From UHGV virus genome UHGV-1368455: DNA of 64,000 nt, one strand, 5' to 3'. This document shows, piece after piece, positions 1-64,000 of this stretch. The notes below the pieces were generated by a model. It was given only the letters and a program-made list of their open reading frames with translations. It ran no database searches and was not told the origin of the DNA. This DNA comes from a virus. A program made the position numbers and the translations under genes. Every line of letters begins with the position of its first letter. Position 1 is the stretch's first letter.

Positions 1-1502
1 GAGCAACTGGAACAGTTATTCAATGGGGCGAAGTTCTACCATTAAATGGACGTGATGGTACTAATGGTAGAGACGGTCGTTATACTGAAATGAGATTTGC
101 AGTTAATACTAATAGAACTAAATATCCTACTATTGATAGAAGTGTTCGTACACCAAGTGGTTGGACTCTTGCAGCTCCAACTGTTAGCGATGGTCAATAT
201 CTTTGGATGACTACTGCTGTTGTTAATCCGAACGATACTCTTTATACTAATTGGAATATTCCTGTTTGCATCAGTGGTCCTCAAGGAGCTACTGGAGAAA
301 CAGGTCCTGCTGGTAATCCTGGTCAACCGGGTTCTCAAGGAGCTACTGGTATTCCTGGAGTTAGCTTTGAAATTAGATATTGTGAAGGAGATAAAAATGA
401 ACCTCAATTTCATGTAAATAATATTGATTATGAACAATATTGGCCTAAAAATATTAGTGACCTCGAATTAAATGAAAAATATCCTTATATTTGGTGTTGT
501 CAAGGTAGTAAAGTTTATTCAGATAATACAGGTACTAAATATACTATTAATTGGGGTACACCATTTAGGTTAAGTGGAACTAATGGAACTGATGGTGTTG
601 GTGCTGATGGTAAAAAAGGACAAATAATTTATCCTGCTGGCATTTATAATGTTAATACAGCATACGTTACTGATGAAAATAAAGCTCCTTATGTCCTCGA
701 TAATACTGATGGTAATTATTATGTACTTAATGCTATAATGAGTTGGAAAGGTACTGAACATGATAATCTTACTCCTTCTCAAGACTATGCTATTAATCAT
801 GGAAAGTATTGGCTTAAATTTGATGGATTTAATGCTGTATATGCTAAAATTGGAATTATAACTAATGGTCTTATTGGTTCTGCTGTATTTAATGGAGATT
901 GGATGTTTAGTCAACAAGGTATTAATCAAAGCGGTAGTTTATCTACTGACTATCAACTTTTTAATCCTAATTCTCCTTATTCTTCTGATAATCAATTTAG
1001 ACCAAATATAGCTATAAATTTTAAAACTGGTGAAGTATATATGGCTCATGATAACTTTTATTGTGATACGAATGGAAATGTTACAATAAAAGGTATCAAT
1101 GCTCAAGGCGGAGTATTTACAAATAGTGATGATAATATTACTTTACCAGAAGTTCCAGATAATACATCAGTTGTTCTAAGATATACTTTTGCTAATATTA
1201 CTCGTTTAGGAATTACTAAACATATTGTACTCGGAGATGCTCCTGATAAAATAATACAATCAAAATATGATTTTTCTAAAAAAGTAAATTATGCTAAAGT
1301 TGATACTGACAATACTGATTTAACATTGCCTCATGGTTATGGATACGTAGAATTTGTTGGTGTTAGAGCAGATTCTCAAACAGAATGGTATATAACGATA
1401 TATAATTTTGGTATGAAACTTGGTGCTACTAATAATATTAGTCCAGCTTATGTTCTTACTCCTTATATTAATGATACATACGTTGTAACTGCTAATACTT
1501 AA
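1..1502 (+). CDS. tail fibre protein with collagen-like Gly-X-Y repeats (5' partial; frame open to window start)
   Basis: ORF continues in frame from nt 3 with no stop. Gly-X-Y runs NGRDGTNGRDG (42..80) and GPQGATGETGPAGNPGQPGSQGATGIPG (276..359), typical of phage fibres. GC is higher than surrounding genes. Confidence 0.6.
   Translation, partial: ATGTVIQWGEVLPLNGRDGTNGRDGRYTEMRFAVNTNRTKYPTIDRSVRTPSGWTLAAPTVSDGQYLWMTTAVVNPNDTLYTNWNIPVCISGPQGATGETGPAGNPGQPGSQGATGIPGVSFEIRYCEGDKNEPQFHVNNIDYEQYWPKNISDLELNEKYPYIWCCQGSKVYSDNTGTKYTINWGTPFRLSGTNGTDGVGADGKKGQIIYPAGIYNVNTAYVTDENKAPYVLDNTDGNYYVLNAIMSWKGTEHDNLTPSQDYAINHGKYWLKFDGFNAVYAKIGIITNGLIGSAVFNGDWMFSQQGINQSGSLSTDYQLFNPNSPYSSDNQFRPNIAINFKTGEVYMAHDNFYCDTNGNVTIKGINAQGGVFTNSDDNITLPEVPDNTSVVLRYTFANITRLGITKHIVLGDAPDKIIQSKYDFSKKVNYAKVDTDNTDLTLPHGYGYVEFVGVRADSQTEWYITIYNFGMKLGATNNISPAYVLTPYINDTYVVTANT
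276..359 (+). repeat. collagen-like (GXY)9 coding repeat inside the tail fibre gene
   Basis: Translated GPQGATGETGPAGNPGQPGSQGATGIPG; periodic ggt/gga every third codon. Confidence 0.7.
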
Positions 1503-1506
1503 AAAT

Positions 1507-1815
1507 ATGGAACAAATAATTGCTCAATTAATAAACAATTTCGATTTCGCATTAATGCTAATATTAAATGTGATTACATATATAGCTATTAAGATATTAG
1601 ACGAAATAAATAAGGAAAAAAATGTTACTACTTGGCAAAAAAGACTTATATTTGTAGTGTCGGCTGTTATAGTCGGCACTATATACTATTTTGCTTCTGA
1701 TGTTAAGTTTATTAAAATTATTGATAGTATTATTATTGCTCCTGTTGCTTGGAGTTGGTTAGCTAAACCTATTGCCCATAAAATGGGTATTGATTATCGT
1801 AAAATATATAAATAA
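1507..1815 (+). CDS. small membrane protein (two predicted TM helices)
   Basis: 102 aa with two hydrophobic stretches (ALMLILNVITYIAIKIL; LIFVVSAVIVGTIYYF). Tightly packed after the fibre gene. Confidence 0.45.
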   Translation: MEQIIAQLINNFDFALMLILNVITYIAIKILDEINKEKNVTTWQKRLIFVVSAVIVGTIYYFASDVKFIKIIDSIIIAPVAWSWLAKPIAHKMGIDYRKIYK

Positions 1816-1818
1816 ATT

Positions 1819-2541
1819 ATGACTGAAGATTATCTTAAAACCATTGTCCAATACCTTATCAAAATAGTTAATAATAATGGTGTTTCTGATAAAGGTATTT
1901 CAGAAAAATTAGATGAAGTTATTACTGCTGTTTCTAATATTAAAATTTCAGCTGAAAGTGTCAATCTTAATACTGATGAGGTTGAAGCTAAATTAGATAC
2001 TCTTAATCAATCTATTATTAATAATGGAGATAACGCTGGCATTATAGAAAAACTTACAGATTTAGGAACAAAACTTGATACTATTAAAGCGACTATTGAT
2101 GTTCTTAAAACTAATATTGAATCTGTTGATACTCATATACAGTCGAATACACAAGCTCTTAATAATGCTGCTGGAGATATTAATACTCGTCTTGATAATA
2201 TTGATACACATATACAAAGTTTAACACAAGCTTTGAATAATGGCATTGGTGTTGTTAATGAGAAACAAGATGCAACTAATAATAATATAATTTCTATGTC
2301 TCAAAAGATGCTTGTATCAGGTATTATCAATCCTACTCATATAGCTGCTGTTGCCGCTGGTGATACAACATTTGACCAACATGTAGTTCTCTGTAATATT
2401 ACTAATGATAATATAAGTGTAACAATTATGGCAGCTGATGATAGTCAAAATACAACTATTATTCTTGCTCCTGGCTGGAATCCTGTTGTAGTTAAATCTA
2501 TTACTGGTGCCGTTGAAAATACTTTAGTTTATGGCTATTAA
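1819..2541 (+). CDS. tail fibre-like protein with tandem ~20-aa coiled-coil repeats
   Basis: Repeats IDTHIQSNTQALNNAAGDIN / IDTHIQSLTQALNNGIGVVN, encoded by imperfect tandem DNA repeat ~2128..2250. Confidence 0.45.
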   Translation: MTEDYLKTIVQYLIKIVNNNGVSDKGISEKLDEVITAVSNIKISAESVNLNTDEVEAKLDTLNQSIINNGDNAGIIEKLTDLGTKLDTIKATIDVLKTNIESVDTHIQSNTQALNNAAGDINTRLDNIDTHIQSLTQALNNGIGVVNEKQDATNNNIISMSQKMLVSGIINPTHIAAVAAGDTTFDQHVVLCNITNDNISVTIMAADDSQNTTIILAPGWNPVVVKSITGAVENTLVYGY

Positions 2542-3517
2542 TGCTATTTGTAATGGAATACCTTTTCCAAAAGGAGAAGGTATTTCTTCTTCAATTAAGA
2601 AGGCAATGGTTCTTTGGTATGACCTTAAAAGACAAGGTGCTACTAATGAAACAATGAAAGCTAATCCTAAACTTATAGATTTAAGTGGTAATGGACACGA
2701 TGCTACTTGTTATAATTTTGCTTGGAGTGGAATGAGTAGTATTGGTGGATATGTACAAGTAAATTTTGATGACACTCATACTATACAGAATAATGCAGGA
2801 TGGAAATATTTATTTTCTGTTGCCCAATATGTTCCACAAGAATTTCAAATGAAAGTAATTTGTAAAAATCCACCAATAAAAACAGTTAATATTATTGGAG
2901 CTTGGAATGAAGGATACGAGTCTTTTTCAGAAGTCATTACTACAATAAAAATAAATGAAGTACAAACTATTCCAATATTAAATCTTGACCCTAAATATAA
3001 AAAGATACATATCTCATATAATAATCTTATAGGATATGAAGTAACTACTAAACAAATTCCTGAATATCCTAACACTCTTGTAGCTGATGGTGTAGATGAT
3101 TATGCTTTATGTTCTACGTTACCTACTTTAGATGATTTTACCATTGTAGCGAAAAGGAAAATTTTGAATGATTCATTTTGTTTTGCTTCTGCATCAGATG
3201 TAGTAAATAAGGGGGCTTTTGTTCTTGAAAGTGATTATTCTACCCAATTTATGGTATATTCATTTGGAGCTGGTAATTCTACGTCCAGGGCAGTTGATGA
3301 TATTATTTATATGACACCTACTTCTTATAATGGTACTGCTATTACAAGAGGTACTAATAATGAGGGGAATAACTTAAATTTATTCCGAGTTAGGAATGGT
3401 GATAGCAGATATATGAAAGGTGTATTATACTCTTTCATTCTATTTAACCGTACTCTTACTACTAAAGAAATTAATTGGGTTAAACATAATCTTATTGAAG
3501 GAGATACTGAATTATGA
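2531..3517 (+). CDS. LamG/concanavalin-A-like lectin-fold domain protein (possible receptor-binding tail protein)
   Basis: C-terminal signature ...FRVRNGDSRYMKGVLYSFILFNRTLTTKEINW resembles laminin-G domain ending (F.G.ide+r+yNraLs..EI). Overlaps upstream gene by 11 nt. Confidence 0.45.
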   Translation: MAINAICNGIPFPKGEGISSSIKKAMVLWYDLKRQGATNETMKANPKLIDLSGNGHDATCYNFAWSGMSSIGGYVQVNFDDTHTIQNNAGWKYLFSVAQYVPQEFQMKVICKNPPIKTVNIIGAWNEGYESFSEVITTIKINEVQTIPILNLDPKYKKIHISYNNLIGYEVTTKQIPEYPNTLVADGVDDYALCSTLPTLDDFTIVAKRKILNDSFCFASASDVVNKGAFVLESDYSTQFMVYSFGAGNSTSRAVDDIIYMTPTSYNGTAITRGTNNEGNNLNLFRVRNGDSRYMKGVLYSFILFNRTLTTKEINWVKHNLIEGDTEL

Positions 3518-3780
3518 GATTTATAGTTATTCCTATTGAAGATATGAAAGTTATGTTTACTAAACAAGAACTTTCCACTATGAGAAAATCTATTGATGGT
3601 ACTAAAGTTATTGTTCATGAAGAAGTATTAATTGATAAAAGAAATACTCTTGGTCTTTCTACTTTGCCATCAGAAGATACTGGTATTATTGAATGGACTT
3701 ATCCTACTTATACTTATAATTCGAATGAGTTAAATAATTTATTAAATAGTAAAGAATGGTATAATGAAGTAAATATTTAA
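3514..3780 (+). CDS. hypothetical protein
   Basis: 88 aa; ATGA start/stop overlap with upstream gene (translational coupling). Confidence 0.4.
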   Translation: MRFIVIPIEDMKVMFTKQELSTMRKSIDGTKVIVHEEVLIDKRNTLGLSTLPSEDTGIIEWTYPTYTYNSNELNNLLNSKEWYNEVNI

Positions 3781-3783
3781 GTT

Positions 3784-4107
3784 ATGAACACAGTTGAAAT
3801 TAAAGCTAAACTTGAACATGTTTTTAAGTCATTTCCTATAAGTAGAGAACAGAAAGAAGCTCTATTTGATATTTATATTCAACTTATGAATGCTGCTCTT
3901 GAAGGAGTTAATCCTGACATGACACAGTATGCTAAAAAGACTGATATAAAAACTTATAATGCTGCTACAAAAGAAGCATTAGGACTTGTTAAACAAGCTG
4001 CTACTATTGCACCTCTCGAAGGTGAGGATGAAATTGCTACGGTAATAAGTACAGTTAATACTCTTATTGCTAATCTTAAAAGCGCAGGTATAATCTCAAA
4101 TTCATAA
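3784..4107 (+). CDS. hypothetical protein
   Basis: 107 aa; ATG 3 nt after upstream stop. Confidence 0.45.
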   Translation: MNTVEIKAKLEHVFKSFPISREQKEALFDIYIQLMNAALEGVNPDMTQYAKKTDIKTYNAATKEALGLVKQAATIAPLEGEDEIATVISTVNTLIANLKSAGIISNS

Positions 4108-4111
4108 AGTT

Positions 4112-4228
4112 ATGGGACGTCCAAATCGTGGTACAGGAACTGCTGGTCCAAAGAGACATTATAGTGGTTCAAATGAGAATAAAGAAAGTAATTCTCAAAG
4201 TTCTGAAAAGAAAGATAAGTCTAAGTGA
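4112..4228 (+). CDS. possible small basic protein (38 aa, MGRPNRGTGTAGPKRHYSGSNENKESNSQSSEKKDKSK)
   Basis: ATG 4 nt after upstream stop; below ORF-track size cutoff; followed by strong terminator. Confidence 0.2.
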   Translation: MGRPNRGTGTAGPKRHYSGSNENKESNSQSSEKKDKSK

Positions 4229-4599
4229 AACAATTATTCTTATTGTTAATAAAGTTCATACCCATCATTCAGTTGATGGGTATGCTTTTAAATAATATTT
4301 GTTATTATTTTAATCTTAATGATTATATTAGTTATACTTTTGATTTACTTGTTGGTAATTCTATTATTGTTATTATATTACTTTATGTGGCAAGTTATAC
4401 TTTTTATTTTTGTAAATGGCACAGATTAATTATTAGTGCTAATTTAAGTAATGTCATTATTGCTAATGTTGATATTTATTTTAGAATACCTATTACTGAT
4501 TTACAATTACTTATAGTTTATCATTTAATAGCTGCTATATTTATAATTGCAGCAACAATTTCACATATAAAAGAAAATAATCATGGACGTAAGACTTAA
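4225..4599 (+). CDS. questionable hydrophobic ORF (GTG start; may be non-coding AT-rich spacer)
   Basis: ORF-track 124 aa. It begins with GTG inside the preceding gene/terminator. Extremely AT-rich and very hydrophobic. First in-frame ATG is at 4279 inside the terminator stem. Confidence 0.2.
   Translation: MKQLFLLLIKFIPIIQLMGMLLNNICYYFNLNDYISYTFDLLVGNSIIVIILLYVASYTFYFCKWHRLIISANLSNVIIANVDIYFRIPITDLQLLIVYHLIAAIFIIAATISHIKENNHGRKT
4257..4290 (+). terminator. intrinsic terminator (11-bp perfect stem CATACCCATCA/TGATGGGTATG, 6-nt loop, then CTTTT)
   Basis: Read directly from sequence 4257..4284 plus T-rich tail. Confidence 0.5.
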
Positions 4600-4924
4600 A
4601 TTAATCAGAAAACTATTAGTTGAAGCTATAAATAAAATTGATAGTGGTAATAGTAATCATAATTCTGACGAACTCGATATTATAGTTAAAGATTTAACTA
4701 AGTTAAATAGAGGTATTAAACGTATTAGTAAACGTTATACTTGTGATAAAATTTTACATTGTAGTTCAAGCACGTTTGATAATTATCTCAAACTTGGTCT
4801 TATTCCTCCTGGTCATAAAGAAGTTGGTTTCAAAGAATTAAGTTGGAGCGAAAAAGATTTTGATGAAATGACTTTACATAAAATTGGTAAATATAGAGCA
4901 ACACGTGTTGGAGCAACCTTATAA
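4583..4924 (+). CDS. AlpA/Xis-like helix-turn-helix DNA-binding protein
   Basis: Segment YTCDKILHCSSSTFDNYLKLGLIPPGHKEVGFKELSWSEKDFDEM matches the AlpA/excisionase HTH_17 pattern (ll..sr.TiyrlvkeG.fP..ik.g.r.v.W...ei.eW). Confidence 0.45.
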   Translation: MDVRLKLIRKLLVEAINKIDSGNSNHNSDELDIIVKDLTKLNRGIKRISKRYTCDKILHCSSSTFDNYLKLGLIPPGHKEVGFKELSWSEKDFDEMTLHKIGKYRATRVGATL

Positions 4925-4951
4925 CTATTTCATAACCTAATTGATTGATAT

Positions 4952-4990
4952 ATGCGCACTTACAATTAAATTTGTAGGTGTGCATTTTTA
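4952..4990 (+). terminator. putative intrinsic terminator (ATGCGCAC ... GTGTGCAT stem with one G-T, then TTTTTATTT)
   Basis: Hairpin plus U-run directly after stop of 4583..4924. Confidence 0.4.
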
Positions 4991-5005
4991 TTTGCTATTC
5001 ATTCT

Positions 5006-5013
5006 TATCTTTG
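5006..5013 (+). promoter_or_regulatory. Bacteroidetes-type -7 promoter element TATCTTTG (TAnnTTTG) upstream of 5069 gene
   Basis: Exact match to TAnnTTTG 56 nt upstream of ATG; -33 TTTG spacing imperfect. Confidence 0.3.
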
Positions 5014-5068
5014 TGCTGTAATCGGTTACAAATAACTTAATTTATTAACTAATTAAAGTACAAATGTT

Positions 5069-6025
5069 ATGAGTGAAGCAAAAACTTATGTATTTGGACA
5101 GGACGCTAACAATGGCGTTCTTAATGCACTTATTCCTCTGCTTAATCAGCGAGGTATTGACCCCAATGTTCTTCTTGCTATGAACAATAATGACTTTGGA
5201 GGAAATAATGGTGGATGGTTCTTTTGGGTAATATTGCTGTTGTTGTTTGGCTGGAATCGTAACGGTTTTGGTGGTAATGGTGATGGAACTGCTTATCTTG
5301 GCAATATGCTTAATAATGATACTGGACGTGACTTGTTGATGCAAGCAATACAAGGAAATACAAGCCGTATAAGCGAATTAGCCCAAATGTTTAACTGCTC
5401 TACACAAACCATGCAAAATGCTATCTGCCAGCTGCAAACAGCTATTAACGGGGTCGGCAATCAGGTCGGAATGTCAGGTTTGCAGACCGTCAACGCCATA
5501 CAGGCCGGCAACGCTTCTCTTGCTTCTCAACTTGCTAAATGTTGTTGTGATAATCAGCTTGCTATGTGTCAGCAAACTAATACTCTTCAACAAGCTATTA
5601 ACGGTGTTAATATTGGTCAAGAACGTGGTTTCTCTCAACTTGGTCATGAGACACAGCGTCAAACTTGTGAACTGCGTGACGCTATACGTGAAAATACTGC
5701 ACAAGTACTTGCTGGTCAACGTTCTGCTGAAATGCGTGAAATGCAGAGGGAACTTGCTGAACGTGATAGGAAGATTGCTGAGCAAGCTGTTGTTATTAAC
5801 AACGGACAGCAAACTGCTGTATTCGGTCAGATGATACAACAAGCTACTGCACCTATTGCTGCTGCTGTTGCTGGTTTGCAAAAAGACGTTGATGGTGTTA
5901 AGTGTAAACTTCCTGAGACTACTACTATTCCTTACTCGCCAGTAGTAGGAGTTCCTACTTGTGTAGCTGCTCAATATGGTCTTGGTTTTGGTCTTGGTGT
6001 AAATCCTTTTGGTGCTTGGGGTTAA
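5069..6025 (+). CDS. membrane-anchored Gln-rich coiled-coil virion protein (hypothetical)
   Basis: 318 aa with N-terminal TM (GGWFFWVILLLLFGW) and Q/A-rich helical middle; preceded by own promoter-like element; higher GC. Confidence 0.55.
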   Translation: MSEAKTYVFGQDANNGVLNALIPLLNQRGIDPNVLLAMNNNDFGGNNGGWFFWVILLLLFGWNRNGFGGNGDGTAYLGNMLNNDTGRDLLMQAIQGNTSRISELAQMFNCSTQTMQNAICQLQTAINGVGNQVGMSGLQTVNAIQAGNASLASQLAKCCCDNQLAMCQQTNTLQQAINGVNIGQERGFSQLGHETQRQTCELRDAIRENTAQVLAGQRSAEMREMQRELAERDRKIAEQAVVINNGQQTAVFGQMIQQATAPIAAAVAGLQKDVDGVKCKLPETTTIPYSPVVGVPTCVAAQYGLGFGLGVNPFGAWG

Positions 6026-6044
6026 TTTTTAATATATAGAGGAT

Positions 6045-6374
6045 ATGTCTTTACTTAATCCTTTTATAATGGCTAACAGAAATGGTATTCCTCGTATTGA
6101 AGCTACTGGAGTAAATGTTAGTACTACTGCTGTTACTTTTAGTTTTCAGAGGAATGCTTTTTATAACAGAAATTTTGCTGGACTGATTATATTCAGACTT
6201 CCTGCTTATACAGCTCCTGCAACTGCCGTTCCTGTTATTTTTGATACCGATGGTGAAAGTCAAGCTGTTACTACTCTTGGTGGTGCTGCTGTTACTTCTG
6301 CTGAACTTAATCAATCTGGTATCTATCTTGGATTTTATGACGGAAATACTCTTCAACTTTTAACTGGTATTTAA
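6045..6374 (+). CDS. hypothetical structural protein
   Basis: 109 aa, compact spacing. Confidence 0.45.
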   Translation: MSLLNPFIMANRNGIPRIEATGVNVSTTAVTFSFQRNAFYNRNFAGLIIFRLPAYTAPATAVPVIFDTDGESQAVTTLGGAAVTSAELNQSGIYLGFYDGNTLQLLTGI

Positions 6375-6377
6375 TCT

Positions 6378-6869
6378 ATGTTTAATAATTTAGGCAAAAA
6401 TAGTGTATTCTATATCTTAGATAAGAATAATGAAAAACCTATTCTAAAAGTAGGTAAAGTTACTGATACTAAAATTAATCCTCAATTTTATGGACTTACT
6501 AATCAAGAAATGGAAATTAGTGCTGTTGCTGATGGACAAGAATATATATTTAAGAAAATTCCTACCAACATTTCTATTGTTAGTCCTTCTGCTGGCATTG
6601 TTATTTCTGACAATCCACAAGATATGATTAATGAATATGAAAGTATGGTATCTGTTAGTCAACAAGCTCTTAAGATGGTAGACTATAATAAAGCTGTTGT
6701 TGATAGTCGAGACGAAATTATGTCTATACTTAATCCTCGATTTGCTAAAGAAAAAGAACAAGAAAATAAACTAAATGCTCTTGAGGGTAGAGTTGGTAAT
6801 ATGGAACAAGGTATAGGTGATATAAAAACTATGTTGTCTAAACTTATTAACGTTAAACAAGGAGAATAA
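6378..6869 (+). CDS. hypothetical structural protein
   Basis: 163 aa, ATG 4 nt after upstream stop. Confidence 0.5.
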   Translation: MFNNLGKNSVFYILDKNNEKPILKVGKVTDTKINPQFYGLTNQEMEISAVADGQEYIFKKIPTNISIVSPSAGIVISDNPQDMINEYESMVSVSQQALKMVDYNKAVVDSRDEIMSILNPRFAKEKEQENKLNALEGRVGNMEQGIGDIKTMLSKLINVKQGE

Positions 6870-6873
6870 GATT

Positions 6874-7110
6874 ATGTATATGATAGAAATAAGCGAAGAT
6901 AAAATTGATAGTCTTGTTGAACACGTTTCTAAGAGTATCAAATGTCTCGGTAAAGTTGCCGAATGTCTTGAAGAAATGCGTAGTGAAGGCTATGAAGATG
7001 AAGATGAATATGACGAGCGAGACAAATACGCTGCCGGAGGTGGTAGAGAAATGTATCGTCGTGGAGGTCGCAGTCGTTATGCTCGCGGTGGTCGGTATAG
7101 TAATTATTAA
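6874..7110 (+). CDS. small acidic protein with C-terminal RGG/YRRGG box (nucleic-acid-binding-like)
   Basis: 78 aa: EDEDEYDERD segment then GGGREMYRRGGRSRYARGGRYSNY. Confidence 0.4.
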   Translation: MYMIEISEDKIDSLVEHVSKSIKCLGKVAECLEEMRSEGYEDEDEYDERDKYAAGGGREMYRRGGRSRYARGGRYSNY

Positions 7111-7119
7111 ACAGTAGGT

Positions 7120-7150
7120 AATAGGAGCTATAATGCTCCTATTACTTTTT
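7120..7150 (+). terminator. putative intrinsic terminator/attenuator (AATAGGAGC-tataat-GCTCCTATT then ACTTTTT)
   Basis: 9-bp perfect stem, 6-nt loop, U-run; ends 9 nt before ATG 7159. Confidence 0.4.
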
Positions 7151-7158
7151 ATAAAGCT

Positions 7159-7581
7159 ATGAAACATAATCCGTTAGACGCACATGATGATATGCCTGAT
7201 GGAATGAAAAGGTATATTAGTAATTATGGCTTTCACTTTAATAAAAAAGCATATAATTACGCTACTTCTTATATGACTAAACGTAATCCTAAAACTAATA
7301 AAGAAGAACATATAAAACCTTATACTAAAGAAGAAGTAGATAATCTATTAGATACATATAATATTGAACTTAAAAATAAAATAATGTATGACTATGTTTA
7401 TGCTGCTACTATGGCTAAAGCCGATTATTTAGGCTCTACTATTGAAGATGATTTACATTTAGCTCGTTACATTAAAGATACTATTGATGATGTGGATGCC
7501 AGCTCCGAAACTACATTTAGACGTTGGATGGCTACTATGATTGGAAATGGTATGCCCATTGATTGGTATGAAATTGTTTAA
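7159..7581 (+). CDS. hypothetical protein
   Basis: 140 aa. Confidence 0.5.
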   Translation: MKHNPLDAHDDMPDGMKRYISNYGFHFNKKAYNYATSYMTKRNPKTNKEEHIKPYTKEEVDNLLDTYNIELKNKIMYDYVYAATMAKADYLGSTIEDDLHLARYIKDTIDDVDASSETTFRRWMATMIGNGMPIDWYEIV

Positions 7582-7612
7582 GTTAATTGTGATAATAAAG
7601 TTTGTTTTTTAA

Positions 7613-7656
7613 TTGCAATAGTTAGTCGTGATGACTAAGCTATTGCAATTTTTTTG
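7613..7656 (+). terminator. strong intrinsic terminator (15/16-bp stem TTGCAATAGTTAGTC/GACTAAGCTATTGCAA, loop GTGAT, then TTTTTTTG)
   Basis: Read directly from the sequence. Confidence 0.7.
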
Positions 7657-7688
7657 TTTATTGACATTGTATAATTAAATAAATGTTT

Positions 7689-7696
7689 TATATTTG
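7689..7696 (+). promoter_or_regulatory. Bacteroidetes-type -7 element TATATTTG upstream of 7743 gene (ATTG at -33 position 7666..7669, 19-nt spacing)
   Basis: Matches TAnnTTTG; 46 nt upstream of ATG. Confidence 0.35.
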
Positions 7697-7742
7697 TAGT
7701 GATTATCGTATTACATTATTTATTAATTAAACTATTGTTATT

Positions 7743-8426
7743 ATGAGCAGTATTGCACAACTTGTTTCAGAGATTGCTCATTCCGTAAAGCAACCTGATA
7801 GTGTTCCTGTTCGTAGAGCTATTAAACTTGGTATAATTCATGCTCGAAACGAAGTCATAAGACGTAGTTTTGCTAATCATAATTATACTGACAAAGTTCT
7901 ACAACAACGTTTTAAACTTACTCTTATTGATGTTCCTGACGGTGACCTTTATGGTTCTGATAAAGTTGTTACATCTCAAGTTAAAAGAACTATTAATAAA
8001 GTTCCTCGTCCTGTAAGACTTACTAATAATCTTCCTTTTCATTCTGTTCGTACTGCTGGTGTACGAAATCCTATTGAAATAGCTTTTGTTAAAGAAGCTA
8101 CTGCTAAATATTATAATGCTCTACCTGGGTTTTGTCCTAATGTTAGTTATGATTATATTAACGAATATATCTATGTGAACTCCCCCGTAGAGGGACAACT
8201 TGCTTCAATTAGTGCTATTATTGTTGAATCTGTATTTGAATATCCTCATATTATAGAAACTGAAACTGTTGAAGGTAAACTTGATATAGATACTATTGAT
8301 GATAATGATGAATTTTTACTACCTGAAGATATGATTACTACTGTTAAACAACTTATTCTTTCTACTTGGAATCCAGATATTATTCGTGATACTAATGAAG
8401 TTCCTACTCCTAATATAGTACAATAA
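7743..8426 (+). CDS. hypothetical virion/tail protein
   Basis: 227 aa; contains in-frame motif copy (SPVEGQ). Confidence 0.55.
   Translation: MSSIAQLVSEIAHSVKQPDSVPVRRAIKLGIIHARNEVIRRSFANHNYTDKVLQQRFKLTLIDVPDGDLYGSDKVVTSQVKRTINKVPRPVRLTNNLPFHSVRTAGVRNPIEIAFVKEATAKYYNALPGFCPNVSYDYINEYIYVNSPVEGQLASISAIIVESVFEYPHIIETETVEGKLDIDTIDDNDEFLLPEDMITTVKQLILSTWNPDIIRDTNEVPTPNIVQ
8178..8197 (+). repeat. GC-rich dispersed motif copy 1 (AACTCCCCCGTAGAGGGACA)
   Basis: Inside CDS 7743..8426, translated SPVEGQ. Confidence 0.9.
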
Positions 8427-9355
8427 TGGTAGTAGATATTAAATTCAAAGACTTTTATCTTCAATTTATTGGTTCTATAAAAGAAAATATTAAAAAAAAT
8501 CAAGAAATAATAGAAGATACTACTAAAAAGCGTGATGAAATCTATAATGAAATTAATAACGCAAAAGATTTACTTAAAGATAAACTTAATATAGAATTAG
8601 ATAAATATACTGAATGGAAAGATAAAATTTATAATTCTACTCTTGCTTTATTCGGCGTTGCATATTATTATATAAATCGAACGAGTGATACAATTATTAA
8701 ACATCATCTCGGTAATATTATTCAGTTTACATATTGTCTAAAAAAGATTTATATGGCTGAACATCGTATTGAAATTAATAATAAAGCAAGTAAACTTACT
8801 TATCGTCAATATACTCTTATAGTAAGTAGTTATTACAATAAAGTTCATAAATTTCTTCTTAATGGTTATGGTTATAAATATCAAGGAGGTATTGGAACTT
8901 TTATTATTAATCATTGGAAATTTGATAATACTAAATCTAAACGTATGGTATTAGATTATAATGCTACTAATAAACGTAAAAAAGAACTTATAGCGAAAGG
9001 TCTAAAACCTTACGATGATAAAGAAGCCGCATGGTATAAAGCTCGTCATATTCCTTATGACGGAATTGATTATAAAGTATATCAAACTAATAGTAGTTAT
9101 TATGAATTTTGTTTTATTAAATCGAGTTTAGTTCATAGTAAACGCGGTTATGATTATAAACGTACTGAATATGTTTCTGCTAAATATAGAGGTATGAGTT
9201 ATCAAAAAATTGCTGATACTTTCGTTAAGAAAGATGAAGATGTTTATGATATGCAATTGGATATTAAATATAAACTTAATATACTTCTATATCGTAATCC
9301 CACAATATATCTAAACTTTGTTCGTAATGCAGAACAAAACCGTTACAAATATTGA
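8426..9355 (+). CDS. hypothetical virion/tail protein
   Basis: 309 aa; TAATG overlap with upstream gene. Confidence 0.55.
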   Translation: MVVDIKFKDFYLQFIGSIKENIKKNQEIIEDTTKKRDEIYNEINNAKDLLKDKLNIELDKYTEWKDKIYNSTLALFGVAYYYINRTSDTIIKHHLGNIIQFTYCLKKIYMAEHRIEINNKASKLTYRQYTLIVSSYYNKVHKFLLNGYGYKYQGGIGTFIINHWKFDNTKSKRMVLDYNATNKRKKELIAKGLKPYDDKEAAWYKARHIPYDGIDYKVYQTNSSYYEFCFIKSSLVHSKRGYDYKRTEYVSAKYRGMSYQKIADTFVKKDEDVYDMQLDIKYKLNILLYRNPTIYLNFVRNAEQNRYKY

Positions 9356-10169
9356 GCGTATAATTGCTAAAATAGACAATGATTTCAATCCTGATAATAG
9401 TGATTGGATTCCTCGTGTTGGAGCATGGTGTATTGACGCAATGTCTATGCTCGATTGTCTTTGTACTAAACGTACTAAGAAAACTATTACTGTTAAAAAC
9501 AGAATAGCTTATGTTGGTTGTCCTATTAATAATATGAATATCAAAATATATGATTCTAATGGTTGTGAAATAGAAGAAGCTAATAATAAGAAATGCGGAT
9601 GTAATAATCCCTCTACGGGGGAGGTTGAACAATCTACAACGACAAAAATTAGTACGGCAGTTAGTCGTTATGAAGCCAATGCGCCTATTACAAAAGCTCC
9701 TGATTATTTATTAGCTGAAACTCTTAATGATAAAGAATGGCCTGGACGTTATAGAATTAATGAATTTAATTATGTTAATGGACAACAAAATATTAATAAA
9801 AATTATGTTATTACTGGAAATGATAAAATAGAACTTAATTTTGATACTAAATGTATTACTCTCGAATATGATACTATTGAAACTGCTCAAACTCAATTTG
9901 GTTGCGAACTTCCAGTTATTCCTAACAATGGAATACTTATTGAAGCTCTAACTTATTATTGTATGTATAAGATGTTATGTAGAGGTTATAAACATCCTGT
10001 ATTTAATCTTGCAGCAAGTCAATATGGTACTAATCCTTATTATATATGGACACAACTTAAAGATGAAGCTAAACGTTCTGTTATAGCTAATAGAGTTGAT
10101 ACTGATGAAGATATTAGTAAAATGTTTCGTAGTGCTTTTTATATTGATACTTTTGACCCTCGTAGATAA
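9327..10169 (+). CDS. hypothetical virion/tail protein (Cys-rich N-terminus)
   Basis: ORF-track start 9318 is TTG; first ATG at 9327. Contains in-frame motif copy (NPSTGEVEQ). Confidence 0.5.
   Translation: MQNKTVTNIERIIAKIDNDFNPDNSDWIPRVGAWCIDAMSMLDCLCTKRTKKTITVKNRIAYVGCPINNMNIKIYDSNGCEIEEANNKKCGCNNPSTGEVEQSTTTKISTAVSRYEANAPITKAPDYLLAETLNDKEWPGRYRINEFNYVNGQQNINKNYVITGNDKIELNFDTKCITLEYDTIETAQTQFGCELPVIPNNGILIEALTYYCMYKMLCRGYKHPVFNLAASQYGTNPYYIWTQLKDEAKRSVIANRVDTDEDISKMFRSAFYIDTFDPRR
9606..9630 (-). repeat. motif copy 2, reverse orientation (AATCCCTCTACGGGGGAGGTTGAAC)
   Basis: Inside CDS 9327..10169, translated NPSTGEVEQ; 23 of 25 nt identical to copy 5. Confidence 0.9.
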
Positions 10170-13100
10170 TGGCACAAATAATTCCCAAACTTAATCTTAA
10201 CAAACATCCTTCAGAAGTACTTAATGGAAGTTTGATAGATGCTACTAATATTATTGTTAGTAACGACAATGCTGTTATACAAACTGAGCCTCAACTTGAT
10301 ACATCTGACATTAATAATCAACTAATAAATCTTATTGGTAGTCGTTCTTATTCTATTAAATATTGTATTAATTGTAATAAAGAATTAATTATATTTGTAT
10401 TATTTAATGATGATGCTGACAATATATCTTTATATAGATATAATGAAGATTATAATGAAATTAAATATGTTACTAAAACAGATTATCATGGAGGTGAATT
10501 ACTTGGAACTTTTACTTATAATTTTAATAATCTTATAATTGCTTTTAGCGAATACTTTGAAGATGATAGTAAGAACGTTCCATTAAAAACTATTAATCTT
10601 GGCAAGTGGAACGAAACTATAAATGATAATGATGTTAATCAATTAAATAATTCTAAAATACATCCTTGTAATCCTGAAGTTAAAATTCCTAATATTACTA
10701 CTTCTTATGTTAAAGGTAATTGTTATAAAGGATGGTATTTTATTTTTATTCGTTATAAAATTGATAGTAATACTTATACTCAATGGTTTAATACTAATGA
10801 ATATATTTTTATAGATACTTTTACTAATACTAATTTATATAAAAGTTATATCAGTTCTGATGTTAAAAATATTGGTAATAAGAAAAATACTTGGAACTCT
10901 TTTTATAATTATATATCTGATGATACTGATATAAGTTTAATTACATTACAATGTGATGTAACAAATAGGGATACTAAATATAAATATTATCAATTAGGTT
11001 TTGTTATTAATAGAAAAGATACAACTAAATGTTATCGAAGTGAAGATATTGATATTAATAATAGTACTTTTATATTTAATAATAATTTAGTTGTAGAAGA
11101 AGGTTTAATCAATATGATTAATACCTATACTAATTATTATAATGTTAAATCATTAACTGCTGTTGGAAATAGATTATTTATTGGAAACTATAAAGAAAAT
11201 AATTTTGAAAAAGATATTATTAATTCACTTAAAAATATTAATTTATCAGTTTCTTTTATTCCTTCTGAAAATAATACCGATACTCAAGATATAGAAACAA
11301 GAGCAGAACAAGAATTAACTTGTACTGTATATTGTACTAACAGAACAAGTAATAATCAAGTTAATCTTATTGCTAAACTTTGGAATAATCAACAAGATGG
11401 AATGATTTATTATACTGGTAGTCAAATGCCTCTTGTTAATAAAAATCATGACGATGTAGATATACATACTATGGGTCAATGTAAAATTAAATATCATTAT
11501 CAAGGTAAAGATGTTACTGAAATTGTTGATGCTAAAAATATTATAGTTGCTCCATTTGAAAATAAAGTTATTAACGGACAATCTAATCAAGGACGTATAT
11601 TTATTCTTAAAGATGGAGAACTTATAGAACATGAGCCAGATGGTCCAGATATAAATACTGTTAGTTTATTAAGTTTCTATACTAATAAAGTTTTTGGAGA
11701 AATAGCTATGTCTTATACTAATTGTGATTTTACTCATACAGAAGTTGGTGTTGATGGTGGAGAGATAGAATCTTCTACTAATATACTTAATACATCAGGT
11801 TTAAGACCTAATAATCCATATAACTTTTTTATTCATTTTATTGATAAATATGGATTATATACTGATGGTTTTAATATAAATAATTTTAATCTTAATACTT
11901 CTGAAAATAATTTTATTAATAATATAGGAGATAAAATTATTATTACTCCTAATGATGATAATTCATATATTGCTAAATTTGTTCTTGATAATATTCCTGA
12001 ACAATATGTTGGATGGTTTATTTCTTATGAAAAAATTGAACGTTATATTAAATATACAGGATTTATTGGAGGTAATGGTGAAATACAAGAAGATAGTGAA
12101 GATGCGAGTATTGAAATAAATAAAACTTCTTATATAGCTGAAGATATTAAAAGAGATTCTACTAATCCTTGGCAAGGAAAACGTGGCAATAATCAAAATT
12201 TTATTAGCAATGAACTTAATTTTCTTGATAGTATTATTACAGATTTTGATATTGCAAGATTTTATAATACTACTGTTACAAGAACAAAAGGAAATAATAA
12301 TATAGCAAAACTTACCTATAATAAAACTGATAATGCATATATAGATATTCCAATTATTAGTAAACATTTATTAGTTGCTGATAGTTATAATAATATTGGA
12401 GGTGAAACTAAATTTCAATTAGAGTTAAATGGTGTCGCTGAAGTTATTACTTATTCTTATATAGTTGAACTTATTAAAAGTGATAAAACTAATATTTATA
12501 ATAATATTAATAAAACATTAATTCCTTGTTCTGAAATTAAATATGAAACTGGAGAAATAAATGTAAATACTAAAGATTCTTTTCATAGTGAAATTCATGT
12601 TTACGACTACAAAGAAAGTACTTATTGGAATGATACTCTTAAATATTTTCAAAGTTCTGGTGATTCAAGACCTGTTATTCATCCTGTTTTTTGTAAAGTT
12701 CAACAAGCGTTTGTAGATATTCCTTGGGAAAGTTTACAAATTAATAATAAACCTGAAATTATATTTTTTCCTAATAAAGGACTTAATACTACTGATGAAT
12801 ATAAAAAATCATTTATAATCGGAACTATTATTGAAGCAAAAAATACTGTTGATTTATTTCAACAGAAAAATAATACTGTTTGGAATGCTTGTCCAAAAAC
12901 TATTACTAATTATTATGAAAGTAAAAACTACGCAAAAGATTATCCTAAAACTATTCGTCGTAGTAATATTATTCAAGATGAATCTCGTAATAATGCTTGG
13001 AGGCAATTTAAACTTGAACAATATAAAAATATTACTGAAAATAAAGGCGATGTAACCAAACTTATTGCTATCGGTTATTATTTTATTGTTCACTGTCAGC

Positions 13101-14053
13101 ATAGTATGTTCTTATTTAATGGTACTGATAGTATTGAAGCTAAAGAAAATAATATTCAACTTTCTTCTGTTGATTTTTGGGATACTCAATATAAAGAAAT
13201 TGTTACAAGCGATTTAGGTTATGCCGGACTGCAAAAAGAATACTCTGGTATAGTTGGTAGCTTTGGTTATATATTTTATGATTCTGATAGGCAGCGTTTT
13301 TATCGTTATGATAATGGTCAAGTAGCTTATATTGACGACGATATAAATAATTATATTCGTAAACTTAAAGGATATAATGTTCATCTGGTTGATGATAAAC
13401 GTCGTTATAGAATACTTATTAATTTTAATAAAAATGGTGAAAACGATATAGTTATAAGTTATAACTATCATACTAATACTTTTGTTTCTCGACATACGTA
13501 TAATTATGTTAGAGGATATAGTACTAAAGAAAATACTTATATAATTGGTAAGTATGATGATAATATTGGTAGAACTAATATCAATATTTATAAAGAAGCA
13601 TTATATTACAACTCTGTTGTTAATGTAATGCTTAATGCTAATTATATAAGTATGAAATATATTGAATACATACTTTATAAAGTTGCCAAAGTTACTCCCG
13701 TTGAACTTAACAATTACTCCCCCGTAGAGGGATTGAATGACCTTTATGCTGCTGATGGAGTTCGTGTATATAGTACTCATTGTGATACTGGTGTACTTGA
13801 TACTACTTTCAAAGATGCAACTATCGAAGTTAATAAAGTTATGAATTATGCTAAACCTTATTGGAGATTTGGTAATTGGCATCTTAATGCTCTTCGTAAT
13901 AGACTTGCTGAATATCTACAAAATAAATATGGGGATGATGAATGTAGTCGTATATTTGGTAATTGGTTTGTAGTTGAATTTCATATTAATTCTAACGAGC
14001 AAGTTGAGTTAGAAACTCTCGATGCAGTTTATAATAGTGCTGAAAATAAATGA
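10169..14053 (+). CDS. large tail/baseplate-like structural protein (1294 aa)
   Basis: Long Asn/Tyr-rich ORF in structural block; TAATG and ATGA couplings at both ends; contains motif copy (SPVEG). Confidence 0.65.
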   Translation: MAQIIPKLNLNKHPSEVLNGSLIDATNIIVSNDNAVIQTEPQLDTSDINNQLINLIGSRSYSIKYCINCNKELIIFVLFNDDADNISLYRYNEDYNEIKYVTKTDYHGGELLGTFTYNFNNLIIAFSEYFEDDSKNVPLKTINLGKWNETINDNDVNQLNNSKIHPCNPEVKIPNITTSYVKGNCYKGWYFIFIRYKIDSNTYTQWFNTNEYIFIDTFTNTNLYKSYISSDVKNIGNKKNTWNSFYNYISDDTDISLITLQCDVTNRDTKYKYYQLGFVINRKDTTKCYRSEDIDINNSTFIFNNNLVVEEGLINMINTYTNYYNVKSLTAVGNRLFIGNYKENNFEKDIINSLKNINLSVSFIPSENNTDTQDIETRAEQELTCTVYCTNRTSNNQVNLIAKLWNNQQDGMIYYTGSQMPLVNKNHDDVDIHTMGQCKIKYHYQGKDVTEIVDAKNIIVAPFENKVINGQSNQGRIFILKDGELIEHEPDGPDINTVSLLSFYTNKVFGEIAMSYTNCDFTHTEVGVDGGEIESSTNILNTSGLRPNNPYNFFIHFIDKYGLYTDGFNINNFNLNTSENNFINNIGDKIIITPNDDNSYIAKFVLDNIPEQYVGWFISYEKIERYIKYTGFIGGNGEIQEDSEDASIEINKTSYIAEDIKRDSTNPWQGKRGNNQNFISNELNFLDSIITDFDIARFYNTTVTRTKGNNNIAKLTYNKTDNAYIDIPIISKHLLVADSYNNIGGETKFQLELNGVAEVITYSYIVELIKSDKTNIYNNINKTLIPCSEIKYETGEINVNTKDSFHSEIHVYDYKESTYWNDTLKYFQSSGDSRPVIHPVFCKVQQAFVDIPWESLQINNKPEIIFFPNKGLNTTDEYKKSFIIGTIIEAKNTVDLFQQKNNTVWNACPKTITNYYESKNYAKDYPKTIRRSNIIQDESRNNAWRQFKLEQYKNITENKGDVTKLIAIGYYFIVHCQHSMFLFNGTDSIEAKENNIQLSSVDFWDTQYKEIVTSDLGYAGLQKEYSGIVGSFGYIFYDSDRQRFYRYDNGQVAYIDDDINNYIRKLKGYNVHLVDDKRRYRILINFNKNGENDIVISYNYHTNTFVSRHTYNYVRGYSTKENTYIIGKYDDNIGRTNINIYKEALYYNSVVNVMLNANYISMKYIEYILYKVAKVTPVELNNYSPVEGLNDLYAADGVRVYSTHCDTGVLDTTFKDATIEVNKVMNYAKPYWRFGNWHLNALRNRLAEYLQNKYGDDECSRIFGNWFVVEFHINSNEQVELETLDAVYNSAENK
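13716..13733 (+). repeat. motif copy 3 (ACTCCCCCGTAGAGGGAT); partial half-copy TTACTCCCG at 13693..13701
   Basis: Inside CDS 10169..14053, translated YSPVEGL. Confidence 0.9.
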
Positions 14054-14634
14054 AACGCAAGAAAGTTAAAAGAGACAAAGCCTTTTTAGGTGCAATCATT
14101 GGAGCTGTTGCTGGTCTTGCAGGCTCTGCGATTGGTGGTTCGATTAGTAATAATAAAGCTAAAGCTCAACTTCGTGCTCAACAACGAGCACAGAATAAAC
14201 AAGATACTCTCGCTATGGCTCAAAATCTTAGTGCAAGCTATGGTAATCAAGAGTATGTAGATGAATTTAATAAACGTGTAACTTTTAAGAATGGTGGTAA
14301 AATGAAAAAACGTAAATGTAGTGCTGGTACTAAAGTTTCTATTGCAAAAAGATTTGCTTGTGGAGGACGAAAGAAAGCCGAATGGGGAGCAAGCGATACT
14401 TCTGCTCTTATTAGCGGTCTTAGTAGAGGTCTTGGTAATATTGTTTCTGCTTCTTTGTCTGGCAATACCGGTATAGTAAAACAAGGAGATATGTTTGCAG
14501 GTACTCCTAAAGAACATCTTGAAAAACCTGATTATATTACTACTCCTGCTAATAATGTTTCTGATAATGACTATTTGTACCGTGTTGGTGGATGCAAACG
14601 CCGTAAGGCTAAATGTGGTACTAAAAAGAGCTAA
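14050..14634 (+). CDS. basic Gly/Lys-rich virion-internal (DNA-associated/cargo-like) protein
   Basis: 194 aa, MKRKKVKRDK..., GG/KK low complexity. Confidence 0.5.
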   Translation: MKRKKVKRDKAFLGAIIGAVAGLAGSAIGGSISNNKAKAQLRAQQRAQNKQDTLAMAQNLSASYGNQEYVDEFNKRVTFKNGGKMKKRKCSAGTKVSIAKRFACGGRKKAEWGASDTSALISGLSRGLGNIVSASLSGNTGIVKQGDMFAGTPKEHLEKPDYITTPANNVSDNDYLYRVGGCKRRKAKCGTKKS

Positions 14635-14656
14635 TATCAGCTCCATATTCCTATAT

Positions 14657-14664
14657 TAATTTTG
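14657..14664 (+). promoter_or_regulatory. possible -7 promoter element TAATTTTG upstream of 14749
   Basis: Matches TAnnTTTG; no clear -33. Confidence 0.2.
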
Positions 14665-14748
14665 CCCCGATTAATTTATCCAGCCATGATAATTTAACAT
14701 GGCACAGGGCATGAGAATGTTTCATAATAAATAATATTTTTTTTATTT

Positions 14749-16365
14749 ATGACTAAAGTTAAAAGACCTAATATAGTGCGTGGAGGAATTGCTGTTCCTC
14801 TTGGACGTAACTATTATTATATGCGAGGTAGAAAACATGAACAAGGTGGTATTGATATTGGTAAAAATCCTCGTACAGGACTTGAAGTTGAAGACGGTGA
14901 AGTTATGCACGTTGGTTCTAAAGATATTAAAATATTTAGTTCTCTTCCTTTTCTTAATGGTAAATCCCCAGCTCAAAGAGTTATGAGTGGTGAAAATTCT
15001 AATGCTGTTTTTAATGCTCAGGAACGTTTTAAGAAAAGAAATAAGATTAATGATGATGGTACTAAAAAGAAACGTATGGGAGGATTAAATAGAAGTAAAG
15101 ATTATGGTTCAAAATCTAAACCTTATCCTAATGTTAAGAAAAGCGATTTTGCTGGAGGTGGCAGAAGTTATCCTATTCCTACTAAAGCCGACGCTCGTGA
15201 CGCATTAAGACTTGCTGGACTACATCATAGACCTGATGTTAAAGCTAAAGTTTATCGTAAATATCCTGAACTTAGAAAGAAAGCTAAAGTTGGTGGTTTA
15301 TATTCTGTTACAGTTAATGGAGAAACAAAATTATATCAATATCCCTCTACGGGCAAGATAAAGAAGTCTAAAACGACTAAATCGGCTGGACGTTCTAAAT
15401 TTGCTGGAGGAGGTGATACTAAAGATAAAGATAAAGAAAAAGATAAAGTAAAAATTATAACTGCTAAAACTTTTCCTGAAGTTAATCCATTTACTTTTAC
15501 TGAAAATCCTCCTGCTACTACTCCTACCGAAAATGTTGAAGCAACTATTAATGCTAATGTTCCTCGTGCTTTTGCAAAACGTAATAGAGATATAACTGAC
15601 CCAGAAAAACTTAATATTGCTTATCAAAAAGCTTCAGGTACTTATCCTAATTGGTTTCAACGTACTTATAGAAATATAAGAAATTATGTTAATGAACACC
15701 CCGATACTGTCAATGAAGGTATTGGACTTGCAAGTAATGTTGTTTCTTCTCTTATAGGTAATAGTATAAATAGACGAGTGCTCAATAGTCTTCGTTATTC
15801 TCCTGCTCCTATTCCTCAACGTGCTGCAAAACTTAAAACTCGAATCAATATTAATCCTCAACTTGATAGAATGAGAGAAAGTCTTGCTGCTTATGAACGA
15901 GCTATCGATACAAATACTGGTAGTTCTCAAGTTGCTCTGGCTCGCAAACAGAGAGCAAGGTTAGCAAATGTTCTTTCTACTAATGAACTTTATGGTAATA
16001 AAGAAAATACTGAGACTTCTCTTATTAATCAAGATAGACTTAATCAACAAGAAGTTGCTAATAGAAATATTGATGCTTATAATACTTGGGCACAAGGTAA
16101 AGCTGATTTTGAAAATAGTATAAGACAACAAAAAGCTGAAAATAATATTGCTTTGATGAATAATCTTAATGCTGGAGTTCAAAATGTTATTAATAATATT
16201 CAGCAACGTAGAACTGAAGGAAGAAATATTAAAGCAATGCTTCTTGCTTATCCTGATTTACCTGCTGAACAACTTCTTGCTTCTGGTCTGATTACACAGA
16301 ACGAATACGATACTTATCGTAAAGGTTATCCTCTTAAACGTAAAAAGAATAATAATAACGAATAA
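14749..16365 (+). CDS. basic Lys-rich virion-internal (cargo-like) protein
   Basis: 538 aa with KKRNK, GGG, KDKDKEKDK stretches; contains weaker motif copy (PSTGK). Confidence 0.55.
   Translation: MTKVKRPNIVRGGIAVPLGRNYYYMRGRKHEQGGIDIGKNPRTGLEVEDGEVMHVGSKDIKIFSSLPFLNGKSPAQRVMSGENSNAVFNAQERFKKRNKINDDGTKKKRMGGLNRSKDYGSKSKPYPNVKKSDFAGGGRSYPIPTKADARDALRLAGLHHRPDVKAKVYRKYPELRKKAKVGGLYSVTVNGETKLYQYPSTGKIKKSKTTKSAGRSKFAGGGDTKDKDKEKDKVKIITAKTFPEVNPFTFTENPPATTPTENVEATINANVPRAFAKRNRDITDPEKLNIAYQKASGTYPNWFQRTYRNIRNYVNEHPDTVNEGIGLASNVVSSLIGNSINRRVLNSLRYSPAPIPQRAAKLKTRININPQLDRMRESLAAYERAIDTNTGSSQVALARKQRARLANVLSTNELYGNKENTETSLINQDRLNQQEVANRNIDAYNTWAQGKADFENSIRQQKAENNIALMNNLNAGVQNVINNIQQRRTEGRNIKAMLLAYPDLPAEQLLASGLITQNEYDTYRKGYPLKRKKNNNNE
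15341..15354 (-). repeat. motif copy 4, weaker (ATCCCTCTACGGGC)
   Basis: Inside CDS 14749..16365, translated YPSTGK. Confidence 0.6.
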
Positions 16366-16371
16366 ATTACT

Positions 16372-19059
16372 ATGGCTCAAGTACAATATATAACTCGTGA
16401 TTTTATACCTCGCGTAGACTTAACTACTCTTGGTAATACATTTAATACTCTTGAACAAGGTCATCAAGCTGCCGTACAGGCAGCTTCTGACCTTAAAGCT
16501 ACTATTGCTAAATTGCCGATGGATGCTCAAGAAGATGGTTTTAAAGAACAACTTGTTAATGAAATAAATCAAACTATTGATGATAATACTCTTTATGGTA
16601 ATTCTTATGGGGCTTTAGACAATCTTGTTACACAAATTGGAGATATTCAATCTGATGGTAGAATTATAGGTAGACTTCGTAATCATCAAGCTAAAGTTGA
16701 ATATGATGCTAAAGTAGATGCTATGGCTATTCCTGATGGAATGAAGCAAATGTATAAAGAAGAAAATCCTTATTATTATGAAGACGGAGAAGTTGATGCT
16801 AATACTGGACGTGTTCTTCCGGGTGAGATGTGGGAAGCTAAAACTAATCCTGTTACTACTGTTCCAGAAAATCAGATTCAAGCATATGCTTTACAAATAG
16901 CTGCTAAAGATGCTGGTAGTGGAGAAACTGTTAGTTTTCTTGACGTCAATGGCAATCCTACTACTGACCCAAATAAATCTGAAGACGGTTCTATGTACAA
17001 AAAAGTTGGAACTCGATGGGAACGTCTTAGTGAAGATAAAATTAGAGAAGCATATAGAGTAGCTATTAATAGTATTCCAGGAGCTAAAGATAGTCTCGAC
17101 CAAGATTATCGTTATGCTACTTGGCAATATGATAAACTTGTTAAAGATGCTGAAGCTAAAGGCGGGAATATCGCTCCTTATGTAAAAGGATATACTGATA
17201 AAAATGGTAATATTTATACAAGAGACCAATGGCTTAATAATAAAATAAATAATTTTGCTGATGTTGCTGCATATAATCATGTTTATAGTTCAGTAGATTT
17301 TGGTACTGCTTTACAAAATAGAAAAGCAAGACAATCTGCTGCATCTGCATCTGGAAGTGGAGGGCTTATAGGAGCTTTACAAGGAAATAATAGACAACTT
17401 GGAAATATTATTAGTGGTACTGAAGAGACTGAAAGCAATGCTTTTGCTGGAGTTACTAAAGCTAAAAATGATGCAAATAGAACTGGTCTTAATATAGCTA
17501 AAACTTTTGGAGGTAATCTTTTTAGAGAAGCTGATAGTATTAGCGATATTATTAGAACTGTTCGTCAAAGAGACCCATCTGTTAAAGGTCCAGGAGGTAC
17601 AGCTAATTATATTATTAGTCATTATGGCAAAAATATGACTCCACTTCAAAAGTCTCAACTTAGAAATGCTCTTGTTGGTTATGTTCAAGCTAACAAACAA
17701 TATAACCAAATGATTAAAAGTGCTGGTGGTAATGCTGATGGACTTAGATTTAGTGCCAATGCTGCTAATAATGAATATACTAATGACAATAAATATGGTA
17801 GAGCTGTTATTAGAGAATTAAATAATATATTTTCTAATAATAATAGTGTAGATTATGAAATAGGTTCTGATGTATTTTCAGCTCTTAAACATTTATATAA
17901 AACTGATGACCTTAGAAAAGTAGGTCTTAATTATTCTCGTAATGAAGATGGAAATTATATTGTTACTTTTACTCCTCAAAATAGAAATTTAATGCCTAAA
18001 TTTGACAGTCTTATAGCACAAGCTGATAGTCAAGTTGATGGTAGTTTTAGTGGATGGTTTAAAAAAGCATTTACGGGCAGAGCCGCTTCCGGTAATTATG
18101 TAGTTCATTTTCATAATAAGAATGGAAGAACTAATACAAGAAATATTAGTGGAGGAGGAGCTTTAGCCAATGCTTATGAAAATGGTAGTAATGCTGCTTC
18201 TAAAGCAGAAAGTAAAGCTGGAGTTGCTAAAGGAACTCGTAGTTTTAGTACTGGTAATTATGCAAGTTTTGGTGCTGCTTATGCTGCTATGCATCCAGAA
18301 ATAGCTCAACAAACAGGTGAAACTCTTCAACAGTTTATAGATAGACAAAATGAACAAGTTGATTTAGGTTTTGCTCAAGGTAATTTTGATTCTGGCCAAA
18401 TACAGTATCTTGATGAATCTGGTAGAGCTTTTATTGATATTTCTAAAAATCAAGATGCTAAAACTCTTATACAAAATATGTATGCTGATGATACTCAGCG
18501 TAAAAAAATAAAGAGAGCTATTAAAATTCCAACAGGTACTGAAGCTGGAGGAACACAAGGATATGTTCTTTCATTTACTGTACCTAAAGGATTTGGCAAT
18601 AAACATTTTAAAGAAGGACAAAAAGTAAATATAATTGTTAGTGGTGTTAGTGAAGAAGAAATTAATTTTAATCCTTCTATGAATCCATCTGTTCTTGCTT
18701 CTAATGCTATTGTTACAAGTAGAGCTACTGGAGGTCCTGTTGAAATTCAAGGTTATGACGCCAATCTTGGTAATACTGATTTAGTTCCTACTAAAAATGG
18801 AAAATATGCATCTACTTTTATGGGTAATGCAAAGAATATGACTCCTGAAGAAGCTGAATATTATATTACTCTTATGTACACTCTTCAACAATTCAAAGGA
18901 CAACTTGAAAGTGGAGCATATAATCTTGCTGACCCTAATCAAGTAACTCTCGTTAATAATAAATTTGACAATCTTGTAAATGAATTATCAAAAGTTACAG
19001 ATACAAGTAGAAATAGTGTTGCTACTGCTGTCTTTAATATGATTAAAAATGGAGAATGA
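16372..19059 (+). CDS. large virion protein (895 aa), likely ejected/cargo or tail component
   Basis: Precedes the two giant ORFs; 6-nt gap from upstream gene. Confidence 0.6.
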   Translation: MAQVQYITRDFIPRVDLTTLGNTFNTLEQGHQAAVQAASDLKATIAKLPMDAQEDGFKEQLVNEINQTIDDNTLYGNSYGALDNLVTQIGDIQSDGRIIGRLRNHQAKVEYDAKVDAMAIPDGMKQMYKEENPYYYEDGEVDANTGRVLPGEMWEAKTNPVTTVPENQIQAYALQIAAKDAGSGETVSFLDVNGNPTTDPNKSEDGSMYKKVGTRWERLSEDKIREAYRVAINSIPGAKDSLDQDYRYATWQYDKLVKDAEAKGGNIAPYVKGYTDKNGNIYTRDQWLNNKINNFADVAAYNHVYSSVDFGTALQNRKARQSAASASGSGGLIGALQGNNRQLGNIISGTEETESNAFAGVTKAKNDANRTGLNIAKTFGGNLFREADSISDIIRTVRQRDPSVKGPGGTANYIISHYGKNMTPLQKSQLRNALVGYVQANKQYNQMIKSAGGNADGLRFSANAANNEYTNDNKYGRAVIRELNNIFSNNNSVDYEIGSDVFSALKHLYKTDDLRKVGLNYSRNEDGNYIVTFTPQNRNLMPKFDSLIAQADSQVDGSFSGWFKKAFTGRAASGNYVVHFHNKNGRTNTRNISGGGALANAYENGSNAASKAESKAGVAKGTRSFSTGNYASFGAAYAAMHPEIAQQTGETLQQFIDRQNEQVDLGFAQGNFDSGQIQYLDESGRAFIDISKNQDAKTLIQNMYADDTQRKKIKRAIKIPTGTEAGGTQGYVLSFTVPKGFGNKHFKEGQKVNIIVSGVSEEEINFNPSMNPSVLASNAIVTSRATGGPVEIQGYDANLGNTDLVPTKNGKYASTFMGNAKNMTPEEAEYYITLMYTLQQFKGQLESGAYNLADPNQVTLVNNKFDNLVNELSKVTDTSRNSVATAVFNMIKNGE

Positions 19060-19062
19060 GAT

Positions 19063-22000
19063 ATGCCTAATAATGTAATTACAGGAAATTCTTTCGTAGA
19101 TAAAATACGTCCTTATATTCCTAATCCCGAATATAATCCTAAAACCAAGAAAGGTCGTGTTCAACCTCCTATTCTTGTTGATAGTTCTGCTCCAGCTATT
19201 AATGATAACTTTATGTCAAGAACTATGAATAGTGTTAATAGACTTACTTTTACTGGAAGAGAACTTGGTTTTACTAATGAAGAAATAGAGAGTGATGCCG
19301 ATTTAGGCATTACTCTTTCTCCGTATAATACTGTAGATGAACTTAATAAAGCAAGAGCAGATAGTCAATCTGCTCTTTCTCAGTTTGGTAACTTTCTTGC
19401 TCAAGCTGGTTTAGGTGAAGTTCTTGTTGGTACTATGGAAGGATTTGGTAATATCTTTGATGGAGCCAAACAATTTGTTACTGGAGACAATTATGAATCT
19501 TCTGCATGGACTCGTTTTTGGGAAGATATACATAATGATATTAAAGATAAATTTAAGATTTATCGTGAGAACCCTAACGCTGATTGGGACTTGTCTGACT
19601 TTGGTTGGTGGATGGATAATGCTGTCAGTGTTGCTACTACTGCTTCACTTATGATACCTGCTGCTGGTTGGGCAAGAGGTATTTCTATGCTTGGTCGTAT
19701 AGGTAAAATAGGAAAAGGAATTAATGCTGTAACTCGTTGGGCAAGTAAAGGTCTTAGTAATTGGAGCAAAGCCGCAAGAACTGGTAATAAGTATGCTCAA
19801 ATAAGAGCTGCAGCTTCTATTAATAAAACAATTAATAATGCCGCTGAAATAACTGGTACTGCTCTTCTTAGTAGAACAGGTGAAAACTATATGGAAGGTC
19901 GTCAAGTTTATGATGAAGTTTATACTAATAGTAAAGAGAATCTTGATAATATGCCAGATACTGAATTTCAGAAGTTTCTTGCTCGTCATCCTGAATTTAG
20001 AAACCAATCTAAAGATGACATTGCCAAAGAAATAGCTCGTCAATCTGCTAACGAAACTTTTTATAATGATTATTGGATGTTACTTATGGATATTCCTCAG
20101 TTCAAAGCTCTTGGTAGTTTATGGGGAAAACCTATGCAACGTGCTTCTAAAGCGTCTGAACGTATTGCTGCTGAAAATGTTAGACGTACTCTCGCTGGTA
20201 AAAAAGCTGAAGACCTTATAAAAAATAATCTTCTTAATAGAACAAAAGAAGGTTTCAAATATGCTTTCAAACATCCTACTAAAAGTGCTGTCATTACTCA
20301 ACTTGGTGAAGGCTTTGAAGAAATGTATCAAGGTATTCAAAGCGAAAAAGGAATGGAAGTTGCTACTAAATATTTTGACCCATCTTTTACTCCTCGTTCT
20401 CTTACTTCTTATTTTACTGACGGCAGTATATGGGAACAAGGATTTTGGGGTTGGATTGGTGGTATGGCTTTTACTCCTGCCGGACAAGCAATTCAAAAAG
20501 GCTCTCATGCTATTAAAGGTTTATATAATAAAAAACACATGACTGCCGAAGAATATGAACAATGGCAACGTGCTAATCGTAATATAGGAGCTGAAAAAAT
20601 TAATAATGTTACTATTACTGCAAAAGAATTTATTGACAATATGAATAAAATTAACGAAGGAAAAAATCCATTTAATTTTGTTGTCAATAAAGATACTGGT
20701 ACTAAGATTATTAAAGATGGTCAATTAGTTGAAGAAACTATTGACGATGAACAAAAAGAATTACTGAAACAAGAAGCTATTGATAAATTTGTAACAGATA
20801 CAGCTTTCGATGCTATTGATAGTGGTGTTTATCCACTTATGCAAGAAATACTTAATAGTTCTGAATTTGACCAATATCTTACTAAAAATGGTGCTACAGT
20901 TAACGGCAATGATAAAGCTATAAGCAAAGAAATTTCTAATCGTATGGAAGCTATTTCTGATATGTATCAGAACGAACTTCGTAACGTCAATAATCTTACC
21001 GATAAAGCAAATCCATTTGCAACCATTGCTGCTGCTCGTAGTTTAGTTAGAACTAAATTACAATTAGAAGATTATGAAAATCAGTTAGGTAATATCGCTG
21101 CTCGAATGGAAGAAGCTAACGATAACCAAACTGATTTTAATCCTTATATTGAACGTAGAAAATATAATTATGCTAAACGTCAATTAGATAATATTGAAAG
21201 ACAAGAACAAATTATTGCTACTCAATATGCCAATAAAGAAATTGGTGCATCTGCTCGTGACCAATATATGAAAGAACTTGATGCACAAAGAAAAGTATGG
21301 CAAGATTATATTATGAATAATACTTCTAAAGGTGCGATAGAAGAAACTATGAGAACTATTCAGGAAGATGAGAGTATTCCTGATAATATGAAAAAAGATT
21401 TTTATACTATTATGAGAAACTTGGATAAACAAATTGCTTCTGCTACTGAAGTGTCTATTCCAAGTGATACTATTAAAGAACTAATAGATGAAGAAATAAC
21501 TATTGAATCAAGACGTAATTATACGCAAGCTCAACTGCCATTAGATGAAGCTGATTATAAAAATGTTTATAATGAGTTTGCAATGGCTATGGACCAAATG
21601 TATCGTAAACGTATTGATGGAGATATTGATACTGTTAAAAATTATCTTAATAATGCTAAAGATTTAGATGAGGCTATTAATAATGTTCTATCTGAAAATA
21701 CAGGTATTAGTAAAGTCGATAACGCTCTTAAATCTATTCGTTATGGTTATTTTAATCAAAACAAAGATATGAGAGGTCAAATTACTAATAATCTTCAAAT
21801 GGAACTTATTATTGAAGAAGCTCGTAAAAATCGTAAAAAAGCTGAAAATTTACAAGCTGAAGCTGAACAAAGTGGTACTGTTCTTCCTGAAAGCGAAGCT
21901 GGTCAACAACAAGAGCAAGAAGAAGCTGCTATTAATCAACAAGAAACACAAGATGAGAATGGTAATCCCTCTACGGGGGAGGTTGAGCAAACAACAACAG

Positions 22001-25000
22001 CAAATACTGACACAACTATTGCAACAGATAATACTAATCTTGAACGTGCAGAATCTCAACAAGCACAAGCAACTGTTGGTGCTCCAGAGCAAGAAGTTGA
22101 AACTCGTCAAACAGGACATGAACATGATGTTAATCCTATGCAAGTTGATGTTGCACAAGATGAAGCAGAAGTACAACGCAAACTTGCTCAAACAATAGAT
22201 GCTAATTCTCTTAGAGCTGAACTTGCTGCTCGTAAATATGTTATGCAAATAGGTTTTAAAGAAGGTGCTAAACTTGATGCTATTACACAAGCTTTACAAA
22301 ATAAAGACGAAAGTAAACTTGCAGAGTTTATTCAAGAAATTACTGATTTCCTTACTAAACAAGGTTTTGATGATGATATTTCTAAAATAATGGCGCAACG
22401 TGCTCTTGTTAGTACTATAAATATGTATGGCGCTATGAATGAAAAAAGTGCATTTGGAAGACTTGCGACTCAATTAGCAATTGGTCTTAATGAAGCTGCT
22501 GCAAAAAAATATAGTGCTACTGAACTCATTAACGGAAAAGGTCTCGATGAAGTAGTTGATGCCTTTATGGAAGAGTTTGTTAAGGTTACTAATAATCTCA
22601 AACTTAGTAATGGCAAATATATTATTAATCTTAAAACATTATTTAATTATCTTATTCATAATGAAAGTATTGATGGCAAGACTGCTGTTCAAATTTATAA
22701 TAATCTTAATGAATATATAGCTTCGTCAGTTAATACTAAATATATATTTACAGGTTATGATACTAAACGCGGTCTTTATCAAACTGGTGAAGAGTTCATT
22801 CATCAAGTTGAAGAACAACGCAAACAAGAGATTTCTTCTCGCAATCAAATGCACATTCATCTTATTGAACCTGAACAAAGAAATAAAGAGTTCAATGATG
22901 CAATGCTTGCTGCTGCCAACGGCGCCCCATCGCATATTGAAGAACAAAGAAATAAAGCAGGCGAACTTACTAACTTAAATGTTATTGTTGATTGGGAAAA
23001 GAATGGTAAGAAAAAATCTACCAAAATAGGTATTCTTCGTACTGTTCATTATTCACAAGATGCTCGTAAGATATATCCTAATTCTCATTATAGCGGCTTC
23101 AGAAATGAAATTACAAGAAATGATGATGGTACTGTAAGTCTTGATTGTGATAATCTTTTCTATGCTATTTGTGATGCAACTACTACTGATGGATTTAATC
23201 TTCGTAATGCTATTGCTGATTATTTTGAAAAACGTTTAGCTTTACTTCAAGATGAAAGTCTTACTCCTGCCGGATTAAATAAAGCTCTTAATGCTCTTAT
23301 TACTCCTGAATTTATCAGTAGTATTGTAGATAATCCGCTTATTGAAGAACTTATTAATCAAGGTAGATATAAACCTTATGTTGAAGCTGAAGATATAGAA
23401 GATATACATGACGACGAGAAGAGTATGCGACGTCTTACTGCTATTCGTCTTGCCGAAGATATTTCTAAAGTACTTTTCTATGCTGATGGTTATGCTGAAA
23501 ATAATGTAGCTTCTGAAGTTAACGATTTCGCTGTTGATAGTTATACACTTCGCGAACGTTATAAAACATGGAAAGATAAAGTATATGATAATTATACTCA
23601 TACTTATGAACTTCAAAAAGCTATAAATAATAATGAAAATAAAAGTGCAACTATTAATGTTAATGTAGGTTTTGTTACTCGATTAAATGAAGCTCCAGAA
23701 GATTCTCAACCAAATATTGCCGACCAAGATTTTAATCCTATACCTAATACTGATGGATACACTCCATTTGTTTATTATAGTAATGGAAAACTTGTAGATG
23801 AATATGGTAACGATTATGGTTATGCTCCGTCTGGATTTGGTGATTATTCTATGGGTTTTATTGTTCATACTGATGGAGTTCAATCTTTTATAGCTGCTTG
23901 TAGAACAACTGCTAATGTTAAAAATACTAAAATGCATAAAGCTGTTATTGCCGAAGTAGCTGATATTATTACTGCTCAAATTAATAATATTAATAATTCT
24001 AATCATGCAGATAATTTTAATGTTGTCAAAGAAAGATTAGAAGAACTTTTTGGTCCTGGAGGTCTTTTCTATTTTGGTAATATTAATCTTGTTACTGATT
24101 CTAATGAACGATTTATTACTATACAATATAAACAAGGTAGAGGTAAAGATGCAAAATATACTAATATAACAACATTTCATTCTATTAATAAAGATGGAAT
24201 TACTCCAAGTAATGCCATAACTATATATGATAACGCCGGTAAAGTACTTACTAATATTACTTCTATTAATGCTGAAACTCAAGGAATACTTAATAAACTT
24301 ACTCAAACTTTGACTGATAATTTTGTTATTAATAGAAGTCAAATAGGCATGACCAAACAAACTAAATCTGGTGGTACTCCTCGAATATTTACTTGGAATG
24401 GCGAAAACTTTATTGTTCATCTTGGCGCTAAAGATTATACTTATAAAAATTATGGAGATTTTATTTTTCAAACTGCCGGTTTTACTACCAATCTTGTGAG
24501 TAAAAATGGTAGCTTTGTTACGAGATATATTGATACTCGTCATGTTACTATGGATACTCATATTAATAAAAAACAAAAAATTACTCAAAAAGCTAATACA
24601 GCTGTTTCTGATTATCTTTATAATGAACGTAATCCAAAACGTAAAACAGCCGATACCGAAGAAATACTTAAACGTGCTGGTGTTCCACAAGAAAAAATAG
24701 ATATACTTCTCGGTACTAATAGTAAAATTCCTTTTGTTACTAAACAAATATCTTTATCTAACGTTGATGATGGTAAGACTAATGCTTTTTATAATAAAAA
24801 AGATAAAAAGATATATATAACTCCTCGTGGAGCTTCCGTTATGAATGGTAGTTCTACTAATGCTATTCGTATTATATTACACGAAAATATACATAGATTA
24901 TTTAATAGTAGTAAATATACTAACGCTGAACGTCAACGAATTGTTACAGAACTTGAAGATGTTTATAATTTTGTTAGACAAAAATTTATCGAAGAACATG

Positions 25001-25776
25001 ATAATGGTAAAATTAATGATGCTTTTTTCAATTCTGTAAATAAAGTTCTCGATACTACACAAAGTTATGACAATCAACAAACTCGTATGGAAGAATTTGT
25101 TGTAGAATGTCTCACTCAACCATTATTTACTGAATGGCTTAATAATACTCAATATGATAATGAAAGTAGTGTTCAAGGTATTAAACAAAGCAAAAAATCT
25201 ATACTGCAAAAATTAATGGATATTTTGCTAAATTTATTTGGTATTAAAGACCGAAAAATAAATGATTTTAGTATCTTAGCACGTGAATATGTAATACTTG
25301 GTAAAGGTAATAATCCTACTACTAATAATGATTTATTTAGTCAACATCTGACTACAACATCGACTGCTGCAAATACTGTCGATACAGATAACACAAACTC
25401 CCCCGTAGAGGGACAGCCGGCATCTCCTACTGCTATTGATAATCAACCGCCTGCTATTAACCCTGCTACTGGTGAAAATGTAGAAACTACTACAAATGAT
25501 TATATTCCTATTGATGAAGACGGTGTATTTACTATGCCTGACGATGAAGATTATGACCCTGCTGATGGTCTTAAAGCTGCTACTGATTTGATTGAAAATA
25601 ATGATACTACTGCTGAAATATATTCTGTTCCTATTGCTGATGGTGCTGATATTAGCACATTTGGCGTTCGGACGGTTAACGATATGAGCGATTTTGTTAA
25701 TACGTTCCCGATGCAATATCGTGCCAATATTAAGCAAATACTGGCTTCTAATGAACTTAACTATACTTGTGCTTAG
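19063..25776 (+). CDS. giant virion protein (2237 aa) with HExxH zincin-like motif
   Basis: Uninterrupted 6.7-kb ORF. HENIH at 24880..24894 within ILHENIHRLF. Carries three motif copies (NPSTGEVEQ, NSPVEGQ). Confidence 0.75.
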   Translation: MPNNVITGNSFVDKIRPYIPNPEYNPKTKKGRVQPPILVDSSAPAINDNFMSRTMNSVNRLTFTGRELGFTNEEIESDADLGITLSPYNTVDELNKARADSQSALSQFGNFLAQAGLGEVLVGTMEGFGNIFDGAKQFVTGDNYESSAWTRFWEDIHNDIKDKFKIYRENPNADWDLSDFGWWMDNAVSVATTASLMIPAAGWARGISMLGRIGKIGKGINAVTRWASKGLSNWSKAARTGNKYAQIRAAASINKTINNAAEITGTALLSRTGENYMEGRQVYDEVYTNSKENLDNMPDTEFQKFLARHPEFRNQSKDDIAKEIARQSANETFYNDYWMLLMDIPQFKALGSLWGKPMQRASKASERIAAENVRRTLAGKKAEDLIKNNLLNRTKEGFKYAFKHPTKSAVITQLGEGFEEMYQGIQSEKGMEVATKYFDPSFTPRSLTSYFTDGSIWEQGFWGWIGGMAFTPAGQAIQKGSHAIKGLYNKKHMTAEEYEQWQRANRNIGAEKINNVTITAKEFIDNMNKINEGKNPFNFVVNKDTGTKIIKDGQLVEETIDDEQKELLKQEAIDKFVTDTAFDAIDSGVYPLMQEILNSSEFDQYLTKNGATVNGNDKAISKEISNRMEAISDMYQNELRNVNNLTDKANPFATIAAARSLVRTKLQLEDYENQLGNIAARMEEANDNQTDFNPYIERRKYNYAKRQLDNIERQEQIIATQYANKEIGASARDQYMKELDAQRKVWQDYIMNNTSKGAIEETMRTIQEDESIPDNMKKDFYTIMRNLDKQIASATEVSIPSDTIKELIDEEITIESRRNYTQAQLPLDEADYKNVYNEFAMAMDQMYRKRIDGDIDTVKNYLNNAKDLDEAINNVLSENTGISKVDNALKSIRYGYFNQNKDMRGQITNNLQMELIIEEARKNRKKAENLQAEAEQSGTVLPESEAGQQQEQEEAAINQQETQDENGNPSTGEVEQTTTANTDTTIATDNTNLERAESQQAQATVGAPEQEVETRQTGHEHDVNPMQVDVAQDEAEVQRKLAQTIDANSLRAELAARKYVMQIGFKEGAKLDAITQALQNKDESKLAEFIQEITDFLTKQGFDDDISKIMAQRALVSTINMYGAMNEKSAFGRLATQLAIGLNEAAAKKYSATELINGKGLDEVVDAFMEEFVKVTNNLKLSNGKYIINLKTLFNYLIHNESIDGKTAVQIYNNLNEYIASSVNTKYIFTGYDTKRGLYQTGEEFIHQVEEQRKQEISSRNQMHIHLIEPEQRNKEFNDAMLAAANGAPSHIEEQRNKAGELTNLNVIVDWEKNGKKKSTKIGILRTVHYSQDARKIYPNSHYSGFRNEITRNDDGTVSLDCDNLFYAICDATTTDGFNLRNAIADYFEKRLALLQDESLTPAGLNKALNALITPEFISSIVDNPLIEELINQGRYKPYVEAEDIEDIHDDEKSMRRLTAIRLAEDISKVLFYADGYAENNVASEVNDFAVDSYTLRERYKTWKDKVYDNYTHTYELQKAINNNENKSATINVNVGFVTRLNEAPEDSQPNIADQDFNPIPNTDGYTPFVYYSNGKLVDEYGNDYGYAPSGFGDYSMGFIVHTDGVQSFIAACRTTANVKNTKMHKAVIAEVADIITAQINNINNSNHADNFNVVKERLEELFGPGGLFYFGNINLVTDSNERFITIQYKQGRGKDAKYTNITTFHSINKDGITPSNAITIYDNAGKVLTNITSINAETQGILNKLTQTLTDNFVINRSQIGMTKQTKSGGTPRIFTWNGENFIVHLGAKDYTYKNYGDFIFQTAGFTTNLVSKNGSFVTRYIDTRHVTMDTHINKKQKITQKANTAVSDYLYNERNPKRKTADTEEILKRAGVPQEKIDILLGTNSKIPFVTKQISLSNVDDGKTNAFYNKKDKKIYITPRGASVMNGSSTNAIRIILHENIHRLFNSSKYTNAERQRIVTELEDVYNFVRQKFIEEHDNGKINDAFFNSVNKVLDTTQSYDNQQTRMEEFVVECLTQPLFTEWLNNTQYDNESSVQGIKQSKKSILQKLMDILLNLFGIKDRKINDFSILAREYVILGKGNNPTTNNDLFSQHLTTTSTAANTVDTDNTNSPVEGQPASPTAIDNQPPAINPATGENVETTTNDYIPIDEDGVFTMPDDEDYDPADGLKAATDLIENNDTTAEIYSVPIADGADISTFGVRTVNDMSDFVNTFPMQYRANIKQILASNELNYTCA
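21964..21988 (-). repeat. motif copy 5, reverse orientation, near-identical 25-mer to copy 2
   Basis: Inside CDS 19063..25776, translated NPSTGEVEQ. Confidence 0.9.
25396..25414 (+). repeat. motif copy 6 (AACTCCCCCGTAGAGGGACA)
   Basis: Inside CDS 19063..25776, translated NSPVEGQ; shares 20 nt with copy 1. Confidence 0.9.
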
Positions 25777-25807
25777 TGATTAATCAACTATATATACTAA
25801 ATGGATT

Positions 25808-28800
25808 GTGGGGCTAATAACAGCTTTCACAATCCATAATATTTTTTCAAAACAACAAATTCAAACTATTGTTCATTATAGTGATGAATCTTATAACGGA
25901 GATAGTAATATGAATTGTACAATTAATGACCTTAATTTATCATTTGATAAAGATAATCGGCTTCGTACCACAATTGGACGTGTGGCTGGTTGGAGTGTTG
26001 ATAAGGCTTATGTCCTTGCAAGTTTTCTTCAAGATGAAAGTTTTAAGAAGTATCTTTCTAAAATGCTTACAGATAAAGATATTATAGGAGGTGCTGCTAT
26101 TGACTTGAAGAATATAACCGATAACGATTATATAAATATTAATCAGAATAAACTTGGTAGTCTGCTTAATGTTTATTATATTGACCATTATCATAGTGTA
26201 AATAATAGTAAAACTAATAAAGCTCTTGGTAGACTCAATGGCTTTAGTAGTGGTACAGCTAAAACTGTGGGCTTAAATTATACAGCCGACCGTATTATTG
26301 ATAAATACTATGACGAATTTGGTAAAGCTAAACCTAAAAAATCACAAGAAATAATTGCTGAAGTTATTAATGATATTGAGCATGAACTTTATAAGCAAGT
26401 TAATTTATTTGCAAATAATGTTATTAGTAGCGATAAATATTCTAAAGCAGCTCGTGATTATGCTCAAAAATTTATAGATATTATTAAACGTATTGAAGAA
26501 AATAATAATAAAATAAAAGAAACTACTATTTTCGCCAATGCTAATAAAAATCAACTTCGTCAATATAATGGTAAAAAAGTTACTGAAGAAGAAAAATCTA
26601 TAATTAAACGACTTACCGATATTGATAAACAATATAAAGAAGAACTCGCTTCGCTTGGTAAAGATAATGCTCGCGCCGCGTTAGACCGTTATGTTATTGC
26701 ACAAAACTTAGTTAATCTTTATGCAAACAATGTTGATGGTGCTTTGAATAAACGTCTTCGTAACTTTGCTAATCTTGTTGCTCAAATGAAAGGAGATACA
26801 AATGGTTGGTTCTTTCAAGTTATGAATACTAAACGTATGACTTCTATTGTTAAAGAATTTAATAATATTGGTGACATAGAAGAATATATTGAACAACAAG
26901 ACGAAAATAATGACAATATTATTGATAAATATAATGGTCAAGATGTAGACCAAACTACTAAATCTTGGGAAGATAGTCTTTATAAATCTTTTAATTCTGC
27001 CATTAGCGGAAAGATGAGAATTATACTTTCTCGTGTTCCTAAACTTTCTTCTCCTTTTAATCCTACTGCTGAAATACAATCGCTTGATACAGAAAATGAA
27101 CTTGGAGTTAAAACCTATATGGATGCTCAATTTATTACTGTTCAAATGTTTAGCTTTGGTGATTTCAGTGATATTGAATCTATGGTTAGAAGCATTGAAC
27201 GTAGAGCCAATACTGTTGAAGAACTTTATGGTATTGGAATGCTTGTTAATCAAATGAAACAAGATAAAGTTTTTGCTAATTATATGTATGCCAATTTCGC
27301 TAAACCTCTTGTTAATAAAACAATGTGTGTTATTAGCGATTTAACTAAAGAAAGTGGTATTACTTTTAATTATAGTAATGCTAATGCTTTCTATTCTACT
27401 AAAATGGCATTTGATATGATGAATAAACTTCGTGCTTCTTATAATACTCAATATGATATTAACGATTATAAAACTATTCAAGCCCTTGGTAATAAACTTC
27501 GCAATCCTAAACTACCAATAGAATTTGATGATACTGAAATTATTTACAATACTTTACTTAAATATTTTCCTAATATTAAACGTGAAGTTTATGATAATTT
27601 TTTACGTGGAATTAAAGATGATAAACGCAATGCTTTAATTAATTTTACTCAAAATCTTATAGCTATTATTAATGGCGCTGGTGCTCTTAAAACTAAAATT
27701 AACACTGCTATTGAAGAATCTAATAGAAAATATAATAATGCTAAGAAAAAGTTTAATCAAGATTATAATGCCTATTTGGAAGCTGGAGATACTCAAGCTG
27801 TTAAGCAAATGAAGTATCCAACTTATCAAGGAGTTGATTATACTGAATATGATTTAGACCCTAATACTCTTAAAGCTGTTATTAGACTTGCAGAAAATCT
27901 TTCAGATTATTCTGCTTCTAAAGCTCGTCTTAATACTGCTAACGCTGAGGGCAATACTGCTTCTGATGTAACTAAAAACTGTTATATAACACGTTTCTTT
28001 GAACAAATTAATGCTGGTACAGAAGAAGATTCTAATGCTGGCCTTCATGCTTTATTAGATTATATAACACAAGGTACTGAAAATGGTAAAGAAAATCAAT
28101 ATTCTAATAATCCTCTTTTCTTTGGTGTTAAAGATGAAAATGGAAGAGTAATTATACCTGGCATGTTTACTCGTGTCGGAGATATATTTAATATTAATAA
28201 AAACGCTAAAGAAATACTTAATTATAGTCTATTTGACGGTACAAAGAATACTCAAAGCGGAAATGGTAGTGGATATGCTTCTATGTCTAAACTTGATTTC
28301 TTTGTTACTCAATATATAGCTTATGCTAATAGCGTTGGAGATATTAATGAGAATGGTATAAATAAGAAAATAGGTAATCTTGACAGTTCTGTTTATGCTA
28401 TGCGTATTGGCAGTGATGCACCTAAAATTTATATGATACGCGCTCCTCGTTATAATTATCGCCAACTTCAATATGCTTTCTATAATCATCTTATGGATGA
28501 ACTTAATATGTATGTTAATAGTCTTAATAAGATATTTAGAAAGAATAATGCTGGAGAATATAAACTTATTACTACTACTAATGGTCTTTATGGTAGAGCA
28601 TTCTTTGATGAAGGTGCTGCTGATAATCTTCGTAAAGACGGAAAGAAAGATATGTCTAAAGCATTTGTTGAAGAAAATAATGGTAGACTTCAACTTGCTG
28701 GTAAAATGTTTAAGTTTCTACGTCTATTTGATGCTAATGGACATAGTGCAGCAACAGATATTGAAACTGTACTATCTCTCTACGGGGGAGTTGATGCGAA

Positions 28801-31800
28801 TGCAACGTCGTTATTTATCAAAGACGGCAGAACTAAACTTAAACTTAATAAAGATTATATTAATAGTGAAAATGGTTTTATTAAAGAATTAACTGATGAA
28901 CAAGGTACTCGTTTTGTACTTGATTTAGGTGCTACTCAAAAGAAAGCTCTTTTGAACATTGTCGATAATTGGATGAAAGATGTTCTTCAAGAATCTACTG
29001 CGAGAACAAGTGATTTCGTTCAAGCTATGGAACATAATAATATTCAATATACTCAACCTATGATTCAAAGTTTTATTCTTAACGCTTTGAATATGAATAT
29101 GAATTATGATGATATGTTTGAAGGAGATTTTAAGTTTTATAATAATGCTCGTGATTTCCTTAAACGTACAAAAGAAAGTCAAGCTGGAGGAGATGGTTGT
29201 AGCGGTTATAGATTAACGGAACTCCCCCGTAGAGGGATAACTGAGAATACTTATTTTGGCGAGCCTGAAATTATAAATGTTAAGACTGCTAAAAATACAG
29301 AAGCTGGGACTTATATTGTTCCTACTTATGATAATGGTAGTATTGTTAACAAGCCTATGACTGCTCGTAATGGTTTTAGAGCTGTTACTATTCATAATAC
29401 TATTAAACCTTCTGATGTTGCTATGGACTTGCAAGAAACTCTTGAAGAGGAATTTATTTCTCAAGGTATGAGTAAAGAGGACGCTCATGCACGTTCAGTT
29501 AAAATCGCTGGAGGTTATTTTGCTCAAACAAAAGTTAATGATGCGCAGTCATTTATTACTCTTGAAGAATTTATACGTCGTAAATATGCTGATGGTACTA
29601 TTGGCAATTATCAAGATTTAATTGCTCAACTTCTTGACCCGAATGTTAAAGCTGAAGATATTGATGTAGACGCTGTTAATGCTCGTATTCAAGTTCAAAA
29701 GAACTTCTATTTTGATAAGCAATTCGACCCTTATACTGGAACTTTTGTTCCTCGTCAAATTAAAAACGCTGAATTTGTACTTATTCCTAAATTGCTTCCA
29801 CAAGATAGCGATTTAATAAAAGTTTATGAGTGGATGCGTGCTAATGATATTGGACAGCTTAATACAGCTGAAACTGATAAAGCCGCTAAGAAAAATATAT
29901 TTACTATATGGAGTGAAGATACAGGTGAATTTATTGACCCTCGAAATAATAAAAAATTTAGAGAAGATTATATTCAAAATTATTATTATCAATATCTTTA
30001 TAAACAACAAGATGTTCCTCAACACATGATTAATGAGGAAAATAAACTTGGAGCACAAATTCAAAAGAAGATTATTGATAATGTTTCTACTGCATCTAAA
30101 CAAGTTCAAGATTGGGCTAATGAATATCAAGAAGCTCTTGTTGAAAATATTAGAGAAGATTATATTAGATTTCTTGATAGAATGGGATGGGAATATGATT
30201 CTGAATCTGGTCATATTGTCAACAGCGAATATGCTACAAAAGATGCAAATGGCAATCCTCTTCCTGCCGAAGTTATTAAATCGAATAGAGAAACATTAAA
30301 TCTTACTGATTTTTATACTCGTGCTCGTGAAGAAGCCGCTCGTTTAGGTATGGATAGTAATTTTATAGAATATCTTATTCCCAACGAATTTGGTGTTACT
30401 ACTATGCCTAACTTAATGAATAATGTTGCTTCTAAACTTGAAAGTGTAGCACAAGCTTTATTTAATAGAACTGTTACTCGTCAAACTATGCCTGGATGGC
30501 ATGCTGCTCAAGTTACTGATGTTGGTTATAGTCGTCGTCTTCTTAAATTTGACCCTAAAACTGGCGTTATGGAAGTTTATCTTCCTCGTTGGAGTAATCT
30601 TCTTCCTAAACCTAAAAATGCTGAAGAAGAAAAGAAACTTCTTGAACAAATAGCTAAAGAAGGACTTGATATACATCTCGGTTATCGTATTCCTACTGAA
30701 GGTAAACAATCTATATCTGTTCTTAGAGTAGTAGGTTTTACTAACGATGCGCTTGGTTCTACAATAATTGTTCCAGAAGAATGGGTTACTCAAACTGGTT
30801 CTGACTTTGACGTTGATAGTATATATGGTATTAGTTATGAAATATATGCTAAGAAAGATAAGAAAGGTAACATAACTGTTTATAAAATACCTTGTGAAGA
30901 AGATAAAGTAGATAACGACAATCTATATATTAACTATGTAAACTCTCGTCTTGAAGATAAAGTTAAACGTAGCGATATAGGTGAAGAAATTGAATCTCGT
31001 ATTAAAGAACTTCGCGATAGTCTTAAAGCTCAAATTGGAGATAAACTTAATTCTAATAACGCTGCATTTGTTGCAGTTGATACTCAACGAAATGAATTAT
31101 TTAATAAACTTCCTGCTTGGGCACGTGGTATTATAGTTAATGAGCAAACAAAAGCTAAACGTGTTGCTAAGAAAGATAAAGTAAGTGTTGATTTGCGTGG
31201 TGAATATCAAGTGATTAATAAATTGTTTGATGAACAACTTACTAAACGTAACTTAGATGATGCTACTGCCGATATTATTAAACAATATATGGACTATCAA
31301 ACTTCGTTGATTAATATAATGAACGAACAAGATGGTATTACTACTTTTGATAAAGACGAATATATTAGTTCTAAAAAAGATATAATTGCTACTGCTGTTG
31401 AGAATGCTCGAAAAGAACAAGTTAAACTTTGCGAAAGTAAAGCTAATGAAGTCGGGTTAATGAGTTATGACGACTTTATTAAACAACCTCTTATTAAACG
31501 TCTTTCTCGTAAAGCTCGCAATAATTATATTCTTGATAGAATGATTAATATTATGAACGATAGAAGTTCTCGTGAAGAACAGTATGGTCGTTCACAATTT
31601 GAAGGTATTGCTGGTGAAGAAACTTCTGCTAATGATATTATTAATAAAATAAGTGGTCAATCTAAACGTAGTTATAGTCCTTATAATCCTCTTGACCAAC
31701 TCGATTACTTTGAAGATGCAATGGGGGGCGCTCGTCTTAAAGCTCTTTCTGTAAATTGGGATACATTTGTTAGTAAATGTAATAGAACTCATCCAATTCT

Positions 31801-34800
31801 TAGTGAAGAAGATGCTGTTGAGTTTGTACTTCCCGATGAACACATAGAAGATAGCGCTATTGATTATGATATTAAATCTATAAAGAAAGCATATCCTGAT
31901 GCTATTAGGAAAAAAGAAATTAAATATGATACTTCTAATATAAACATAAATTATAATACTATTAGTATTGATGACGCTTATAAGATTTTTGAAAATTTAA
32001 GATGGACTGATGAAAATGGTAAACATCATTCTTTATATATGAATTTCAAAGATGATACAATAAGTCTTCAAGAAGCTATTACTTGTGCAAAAGCTATGGC
32101 GTATAGTACTATTAATGGAAATTATAGCGATACTGTTGTTAGAAATATTTGGTTACATAAATATAATAATGAACAATTAGTTAATCTTGAAAAAGCTCTT
32201 AAAGTTGGCGATGATATAGGTGCTCAAGCCGATGAATGGCCTGCTATTAGAGAAAAGGTTATTGATACTTTTAAAGAAGCTGCTAATAAACAATTTAGCC
32301 CTAAAAGAGAATCTACTGCTCGTAAACAAACTATATTTACAGCTAATAAAATAGGTTGGTCAGATACTAATAAAAATCTTGTAGGTGATTTTGTTACTAC
32401 TTATACAGCTCAAACTACTGCTCATCATCTTGACGCTGTTAAACAAGGGTCTATTCCTAATGTTAATGAATATACTTTTCATGTATATAAATTCCTTACT
32501 ACTATTGGTCTTGACCATGAAACTTCTGTAGGTTTTATTCGTCAGCCTGCTATTACTAAACTTGTTGCCAACAATAATCTTATTAATTCTGTATTCTTTA
32601 GTAGCAAAAATGATGCTGTTAAAATGACTTTAGCTGATATTGCTACAAGATTGGGTCGTAAAGCTAAAGGAAAATATGATATAACTCATAATACTTCTCT
32701 CGGAGTTATATTGAATAGTCTTAAAGAAGATGGATGGTTTGTAGAAGAGTTCAAATATCAAACAGGTATTGATATTACTAAAGTAAATAATAATAAAATT
32801 CTTAAACTTAGAATACCTCTTAATAAAGCTGATATATTTAAACGTATTAAAGATGAAGCTACTAAAACTGGAGATGTATATGAAAATGCTGTTCAAGACG
32901 TTATAGTTCTTATTCAATTTAGTCAATATAAACGTACTACTGATAAACTTAATGAGTATATACAAGCTCTCAATGCTGACAAGATAGGTGCTGCTCCAAG
33001 TATTCGAGAAACACGTCAAATGAGAGACAGAATTAATAAACTTCGTCAAGATTCAACTCTTACTATTGATGGAGAATCTATGATTAATAAAATTTATCCT
33101 GCTGATAAATATAATTCAAATGCTATTAAAGTAGATGAATCTGTATATGCTCCTATTGCTGCTGTTTATTCTATGGCTACTCTTCCAAGTATTGAAGTTG
33201 GTGGTAAAATCTTTACTATGGAAAATGAAGATTTTGCTATTGCTGAAGAAACAGTCCAACAAACTATTCATAAAAGATTAAATATCGAAGAGTATAAAGA
33301 GTATAAACGTTATGCCGTCGCCACATTATATAATACGATTAGCAAGCTATTGACGCCTTTGACGGTTGATGAACGAGGACGCATTATACCTTATTCAGAA
33401 GAGATAGTTAATGAGGACACAGAGCTAAAAACAGCTTCACCATACTGGGATAGAGAACGTTCTCGTATTGTTGGTTATGGTATTACTGATGAAGGTAATT
33501 TCAAATGTGCTAATGTTAATGCTCCTACTGCTGATGAAATTAAAGAATATCTTAAACTTACTCCTGCACAAAAAATTATATTTATACAACGTAATTTCTC
33601 TGATAATCAAGGAGTATTTAATAATATAAAAGTTACTCTTATTAATAATACTGACGTTCGTAATAAAGGTATTAGTAGACAATATCTTAATTATGATGAC
33701 CAAGTTGATAGTATTGAGGATTTGTTTAGTATGTTTGAAAATAGTTTTAGTAATCATAATCCTCTCATTAAACTTGCCGCTGTTGATTTAATTAAATACG
33801 CTTTTATAGCTGAAGGATTTAATTTTAAGTCTGGTTATATTACTAAGATAATTCCTAACGATACTCTTTACTCTGATATTAATGACGGAGGTATGGATAT
33901 TATTGAAGATATTAAAACTAAAGGCGAAGCCTTATATCATATTATTCAAAGTGAAGAATTTATTAATAATTTTATGCGCAGTCATAGCGGACTTGCTCCG
34001 CTTTTTACTTTAAGTCCAAAAGATAAAACTACTAATATATTTATATCTTGTAGTAATATTGATGGACTTGTTTCTTTCGATATGACTACTGAAAATACTC
34101 AAGCTACATGGTTGCATAGTCAGCTTATGCTTCAACGTTATATTGATGGTTATATAAGAGTTACACATCCTGTTGGAGAAAATAAAACTCCTGTTACTAC
34201 TTTATATAAAGTTCTTGGACGAAATGAAATTACTGACGAAAATGGATTTGTTAAAGGTTATAAAGACATATATCTTGTTCCTCTTAATCTACTCGATAAA
34301 TATGAAAGTTATGATATAAGTTATAATCAAAACTATAATCAATTTAATGATTATTCTTATTATGTAGACAGAGTAGATAATCTTGCTAATGAAACCGAAA
34401 GTTATCGTTCTTATAATATTAATAAATTTCAGGAATATAAGGAAAAAATGCTTACTACTGATAAAAATGATATTAATACTCGTGCTCAATATTCTAAAAT
34501 GTCAGAACAATATTTACGTGAAAGTCAACGAGCAAGAAGTAAAGCTATTGATAAATATCCTGGCAAATCTAATCCTATTGGTAAGTTTAATCCTACTACT
34601 AATAAAACTTTTAACAATCCTAATGCTTTAATGGAACTTGCTGAAAGTTCTGATAAATATTTAGCTGGTGCTGTATCTAAATTTATTAATGATATTAATC
34701 AAGCATTTATTTCTAAACTTGCAAGTGGAGATAATATTGGTATGTTTGTTGTTAATAATTCATATCAACTTAATAATCTTATACCTGCTGGCACATTTAT

Positions 34801-37800
34801 AATACAAGATTTTACTAATGAAGATGGAGATATTGTTAGATTGCAAATCGGTCATACTCCTACTAAAAATTTACTTAAAACTATTTATAATATTACTCAT
34901 GGCAAAAATGATAGTAACATAAATCTTAAATATGCTATTAAACAACTTGCAGAAACTAATACTCGACCAAATGCTGCTAATTATTTCTATATAACACAAG
35001 TTCCTCTTACTAATGAAGAAGCTGAAGAAAGATTAAATGCAGCAACCGATTTAATTGCTGATGATTCTGTCGTTGAAGACGCTGGGCTACCCCGTAGAGG
35101 GACATCTCGTGTCAATATTGATGTTGTTAGTGCTTCTGTTATGAAACAAATTCAATATGAAGCTCTTAAAAACAATAATGCTATTGCAAGACGTTTTATT
35201 CAAACTATGGAACGTCGTGGTATTAATAGAAATTATCGTAGTTCTCTTGCTGAACACCGTAAAGATATTTATCGTGCTGCCGCAAGATATTATCAATCTG
35301 CTGCAAATAGTCTTATTAATGCTCTTAATGGTTATGAAATAGCTGGACAAACACTTCGTATGGATAGTCCTGAGTTCTTTGAAGAACTTGCTAAACATGA
35401 TGAAGAATTTAATAAAGTAGCTAAAATTATTCTCGACGCTGTTACTTTTGGCAATCGTATAGCTCCTATTATGCAACTTGATATTGCCGCTGAAGATAAA
35501 GAAACTAAAGAAGGTATTCAATCTATTCAAAATAGTATTAATTCTATTAGAACTAATACAGGATTTAAGACCGCTCTTGCTAATATGTTTAATATATATT
35601 TCAAAAAATATTCTACAAATCCTGACATTAGTGATGGTATTCTTAATCTTCGTGACCAATTTGGTGATATAGATACCATCGTTGCTCTTATTTCTGACCC
35701 TGCTGAAATTAATAATAATGAAGTTCAAGTTATTCTTAAAAACATTTATAGTATGTTTAGTAAAGCAGAAATGTTTGATACTGAACGTAATATAAAAGAA
35801 TGGAAAGAACAACTTACTAAAATTGATGCTATGACTGAAAGTCTTGATATGGATAAAATTATAGATTCTGAACACGGTATGCTTCGTCAAGACTATAATG
35901 ATAAATACCTTGAAGATAAACAAAAAGTTATTGATGATTTTAATGAGGCTCGCAAATATAAAGATGAAAGTCAAGAAGCATTTACTAAATATATTAAAGC
36001 TAAATATGCTCGTGATGAATTTATGTATAAACATCAACATCAACTAATTGTTGATGATTATTATAAAGAAGATTTGGCTATGCGTAAAGAAGTTATGGAT
36101 AAAGCCAAAGATTTATATTATGAGTATATGCGTTATATTACTGAACTTTATAATTTGAATACTGGAGAAGATGAAGATAATGAAGATGTTAAGAAACGTA
36201 AAACAGAACTTATCAATCATATTACTGCAATACGTGCTGACAACGATATAACAGGAGAACTTAAACCTATTCAGCAACGTATGAAAGTTAAAGCACTTAA
36301 TGATTATATTACTAAACATAGAGAACTTGCTCATAAATATTTTAATACACAAGAATATGATGGTTTTCAAGAAGACTATAATCGTTATAATGATTATATT
36401 AAATATCATGATAAAACTCATAAACGTTTAAGTCTTGAAGAAAAACTTGATGACCCAGAATATCGTGAAGCATATAATTGGATTAAAAATAATGGTAAAC
36501 TTAGATATACTGATGAAGCCGCTGTTAAAATTGCAAACGCTTTTGATGTATTAACTAAACGTCAAACTGCTATTTCTAATAAGACTTTGCATGCTATTCG
36601 TAAAATGGAAGGTGTTATTGATGATAATGGTATTATTGATGGACGTAAGTTAACAAATGAACAAATTGCTCAACTTCGTGAAGAAGAAATGGATGAACTT
36701 GCTACTAAATATGAGAATGGAAATGGAGAAATGATGCTTATCAAAATGATTTCCGTTCGTCCTCCTATTATGAATAGTCGTCCAAAGGATGATGAAAGTA
36801 AAAAAATACTTATGGATTTACAATATAAAGATAATAAACTTAAATTTAAGATTATTCAAAATATTAACGAAATACTAATGAAAGCTGTTGACGCTGATAC
36901 AGGAGAAGTCAATATGGTTTATTTATTTAATAATAATTATGTTACTAATGAAGATAGAGAAGAACTTGCTGAACTTTATAATCAATTACGTTCTTTAAGA
37001 AGTGAATCTCTCCGTAAGTTTAAGAAGAGAAAAAACAAAGTTTATGAAGATATTATTGACAATAATGCTTATAATAAAGCTAAAATATTTTATGATACTC
37101 TTCCAAAAGGTTCTATTCAAGCCAAACAATGGCTTAATATATTTACTGAATTAGATGCAGACGGCAATCTTGTTCCTAACAGTAATTTATTTGGTTATCA
37201 TCAAGCTAAAGAAGATTTTATTGACCATGATAAAACTAATGCAAGAGATTTTATATTTGATAATATAGAGTTTGTTCCTAATGAATATTATTGGTTAGCT
37301 GCTGAAGAACATAAAGAAAAAGGTGATTATGATGAATGGTTTAGACAAAATAATGTTTATAATCCTTATACTCATAAATATGAGCCTTTGAAAATATGGA
37401 CTACAATGCAAGCTAAACCTGATAGCGAACTTGCTAAATCTATTGAATATGTGCCTACGTTTGATAATATGGAACGTAGTGTTAAAGAAGAATATATCAA
37501 TACTAATTTCAAAGAATTTAGTCCTAATTATAAGAAAGGTGATTCTAAATATGATACTAATATTAAACTTAATCTTAAAGAACAAGCACTAAAAGATTTA
37601 ATTCAACAAACGTTGAATAAATATGCTACTACTTATCAAGGACGTAAATTTGTCGGACGTGGATTTTTACCTCGTTCTCGTTCTGTACAAATTAATCCTC
37701 GTTGGGCTGGTGGTCAATTAATGTCTTTATTTGGTGTTAGTTGGCATAGTGGTGCCGATAGTGATAGTTTCCATGATATTGTTGACTATTCTCATGATAG

Positions 37801-39976
37801 AGAAGCTGATATGAAAATGCTTTCTCTTCTTAAAGGTAAAGGTACTAAAGATTATATTCCGTCGCCTAAACGAATGGAATATAAAACAGCTGAAGAATAT
37901 GAAAAAGCTGTTGAAGAAGTTCGTAAACAAAATCATGAGATTTATCTTCAAAATCTTGCTATTGATAATAAAAATCTTAATCGTAATTGGCGTAAAGTAA
38001 TGGAAGACTTTGTTTATAACGCTACTATATTTAATTCTCGTCAAGCTGCCAAACCTTATCTTTATCTTCTTCTTGAAGACTTAAAGAATAATGATGCTTA
38101 TAAGATTAAAGGTATGTGGAATAAACGTCTTCTTAAAGATGTTGATACATCTACAAAAGATGACCCTCAATATCAAAGACAAGCGCAAACTCGTACTCAG
38201 CAACTTATTCATAATCTTGCTCGTCGTTTATTATTTGACCAATATCATGAAAATAGTGTTGCTCGTTCTGTTGCCAATCTTCTGCAAAATATTACTTCTG
38301 CTAAATATATGGTATTTAACTTATATGGCGGTGTTGCTAATATTACCACAGGTAAAGTTAATATTCGTGCTGAAGAATTTGCTAATGAATATTTTGGTTT
38401 TAGAGAACTTAAAACTGCCGAAAAAGAATATCTTACTAATATATGTGCGTTCTTAGCTTCTCGTTTTACTGATAAATCTCCTACTCTTGCAGCTGCATTT
38501 ATTAAACAATTCCATGTTGTAGACTTTGACCAAGTTCTACAATTTGCTGCTAATGAAGGAGAACTAAATACTAAGGTTAGAGAATTTAGAGATTTTCTTT
38601 ATAGTTTCCAATCTATGGGCGAGCACTATATGCAAAATACTGTTTTATTTGCTATGCTTAAATCTAATAGACTTTATACTGATACTAATGGAGTTATGCG
38701 TATTGGTGATTTCAAAGATTTTACTTGGGATGTTGAAAAAACTGCTATGCGTAATATTCTTGCTGAATATCCAGAAGTTGCTACTGATTATGAAATGTAT
38801 ATAAAAGGAATACGTGAATACGATATTGAAACTAAACTTGATATTTCAACAGGTCGTAAAAATCTTAATCGTAATTTCCTTTATTCTATTAGAGATAATA
38901 CTAATCAATATAGTCAAGCTTTATATAAAGAAATTGCTACTAAATATCATACAGAAGTTAAGAAACTTATGAAAGAAGCAAAACAACAATTCATGACTAA
39001 TCCAACTGTTGAAAGTCTTTATGAATTTGTTGATGGACGCGCTGAACTTAAAAAAGAATATAAAGATAAAGTTCCTACTGATAATAAAATTGGAGATTTA
39101 GAAACTCTTATTGCTCAGTTCAAAGAAAAAGTTAAATCTGTTAATAAAAAGATACACGGTGTATATGATAAAGATGGAGCTGCTCAAATAGAAAGTAAAT
39201 GGTGGGGTAGTCTTGTAGCACAATATCATAAACATCTTCCTACTGGTATTTGGAAACGTTGGCGTCGTAAAGGTTATTATTCTGAATTTAGAGGTTCTCG
39301 CGAACGTGGTTCTTATCAAACTTTTATTGATTTTATGGGAACTGAATTTACTAATTTTAATAAACGTATTAAACAACAATCTGCTGATACTAATATAGCA
39401 CTTGCATCTATTCAAGTTACATTTAAGTCTATTATTAACACTCTTACTAATTTACAATTTAATTATAATAATCTTGCTCCTTGGGAGAAAGCTAATATGC
39501 GTCGTAATCTTGGAGATTTAAGCGGTATTCTTATTGCTTGTCTTGTAGTTGCCGCTTTATATGGATTATCTGATGATGACGATATTAAGGATGATAAATT
39601 TAAGGCTTCTCTACTTTATCTTGCAGATAGACTTTATAGTGATAGCTCAATGTATAGTCCTGTTGGTCTTGTTAGCGAATATAAGACAGCTTGGAGCAGT
39701 CCTATTGCTTCTGCTAATGGTCCAAGTGATCTTATGAAAGCTATGACTATTATTCCTCAATATCTATTTGACCCAGATTATGATAAAGAATATACTACTG
39801 GACTTTATAAAGGACAAGATAAACTTATGGTTCTTCTTAGACGTAACCTTCCTGGTATTCGTCCTTGGGATAGAATACAAATGATTACTCGTAATAATAA
39901 TTATTATAAGATTGATAGTTCACAAATAGGAATTAGTATTGCTAAAGATTTTGGTGAACTTCTTGCTGGTGAGTAA
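25808..39976 (+). CDS. giant virion protein (4722 aa), candidate virion-packaged multisubunit-like RNA polymerase (crAss-like gp66-type)
   Basis: 14.2-kb uninterrupted ORF. GSDFDVDS at nt 30803..30817 resembles the double-psi beta-barrel (DPBB) catalytic loop NADFDGD. Start uncertain: GTG at 25808, first ATG at 25910. Confidence 0.75.
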   Translation: MGLITAFTIHNIFSKQQIQTIVHYSDESYNGDSNMNCTINDLNLSFDKDNRLRTTIGRVAGWSVDKAYVLASFLQDESFKKYLSKMLTDKDIIGGAAIDLKNITDNDYININQNKLGSLLNVYYIDHYHSVNNSKTNKALGRLNGFSSGTAKTVGLNYTADRIIDKYYDEFGKAKPKKSQEIIAEVINDIEHELYKQVNLFANNVISSDKYSKAARDYAQKFIDIIKRIEENNNKIKETTIFANANKNQLRQYNGKKVTEEEKSIIKRLTDIDKQYKEELASLGKDNARAALDRYVIAQNLVNLYANNVDGALNKRLRNFANLVAQMKGDTNGWFFQVMNTKRMTSIVKEFNNIGDIEEYIEQQDENNDNIIDKYNGQDVDQTTKSWEDSLYKSFNSAISGKMRIILSRVPKLSSPFNPTAEIQSLDTENELGVKTYMDAQFITVQMFSFGDFSDIESMVRSIERRANTVEELYGIGMLVNQMKQDKVFANYMYANFAKPLVNKTMCVISDLTKESGITFNYSNANAFYSTKMAFDMMNKLRASYNTQYDINDYKTIQALGNKLRNPKLPIEFDDTEIIYNTLLKYFPNIKREVYDNFLRGIKDDKRNALINFTQNLIAIINGAGALKTKINTAIEESNRKYNNAKKKFNQDYNAYLEAGDTQAVKQMKYPTYQGVDYTEYDLDPNTLKAVIRLAENLSDYSASKARLNTANAEGNTASDVTKNCYITRFFEQINAGTEEDSNAGLHALLDYITQGTENGKENQYSNNPLFFGVKDENGRVIIPGMFTRVGDIFNINKNAKEILNYSLFDGTKNTQSGNGSGYASMSKLDFFVTQYIAYANSVGDINENGINKKIGNLDSSVYAMRIGSDAPKIYMIRAPRYNYRQLQYAFYNHLMDELNMYVNSLNKIFRKNNAGEYKLITTTNGLYGRAFFDEGAADNLRKDGKKDMSKAFVEENNGRLQLAGKMFKFLRLFDANGHSAATDIETVLSLYGGVDANATSLFIKDGRTKLKLNKDYINSENGFIKELTDEQGTRFVLDLGATQKKALLNIVDNWMKDVLQESTARTSDFVQAMEHNNIQYTQPMIQSFILNALNMNMNYDDMFEGDFKFYNNARDFLKRTKESQAGGDGCSGYRLTELPRRGITENTYFGEPEIINVKTAKNTEAGTYIVPTYDNGSIVNKPMTARNGFRAVTIHNTIKPSDVAMDLQETLEEEFISQGMSKEDAHARSVKIAGGYFAQTKVNDAQSFITLEEFIRRKYADGTIGNYQDLIAQLLDPNVKAEDIDVDAVNARIQVQKNFYFDKQFDPYTGTFVPRQIKNAEFVLIPKLLPQDSDLIKVYEWMRANDIGQLNTAETDKAAKKNIFTIWSEDTGEFIDPRNNKKFREDYIQNYYYQYLYKQQDVPQHMINEENKLGAQIQKKIIDNVSTASKQVQDWANEYQEALVENIREDYIRFLDRMGWEYDSESGHIVNSEYATKDANGNPLPAEVIKSNRETLNLTDFYTRAREEAARLGMDSNFIEYLIPNEFGVTTMPNLMNNVASKLESVAQALFNRTVTRQTMPGWHAAQVTDVGYSRRLLKFDPKTGVMEVYLPRWSNLLPKPKNAEEEKKLLEQIAKEGLDIHLGYRIPTEGKQSISVLRVVGFTNDALGSTIIVPEEWVTQTGSDFDVDSIYGISYEIYAKKDKKGNITVYKIPCEEDKVDNDNLYINYVNSRLEDKVKRSDIGEEIESRIKELRDSLKAQIGDKLNSNNAAFVAVDTQRNELFNKLPAWARGIIVNEQTKAKRVAKKDKVSVDLRGEYQVINKLFDEQLTKRNLDDATADIIKQYMDYQTSLINIMNEQDGITTFDKDEYISSKKDIIATAVENARKEQVKLCESKANEVGLMSYDDFIKQPLIKRLSRKARNNYILDRMINIMNDRSSREEQYGRSQFEGIAGEETSANDIINKISGQSKRSYSPYNPLDQLDYFEDAMGGARLKALSVNWDTFVSKCNRTHPILSEEDAVEFVLPDEHIEDSAIDYDIKSIKKAYPDAIRKKEIKYDTSNININYNTISIDDAYKIFENLRWTDENGKHHSLYMNFKDDTISLQEAITCAKAMAYSTINGNYSDTVVRNIWLHKYNNEQLVNLEKALKVGDDIGAQADEWPAIREKVIDTFKEAANKQFSPKRESTARKQTIFTANKIGWSDTNKNLVGDFVTTYTAQTTAHHLDAVKQGSIPNVNEYTFHVYKFLTTIGLDHETSVGFIRQPAITKLVANNNLINSVFFSSKNDAVKMTLADIATRLGRKAKGKYDITHNTSLGVILNSLKEDGWFVEEFKYQTGIDITKVNNNKILKLRIPLNKADIFKRIKDEATKTGDVYENAVQDVIVLIQFSQYKRTTDKLNEYIQALNADKIGAAPSIRETRQMRDRINKLRQDSTLTIDGESMINKIYPADKYNSNAIKVDESVYAPIAAVYSMATLPSIEVGGKIFTMENEDFAIAEETVQQTIHKRLNIEEYKEYKRYAVATLYNTISKLLTPLTVDERGRIIPYSEEIVNEDTELKTASPYWDRERSRIVGYGITDEGNFKCANVNAPTADEIKEYLKLTPAQKIIFIQRNFSDNQGVFNNIKVTLINNTDVRNKGISRQYLNYDDQVDSIEDLFSMFENSFSNHNPLIKLAAVDLIKYAFIAEGFNFKSGYITKIIPNDTLYSDINDGGMDIIEDIKTKGEALYHIIQSEEFINNFMRSHSGLAPLFTLSPKDKTTNIFISCSNIDGLVSFDMTTENTQATWLHSQLMLQRYIDGYIRVTHPVGENKTPVTTLYKVLGRNEITDENGFVKGYKDIYLVPLNLLDKYESYDISYNQNYNQFNDYSYYVDRVDNLANETESYRSYNINKFQEYKEKMLTTDKNDINTRAQYSKMSEQYLRESQRARSKAIDKYPGKSNPIGKFNPTTNKTFNNPNALMELAESSDKYLAGAVSKFINDINQAFISKLASGDNIGMFVVNNSYQLNNLIPAGTFIIQDFTNEDGDIVRLQIGHTPTKNLLKTIYNITHGKNDSNINLKYAIKQLAETNTRPNAANYFYITQVPLTNEEAEERLNAATDLIADDSVVEDAGLPRRGTSRVNIDVVSASVMKQIQYEALKNNNAIARRFIQTMERRGINRNYRSSLAEHRKDIYRAAARYYQSAANSLINALNGYEIAGQTLRMDSPEFFEELAKHDEEFNKVAKIILDAVTFGNRIAPIMQLDIAAEDKETKEGIQSIQNSINSIRTNTGFKTALANMFNIYFKKYSTNPDISDGILNLRDQFGDIDTIVALISDPAEINNNEVQVILKNIYSMFSKAEMFDTERNIKEWKEQLTKIDAMTESLDMDKIIDSEHGMLRQDYNDKYLEDKQKVIDDFNEARKYKDESQEAFTKYIKAKYARDEFMYKHQHQLIVDDYYKEDLAMRKEVMDKAKDLYYEYMRYITELYNLNTGEDEDNEDVKKRKTELINHITAIRADNDITGELKPIQQRMKVKALNDYITKHRELAHKYFNTQEYDGFQEDYNRYNDYIKYHDKTHKRLSLEEKLDDPEYREAYNWIKNNGKLRYTDEAAVKIANAFDVLTKRQTAISNKTLHAIRKMEGVIDDNGIIDGRKLTNEQIAQLREEEMDELATKYENGNGEMMLIKMISVRPPIMNSRPKDDESKKILMDLQYKDNKLKFKIIQNINEILMKAVDADTGEVNMVYLFNNNYVTNEDREELAELYNQLRSLRSESLRKFKKRKNKVYEDIIDNNAYNKAKIFYDTLPKGSIQAKQWLNIFTELDADGNLVPNSNLFGYHQAKEDFIDHDKTNARDFIFDNIEFVPNEYYWLAAEEHKEKGDYDEWFRQNNVYNPYTHKYEPLKIWTTMQAKPDSELAKSIEYVPTFDNMERSVKEEYINTNFKEFSPNYKKGDSKYDTNIKLNLKEQALKDLIQQTLNKYATTYQGRKFVGRGFLPRSRSVQINPRWAGGQLMSLFGVSWHSGADSDSFHDIVDYSHDREADMKMLSLLKGKGTKDYIPSPKRMEYKTAEEYEKAVEEVRKQNHEIYLQNLAIDNKNLNRNWRKVMEDFVYNATIFNSRQAAKPYLYLLLEDLKNNDAYKIKGMWNKRLLKDVDTSTKDDPQYQRQAQTRTQQLIHNLARRLLFDQYHENSVARSVANLLQNITSAKYMVFNLYGGVANITTGKVNIRAEEFANEYFGFRELKTAEKEYLTNICAFLASRFTDKSPTLAAAFIKQFHVVDFDQVLQFAANEGELNTKVREFRDFLYSFQSMGEHYMQNTVLFAMLKSNRLYTDTNGVMRIGDFKDFTWDVEKTAMRNILAEYPEVATDYEMYIKGIREYDIETKLDISTGRKNLNRNFLYSIRDNTNQYSQALYKEIATKYHTEVKKLMKEAKQQFMTNPTVESLYEFVDGRAELKKEYKDKVPTDNKIGDLETLIAQFKEKVKSVNKKIHGVYDKDGAAQIESKWWGSLVAQYHKHLPTGIWKRWRRKGYYSEFRGSRERGSYQTFIDFMGTEFTNFNKRIKQQSADTNIALASIQVTFKSIINTLTNLQFNYNNLAPWEKANMRRNLGDLSGILIACLVVAALYGLSDDDDIKDDKFKASLLYLADRLYSDSSMYSPVGLVSEYKTAWSSPIASANGPSDLMKAMTIIPQYLFDPDYDKEYTTGLYKGQDKLMVLLRRNLPGIRPWDRIQMITRNNNYYKIDSSQIGISIAKDFGELLAGE
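28776..28794 (-). repeat. motif copy 7, variant (TCTCTCTACGGGGGAGTTG)
   Basis: Inside giant CDS, translated LSLYGGVD. Confidence 0.8.
29219..29240 (+). repeat. motif copy 8 (GAACTCCCCCGTAGAGGGATAA)
   Basis: Inside giant CDS, translated ELPRRGIT. Confidence 0.9.
35087..35104 (+). repeat. motif copy 9 (CTACCCCGTAGAGGGACA)
   Basis: Inside giant CDS, translated GLPRRGTS. Confidence 0.85.
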
Positions 39977-40002
39977 GTTTATATAATTACTCAAAACTTG
40001 TT

Positions 40003-40050
40003 AAAAAAAGGCTCGCGAAGCGGTTATTAAACCACTCCACGAGCCTTTTC
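40003..40050. terminator. bidirectional intrinsic terminator between convergent gene blocks (AAAGGCTCG ... CGAGCCTTT stem flanked by A-run and T-run)
   Basis: 9-bp stem with ~24-nt loop; AAAAAAA on left and TTTTC on right, so it serves both strands. Confidence 0.65.
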
Positions 40051-40077
40051 TTGTTGTTGCCGAAGCAAATGTTTTAA

Positions 40078-40545
40078 TTAATCATTGTGTTTAGGATGTG
40101 CCACAGGTTTAGCAACCTTATGCGGACGGCTGCTATTTTTAGCTGTTATTAGCTTTGTATTACATTTATTTATTTGAGCTGATAACTTATCCAACTGAAT
40201 AACTATATCGCTTGTATGCTCATAATTTGAGTGCAACTTATCTTTAATTTCATTATGATTATTAGCAATATATTCATTAATATTTTTAATTAATTGAAGA
40301 GTAGCATTTATAGTAGTATCTGCACCTTTAATATAATTATGAATTATATTTATAACACTATTTAATACACAAATATTGCTATCAATCTGTTCACAATTAC
40401 TTTTAATAGTATCAATATCTTTATCTATTTCTTTATAAGTATCATAAACATTATTATTTAATTCGATTATCTTTTTCTCTAATCGCATTAACGTAATAGC
40501 CATTATTATAACTATTACTAATATTGTTCCTATTAAAAAATACAT
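40078..40545 (-). CDS. membrane-anchored coiled-coil protein (hypothetical)
   Basis: ORF-track start at 40551 is TTG; ATG at 40545. N-terminal TM (YFLIGTILVIVIIMAITL) then helical region. Confidence 0.5.
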   Translation of the reverse strand: MYFLIGTILVIVIIMAITLMRLEKKIIELNNNVYDTYKEIDKDIDTIKSNCEQIDSNICVLNSVINIIHNYIKGADTTINATLQLIKNINEYIANNHNEIKDKLHSNYEHTSDIVIQLDKLSAQINKCNTKLITAKNSSRPHKVAKPVAHPKHND

Positions 40546-40570
40546 AATCAATCACAATTAAAGTGCATCC

Positions 40571-40594
40571 ATCCCTATACGGGGGAGTTCGACG
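40571..40594 (-). repeat. motif copy 10, reverse orientation, intergenic (ATCCCTATACGGGGGAGTTCGACG)
   Basis: Left arm of inverted pair in gap 40546..40704. Confidence 0.85.
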
Positions 40595-40655
40595 ATTAAT
40601 ACCGACAATAACAATAGTATTAATCGCCGTAATAGCACTAGACGTTATTGACGTT

Positions 40656-40678
40656 GGGCTACCCCGTAGAGGGATAAA
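40656..40678 (+). repeat. motif copy 11, intergenic (GGGCTACCCCGTAGAGGGATAAA)
   Basis: Right arm of inverted pair; 61-bp interior. Confidence 0.9.
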
Positions 40679-40704
40679 TAAAGTCAATTTGTTATTTATA
40701 GCTT

Positions 40705-41076
40705 TTAATCAATATTTGCGCCTTTGGGATTACGAGCTTTATCAATACATTCATCATCATAATGAATAATATCAAGCCCATAACTTGCGGCAGCCCTATA
40801 TTCTACAAGACAGCCGCGAGCAAATTCCCAACCTTTACAGAAATAAACTGCATCACAAGTAGACATTTTAGCAAGAGACTGAGCAAGAAAATAAAGAGGA
40901 ATATTTTGAACTCCAATATTTCTAAGACTCTCAGGCTTATCGAAATCATCACCAAAATAAGTATTAACTATTTCATATCCTTTTTCTTTAAGGACTTTAA
41001 CAGCTTTAGCTTTTTCAGCTAAAATTTCTTCTTCTGTTTTACCAGCCATAGGCTGACTAATCATTGCTTTCTTCAT
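40705..41076 (-). CDS. nucleoside 2-deoxyribosyltransferase-like (DUF4406-like) protein
   Basis: Motif CKGWEFARGCLVEYRAAASYGLDII fits the family pattern W..S.G...E...A..G. Confidence 0.35.
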   Translation of the reverse strand: MKKAMISQPMAGKTEEEILAEKAKAVKVLKEKGYEIVNTYFGDDFDKPESLRNIGVQNIPLYFLAQSLAKMSTCDAVYFCKGWEFARGCLVEYRAAASYGLDIIHYDDECIDKARNPKGANID

Positions 41077-41109
41077 AATTTAATCCTTTCTAAATTTAAC
41101 AATAAAATA

Positions 41110-41559
41110 TTACTTAGATAATCCATTTTTAGCCCATTGAAGAACAAAACCAAGATAACTCCAAAGATTACTTTTAATTGTTTCAAGAGCATACTTTTCT
41201 CCAAGTTCTTGAGAATAATTCTTAGGGTCTACACAAGCAGAAGCATTAACCATATCGAAACCTGTAACAGTAGTAGCAAGAACAACAGTAGTTTTAGGTC
41301 CTAATGTAGAAGTAACGTGAGATTTAAGAAAATTATCTACGTCAGCTTCATCAATCTTAGAACCATCATTGTTTTCATTAAGCTTAAAATAAGCTTTATC
41401 AGCAACATCTTTAGGACACCAAGATTTATATCCATCAGGATAAGTTACTTCGTATCCTTCATCGTTACCTTCATGACCATTAGTTTTATAACCTTTAAAC
41501 TGAGCTGCTCCTGCAAGCATAGGAGTAAGTTCAACCATTTTAATTCCAATCGCTTTCAT
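41110..41559 (-). CDS. hypothetical protein
   Basis: 149 aa. Confidence 0.5.
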   Translation of the reverse strand: MKAIGIKMVELTPMLAGAAQFKGYKTNGHEGNDEGYEVTYPDGYKSWCPKDVADKAYFKLNENNDGSKIDEADVDNFLKSHVTSTLGPKTTVVLATTVTGFDMVNASACVDPKNYSQELGEKYALETIKSNLWSYLGFVLQWAKNGLSK

Positions 41560-41598
41560 ATTAGTTTTATTTATTTAATTATTTATTTTTATAACATA

Positions 41599-42138
41599 TT
41601 ACTTTCCTGTAGAACCAAAACCACCAACTCCACGTTCTGTATTACCAAGTTCTTCTTGAGTTTCAACTTCGTCCCAAACTATACGTTCACGTCTACAAAC
41701 AAGTATTTGAGCGACTCTATCTCCAACTTTATATTCGGCACAAGAATTTGTTGGGTCATCTATCTGACGATGAACAATCATAAGTTCACCACGGTAACCT
41801 TCGTCAAGAGTACCGGGAGCATTTTGCATAAGAGCAAGAGTTTTAGTAATACTGCTACGAGGACGAATTTTCATTTCGTAATCTTCAGGAAGAGCAAAAT
41901 GAAGTCCAGTATGATAAACTACTCGACCATCATCTTTATACTCAATTTTATGAACATAAACGTCCATACAAGCATCACCGTCTTTTCCATAAGTAGGAAG
42001 TTTAACAGTATCGTCTTCACGCCAAACTTTAACTTTACACTCGTCAAGTTGGCTAAGAATACCACACGCTTCTTCTACATTATTGTTGTAATGAAGAGTG
42101 CGAAGTGCTTCTGAAATTATTTCTACAACTTTACTCAT
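41599..42138 (-). CDS. dut: dUTP diphosphatase (trimeric dUTPase)
   Basis: All five dUTPase motifs present: DACMDV, IRPRSS, GTLDEGYRGEL, GDRVAQIL and RGVGGFGSTGK. Confidence 0.85.
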   Translation of the reverse strand: MSKVVEIISEALRTLHYNNNVEEACGILSQLDECKVKVWREDDTVKLPTYGKDGDACMDVYVHKIEYKDDGRVVYHTGLHFALPEDYEMKIRPRSSITKTLALMQNAPGTLDEGYRGELMIVHRQIDDPTNSCAEYKVGDRVAQILVCRRERIVWDEVETQEELGNTERGVGGFGSTGK

Positions 42139-42139
42139 A

Positions 42140-43180
42140 TTATTTACCTAAAATTAGATTACCTGCAAGTTCAATTTTACGTGCTTTATCTCCATAAAGA
42201 AGACTATCCATACGCTTAGTACCTTCTGAATTATCTCTATTTGAATAATAACCATTAACGGCGTTATAAACACCATATCCAGTACCAAGATGTTGTTTTT
42301 GTCCAATACCTCCGAAATAATAAGCATTCATTTCATTAAGAATATTTACTTTTTTCATACTAATACCACTATCATTAATGGCGTTAACATCTTTCATGAT
42401 AATTTGTTGTATAGTATGACCAGTATTACCTATACTCAATTCTTCACTTTCAGTAAGAACAACATTAGCAAATAATTTTTGTGCTTCATTATCAGTAAAT
42501 TTAATTTCACTCATTTGTTTAAGAGCTTCTTCAAAGTATTCGATTTTCTTTTCACTAATACCAAGAATTTCGTGAGCAATATCTAATTTATTATGTACAG
42601 TAGCAGTATGCCGAATACTAATATAATTAGTAGCACCTTGTATGGCGGCATTGAGAGTATTTTGACAAACAACTCTAATAGGAGTGAAAAGAATTTTAAC
42701 GCCAGAAGTTCCATCATGAGAAGTAGTAAAGACAAGATAATTTTCAACAGGGTCGCCATTTACAAGAATATTTTTAGGAAGTTTAGCGCTAACAAATATA
42801 CGTTCACCATTACCAAAATATCCAGCAGTTTGCCATATAGCACTATTTTTACCAATAGCTGTATCAAAGAACTTAAAAGCTTCAATATTTTGAACTGGAG
42901 TATAACGGTCTTTTACAATACCAAGAGGAATATTATAATCAGTACGATATGTAGCAAAAGCATTTGCACATTCAGTATAAACATTTGACCCATGGATAAA
43001 TCCACCATTACCTATATTATCATTAATCATAGGCATTTCTGCAACAAGTTTACATTTAGCCACAGTCCAATTAAGACCGGCTTTTGTCATAACTTCTCGT
43101 GAAGTATTACAATCTTCTACATTTTTAGCACCTTGAAAATTCCAAGGTTTGCCTTTGGCAACATAACCATAAATAGCCAT
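42140..43180 (-). CDS. hypothetical protein (346 aa)
   Basis: No recognisable motif; 1-nt spacing to dUTPase gene. Confidence 0.5.
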   Translation of the reverse strand: MAIYGYVAKGKPWNFQGAKNVEDCNTSREVMTKAGLNWTVAKCKLVAEMPMINDNIGNGGFIHGSNVYTECANAFATYRTDYNIPLGIVKDRYTPVQNIEAFKFFDTAIGKNSAIWQTAGYFGNGERIFVSAKLPKNILVNGDPVENYLVFTTSHDGTSGVKILFTPIRVVCQNTLNAAIQGATNYISIRHTATVHNKLDIAHEILGISEKKIEYFEEALKQMSEIKFTDNEAQKLFANVVLTESEELSIGNTGHTIQQIIMKDVNAINDSGISMKKVNILNEMNAYYFGGIGQKQHLGTGYGVYNAVNGYYSNRDNSEGTKRMDSLLYGDKARKIELAGNLILGK

Positions 43181-43183
43181 ATC

Positions 43184-43915
43184 TTAAAACTTTTTGAATT
43201 TACGAATATCAATATTAAGTTTGTTTATTTCTTCACTATAATTAATAGGAACATGATAAAATTCTTTAAGAACTTTAAGTTTAGGTTCACGATGGTCAAC
43301 AGTAAGTATTATTTCAATGCCTTTGCCATAAATAGCAGATACAGGAATACTAACTGTACTTTGAATAGTATAACAATGTTTATCAACTATTTCTGGACGA
43401 ATACGACATATATCAATATGTTCACCAGTAATTTTACCTCCTTTATTAATGAATATAGTAGGACAAAGATTAAATTCTTTTTGAGTAATTTGCGTTTGAG
43501 AATTATAATTATAATCATATTGTTTTCTAACAATAGCTTTATAAGCACTACGATTATAAATTATATATTTTCCATCTTTATCGACAGTATTAGACTTATA
43601 AATATTATAATATCGTAAATTATTAGCAATACCGTTAAGATTAAACTCGCTAAATTCATCATCATTAAGAGTAAGAGGACTTAAAATACCTTTATCCCAT
43701 ATAGTATTAATAATATTAAGAACAGAATCAACTTCTTCTTGATTTTGAGGTTCAATAGAATCAATAACTTTAGCTATTCTAATAGCATTTTGACAATCAT
43801 AGAAAGTTTTAGTTCTTTCTTCATTATTAGAAAGAGAAGCTAACTTAATATTAGCTTCTCTTTTAAGTAAAGTAGTTAAACTACCATCTTCTCTTCCAAT
43901 AACAAAATTTTTCAT
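43184..43915 (-). CDS. hypothetical protein, paralogue of 45365..46180 (shared PLTL[NK]DDEF segment)
   Basis: 243 aa; ...SPLTLNDDEFSEF... versus ...APLTLKDDEFHFIY... in the 271-aa protein. Confidence 0.5.
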   Translation of the reverse strand: MKNFVIGREDGSLTTLLKREANIKLASLSNNEERTKTFYDCQNAIRIAKVIDSIEPQNQEEVDSVLNIINTIWDKGILSPLTLNDDEFSEFNLNGIANNLRYYNIYKSNTVDKDGKYIIYNRSAYKAIVRKQYDYNYNSQTQITQKEFNLCPTIFINKGGKITGEHIDICRIRPEIVDKHCYTIQSTVSIPVSAIYGKGIEIILTVDHREPKLKVLKEFYHVPINYSEEINKLNIDIRKFKKF

Positions 43916-44677
43916 TTATTTAATCTGAAGATTATCTTTATATTTAACCGCAGCAATAGTAGGAATACTTGTATTATATTCTTTTGCAATTTGAAATTTA
44001 GTTTTCCAATCATCAAGAGGAGTATCTTCTTTCATAGTAGTATGAAGAGGCTCTTTACCATAAAGATTAAGAGCACCACCTCTACGAAACAAATCATATA
44101 CAGATGCAGTTTGACTAATAGTAATTTTCATAGTAGTCAAATCTGCAATAGTAAAACATTCAAACTCATCACCATACATAGCCGCGCAATTAGCATTAAT
44201 AGCGTCAAGTATTCCTTGAACATCAACGTCTTCGCCTGTATATATAACACCAGAGTCAACAAGTTCACGAACATAACGTTCAAATTCATTCATAAAAGCA
44301 GTAACTCTAACTTTATCAACTTCAACAGATGCAGAAGAACGAGTTGATAAACGACAAGTAGGAAGCTCAATAAATTTATTAGTTTTGCCTTGTTCTCCAA
44401 ATTCAATAACTGCATTAAGAACAGCATATTTAAGACGTTCTACGCGATTTTTATAAACATTTTGTCTGTCGTTAATGCGTTTCTTTTCATCTTTACAAAG
44501 ATTAGCATCACTTTCAAATTCTTTTATAGCTTTAACATATCCTTCAAGTTTGGTCTTTAATTCATCTTGACGAATAGTAAGTTGTTCGTATTGTTCATCT
44601 GTAATTTCTCCGTCATTAGCTTCCACATCTGCAAAGATACGGAGTATATCTTCTGATATATTATATAAACTTGCCAT
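43916..44677 (-). CDS. hypothetical protein (253 aa)
   Basis: Directly abuts upstream gene. Confidence 0.5.
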   Translation of the reverse strand: MASLYNISEDILRIFADVEANDGEITDEQYEQLTIRQDELKTKLEGYVKAIKEFESDANLCKDEKKRINDRQNVYKNRVERLKYAVLNAVIEFGEQGKTNKFIELPTCRLSTRSSASVEVDKVRVTAFMNEFERYVRELVDSGVIYTGEDVDVQGILDAINANCAAMYGDEFECFTIADLTTMKITISQTASVYDLFRRGGALNLYGKEPLHTTMKEDTPLDDWKTKFQIAKEYNTSIPTIAAVKYKDNLQIK

Positions 44678-44689
44678 AGTTTTGTTATT

Positions 44690-44935
44690 TTATTTATTTA
44701 ATAATTTAATAGGAGTAACAGAAATAGTATCAGGTATTTTATTTCCAACTTTAATATTAAAAGCAAAAGCAGATTTATGAATTTCATATTCACCATTCAT
44801 AACTTTATCAATAATAGTTTGAATAGAATATCTTTTATCACAAGGAATATAATTAGGCGTACCAACACATTCATCATATCCTTGTCTATTATTAGTGCGC
44901 TGATAGTAAACTATCCAATATTGAGATTTGCTCAT
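44690..44935 (-). CDS. hypothetical protein (81 aa)
   Basis: ATGA overlap with upstream small ORF. Confidence 0.4.
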   Translation of the reverse strand: MSKSQYWIVYYQRTNNRQGYDECVGTPNYIPCDKRYSIQTIIDKVMNGEYEIHKSAFAFNIKVGNKIPDTISVTPIKLLNK

Positions 44936-45099
44936 AATCTATAATCAACAGTTTCAACACGCTTGGTAGAAATTTTACCGCAATGTTTACAACGACTAAT
45001 AATAATAGTACCAATTTGATTACCTTTTACATTAAGATAAGGCTCTTCTTTATAAACTTCAAATTCATGAAGTCCAAATTTACATTTAATATTATTCAT
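44932..45099 (-). CDS. small zinc-ribbon-like protein (55 aa, MNNIKCKFGLHEF...CKHCGKIST...)
   Basis: Not in ORF track (<60 aa). ATG at 45099..45097; stop overlaps next ATG (TTATGA). Has C-x4-H ... CxxC pattern. Confidence 0.35.
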   Translation of the reverse strand: MNNIKCKFGLHEFEVYKEEPYLNVKGNQIGTIIISRCKHCGKISTKRVETVDYRL

Positions 45100-45102
45100 A
45101 GC

Positions 45103-45348
45103 TTAACGTCTTTTACGAGGTTCTGCATAACGATATTTAGGAGAAAGATATTCGCAACCTTTTATATTTTCTCTATTTTGATTAAGATGTACTTTAACAA
45201 ATTTATAACCACCACCAAAATAGACTAAACGCATAGAACTATCACGTTTATGTTCTTGTTCTCTACGAGAAAGTTTAGGACGAACATACATAGCTTTTTT
45301 TGCCATCAATTTCATCATCTCTTTGTTTAATTCAAATGTCTTTTTCAT
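45103..45348 (-). CDS. basic hypothetical protein (81 aa)
   Basis: Lys/Arg-rich. Confidence 0.4.
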   Translation of the reverse strand: MKKTFELNKEMMKLMAKKAMYVRPKLSRREQEHKRDSSMRLVYFGGGYKFVKVHLNQNRENIKGCEYLSPKYRYAEPRKRR

Positions 45349-45364
45349 ATTCTTTATTATTTAA

Positions 45365-46180
45365 TTAATTATGTTTATTTTTAAGTTCTTCTTCTGCTTC
45401 ATTCACATCATTAGGAATAATATTAAAAGCGCTTTTACCAACAATACTTTCTATTTTAATAAGATTGAGTTTATACTTTTGGCTAAGTTTAATAAATTCA
45501 GCACTATCATCTCGTGTAAAAGTAATAAATCCATTAATTCCGTCATCAGAACCTATTTCATAACAATCAAGTATAATAGTATTCTTTGGAGCATATTTAT
45601 GTTCATCAATATTTACTTGTTTTATTTGACAGCAACTTAAATAATCTCCTGTAAAACGAAGATTAGCATCAACAAGCCAAGTACCTCCAGACCAAGTAGT
45701 ATTATTACCTTGTATAAAATTAGTATCATTCCAACCTTTATGATATTTAATACGTTTACTAAACGAATCAATATCCTCTATAATAACAGTACCATCTTCA
45801 TTAATACGTTTGAATATACTACTTTTTCTCTTGTTTTGATAATTTTTTCTTCCTTTATCATCTTTATAAATAAAATGAAATTCATCATCCTTAAGAGTAA
45901 GAGGGGCAATAGGTTCAAACTTACAAAGTTTTTGAACAAGATTAATTTCAAAAGGAGCACTAAAACCTCTATTACCATGACTACTGAAAACAGCAAGAGC
46001 TTCCATTACTTGTTCATACATCCAACTATTTGGATTATCTTTTTGTCCAGGTTTATAACCAGCAAGACGGAGTTCATAATCTCCATGTCTACAAATATTA
46101 CTATGAGCGATAATATATTGAAGAGCTTTCTTATTAATAAGACATTTACGCATCTTCTTATCTTTTCTTCTACTTACCAT
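45365..46180 (-). CDS. hypothetical protein, paralogue of 43184..43915
   Basis: 271 aa; shared PLTLKDDEF block. Confidence 0.5.
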   Translation of the reverse strand: MVSRRKDKKMRKCLINKKALQYIIAHSNICRHGDYELRLAGYKPGQKDNPNSWMYEQVMEALAVFSSHGNRGFSAPFEINLVQKLCKFEPIAPLTLKDDEFHFIYKDDKGRKNYQNKRKSSIFKRINEDGTVIIEDIDSFSKRIKYHKGWNDTNFIQGNNTTWSGGTWLVDANLRFTGDYLSCCQIKQVNIDEHKYAPKNTIILDCYEIGSDDGINGFITFTRDDSAEFIKLSQKYKLNLIKIESIVGKSAFNIIPNDVNEAEEELKNKHN

Positions 46181-46183
46181 AAT

Positions 46184-46381
46184 TTAATAATTATAAAGTG
46201 TTACACCCTGTCCATCTGTAAGAATATCTTTAACAATATAACAAATACCTCTACTATCAGGAAGATAGTCTTCTTCATCTATGTCCATATCAACTATTAC
46301 GTTTCCATGTCCAATTTCTTGTCTAATAGCTTGAAGTTTATCTATAACTTCATCTAAAGTCATTGGTTTATTAGATGTCAT
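46184..46381 (-). CDS. hypothetical acidic protein (65 aa)
   Basis: ATG at 46381..46379. Confidence 0.35.
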   Translation of the reverse strand: MTSNKPMTLDEVIDKLQAIRQEIGHGNVIVDMDIDEEDYLPDSRGICYIVKDILTDGQGVTLYNY

Positions 46382-47234
46382 AACTTAAAGCGTTAAGTTC
46401 AGTTTTAATCATGCCAGCAATAATCTTAGCGTTAGGATGAGGATTACCAGTAGTACCATAATAACGAAGGTCAAGAATAGCACGCCATTCATCTATAGAA
46501 TAAGTATATACAACTTCTGTTGCAGTATCAAGAGGAAGTACACCACGAGCATCTTGACGAAGCATACCATTATCTACAAGAAGTTTATATTTATTAAAAG
46601 AATCATTACAACTATCTCTAAAAATAGATGCTTTTTTATGAGAATCGCACCATTCTTCAAAAATAGGTTCATTATTTAAATAATTTACTTCTTCGTCAGT
46701 CATCCAATAAGGACGACAAATAGTACCATCTTCATAAACATATCTTGTAGACTGTTCAGCAATATTGTTAGGACTTACTCTATTTAGTTCTCTACTTGTA
46801 CTAATTTGAGTTGTAATCTTAAAAGTATATCGCATCATATTCCATGCCATAAAACAAGCATTAGCGAATACTTCATCTTCAAGTTGATAATCAAGAATAG
46901 TATAAATTAAACATCGATGGTCAAGATTCCAATTACCATTAGTAACAACATAATAATAATTAGAATCAATCTTAATATCGATTCCTATTATGTTAGCTTC
47001 ATTTCGAATAGCTATATAATAATATCTAACCCAATCTGGAACTTTAATTCTTGGAACAATAAAATAATATGTAGCATGACGAAACATACTCCAATGTTTG
47101 TTTTTAAGAAGATTATTATAAGTAACTTCATCATTGCCAGTTTCTTTTTTATAACAAACTCTTGCACAACGGACAATATGTTTAGCTATATCATTTTGTT
47201 CCCAATATTCAACGTTTGGTTTTATTATTTTCAT
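46371..47234 (-). CDS. divergent ThyX-like (flavin-dependent thymidylate synthase family) protein
   Basis: N-terminus ARVCYKK...HWSMFRHATYYFIV resembles ThyX aaRvSysk...HgSplEHasftFei. The RHRxxS catalytic motif is not seen. ORF-track start at 47243 is TTG; ATG at 47234. Confidence 0.3.
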   Translation of the reverse strand: MKIIKPNVEYWEQNDIAKHIVRCARVCYKKETGNDEVTYNNLLKNKHWSMFRHATYYFIVPRIKVPDWVRYYYIAIRNEANIIGIDIKIDSNYYYVVTNGNWNLDHRCLIYTILDYQLEDEVFANACFMAWNMMRYTFKITTQISTSRELNRVSPNNIAEQSTRYVYEDGTICRPYWMTDEEVNYLNNEPIFEEWCDSHKKASIFRDSCNDSFNKYKLLVDNGMLRQDARGVLPLDTATEVVYTYSIDEWRAILDLRYYGTTGNPHPNAKIIAGMIKTELNALSYDI

Positions 47235-47982
47235 ATCTTGCAATTATATTTTGATAAACGTCCAAAACTTTATAAAATAAATTAAATAAAGTAGTATTAT
47301 TAGTAATAGTATATTCGCAATCAATATCAATTTGTTCAGATATATGTATGGAATTGTCATCGTTGTGATTATTTTTTTCACGAGTGACCATAATAACTCC
47401 CCCGTAGAGAGGATGTTGTTGTATGGTTTTAGCTTCATTCGTAAATCTAACATCTGGAATAAGACAAATACCATACAAACGATTAATATTGTCAACTTTA
47501 TTCATAGTAGCTCGTATCCAAATGTCGTCACCAAGATATTTTCTACATATATCAGTTCCAAAAAATTGTAATATAGTTCTAATTTTTATAACACGAAGTT
47601 TTTTAGTATTTTCTAATTGATAACTAAAATATTCAGGAGAATTAACAAGAGAACTATATTCAATAATCTTATAAACTTCTTGATGATGAATTACATCTTT
47701 ACAATCATAAAATTTGCAATTATCAATACAAAAGAAAGAATTATCTTTATAGTATTCATCATCAAGATATTCTCTTGGTATATTATAAATAGCAGATACA
47801 CAATCTCTAAGAGCGTCGGCAAAATGAACAGATTTACGTTTAGCTCTATCTTTATTAGAAACTCTATTAGCAATCCATTCTTGATAATTAGCTTTAGTAA
47901 CTCCAACAGTGTGTATATAAGCAATCATATTAGCAATGGTATCTTTGCCAGATTGTTTTTTACCACATATTCCAATAATCAT
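47209..47982 (-). CDS. P-loop dNMP kinase-like protein (T4 gp1-like)
   Basis: Walker A GICGKKQSGKDTIANMI matches the T4 dNMP kinase SGVKRSGKDT. Carries motif copy encoding HPLYGGVIM. Confidence 0.5.
   Translation of the reverse strand: MIIGICGKKQSGKDTIANMIAYIHTVGVTKANYQEWIANRVSNKDRAKRKSVHFADALRDCVSAIYNIPREYLDDEYYKDNSFFCIDNCKFYDCKDVIHHQEVYKIIEYSSLVNSPEYFSYQLENTKKLRVIKIRTILQFFGTDICRKYLGDDIWIRATMNKVDNINRLYGICLIPDVRFTNEAKTIQQHPLYGGVIMVTREKNNHNDDNSIHISEQIDIDCEYTITNNTTLFNLFYKVLDVYQNIIARYENNKTKR
47395..47414 (+). repeat. motif copy 12, variant (AACTCCCCCGTAGAGAGGAT)
   Basis: Inside minus-strand dNMP kinase-like gene, read as HPLYGGVIM. Confidence 0.85.
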
Positions 47983-47985
47983 AAC

Positions 47986-48309
47986 TTAATTTTTAGAAGC
48001 AAATTGAAAACTTAATTTAGGCTGTTTATCTTTTATAATAATATCTTTATTACGATTTTGACCATGATTGAGATGAAATTTAATCATATCACGACATTGA
48101 TTAATAGCGTCATTACATCCTTCAATAAAATACTTATGAACAGTTTTATTAATATCATTACGAATAGGAACAGGACTATCTACAAAATTAATTTGTGTCA
48201 TAAGTTCTTCAAGATGTTCAATAGCAATAGAATAAGACTGAACAATATCTACTTCATCAGTCATACTTTCAATATTCCATTTAATATTTGTTATATCCAT
48301 AATTAACAT
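47986..48309 (-). CDS. hypothetical protein (107 aa)
   Basis: Preceded by 213-bp non-coding gap. Confidence 0.45.
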   Translation of the reverse strand: MLIMDITNIKWNIESMTDEVDIVQSYSIAIEHLEELMTQINFVDSPVPIRNDINKTVHKYFIEGCNDAINQCRDMIKFHLNHGQNRNKDIIIKDKQPKLSFQFASKN

Positions 48310-48326
48310 TTTATGTTAGGTTGGCA

Positions 48327-48334
48327 CAAATATA
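48327..48334 (-). promoter_or_regulatory. possible -7 promoter element (TATATTTG on minus strand) for 47986..48309 operon
   Basis: Reverse complement of CAAATATA; 18 nt upstream of ATG. Confidence 0.25.
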
Positions 48335-48522
48335 TAAAATTTTTCTGTAATCACAATAGAAAAATGTGAATTATTTTAAGGCAAAATAAAGCTGTTTTAA
48401 GCCCTCATTATCAATTTGCGATTAACAATACAACTGCCACAGACAAAACGAACAGAGAGCTAAAAACAGCTTTTAATGGTAAAAAGACAGAATAGTGTAC
48501 CGGCTATTTAAGCGGCCGACCA

Positions 48523-48870
48523 CTATGTAATAATATAAACATCATAAGTATTAGCACTTTCAAGATATTCAACATTAACATTGCCACGAGTTTTACATTC
48601 ATTTTTAATATAACTATCTATTTCTCCATGAGTTCTAAGATGTAGACGACCATATTCATCCACTTTACATTTACGACAATGCTCATCAAACTCAATAGAA
48701 CTAAATAGAAAAAAGTATTCTCGATTTAATGTAATACTATTATATCTTGCAGCTTCAATATAGTATTTATAATCAGTACGAGTATTAGGAATAACAAACT
48801 CTCCTCGTTTATTATAATGTGGAAGAGTTTTAACAGTTTTAGGATTAATTACTTCATATTGATAAATCAT
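48523..48870 (-). CDS. hypothetical protein (115 aa)
   Basis: 4-nt overlap with ligase gene. Confidence 0.45.
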   Translation of the reverse strand: MIYQYEVINPKTVKTLPHYNKRGEFVIPNTRTDYKYYIEAARYNSITLNREYFFLFSSIEFDEHCRKCKVDEYGRLHLRTHGEIDSYIKNECKTRGNVNVEYLESANTYDVYIIT

Positions 48871-50081
48871 ACAAATCTTGTAGTTTTAATATGCCATGGG
48901 AGTTGATTAACTCCACTTCTTTCGCCATACTCTACAAATACTTTCTTGCCAATATAATGATTCTTTGCTTTAAGTATAGATTTTTGATAAGATTGAGTAC
49001 CACCAATATGTATTTCAAAAGTAGCATCATTAATATCATTTCTACATACAAGAAGAGGAATATCTGGACGTTTAATACCTTCGGGTTTAATATCAATTAC
49101 CTCAAATATACCATCAGTAGATTTTTTATACTTAATCATTATATTAGCAGAACGTTTACCAAAAGCATATTCGGCATCTGGATTACGAAGAATAAGACCT
49201 TCAAATCCACAATTAATATTATTATTACGAGCAATTAATGCTTCAGTAGGAGTAGAAACTTCAACATGAGGAAGAACAACTAATCTTTCAGTATTAGCTA
49301 AATGTTCTTCTTTATTAACAAAGGGTTTAACAAACCAACTCAATTTAGCTTCAAGTATTTCAGTACGATAATATTGTAGTATATCTTCAACAGCTAAATC
49401 ATAACACCAAAATTGAATAAATTTATTTTCTTTACAATAAGGGTCTTTAATAAAATGATTCAGCTGATTAACAGTATAACCGGGAATATATAATTCGCCA
49501 TCAAGAACTATATTTTCAGAAGCCATACGAGCAAGAAAATCTTTTGGCATAATTTCGAGAAGATAATCTTCAAGATAAGTAAGACTATTCCAAAATGTTC
49601 CTTCACGAGATTGAAAACGAAGTCCAATAGGCTTAAATAAACTACTTCCAATAAGATGAGCACTAATAAAACATCTAAGACCATTAATTTTATATTGTCC
49701 TATATAAGAACTACAACGGTCAAAGACTTTATCATCATAAACTTTAGCAAGCATAGCAAGTAAAGTATCATTAGCTCCAGCACGATTATAAGGCAGATAT
49801 TTATCAAGATAAGATAACAATTCTTCCTCTACGGGGTAGTTCGTATTATCTTTAATATCAGCAAGAGTACGATAACCAGTTTTAATCTTTGCTTTTATAC
49901 GTGAGCTAATTTCATCTTCAACTTTACGTCGAGTGGCAACTACTTCATCAAGCATAGTTTTACCTATAATACCATGACGAATATGTATAAAATGGTCATC
50001 TCGTTTAACAGCTTCCCATACACATATTTGTCCATAATTATTACGACGATAAAGAGCAGTTAAATAATTAAACGGATACAT
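48867..50081 (-). CDS. ATP-dependent ligase-like nucleotidyltransferase (motif I KINGLR, unusual KxNG)
   Basis: YKINGLRCF fits KxDGxR of DNA ligases/capping enzymes with D replaced by N. Size (404 aa) and position in replication block fit a ligase. Carries motif copy (NYPVEEELL). Confidence 0.45.
   Translation of the reverse strand: MYPFNYLTALYRRNNYGQICVWEAVKRDDHFIHIRHGIIGKTMLDEVVATRRKVEDEISSRIKAKIKTGYRTLADIKDNTNYPVEEELLSYLDKYLPYNRAGANDTLLAMLAKVYDDKVFDRCSSYIGQYKINGLRCFISAHLIGSSLFKPIGLRFQSREGTFWNSLTYLEDYLLEIMPKDFLARMASENIVLDGELYIPGYTVNQLNHFIKDPYCKENKFIQFWCYDLAVEDILQYYRTEILEAKLSWFVKPFVNKEEHLANTERLVVLPHVEVSTPTEALIARNNNINCGFEGLILRNPDAEYAFGKRSANIMIKYKKSTDGIFEVIDIKPEGIKRPDIPLLVCRNDINDATFEIHIGGTQSYQKSILKAKNHYIGKKVFVEYGERSGVNQLPWHIKTTRFV
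49823..49843 (-). repeat. motif copy 13, variant (CTTCCTCTACGGGGTAGTTCG)
   Basis: Inside minus-strand ligase-like gene, read as NYPVEEE. Confidence 0.75.
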
Positions 50082-50681
50082 TTATTCTTTCTTTTTGAAA
50101 CTAAACGTCATAGAACTAAGTGGCACAGTACTTTTCTTAATAGCTTTATTGATTTTACGAGCATTAAGTTCTTTAAGTTTATCGCCATCTTTACTTTCAA
50201 TATGTTCGCCAGTTTTAGGATTATCATAATAATATATCTTTTCGCCAGTAAACATATCAATAGTAGTTTGCTTAAAAAACTTATTAGGTTTAGCACGTTT
50301 AGGTTTACGCTTAGGATTCTCAATATTAGCTACACAAGGATTTTCGTGTTCAAATATAAGATTATCTATATGACGTTTAATAAGCTTGTTTATGTATTGA
50401 TTATAAATAAATTGATTAACAAGTTTAATAACAAACCAAAAATAAAAAGTACCATAAATACTATAAATAGGATATGTAGTCATCATAGGACGACCAGAAC
50501 TATATTCTTTAGTACAATCCATATAAACAAGATATTTATCAAGTATATCGGTAATATCTTTATCGCTATTATAATCAGGAGTTTGTTTCCATTTCTGATA
50601 ATTAATTATAGGATATTGAATAACTAATCTACTATGTTCATTAGTTATAGGATTATCAAAGTTTATCTTTAATATCATCAT
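50082..50681 (-). CDS. hypothetical protein with Lys-rich C-terminus (199 aa)
   Basis: Directly abuts ligase gene. Confidence 0.45.
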   Translation of the reverse strand: MMILKINFDNPITNEHSRLVIQYPIINYQKWKQTPDYNSDKDITDILDKYLVYMDCTKEYSSGRPMMTTYPIYSIYGTFYFWFVIKLVNQFIYNQYINKLIKRHIDNLIFEHENPCVANIENPKRKPKRAKPNKFFKQTTIDMFTGEKIYYYDNPKTGEHIESKDGDKLKELNARKINKAIKKSTVPLSSMTFSFKKKE

Positions 50682-51174
50682 GTTTAAGTCTATGTTTACC
50701 TGTTTTATAAACTATAATACGTTTAGGTTTACCAATAAGACAATGACAATAAGCAAACCAAAGAATTGCATCCCATGTTTGAAACATTTTAGGTTTTCTA
50801 TCAATAGTAGTAGCAATACCAGTTTCATAATCAAAATTAGAATAAATCCAATTACCACGTTCATCAACAAGATTGAATTTTTCAATAATATCTAAATCGT
50901 CATCACTATCCAAATCTATTTCTCCATACATATAAATATCTTTTTGATTTATGATAGTACCATCTTTTCTTTCATAACGAGTAACACCAAAATATTTAGA
51001 CGATTTATCTATCCTATTTTCTTCTTCTTCGGTAATTGCTTCCATAACAACAGTAAAAGCGACTTTATTATCATTAGAACGGCAAAGAGTTATTGTTCCC
51101 GTCCGTATCCCTAACAGGTTTATTGTCTTCTCTTTTACTTTGTAATTCATTCGTTTTAATATATTTGATAGCAT
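50656..51174 (-). CDS. hypothetical protein (172 aa; start uncertain, alternative ATG at 51150)
   Basis: Overlaps the 3' end of the primase ORF by ~77-100 nt in another frame. Confidence 0.4.
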   Translation of the reverse strand: MLSNILKRMNYKVKEKTINLLGIRTGTITLCRSNDNKVAFTVVMEAITEEEENRIDKSSKYFGVTRYERKDGTIINQKDIYMYGEIDLDSDDDLDIIEKFNLVDERGNWIYSNFDYETGIATTIDRKPKMFQTWDAILWFAYCHCLIGKPKRIIVYKTGKHRLKHDDIKDKL

Positions 51175-52300
51175 CTATTATTAGTTCATAAACATTATTA
51201 ATAGGAATAGATTTAACTAAATCAGCAAAATCTTTTGCTTTATATTTTTTATTAATAAGAAAAGGCTCGATTCCAAAATTACGTTTAAGCCAAATAGCTT
51301 CACGTTTACCAGTACTATCATTATCCATTAAAGATACAATACTTCCATTGATAGATTTATTTTTAAGCCAATCATATTCATTTTGACGAAGACGATAAGT
51401 TTCATGAGGAATATTTATAACTCCAACTCGCATCTTATCAATATAGCCGATATTGTCAATACGAACTCCCCCGTAGAGGGATAATGCTTGCTTTATTGTG
51501 CATCCTAAGCTAACTCTATCTTTTGTAGACTTAGTAAGTACAATAATATCATAATCATTTCTGTTAAGATTATAAATACCTTCGAGATGATTACAATTAG
51601 TTATAAATCTATCTTGACCTTTCTTACGTTTAGGAAAATATAATTTAATATTATATATACCATTTCTATCAATACCAAGGTTATAACCATAACAAGGGTC
51701 TTTTATGGTATAATAATATTTAGGTTCTGGATTAACTTTTCGATTAATATAATATTGTTCAACAGGATAAATAAAATTAATATTAAGAAAAGAAATAGAA
51801 ACATTAAATTGTTTCCAATATTCTATATCTTGATTATTCCAATCTCTAACAACAAGTTCTATTACTGGCTTTTTACGTTTAATATTTGCAATAGCAGTAT
51901 TAATGGAATTAATAAGAGTAATGTCTTTTTCTTGTCCATAAAATATATCCTTAAATGTAAAAGTAATATGCCTAAGAACTTTAATAAAATCATTTTTATT
52001 AGATATATCATAAGGTTTACTATACATTTCAGACATAATATAAGCAACAGTATCAAAACAATCGCCCCAAAATCCATCATTACCAAAATCCTTAAATTTA
52101 AGTTTTCCTTTATTATTATATCTAAAACCAGCAGTAGGATGAACGTCTACACGAAGAGGATTACAAATAAGTTCTCCAGTATCTATACAACGTTGTATTT
52201 GTTCAATAGGAATACCAAGATATGTAGCAAAAATATTAACTTGTGATACTTTTTCAAGTATCATTTGTTTAGTAAGTCGAGAACTATTTATATTTCTCAT
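51074..52300 (-). CDS. DNA primase with TOPRIM domain (DnaG-like)
   Basis: TOPRIM DxD motif in LMDNDSTGKREAIW. ORF-track start 52372 is TTG and would overlap the upstream terminator, so ATG at 52300 (MRNINSS...) is preferred. Carries motif copy (ALSLYGGVRI). Confidence 0.5.
   Translation of the reverse strand: MRNINSSRLTKQMILEKVSQVNIFATYLGIPIEQIQRCIDTGELICNPLRVDVHPTAGFRYNNKGKLKFKDFGNDGFWGDCFDTVAYIMSEMYSKPYDISNKNDFIKVLRHITFTFKDIFYGQEKDITLINSINTAIANIKRKKPVIELVVRDWNNQDIEYWKQFNVSISFLNINFIYPVEQYYINRKVNPEPKYYYTIKDPCYGYNLGIDRNGIYNIKLYFPKRKKGQDRFITNCNHLEGIYNLNRNDYDIIVLTKSTKDRVSLGCTIKQALSLYGGVRIDNIGYIDKMRVGVINIPHETYRLRQNEYDWLKNKSINGSIVSLMDNDSTGKREAIWLKRNFGIEPFLINKKYKAKDFADLVKSIPINNVYELIIDAIKYIKTNELQSKREDNKPVRDTDGNNNSLPF
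51462..51484 (+). repeat. motif copy 14 (CGAACTCCCCCGTAGAGGGATAA)
   Basis: Inside minus-strand primase gene, read as LSLYGGVR. Confidence 0.9.
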
Positions 52301-52306
52301 CGGTAC

Positions 52307-52354
52307 AAATAAAAAAATAGGGAGCAACCGCATCCGAAGATACAGCCACTCCCT
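52307..52354 (-). terminator. intrinsic terminator/attenuator after SSB-like gene (GGGAG...CTCCC outer stem, inner 5-bp stem with UUCG tetraloop, then UAUUUUUUUAUUUG)
   Basis: Read on the minus strand of 52307..52354; U-run ends 6 nt before primase ATG. Confidence 0.5.
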
Positions 52355-52374
52355 TAATTTAAGCACTAACAATA

Positions 52375-53340
52375 TTAGAATGGCATATCATCTCCAGCCT
52401 CATTCGCAATAGCATCATAGCCTGTACCAAGACCAGAAGCTCCACCTGCCATCATTGGGTCAACAGGAATACCGCCAGCCATAGGACCGCCAACACCAGC
52501 ACCAGCAGTTGGCATATTAGGAGCCTTAGCTTTCTCAATATTCTTAGGAATAATACATTCTTTAATAGCGTCAAGTTTGATAGATGGTAAAGCGTTCTGA
52601 ACATAACGTTCTACACAGCCTTCACCAACAAATGTAGGAAATGCAAGTTCACCATTATTAACTGGTTGCCAACCTTTCTTGTTGTTCTTGATATAACGAA
52701 TAAGTTTAATCCACACAGGAATAAACTTTCCATTTTTATCTTTGTAAATACAAACACCATCTTTTCCGCCACGATTCATAATATTTTCGAAAGCTTCAAA
52801 GAGACTTGTCCAACCAGCAATAACAGTTTCAGGCTCAATAGGTACATAATTACCATCTTCATCAAAGTCTTCAAATGACAAAGAAAGAGCATTAGCTTCA
52901 TCTTCGGTCAATTCACGGCCTTTAAGATAATAAACATTAAGAAGATGTTTAAGCCAATCAAATACAGCATTGACTTTCCATTCATCTTTGCCTCCAGGAA
53001 TGGTGTTAGCGTTTGACTCAACAGCATTGAAAGAAAGATTAACATAATGACGTTTATTTACATCTTCCTCATTTGAAGCAAATGTTAATACAAGACGAGG
53101 AATATCCATACCATTAAAACTTGGCATACCAGTTGTATCTTCTCCAATAGTAATGGTAGAAAGAGTAACACTTTCTAAATGACCAATAAACAAACCATTA
53201 GGACGAGCAAGTTCATGACTGAATTTAAGTCTTGAAGTACCACGAGCACTTCCAATACCTCTACGAGTTACTTTCTTTGGTTGGTTCTCTGTTTGAGCAG
53301 CAGTTGCGCTTGTTGCTGCATTAACATTTTCTTTTGTCAT
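52375..53340 (-). CDS. single-stranded DNA-binding protein-like (SSB-type acidic C-terminal tail)
   Basis: Gly/Pro/Met-rich linker then terminal ...NEAGDDMPF, compare E. coli SSB ...DDDIPF. High GC and Ala-rich like a highly expressed gene. Flanked by terminators. Confidence 0.5.
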   Translation of the reverse strand: MTKENVNAATSATAAQTENQPKKVTRRGIGSARGTSRLKFSHELARPNGLFIGHLESVTLSTITIGEDTTGMPSFNGMDIPRLVLTFASNEEDVNKRHYVNLSFNAVESNANTIPGGKDEWKVNAVFDWLKHLLNVYYLKGRELTEDEANALSLSFEDFDEDGNYVPIEPETVIAGWTSLFEAFENIMNRGGKDGVCIYKDKNGKFIPVWIKLIRYIKNNKKGWQPVNNGELAFPTFVGEGCVERYVQNALPSIKLDAIKECIIPKNIEKAKAPNMPTAGAGVGGPMAGGIPVDPMMAGGASGLGTGYDAIANEAGDDMPF

Positions 53341-53370
53341 GATAAATAATTTTTTAATTTAACGTTAAAC

Positions 53371-53417
53371 TATAAAATAAAAGTCGGGAGAATAACCTTA
53401 ACGATTACTCCCCCGAC
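53371..53417 (-). terminator. intrinsic terminator after 53452..54255 gene (GUCGGGGGAG...CUCCCGAC stem then UUUUAUUUUAU on minus strand)
   Basis: Imperfect 8-10 bp GC stem plus U-run. Confidence 0.45.
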
Positions 53418-53451
53418 CATTAAGTTGAATAGCCAGATGAACAGAAGTCGA

Positions 53452-54255
53452 TTATTCAGCAGACTTACCAATACGAGCAGGCTCTTTATCAGTATAGTCA
53501 CCGAGTATTATAGCCTTAACAGTAACGTCTTTATAACCATCGTTTATAACAACATCTTGCAGGTCTTCAACGTCAACGTCATAAACACGATTGAACTTTT
53601 CAGCATCGTCACCAAGGTCAACTTTAAGCTGTTTCCAAACATTAGAATCAGTAAAGTTCAAAGAAGTACCAATACCTGTAAGACCGGCAGGATTAGCAAC
53701 CTTAGAACCCTTAAACTTCGGCAGCTCGCGAGGAGTAACAAATGCGGTTAGAATTTCCATCTGTTCCTCTTTGGTAACACCGTCACGAGAAAGAGCGTCC
53801 TTAGTAGCGTCATCAGCTTGTTCGAGAGCAGCTGCAAGCATTTCATCAAAATTCTGTGCAATAAACTTCAACTTATCGTTCTTAGTCAGACGTTCGGTGA
53901 TAGACTTAACATTACCTTTGGTATCAAATTCCTTAACACCCTTAGCAATAGCGAAAGCGTCAAACTCTTTATGGATTGCAATAGCAGCTTCAGCACTTCC
54001 GAGTTCAAGCTCATTAGCTTTACAGAACTCAACAATCTGCGGGTCTTTCTGAGCAATAGCTGCGTCAATGTTGTCAACATTGCTAAGAAACATAACATAC
54101 TCACCGTTAGCAATACCAAGAGCACGAGAAACAGGAGCAGTCATACGGAAGTTACCTTCTGTACTAACAGCAATAACCTGAGGTTCAACACTTACATTAC
54201 GCTGACCAGCATTAACAGCACTAAAACCGAAATTCAAACTCTTAACAGTTTTCAT
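53452..54255 (-). CDS. hypothetical Ala-rich protein (267 aa), likely abundant early/replication protein
   Basis: Higher GC, GCT/GCA codon-rich; followed by terminator. Confidence 0.5.
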   Translation of the reverse strand: MKTVKSLNFGFSAVNAGQRNVSVEPQVIAVSTEGNFRMTAPVSRALGIANGEYVMFLSNVDNIDAAIAQKDPQIVEFCKANELELGSAEAAIAIHKEFDAFAIAKGVKEFDTKGNVKSITERLTKNDKLKFIAQNFDEMLAAALEQADDATKDALSRDGVTKEEQMEILTAFVTPRELPKFKGSKVANPAGLTGIGTSLNFTDSNVWKQLKVDLGDDAEKFNRVYDVDVEDLQDVVINDGYKDVTVKAIILGDYTDKEPARIGKSAE

Positions 54256-54327
54256 AATGATTAAATTTTTAATTGTGAAACAAATTTGTTTTTTATAAAA
54301 ATTAATAGTACGAATACTAATTAAATA

Positions 54328-55299
54328 CTAAACATCTATAACATCTGCATCTTCAAAAGAAGAAATGTCGGCAGGAGAAAGGTCTTTACCATTAACTATT
54401 TTAAGTTCGGTAGTTTCCATAACTCCCATAAGAATATCTGATGCAATATCTCTTGCTCCAAGAGTAAAAGCTCTATGAGAAATAAGAACTCGTGGGTATT
54501 TTTTATAAGTATCTTTTTCAAACATATCAGCTTGAACTGCATCAGAATATGTAAATCGAGAAGTAGCAGTCATTGTTTTACCATTAACAACTCTCTCGAA
54601 CTTATATTCAGTAATATAATCAACAGGTTTATTAGGAATACGATATACAGGTATCTTACCAGTTTTAGCTACTTCATTGGCTTGAAGACGATTAACAACA
54701 ATAGTAAATTGTTTAGTATTAAGTTGATAATCTTTATAAAGATTGCCATTAAAATCTTGATACCACTTAACAGGCCAAACATAAACTATGTCATCATCTT
54801 TATTAGCTTCTTGTTTCGCTTTTGCATCTGCATGATTAGTACATCGTTTAACATAATCAGGAAAATTATTGTCAATATAAGCATTAAATCCATCTGTATA
54901 TTCATACAGAGGAGTATAATCTTTTGTACAATCCCAAGTAACTCCTGCCTTTGAAAGTAATGCTTTGACAATATGAACATCAATACCCGTTTTACCATTA
55001 ATAACATGAATATGCTCAATACAAGTACTAAAAGGTAGTCCTAAATCTTGCGCTCTCATAAGAACAGCAAGACCATCGTTAACACTTTTAATTCCACCTT
55101 TCTCACTACGCATAACTTTAGTTAAAAAGTTTTCAGCAGCAGCAAGTTGTTTTTCATCAAAGAAATTAATAGTATTAATACCACCGTTAATGCTTTGAAT
55201 ATTAGCAAGTTCATGCTTTTGAACAGGTTTGACTTCTTGGTGTTGAATAGGATTGTTAGCTTCAACATCAACATTAGGTTTAATCGTTTCTTCTGTCAT
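54328..55299 (-). CDS. possible RecT-like single-strand annealing protein
   Basis: AVLMRAQDLGLPFSTCIEHIHVINGKTGIDVHIVKALLSKAGV loosely resembles RecT QLGLEP...IGYRGMIDLARRSG. GTG at 55302, ATG at 55299. Confidence 0.3.
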   Translation of the reverse strand: MTEETIKPNVDVEANNPIQHQEVKPVQKHELANIQSINGGINTINFFDEKQLAAAENFLTKVMRSEKGGIKSVNDGLAVLMRAQDLGLPFSTCIEHIHVINGKTGIDVHIVKALLSKAGVTWDCTKDYTPLYEYTDGFNAYIDNNFPDYVKRCTNHADAKAKQEANKDDDIVYVWPVKWYQDFNGNLYKDYQLNTKQFTIVVNRLQANEVAKTGKIPVYRIPNKPVDYITEYKFERVVNGKTMTATSRFTYSDAVQADMFEKDTYKKYPRVLISHRAFTLGARDIASDILMGVMETTELKIVNGKDLSPADISSFEDADVIDV

Positions 55300-55356
55300 C
55301 ACTATTTCAAAGAGCGGTTAATAATTACACTGCAAATATAGGAATAATTATATAAA

Positions 55357-56733
55357 CTACAAAACAATACCGTTAATATTTTCATCATAATCAAAATTAT
55401 TTTCTGTTTCATCTATATAATTGACAAACGGCAAAGGTTTATCCTTATTAATCTTTACTTGTTCGATAGTATTATTACAATAAACACGATAAGTTTGTAG
55501 AGTTCCAGCACCAAAATTAATATTAGTAAAACGTAGCTTCAAATCTCTAATCGAATGACATAATGCTGATGTAAAAATAACGCAATTACAAGCTATATTT
55601 AGCTTTGTATCGGACGCTTCTTTGATAGATAAGGCATTGATAATCTGATTGTTAAATAGCCGTTCATTAAGCGTGGACTGGGCAGCCGATTTAATAATCT
55701 TTGGTTTACCCTTATTAACTCCACTCTTATAAAGCATAACATTACCAGTCATATCAGTAACAATAGCATCCTCAATACAATCATGATAATCTCCACATTT
55801 TATTTGTGTTTGATTATCATTGATATATTTAGTAATTTTAGCAGCATATTCTCCTCGCTTAGAAACTATGAGTATCTGTTTATCAAGATTAGCAAGTACA
55901 ATATCTAATATAGTTTGAAATTTAGCTTCATTATCGCTAACAAAATCTCTTCGTTTTTTAGCTATATTAAAGAAATTATACGCTTTCTCGTAAAGAGCAT
56001 TAGGATTGTAAGTATCATCAATTTGTTTAATAAAATCAATATTAGTATCAAGAGTTTCATTCCATCCATTTTGTTTAGCAAAACTATCTCTAAATTCAGC
56101 AGCACTTATTCCAAGATTAGGAACACCAACTTTACATTTTTCAATAACATCTAAACTACCAAATATAGAAATACAATTAGTAATATAATCGTCATATTTA
56201 CTATATTGTTCTGCATCATCAATAGACAAATCAACCCCATACCGATGTTCCTCTACGGGAGAGGTCAAACGGTCAACAGCAACAGTAGCAGAAATATCTG
56301 TTACCATTATATTTGGTAATATAGAACGAACATTATTAATAAATTCATTATTCATAATATTTTGAGTAAGAATACAAAGAGTAAATTTACTTTCATCAGT
56401 AAGATGCTTAATAATATCATAGTTATTAACTCCGATTATAATAGTAAAATGATAAGTATAGTGATACCTACCATTAATAAATTGTTCAGTAAGTAACTTA
56501 ATATTAGTCATATTAAGACTTTTATCTTTAAGATAACCTACTAAACGCATTCGCATTCGATAATCATTAAGAACTATAAATGTATTAGCATTCGGAGTTT
56601 TATTTAATATTTTAGTAATAGCATTGTAAACAAGTTCAAATACAACTTCATCATCAAAACAATAAAGACTTGATTTACCTTTATTATTTCGAAAACTATC
56701 GAGAACTTGTGTAAAATATGTATTTCGGTTCAT
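55357..56733 (-). CDS. hypothetical replication-associated protein (458 aa)
   Basis: No Walker A seen; carries motif copy (LTSPVEEHRY). Confidence 0.5.
   Translation of the reverse strand: MNRNTYFTQVLDSFRNNKGKSSLYCFDDEVVFELVYNAITKILNKTPNANTFIVLNDYRMRMRLVGYLKDKSLNMTNIKLLTEQFINGRYHYTYHFTIIIGVNNYDIIKHLTDESKFTLCILTQNIMNNEFINNVRSILPNIMVTDISATVAVDRLTSPVEEHRYGVDLSIDDAEQYSKYDDYITNCISIFGSLDVIEKCKVGVPNLGISAAEFRDSFAKQNGWNETLDTNIDFIKQIDDTYNPNALYEKAYNFFNIAKKRRDFVSDNEAKFQTILDIVLANLDKQILIVSKRGEYAAKITKYINDNQTQIKCGDYHDCIEDAIVTDMTGNVMLYKSGVNKGKPKIIKSAAQSTLNERLFNNQIINALSIKEASDTKLNIACNCVIFTSALCHSIRDLKLRFTNINFGAGTLQTYRVYCNNTIEQVKINKDKPLPFVNYIDETENNFDYDENINGIVL
56247..56271 (-). repeat. motif copy 15, variant (GTTCCTCTACGGGAGAGGTCAAACG)
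   Basis: Inside minus-strand 458-aa gene, read as TSPVEEH. Confidence 0.7.
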
Positions 56734-56735
56734 AG

Positions 56736-59090
56736 TTAATCGAAGTCTTCATCATCAAAAAGAGATTGATATTGACCACTCATTTGTTTAAGGAGTGCTT
56801 TACCACTTTTAGTACCTTTATTTTTATCTCCTTTCATATTAGGAGAAATACGTAGTTTGATAGGGTCAATAATTTTAAGAGCTTCTTTATAATAATAATT
56901 ATAATTAATATTTCTAAACTCTATTCGCTTATCATCGAGAGAATTAAGAATTTGAACTTTTTGTCCAGCACATAAACCATTCTTAGCAAAACTATCATTG
57001 TGAACTTTATAAATAAATCCACCTTGACTAGAAGCATAAAATCTTACATATCTTTGCATAGGAATAATTTTAGTACCTTCAATATATTCAACATGAAATT
57101 GCTTACCAACATTTTGTGTAAGACAAAAATCAAGAATATTCTTACTATTATAAAGAGTTTCAAGTACAGGAATACCTTTGAAATAATTAACAACAGCACG
57201 AGCAACAATTGGCATAGAATAACCTTTTGATAAATCTTTAAGATACATAAATTCATTTAATGCACCTTTCGCATCAGTTTTACCATTAAGTTCTTCTACA
57301 AAATAGTTATTAATATCTCTATTAATATAATAAAGATATTCTTCACTATCTGCATCAAGACCAGTTAATTTCTTCCAATCAGCGGCAATTTTATCAAAAG
57401 TATCTTTTTTAGATTTATATAGTTTCACAACTATACCATCTGTATTAGCACTTATAACTTCAATACCATTAAGCTCAAGTTCTTCACATAGCATCATAAT
57501 CATTAACTGACCATTAATAGTAACTTTGAGAGTGGCCATTCTATCAAATAAATCCCCTTTCTCAAAACCAAATTTACCATAAATAGAATTAATGACAATT
57601 TTTAATACTTGAGCAAGCACATCAGATGGAATACCATCAATAGGTTCATTACTATGTTTAGCTTTAATACGAGTATCTTTAATCCAAGTTACAAGTTTAG
57701 TAAAAACACTTTCAATCATGTGTTTAGGAGCAATATGATATACAGACATAATAGAAGGATAAAAGCTACTTATATCCCAATGTACATAAATATAACTATC
57801 ATCAGCAATATGTTCCCAAATACTGTCGTTCTTGTTCGTAGCAATCTCTCTAATTCGTTCTATCTCCCCCGTAGAGGGATAATCGGTGAACATTATTTTA
57901 CTTTTGAGTTCTCTTGGCGTATCTTGACTATGTAAACCGCCAGTTGCAATAGTATAAGTAAGATTACCTAATTTTACTTCACGAATGAACGCATCTTTAC
58001 CAACACTATATACAACAACTTTCTTCATATCTGCAAGCAAATCTTGAAGAGGTTTAGTCTTAAATTGAATAAACGGAAAAATAACACGTTTGAAAGCCAT
58101 AGCAGTACGTTCAGTCTTTTGTCCACGCCATTGTTCAGGAGCAAGACCACTAAACTCACTGTAAAACTTAATAAACATTTTATCCGCAATATTACTTCGA
58201 GAACTACTAAGAACATCTATTTTATAAGCACGAGAAATACTATAACGCAATTTAATTTCATCCATGTAAAGTCTAATCATTTCGCATACAATGAAAACAT
58301 CATTTGCATTATAATACATAGTAGGTTCAATCCATTCGTCGATAATATATCTATCCCACTTTTCAACAAGTCTATTAACTTTATCTGCAGGAAGACCTTT
58401 TAATGTAAGATTATTTTGATATAAATGAATATCTTTATCGCTAATTGGAGGAAGCTCATATTCAAGAATTTCATACCATTGTAAATTAATAGAAGTCTGT
58501 TTAAGACCTTTACCAAAATAAATAGTATCTCCTTTCTGATTTTTACCTTTACCAACTTTATTAAGTGCAAAGATAGTCATAATATCAATATCTACATAAG
58601 GTAGCTTATTCTTTTTAAGATTGGCAAGAAGATAATCATGACGAGCAAGTTCTTCATTATCTTGCATACTAATAATATGTTTACTCAACTCATATAATTT
58701 AGTAATAAGTTCTTTTGTTGAATTAACTTGATTAGCCCACATAAGTAAACCACTAACCATAAGTTTATCATATTTAGAACTATTATAACCAAACATATCA
58801 GTACGAATAGCTTTTCCATCATCATCAACAAATGGACGCATATTATTAATAGTTGCAAGCATTTGAAGTAATTGACTATCGTCTTTATCAGTAATATAAA
58901 AAGAACAACGTTTAACAATAGCAAGTCGTTCTTTAATTTCTTTTACAGTAAGTTTTTGAACGAGAGGAATAGGTTTACCTTTCTCGTTTACACAATCAGC
59001 AAATACTCTTAGATAATCATTAACATCAGTAATAGTAATGCTAAAGAAGTTAGGTAAAACTTCAACATCGTAAGAACGAGAAAGTATCAT
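56736..59090 (-). CDS. polB: family B DNA polymerase with 3'-5' exonuclease
   Basis: Exo I YDVEV; motif A DISSFYPSIM; motif B KIVINSIYGKFG; motif C ISANTDGIVV. Carries motif copy (DYPSTGEIERI). Confidence 0.9.
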   Translation of the reverse strand: MILSRSYDVEVLPNFFSITITDVNDYLRVFADCVNEKGKPIPLVQKLTVKEIKERLAIVKRCSFYITDKDDSQLLQMLATINNMRPFVDDDGKAIRTDMFGYNSSKYDKLMVSGLLMWANQVNSTKELITKLYELSKHIISMQDNEELARHDYLLANLKKNKLPYVDIDIMTIFALNKVGKGKNQKGDTIYFGKGLKQTSINLQWYEILEYELPPISDKDIHLYQNNLTLKGLPADKVNRLVEKWDRYIIDEWIEPTMYYNANDVFIVCEMIRLYMDEIKLRYSISRAYKIDVLSSSRSNIADKMFIKFYSEFSGLAPEQWRGQKTERTAMAFKRVIFPFIQFKTKPLQDLLADMKKVVVYSVGKDAFIREVKLGNLTYTIATGGLHSQDTPRELKSKIMFTDYPSTGEIERIREIATNKNDSIWEHIADDSYIYVHWDISSFYPSIMSVYHIAPKHMIESVFTKLVTWIKDTRIKAKHSNEPIDGIPSDVLAQVLKIVINSIYGKFGFEKGDLFDRMATLKVTINGQLMIMMLCEELELNGIEVISANTDGIVVKLYKSKKDTFDKIAADWKKLTGLDADSEEYLYYINRDINNYFVEELNGKTDAKGALNEFMYLKDLSKGYSMPIVARAVVNYFKGIPVLETLYNSKNILDFCLTQNVGKQFHVEYIEGTKIIPMQRYVRFYASSQGGFIYKVHNDSFAKNGLCAGQKVQILNSLDDKRIEFRNINYNYYYKEALKIIDPIKLRISPNMKGDKNKGTKSGKALLKQMSGQYQSLFDDEDFD
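57861..57885 (+). repeat. motif copy 16 (TATCTCCCCCGTAGAGGGATAATCG)
   Basis: Inside minus-strand polB, read as DYPSTGEI. Confidence 0.9.
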
Positions 59091-59099
59091 AACTATTAC

Positions 59100-60563
59100 T
59101 TAATTACCATAAGAAATAATAAGCTGATTGTGAGCGCGAGAACAAGCAACATATAATCTACGAAGCATATCATCCATGTCAGGATAAATACGTCCTCGTT
59201 TATCAAAAACAATATCATTCATATCAACAAAGACAATGTCATAAGTACTACCTTGTGATTTATGACTTGTTATAGCAAAACCATAATCAATATCACGAGG
59301 ATATATAATTTTTCCAGCTCTATCAATTATATTGGCAGCCATAAGATATTTCTTTTTGAAAGAATAGTATTGTTTCCATTTAGCAGTACGAGTATTACCA
59401 ACAGCTTTACGAGCCTCAGTAATAAGATTAGTGATAGTTTTATGATACATTTGAATAGTATATCTATCACGATGGTCTATAATAAACAAAGGCTTAGTAA
59501 CACCGCCGCCATGCACCATTTGGAATTTAACAAGAAAACCTTTGAAAGAATATTTATCGTCAGTATAATCAACAATATCATTAATAATATATTCTTCACT
59601 GTTATTAATAACAGTATCAAGAAAATCATCAACAATAGTTTCATATGACATAATAAGGTCATTCTTGGTAATTATATTCTTATCGGCGTCTTTAATAATA
59701 CTATTACGAATATAATTATTCCAATTTGCTACACAAGCATTTGTATAAGCAATAATACGGTACATATCAATGTTCTTAGTATATTCTTCATTGTGAAACG
59801 ACCTATCAATAATATTTTGAAACTCAGTTTTACCACAAATACTAAAACCTTCGTTTATATCATTATATGAATCAATACCTTTATGAGTAGAAACATATTG
59901 AATAAATGAAGTAGTTTTATGGTCTATATCATATCTAAGCATTTCAAGAATATTAGTAATAGGATTAGTTGCACCTTGTCGAACAATCTCTCGCAATTCA
60001 TAACGTTCAAAACATCTATCAAATGCAATGGAACGTTTTTCATTAACAGGAGCAAGCTGATGGTCATCACCTATAAATATAAGTTTGATAAATTGTTCTT
60101 TACAAATCTTACAAATATAAGTAACAAGTTTAGCAGGTATCATAGAAGCCTCATCAATAATTAAAACTCTGGTATTCTCATATATTTTAGGTTTACCAAG
60201 AGGATTAAATTGAGGATGTTTAGGGTCAAAATCTTCAAGTCTTAAATCAAGTCTTAATCCAAGAACACTTTGAACAGTATTAACTTCTTTTCCACCAATA
60301 GCTTGACTAAATACACGACACGCTTTATGAGTAGGAGAAGCACAAACAATTGCGCTATTACTATATTTACAGTTACGTATAATATAGTTAGTAACAAATG
60401 TCTTACCAGTACCGCCAGCACCAATTAACCCCACTATATATTTAGTGGGGTCAAAAGGTTTGGCAATAAAACTGATAATATTATCAACGGCATTTTGTTG
60501 GTCGTTGGTAAATTTAACATTACTTTTTATAGTTCTGTCTTTACCAATATTATCAAGTTCCAT
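59100..60563 (-). CDS. SF1 DNA helicase, Dda/RecD/Pif1-like
   Basis: Walker A GLIGAGGTGKTFV; motif II VLIIDEASMI; C-terminal ITSHKSQGSTYD. Confidence 0.85.
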   Translation of the reverse strand: MELDNIGKDRTIKSNVKFTNDQQNAVDNIISFIAKPFDPTKYIVGLIGAGGTGKTFVTNYIIRNCKYSNSAIVCASPTHKACRVFSQAIGGKEVNTVQSVLGLRLDLRLEDFDPKHPQFNPLGKPKIYENTRVLIIDEASMIPAKLVTYICKICKEQFIKLIFIGDDHQLAPVNEKRSIAFDRCFERYELREIVRQGATNPITNILEMLRYDIDHKTTSFIQYVSTHKGIDSYNDINEGFSICGKTEFQNIIDRSFHNEEYTKNIDMYRIIAYTNACVANWNNYIRNSIIKDADKNIITKNDLIMSYETIVDDFLDTVINNSEEYIINDIVDYTDDKYSFKGFLVKFQMVHGGGVTKPLFIIDHRDRYTIQMYHKTITNLITEARKAVGNTRTAKWKQYYSFKKKYLMAANIIDRAGKIIYPRDIDYGFAITSHKSQGSTYDIVFVDMNDIVFDKRGRIYPDMDDMLRRLYVACSRAHNQLIISYGN

Positions 60564-61020
60564 TATTTATAAAATTTAGAAAATTAGCTTTGATTTCATC
60601 ATAATTACGACGATAATATTCAAGAGCTTCATGAGATTCTGCGTCAGTTAAATCTATAAATATCTTTTTGACATCAAATAATTCTCGATTATCAATAAGT
60701 ATAAGATTACCACTAACGATACATCCAGCAGCAAATGGACACCAATATCGAGTATCAAGTTCTCCTTTGTCTTCAGCACCACGAACAAGACAATATCTAT
60801 TCCTGTCTTTGAAAGTATGAAAAACAAATTGTCTATCTTTACAAGAAAAACTTTCATTAGTAAATTGATAAACTTTACCAAAAACTTTAACATAATATGT
60901 TGCGTTACGATTTACCCATACAACACCAGCAACATCTTTCTCTATAATTTGACTTGATAGAGGATTTTTATTTTTCTTCTTAGTCGCTTTTTTCTGAAGA
61001 GAAAAGTCAAAATATGGCAT
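60553..61020 (-). CDS. hypothetical protein (155 aa)
   Basis: 11-nt overlap with helicase gene. Confidence 0.45.
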   Translation of the reverse strand: MPYFDFSLQKKATKKKNKNPLSSQIIEKDVAGVVWVNRNATYYVKVFGKVYQFTNESFSCKDRQFVFHTFKDRNRYCLVRGAEDKGELDTRYWCPFAAGCIVSGNLILIDNRELFDVKKIFIDLTDAESHEALEYYRRNYDEIKANFLNFINNGT

Positions 61021-61029
61021 AAAAACATA

Positions 61030-61341
61030 TTATTTAGATTTAACACGTTTCATAGCATTTTTAGCCATAGCAGCCATATTAAGTTTTCTTGATTTCTTAA
61101 CGTCACGATAAGTTTGTCCATCATTATCATCAACAATTGAAGATTTAACAGTAGAAGTAGTAAAAACTACATGATAGCCATGTACATGACGAAGATAATC
61201 AATTTTACCCCAAGAGCCATTTCCTACATCAGTAGCACCTTTTTTAATTTCAATCCGCATGAGAGAAGGACTAACACGAATACTACTTTTGCGAGAAAGA
61301 GAACGAGCAACACTCACTTCATCATAATGTTTTTTAGCCAT
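61030..61341 (-). CDS. basic hypothetical protein (103 aa)
   Basis: Lys/Ser-rich; possibly nucleic-acid binding. Confidence 0.4.
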   Translation of the reverse strand: MAKKHYDEVSVARSLSRKSSIRVSPSLMRIEIKKGATDVGNGSWGKIDYLRHVHGYHVVFTTSTVKSSIVDDNDGQTYRDVKKSRKLNMAAMAKNAMKRVKSK

Positions 61342-61392
61342 AATTTTACGTAAGTTTTAATGTTTAACAAAATAATAAATGATAACACTTAA

Positions 61393-61644
61393 TTAGATAG
61401 TAATTTCACGTTTTTGAACAAATGTAAGTTTACCATGATAACCTCTACAAGCAAGTTCTTCCATTAATTCACGAGGAGTAAACTCAGCAAGTTTAGGATT
61501 ACCATCCTTACCTTTGGCTTTACAAGCATCGCAAACATGGCAATGACCATCTTTACTACGTGGGTCAATTCTAAAAGCACTAAACGGAAGAAGTTGACCA
61601 CAACTTTTGCAACGTTTAGTTGCAATTTGCTTTTCATCACACAT
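61393..61644 (-). CDS. zinc-finger/zinc-ribbon protein (83 aa; CKSCG ... HCHVCDAC)
   Basis: Two CxxC-type pairs; first gene after AT-rich non-coding region. Confidence 0.45.
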   Translation of the reverse strand: MCDEKQIATKRCKSCGQLLPFSAFRIDPRSKDGHCHVCDACKAKGKDGNPKLAEFTPRELMEELACRGYHGKLTFVQKREITI

Positions 61645-61907
61645 AATTTTAATTGTTTAATTGTTATTTATAAATATAATCCAAAGTATAATTTGTAGTA
61701 GTAATGCAATAATAAATATAATTATACTATCTTTATTATAATGATTATCCATAAATAAATAATATTTAATTATTAATATTCGATATAACAAGCGTAAGCT
61801 GTATAGTAGTATAAGTCATCAGCTATCATATATAAATACAATATAAAGCTAATAACAGCTTAAATATCGAATGTGTTGGTGCAGTCCAGTATCGGACAAA
61901 TATAAAA

Positions 61908-61990
61908 TCGCCATGACGACATTATTTGCGGCAACATTAAAAGCATAAGTTGGAAAGCTATTTGCGACAAGATAAATATCATCATGGCGA
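61908..61990. repeat. imperfect 15-bp inverted repeat (TCGCCATGACGACAT / ATATCATCATGGCGA) enclosing direct repeat TATTTGCG[G/A]CAA, in AT-rich non-coding region next to tRNA
   Basis: 12 of 15 complementary positions; direct repeats at ~61924 and ~61958. Confidence 0.4.
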
Positions 61991-62134
61991 ACGATAAAAC
62001 AAATCTATTAAAATGACTGCAATATACATAATAATTATTATCACAATAATCATTATATACAATATGATTATATTTCACAATATAAGCATATTTTAGAATT
62101 AGCATTGTAAATATAAAACCAACACAAAAACAAG

Positions 62135-62205
62135 TTGGAGTAAGAGGATTCGAACCTCTACTAACAGAATCAAAATCTGTGGTGCTACCGTTACACTATA
62201 CTCCA
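62135..62205 (-). tRNA. tRNA-Gln (anticodon UUG)
   Basis: Minus-strand sequence TGGAGTATAGTGTAACGGTAGCACCACAGATTTTGATTCTGTTAGTAGAGGTTCGAATCCTCTTACTCCA. 7-bp acceptor stem; D arm GTGT/GCAC; anticodon stem ACAGA/TCTGT with loop TTTTGAT; T arm AGAGG-TTCGAAT-CCTCT. Confidence 0.75.
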
Positions 62206-62376
62206 ATATTATCATCTATATTACTTAATACACCATACATTAACAATAACATATTTAGTATCATGATATGACGTTCAAAAAACATAATTAGACTTTATAG
62301 AAAGTTGCATACAAAGGCATTTAGTAGCAACAAGACTAAATAGTCTACATTTCATATAGATGATAATAGTAATATC

Positions 62377-62841
62377 TTATTTACGATTTCTAAGAAGAGC
62401 AATGAGTTCTTCTTTGCTCATAGTATCATAATCGTCAGAGGGTTTAGCAGCAAGAGCTTTTTGACATTTATCAGATGTGCATTTCAATGTAGCATTAATC
62501 ATACGATAAAAACGCATATTATCATTTATAATGCTTTTAAGCTCATCTTTACTCAAATTACTAATATTATTATCGTCTCTATTAAAGACAATTAAATTAC
62601 GAATGACAGCTTTACAAATATCGCTCCAAGTGTCAACTTTATCATATTTACTATTATTGGCAAGCCAATCAACACAAGCATGATGTTCTTTAACAAAACG
62701 ATGATTATCACTGGATAATGTACCAGCAAGCATCTCTTCTAAAATATCAAATATATTCTTTTTCATATTAATATCCAAATTCATTGGCAGCTTCTTCATC
62801 ATTATCACCTTCAATAACTTGTGGTTCAAAACCGATTTCAT
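62377..62841 (-). CDS. hypothetical protein (154 aa; alternative start ATG at 62766)
   Basis: Preceded by the motif inverted pair. Confidence 0.45.
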   Translation of the reverse strand: MKSVLNHKLLKVIMMKKLPMNLDINMKKNIFDILEEMLAGTLSSDNHRFVKEHHACVDWLANNSKYDKVDTWSDICKAVIRNLIVFNRDDNNISNLSKDELKSIINDNMRFYRMINATLKCTSDKCQKALAAKPSDDYDTMSKEELIALLRNRK

Positions 62842-62920
62842 CTAAATCAGTATCAAAGGCTTCACTATGAATAGCAATACCATCATCTTCATAAATGTTA
62901 TTCATACGAGATAGAATTAA

Positions 62921-62940
62921 ATACCCCGTAGAGAAGATAA
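62921..62940 (+). repeat. motif copy 17, variant, intergenic (ATACCCCGTAGAGAAGATAA)
   Basis: Left arm of second inverted pair in gap 62842..63023. Confidence 0.75.
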
Positions 62941-63000
62941 CTGTGTTTATTGCAACTTTACTAATAATAGTATGGCACTAAGCAACAACTAAACATTAAT

Positions 63001-63022
63001 AATCCCTCTACGGGGTAGATTT
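63001..63022 (-). repeat. motif copy 18, reverse orientation, intergenic (AATCCCTCTACGGGGTAGATTT)
   Basis: Right arm of second inverted pair; 60-bp interior; ends 1 nt before stop of 63024..63632. Confidence 0.9.
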
Positions 63023-63023
63023 A

Positions 63024-63632
63024 TCAATCTACATCAGCAGTTGCGTTATCATCTGTCGCAACAGAAGAAGTAGCATTACGTTCATTAAGTTCAACAATGT
63101 TATCAACCTCGTCTTGGTCAACAGCTTTTGTAATACCAACGCTCATTTCTTTATGACAGAAAGCGTCGATAGTGCGTTGAGCAGAAGCACTGAAAGAACT
63201 AAATGAAGCAACAAGTGCATTAAGAAAGAAAGGCTCATTGTAAGAATACTCACGCATAAGACCGTTACACTTAACAGCAAATTTATTCCACTTAAAGGTA
63301 ACATAACGATGTTCACCACGTATTTCACCTTTTTGCAGAAGATAATTAAGAATACCAAGAGCAGTGAATCGACGAATCTCTGCATTATTCTTAATAAGCA
63401 GAGCAATATTCACATAATGCTCAGGATAATTCTTAGCCGTATCAGGAATACCAGCTTTCTTACTCTTACGAGTAGGAGCTTGTGCTGGTTCAGCAGGAGC
63501 AGTAGCTTCTTCTGGATTAGCAACCTGTGCTGTTTCAACAGCATTTTCTTTGTTAGCACTTGCTGCAAGAGCAGCTTTCTTTGCTGCATAACGGCTACGT
63601 GCAGCAACACCATTTTTCTTTAATTCAGTCAT
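63024..63632 (-). CDS. hypothetical protein with Ala/Lys-rich histone-like N-terminus (202 aa), first gene after upstream AT-rich leader
   Basis: N-terminus AARSRYAAKKAALAASANKE...; higher GC; 370-bp non-coding region upstream. Confidence 0.5.
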   Translation of the reverse strand: MTELKKNGVAARSRYAAKKAALAASANKENAVETAQVANPEEATAPAEPAQAPTRKSKKAGIPDTAKNYPEHYVNIALLIKNNAEIRRFTALGILNYLLQKGEIRGEHRYVTFKWNKFAVKCNGLMREYSYNEPFFLNALVASFSSFSASAQRTIDAFCHKEMSVGITKAVDQDEVDNIVELNERNATSSVATDDNATADVD

Positions 63633-63702
63633 GACTGTAAGATTTTAATTGTTAGTATAATTATTATTACTAAGAGCAATATTACTATCACTCTTACATT
63701 TG

Positions 63703-63734
63703 CAAAGATATAATAATATTATTATATAGCCAAA
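63703..63734 (-). promoter_or_regulatory. putative Bacteroidetes-type promoter on minus strand: TTTG (63734..63731), 20-nt spacer, TATCTTTG (63710..63703)
   Basis: Reverse complement of CAAAGATA and CAAA with consensus spacing; ~70 nt upstream of ATG 63632. Confidence 0.35.
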
Positions 63735-64000
63735 TAATTAACAAAATAATTTCGACTAATAACAATTATATTGCCGATAATAACTATAAAATTAGCTATT
63801 TTAATACCAGCAGTAATAACTTTAATAATATTGTTATTAATAGTGTTCATAATCAAACTATATATTATATTTGTCCTCCAAAATTAGAATGAACAAGTAT
63901 TTTTAATTGATAATATAGTTGAGAATGAAATTTAGAACGTACAACAGGTGTAAGATGCAGCTGTTGGCAATATTTACAATATAACTCATATTGATGATTA

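Follow-up and report, generated by a model that had tools for sequence, protein, structure and literature searches.

A predicted intergenic hairpin in a crAss-like phage, with one arm drawn from a genome-wide dispersed motif

An inverted pair of short sequences at positions 62,921–63,022 of the window (the whole 64-kb stretch of phage DNA analyzed here) stands at about an even chance of working at the level of RNA, as a hairpin that would serve as a terminator/attenuator or a processing site after the first cistron of a leftward gene block. Comparison of relatives and of their predicted folds indicates that structure is conserved at this spacer and interior sequence is not. The element would belong to an ordinary kind of intergenic hairpin (terminator/processing), unusual only in that one of its arms is a copy of a motif that occurs genome-wide. 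The motif itself, dispersed and evenly spaced, is the noteworthy result and reaches beyond the pair that had been flagged.

The window is 30% G+C (70% A+T). A late block runs rightward over 1–40 kb and includes tail genes and ORFs of 2237 and 4722 aa, and a leftward block at 40–64 kb encodes dUTPase, ThyX, dNMP kinase, ligase, primase, PolB, and an SF1 helicase. Among deposited phages, only crAss-like ones matched at the nucleotide level, namely ΦcrAss002, crAssphage ZA and LMMB, and a single record for an unclassified phage from human faeces. By these matches, therefore, the source phage is crAss-like and far from the cultured ones. The features in and around the pair are as follows.

63703..63745, minus strand: TTTG ... 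TATCTTTG, a candidate promoter of Bacteroides type that precedes the 202-aa ATG by ~70 nt; a consensus match only.
63024..63632, minus strand: 202-aa gene, which opens the leftward block within the limits of the window; stop codon at 63024–63026.
63003..63018, plus strand: motif copy TCCCTCTACGGGGTAG, 15/16 against the consensus TCCCTCTACGGGGGAG; antisense to the surrounding minus-strand genes and 5′ arm of the predicted minus-strand transcript hairpin.
62937..63002, minus strand: interior of 66 nt; self-pairing, extending the stem into an imperfect hairpin of ~100 nt.
62921..62936, minus strand: degenerate motif copy CTTCTCTACGGGGTAT, core 10/10 and 11/16 overall; sense to the genes and 3′ arm of the hairpin.
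62768..62905, minus strand: 45-aa acidic-protein gene, ATG at 62905; homologues at the equivalent place in L068–L071 and L076.

The inverted 12-nt arms claimed in the original prediction are real: TACCCCGTAGAG (62922–62933, plus strand) and CTCTACGGGGTA (63006–63017) are perfect inverted 12-mers with 72 nt between them. Sequence and gene coordinates also agree with its placement of the pair 1 nt after the stop of 63024..63632, and the G+C-rich stem (63004–63017) begins 5 nt after the stop codon, in sense orientation. The next ATG had been put ~80 nt away, which is wrong. The degenerate copy is followed by UUUAAUUCUAU and then by the ATG of the conserved 45-aa acidic ORF at 62905, 15 nt past the end of that copy (62921) and 16 nt past the last paired base (62922). 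Homologues of this ORF occupy the equivalent position in relatives (E 1e-7 to 1e-12), and the gene is also called as such in L115 and L119. The ORF earlier given as 154 aa most likely starts at 62766 (129 aa). The pair, with arms 66–72 nt apart, thus fills the spacer between the 202-aa gene and the 45-aa gene.

Other annotation of the region is sparse. A promoter scan with the regular expression TAnnTTTG and an upstream TTTG found no Bacteroides-type motif inside the inverted pair on either strand, and TAnnTTTG was likewise absent between the hairpin and the next ATG. A simple sigma-70 and terminator scan was uninformative in the A+T-rich DNA of the window. In Rfam, a tRNA-Gln was the sole match at gathering thresholds, and neither inverted pair of the window matched at E ≤ 1. 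The 202-aa protein has 595 homologues, of which none is annotated. It received no Pfam, PHROG, or PDB-sequence assignment, similarity to the RepL-like proteins of crAssphage was not found, and its AlphaFold model (pLDDT 64, with a core of helix-helix-three-strand) gave no Foldseek match at E < 0.5. On these grounds, the protein was dropped as a candidate reader of the motif or initiator.

In predicted folds, 126 nt around the pair form one long imperfect hairpin, with an MFE of −39.4 kcal/mol (z −5.6) on the minus strand and −34.9 kcal/mol (z −5.4) on the plus strand. Though the arms lie 66 nt or more apart, the interior pairs with itself and leaves an apical loop of 4 nt. The arm-to-arm stem is complete on the minus (gene) strand, where all 14 positions pair (12 Watson–Crick and 2 G·U), and reaches 12/14 on the plus strand. 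In the window phage and in relatives L115, L117, and L119, the predicted stem spans ~100 nt, so that by prediction each holds an imperfect double-stranded RNA of at least ~20 bp. The 3′ flank in the window, UAUUUAAUUCUAU with the tail UAUUUAAUU, is moderately U-rich within a 70% A+T genome, and a consensus terminator scan made no call. The sense strand was predicted to fold better than the antisense strand in 19/19 orthologous spacers, as do 76% of random sense windows of the genome; with near-duplicates taken into account, P for this strand preference is about 0.005 to 0.03. The comparison was taken as weak support for an RNA role and not as proof of one, most of the signal being a composition effect.

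Equivalent spacers, each taken as the DNA between the 202-aa homologue's stop codon and the ATG that follows, came from relatives in IMG/VR and from contigs in ENA and Logan. A substantial predicted stem was present in every one of the 19 distinct orthologous spacers folded. In L097–L105 there is essentially no spacer, and the next gene starts ~10 nt after the stop. A motif copy stands right after the stop of the 202-aa homologue in L068–L073, L087–L096, L106/108, and L115–L119. Clades free of the motif (L083, L088/093, L110, L111, and L112) still have a predicted stem in the spacer, often with a U-tract (L083, L088/093, L110, and L111). U-tracts are clear in L094/095 (GGGCUUUUAAUC), L106/108 (...UUAUUUGUUUCUUUUU), and L088/093. 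The hairpin of L094/L095 is compact, with a 14-bp stem and a 5-nt loop; in L095, the spacer reads GCCCGUAGAGGAAC-AAUCA-GUUCUUCUAUGGGC, then UUUUAAUC, and resembles a textbook terminator.

Wherever a clade has the motif, an antisense copy of it makes up the arm adjoining the stop codon, and CCCGTAGA does not vary across the 11 relatives aligned. The downstream arm is a degenerate complement of it (e.g., GTTCTTCTATGGGC), in which C-to-U changes keep G·U pairing; one-sided changes across the 11 relatives turn G-C into G·U and leave the 5′ arm untouched. Paired bases fill 76% of cells, versus 43–53% with the partner slid, a fraction inflated by the alignment of the arms by hand from the proposed structure. 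The covariation score for the same relatives is 0.28 versus 0.19 (0/500 shuffles), with double changes at five pairs. On this sequence evidence, the two arms of the 62.9-kb pair are not equivalent: the stop-codon arm appears as a positionally conserved motif copy, and the other as a drifting pairing partner.

The closest comparisons come from L115, L117, and L119, whose 202-aa proteins are 85–93% identical to that of the window. All three keep the arms and a long predicted stem (−37.7 to −44.0 kcal/mol). In L119, the interior is unrelated in sequence and the stem is still extended, at −44.0 kcal/mol; since the long stem is kept with a completely different interior, it is the structure that appears conserved and not the interior sequence. 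The alignable interiors, those of the window phage, L115, and L117, share one orientation. Every close relative has its spacer slot filled, without presence/absence polymorphism, and a scan of IMG/VR for the composite returned two other contigs, both with it at other genomic positions.

The window holds a second inverted pair, at 40.6 kb, in the following arrangement.

40572..40587, plus strand: motif copy TCCCTATACGGGGGAG, left arm of the 40.6-kb pair; the copies point inward.
40659..40674, minus strand: motif copy TCCCTCTACGGGGTAG, right arm of the 40.6-kb pair.

This pair folds at −47.0 kcal/mol on the minus strand (z −5.9) and is kept as a longer hairpin in L034 and L055. The two pairs had been described as opposite in polarity, and they are: the copies 62924−/63006+ point outward, and 40575+/40662− point into the interior. 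The weak relationship that had been proposed between the two interiors was not borne out, as their best local alignment scored 19 against 14.2 ± 2.5 for shuffles (p 0.065), with p 0.10 against random genomic 66-mers. Nor does the idea of a ~100-bp composite with a related interior find support, given that the interior similarity is at chance and that L119 has its interior replaced with the arms kept.

Canonical intrinsic terminators consist of a compact hairpin with a loop of about 3–8 nt and a U-tract right 3′ of the stem, and the early mRNA of T7 is punctuated by RNase III sites. The 62.9-kb element resembles both in being intergenic, directly after a stop codon, in sense orientation, with a G+C-rich basal stem and a moderately U-rich 3′ flank. 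With the T7 RNase III hairpins it further shares a long imperfect duplex between cistrons of an early unit, whose predicted structure is conserved as its sequence drifts. Unlike intrinsic terminators, its stem-loop of ~100 nt is much longer than the canonical form, and its U-tract is weak in the window genome. Neither terminators nor T7 RNase III sites have a counterpart of the 62.9-kb arm that is constrained as a copy of a genome-wide motif.

The motif is a 16-nt sequence, TCCCTCTACGGGGGAG, with TCCCTCTACGGGG(G/T)AG as its underlying word. Searched as a 12-mer with up to two mismatches, it occurs 19 times in the window versus 1.15 expected from shuffles. The earlier census of two intergenic pairs and 14 intragenic solo copies is correct: the window has 18 good copies, 14 within genes and four in the two pairs. 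The solo copies are as follows.

8180..8195, minus strand: antisense in gene 7743–8426 (NSPVEG).
9608..9623, plus strand: sense in gene 9318–10169 (NPSTGE).
13717..13732, minus strand: antisense in gene 10169–14053.
15342..15357, plus strand: variant GGGCAAG, sense in gene 14749–16365.
21966..21981, plus strand: sense in the 2237-aa gene.
25398..25413, minus strand: antisense in the 2237-aa gene.
28775..28790, plus strand: sense in the 4722-aa gene (SLYGGV frame).
29222..29237, minus strand: antisense in the 4722-aa gene (LPRRG frame).
35087..35102, minus strand: antisense in the 4722-aa gene.
47397..47412, minus strand: sense in the dNMP kinase gene 47209–47982.
49824..49839, plus strand: antisense in the DNA ligase gene 48867–50081.
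51466..51481, minus strand: sense in the primase gene 51074–52372.
56248..56263, plus strand: variant GGGAGAG, antisense in gene 55357–56733.
57864..57879, minus strand: sense in the PolB gene 56736–59090 (YPSTGE, residues ~403–409).

Seven of these copies are sense and seven antisense to their genes, in several reading frames, so that the motif is read as PSTGE or SLYGGV in sense and as SPVEG or LPRRG in antisense. In relatives ~70% identical in DNA, many copies lie at homologous positions and are 88–100% identical, versus 57–68% for their flanks. For instance, the copy at 9608..9623 is 100% conserved in six relatives (flanks 65%), and motif identity at the primase copy (51466..51481) is 0.98 versus 0.58 for the flank, again in six relatives. 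The site at 8180..8195 has turned over, with a motif identity in five relatives of 0.38 versus a flank identity of 0.77. Together, the alignments argue for nucleotide-level selection on the motif within coding sequence, with some sites turning over. One relative's copy aligns with a decayed site at about 5944 in the window.

The solo copies do not behave as hairpins in their own right. Folded as DNA, they give mini-hairpins of −0.1 to −3.1 kcal/mol, no different from shuffles, and no partner arms beyond chance occur within 250 nt of them. The idea that they are self-contained hairpins was rejected, the fold being non-significant and the hairpin not conserved in the L072 clade. An ‘AACGAC’ box downstream, noticed by eye in copies of the window, was unsupported across 137 copies from relatives.

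Related words occur in other crAss-like phages, each lineage having its own form. ΦcrAss002 has 28 copies of CTCCTYTAYGGGGGAA and crAssphage ZA has 30 copies of TCCATCCTCYACGGGGRGT, while other metagenomic clades use CCTCTACGGGCAAGC, TTCCTTTACGGGGGA, or CCCTCTACGGGC(N)AGT. The common core is CCTYTAYGGG, and the 3′ half is lineage-specific and changes in concert within each lineage. For example, the PolB of crAssphage ZA is 55% identical to that of the window phage over the protein as a whole and has a motif variant of its own (FPSSTGG) in the equivalent variable loop. ΦcrAss001 is without the motif and has ~35 copies of another word, (Y)CNCTTCTGGAG. In Cellulophaga phage phi14:2, no 11–12-mer is strongly over-represented, and the notion of a motif universal across Crassvirales was rejected as stated, phi14:2 being without a comparable word.

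On each strand the copies are evenly spaced. Same-strand gaps are ~4–8 kb, with a CV of 0.33 in the window, 0.58 in ΦcrAss002, and 0.42 in ZA versus about 0.9 for random placement (P ≤ 0.0006 each), and the smallest same-strand gap in these three genomes is never below 2 kb. The regularity is lost when strand labels are shuffled on fixed positions (P 0.0004–0.03). Spacing of the ΦcrAss001 word is similar but weaker. Strands alternate in 57 of the 75 transitions pooled from the window, ΦcrAss002, and ZA, a pattern that interleaved lattices of similar period would produce. Tight opposed pairs are also enriched: seven opposite-strand pairs fall within 130 nt, versus 1.45 expected (P 5.5e-4), with arms 27–120 nt apart. 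All seven are intergenic, and six point outward like the 62.9-kb pair. Those of ΦcrAss002 are at 28,708/28,744 and 64,741/64,776; two of the three in crAssphage ZA lie just upstream of two RepL-like genes and have A+T-rich interiors. Neither the genome-wide regularity of the motif nor its presence in crAssphage and ΦcrAss002 figured in the original prediction.

Among the bacterial matches listed, which come from unrelated phyla (Streptomyces and others), the 16-mer stands as a single copy, and no locus has more than one; by our estimate, a few hundred matches are expected by chance in 596 Gb. A host repeat or Chi-like word was rejected, since bacterial copies among the matches listed are single and the Bacteroides phages ΦcrAss001 and ΦcrAss002 differ in motif. 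Sequence-string and keyword searches of the literature, of incomplete coverage, found no mention of the motif, including in Drobysheva et al. (bioRxiv 10.1101/2020.03.07.982082) and Yutin et al. 2021 (PMC7886860), and an earlier description is possible.

Several families of dispersed signals invite comparison with the motif. REPs lie outside genes, are variably present, and spread by means of RAYT transposases. Like REP, BIME, and REPIN sequences, the phage motif is a short, imperfectly palindromic unit with GTAG on one strand that occurs both singly and as inverted hairpin doublets. It differs from them in that 14 of its 18 copies are intragenic, several at conserved positions, and that it is even per strand and phage-specific, with no RAYT found among the ~35 window proteins scanned. 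Stoperators, 13-bp asymmetric sites for a repressor that are dispersed through the genomes of cluster A mycobacteriophages (e.g., L5), are mostly intergenic and oriented with transcription. The likeness to them lies in the many dispersed copies of an asymmetric site (18 in the window, 28 in ΦcrAss002, 30 in ZA) with a lineage-specific consensus, from which a co-evolving, phage-encoded reader is implied. In contrast to stoperators, the phage motif is mostly within genes, is split 7:7 between sense and antisense, and is evenly spaced on each strand separately; temperate crAss-like phages are not known. The motif is not tied to the direction of transcription.

Signals read during DNA synthesis offer a further set of parallels. 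The ssi or primosome-assembly signals are structured single-stranded elements of 40–100 nt that occur a few per replicon, with opposed pairs at origins. The phage motif is like those of RSF1010 (ssiA/ssiB) and the complementary-strand origin of phage G4 in being on both strands and found in opposed pairs, and its even per-strand spacing, with the strand-shuffle null rejected, would fit strand-specific action, as expected of a lagging-strand priming or reloading signal. It is unlike them in that the solo motif has no significant hairpin. Nick sites of T5/BF23, phiKMV-like phages, and Pseudomonas phage tf are likewise conserved asymmetric sequences at limited sites along a virulent genome; those nicks are reportedly mainly on one strand and are not said to be evenly spaced. 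Hairpin promoters of the N4 type, used by a virion RNA polymerase, have a stem of 5–7 bp and a 3-nt loop and lie upstream of early genes in sense orientation. They were rejected as a model: a mini-stem of 5–6 bp with a 3-nt loop can be drawn for the motif and is neither significant nor kept in the L072 clade, and motif copies lie all over the late genes in both orientations. In phi14:2, no shared motif is reported upstream of early transcripts (10.1101/2020.03.07.982082). The motif fits none of the known families of dispersed signals that were tested.

The even spacing on each strand, the indifference to gene orientation, and the joint, lineage-specific drift of the word together point to a phage-encoded reader that acts on one strand or in one direction. 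The reader is thus probably encoded by the phage itself, and the most natural candidates might be site-specific lagging-strand priming, reloading of a helicase or replisome, and programmed nicking, among which the data do not discriminate.

For the pair at 62.9 kb, a course of events at the RNA level can be outlined. The 202-aa gene would be transcribed from the candidate Bacteroides-type promoter ~70 nt upstream of its ATG. In the nascent minus-strand RNA, the antisense motif copy (63003–63018) would pair with the degenerate copy (62921–62936), and the resulting hairpin would either terminate or attenuate transcription or form a double-stranded processing and 3′-end-stabilizing site, in the manner of the RNase III sites of T7 early mRNA. 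By either route, the hairpin would set the ratio of the first cistron to the cistrons downstream. The upstream arm is also one node of the genome-wide, strand-specific, evenly spaced motif set, and, if that set has a reader of the kind proposed, the pair as a whole may represent one node of each strand's lattice in a common spacer, with the inverted repeat used or tolerated as an RNA hairpin. This reading is held at about even because the U-tail is weak, the strand preference is driven by composition, the alignment of the arms leans on the structure, and the basis is one of prediction. Also counting against a terminator is an apical region far larger than that of a canonical intrinsic terminator, and the genome-wide enrichment of tight opposed pairs counts against the RNA reading in being equally compatible with a role at the DNA level.

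In that role, which we consider an appreciable but clearly minor possibility, two opposed recognition sites would stand back to back as a site of bidirectional loading or priming or as an origin-like site, and the RNA hairpin would be secondary. The layout could be compared to ssiA/ssiB of the RSF1010 oriV or to inverted initiator boxes that flank an unwinding region. Same-strand copies are evenly spaced and opposite-strand copies may abut, as for a strand-specific or directional reader; the excess of tight, mostly outward-pointing pairs and the two ZA pairs upstream of RepL-like genes point the same way, as does L113, where a pair immediately past the 202-aa homologue stands at the start of the early block. 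Against this, arm spacing varies from 27 to 120 nt, and the interiors are unconserved and not always A+T-rich (about 43% GC by eye in L113). The second arm is in most relatives too degenerate for a motif copy, yet pairs through G·U; motif-free clades keep a hairpin in the equivalent slot; and the 202-aa protein has no similarity to RepL or to any solved fold. A somewhat smaller chance attaches to the hairpin being an unselected consequence of motif placement: one copy per strand would be needed here, and the spacer would be the cheapest place for both. The squeezing of 14 of 18 copies into coding sequence in several frames, with all four intergenic copies in pairs, is in keeping with such an origin. 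In L068/L069, moreover, the next same-strand copy comes another ~1.4 kb along the locus (9072+, 9081+), at a point with no such copy in the window, and the window's second arm could be this node relocated. What speaks against a by-product is that compensatory and G·U changes maintain pairing even in relatives whose second arm has ceased to be a motif copy, and that the stem extends well past the motif into the interior and is rebuilt from other sequence in L119. The RNA reading is ranked above both of these because the pairing itself appears to be selected, as judged from the G·U drift, the motif-free hairpins, and the rebuilt stem of L119.

Mobile or invertible DNA accounts far less well for the pair. 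A MITE- or REPIN-like element, with terminal inverted repeats, a short non-coding interior, and solo copies as its decayed ends, would explain the inverted termini, the occurrence of two such pairs in the window, and the many solo copies; it is nonetheless highly improbable and was already largely refuted by the unrelated interiors, the filled slots, and the conserved solo sites. The composite is found in only two other IMG/VR contigs, at other loci, and no direct repeat that would mark a target-site duplication is visible in the flanks of the 62.9-kb pair. Homologous sites in genomes ~70% identical carry solo copies, one of which lies in the PolB loop equivalent to that of crAssphage, and the motif is not repeated in bacterial genomes among the matches listed. 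Nor did any transposase, RAYT-like gene, or recombinase appear among the ~35 window proteins scanned. The same absence of a recombinase bears on a Bacteroides-style inverton, a promoter switch flipped by site-specific recombination on inverted repeats, for which we see hardly any chance at all. Inverted repeats of 12–14 bp around a short non-coding segment in a Bacteroides-associated genome would suit it, but the interior has no −7/−33 promoter motif on either strand, the interiors of the window phage, L115, and L117 are co-oriented, and an inverton has no need of a self-complementary interior.

More broadly, and with somewhat less than even confidence, we suggest that human-gut crAss-like phages (crAssphage, ΦcrAss002, and the window phage, with another word in ΦcrAss001) may keep a lineage-specific, asymmetric word of 12–18 nt on both strands, at even intervals of ~4–8 kb per strand, mostly within genes and held against synonymous drift. 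It would be read by a phage-encoded, strand-specific or directional machine, and where copies stand back to back in spacers they would additionally serve as RNA hairpins. That such a word is conserved, evenly spaced, specific to a strand, and imposed on coding sequence points to a sequence-reading step of the life cycle that lies outside current annotations. The motif can be tested on cultured phages, with 28 mapped sites in ΦcrAss002 and 35 sites of a different word in ΦcrAss001, and may prove useful for typing lineages and for tracking down the protein that reads it.

Copies of the 16-nt motif are evenly spaced on each strand in the window, ΦcrAss002 and crAssphage ZA, with gaps between same-strand copies having a coefficient of variation (CV) of 0.33–0.58, compared with ~0.9 under random placement. 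The smallest same-strand gap is at least 2 kb among the window's 18 sites and in the two other genomes, while opposite-strand copies lie as close as 27–120 nt in the three genomes. Across the same set, the strand switches between successive copies in 57 of 75 transitions.

The CCTCTACGGG word is wholly absent from ΦcrAss001 (MH675552), and this phage carries a dispersed word of its own, (Y)CNCTTCTGGAG / CTCTTCCTGAG, in ~35 copies on both strands. The smallest same-strand gap of that word is 1.5 kb (P<2e-4), and its CV is 0.69 (P 0.013). A crude search of Cellulophaga phage phi14:2 for 11–12-mers yielded none that was strongly over-represented, and by that measure dispersed words are not a universal of Crassvirales.

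Tight motif pairs that point outward occur in crAssphage ZA and in two IMG/VR crAss-like contigs, and a G+C-rich element, AGCG(G/A)AG..GCGAAGC, often follows intergenic motif copies and forms a helix of its own. These features are located as follows.
L079 28180-28345: tight outward-pointing pair, crAssphage ZA at 28.2 kb, arms ~30 nt
L080 46460-46650: tight outward-pointing pair, crAssphage ZA at 96.5 kb, arms ~30 nt
L114 8254-8324: tight outward-pointing pair
L113 10788-10868: tight outward-pointing pair
L068 9072-9130, L069 9081-9140, L071 6185-6240: G+C-rich element by the motif
L034 9725-9870, L055 2152-2297 and the crAssphage ZA pairs: further sites of this element

One ZA pair sits just upstream of each of that phage's two annotated RepL-like replication initiator genes, and the interiors of the two are A+T-rich and alike by eye (ATTAATGATAATGAT...ATTGATT). 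The L114 and L113 pairs are hairpins of -48 kcal/mol that occupy different spacers, one near the ligase gene and the other beyond the 202-aa homologue. The motif copy in each of L068, L069 and L071 shares bases with a stop codon (…SPSTGQ*). The G+C-rich element is not present at the window's motif copies.

The surroundings of the flagged pair in the window, all on the minus strand, include the following.
62134-62205 (-): early-region tRNA-Gln (UUG) gene (ARAGORN; Rfam, 67 bits)
62377-62766 (-): the ORF first called at 154 aa, more likely 129 aa
62768-62905 (-): conserved, highly acidic 45-aa ORF (MNNIYEDDGIAIHSEAFDTDLDEIGFEPQVIEGDNDEEAANEFGY) preceding it
63703-63745 (-): candidate Bacteroides-type -33/-7 promoter match

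The start at 62766, 2 nt past the stop of the 45-aa ORF, is the more likely one for the former 154-aa ORF. Upstream of the 202-aa gene, the promoter match falls inside a long non-coding stretch (63633-64000) that appears very A+T-rich; the leftward block starts beyond the window's end.

Individual copies turn over. The window's 8183(-) copy (8180-8195) is missing from the homologous position in five relatives, and a copy at 4512 in one relative, L017, aligns with a decayed window site at about 5944 (ACTCCTACTACTGGCGAG; region ~5930-5958). The PolB proteins of the window phage and crAssphage ZA are 55% identical, and each gene has its own motif variant (window 57864-57879; L079 10264-10280) in one indel-prone loop (YPSTGE vs FPSSTGG, residues ~403-409), directly C-terminal of the conserved GGLHSQD block.

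Two pairs of solo copies, each pair in different genes, have a few flanking bases in common beyond the motif, one pair at 9608-9632 and 21966-21990 and the other at 8176-8197 and 25394-25415, and therefore short peptide strings recur (NPSTGEVEQ and NSPVEGQ.AS, respectively, twice each). Such shared flanks hint that motif copies may originate through copying of a slightly longer segment.
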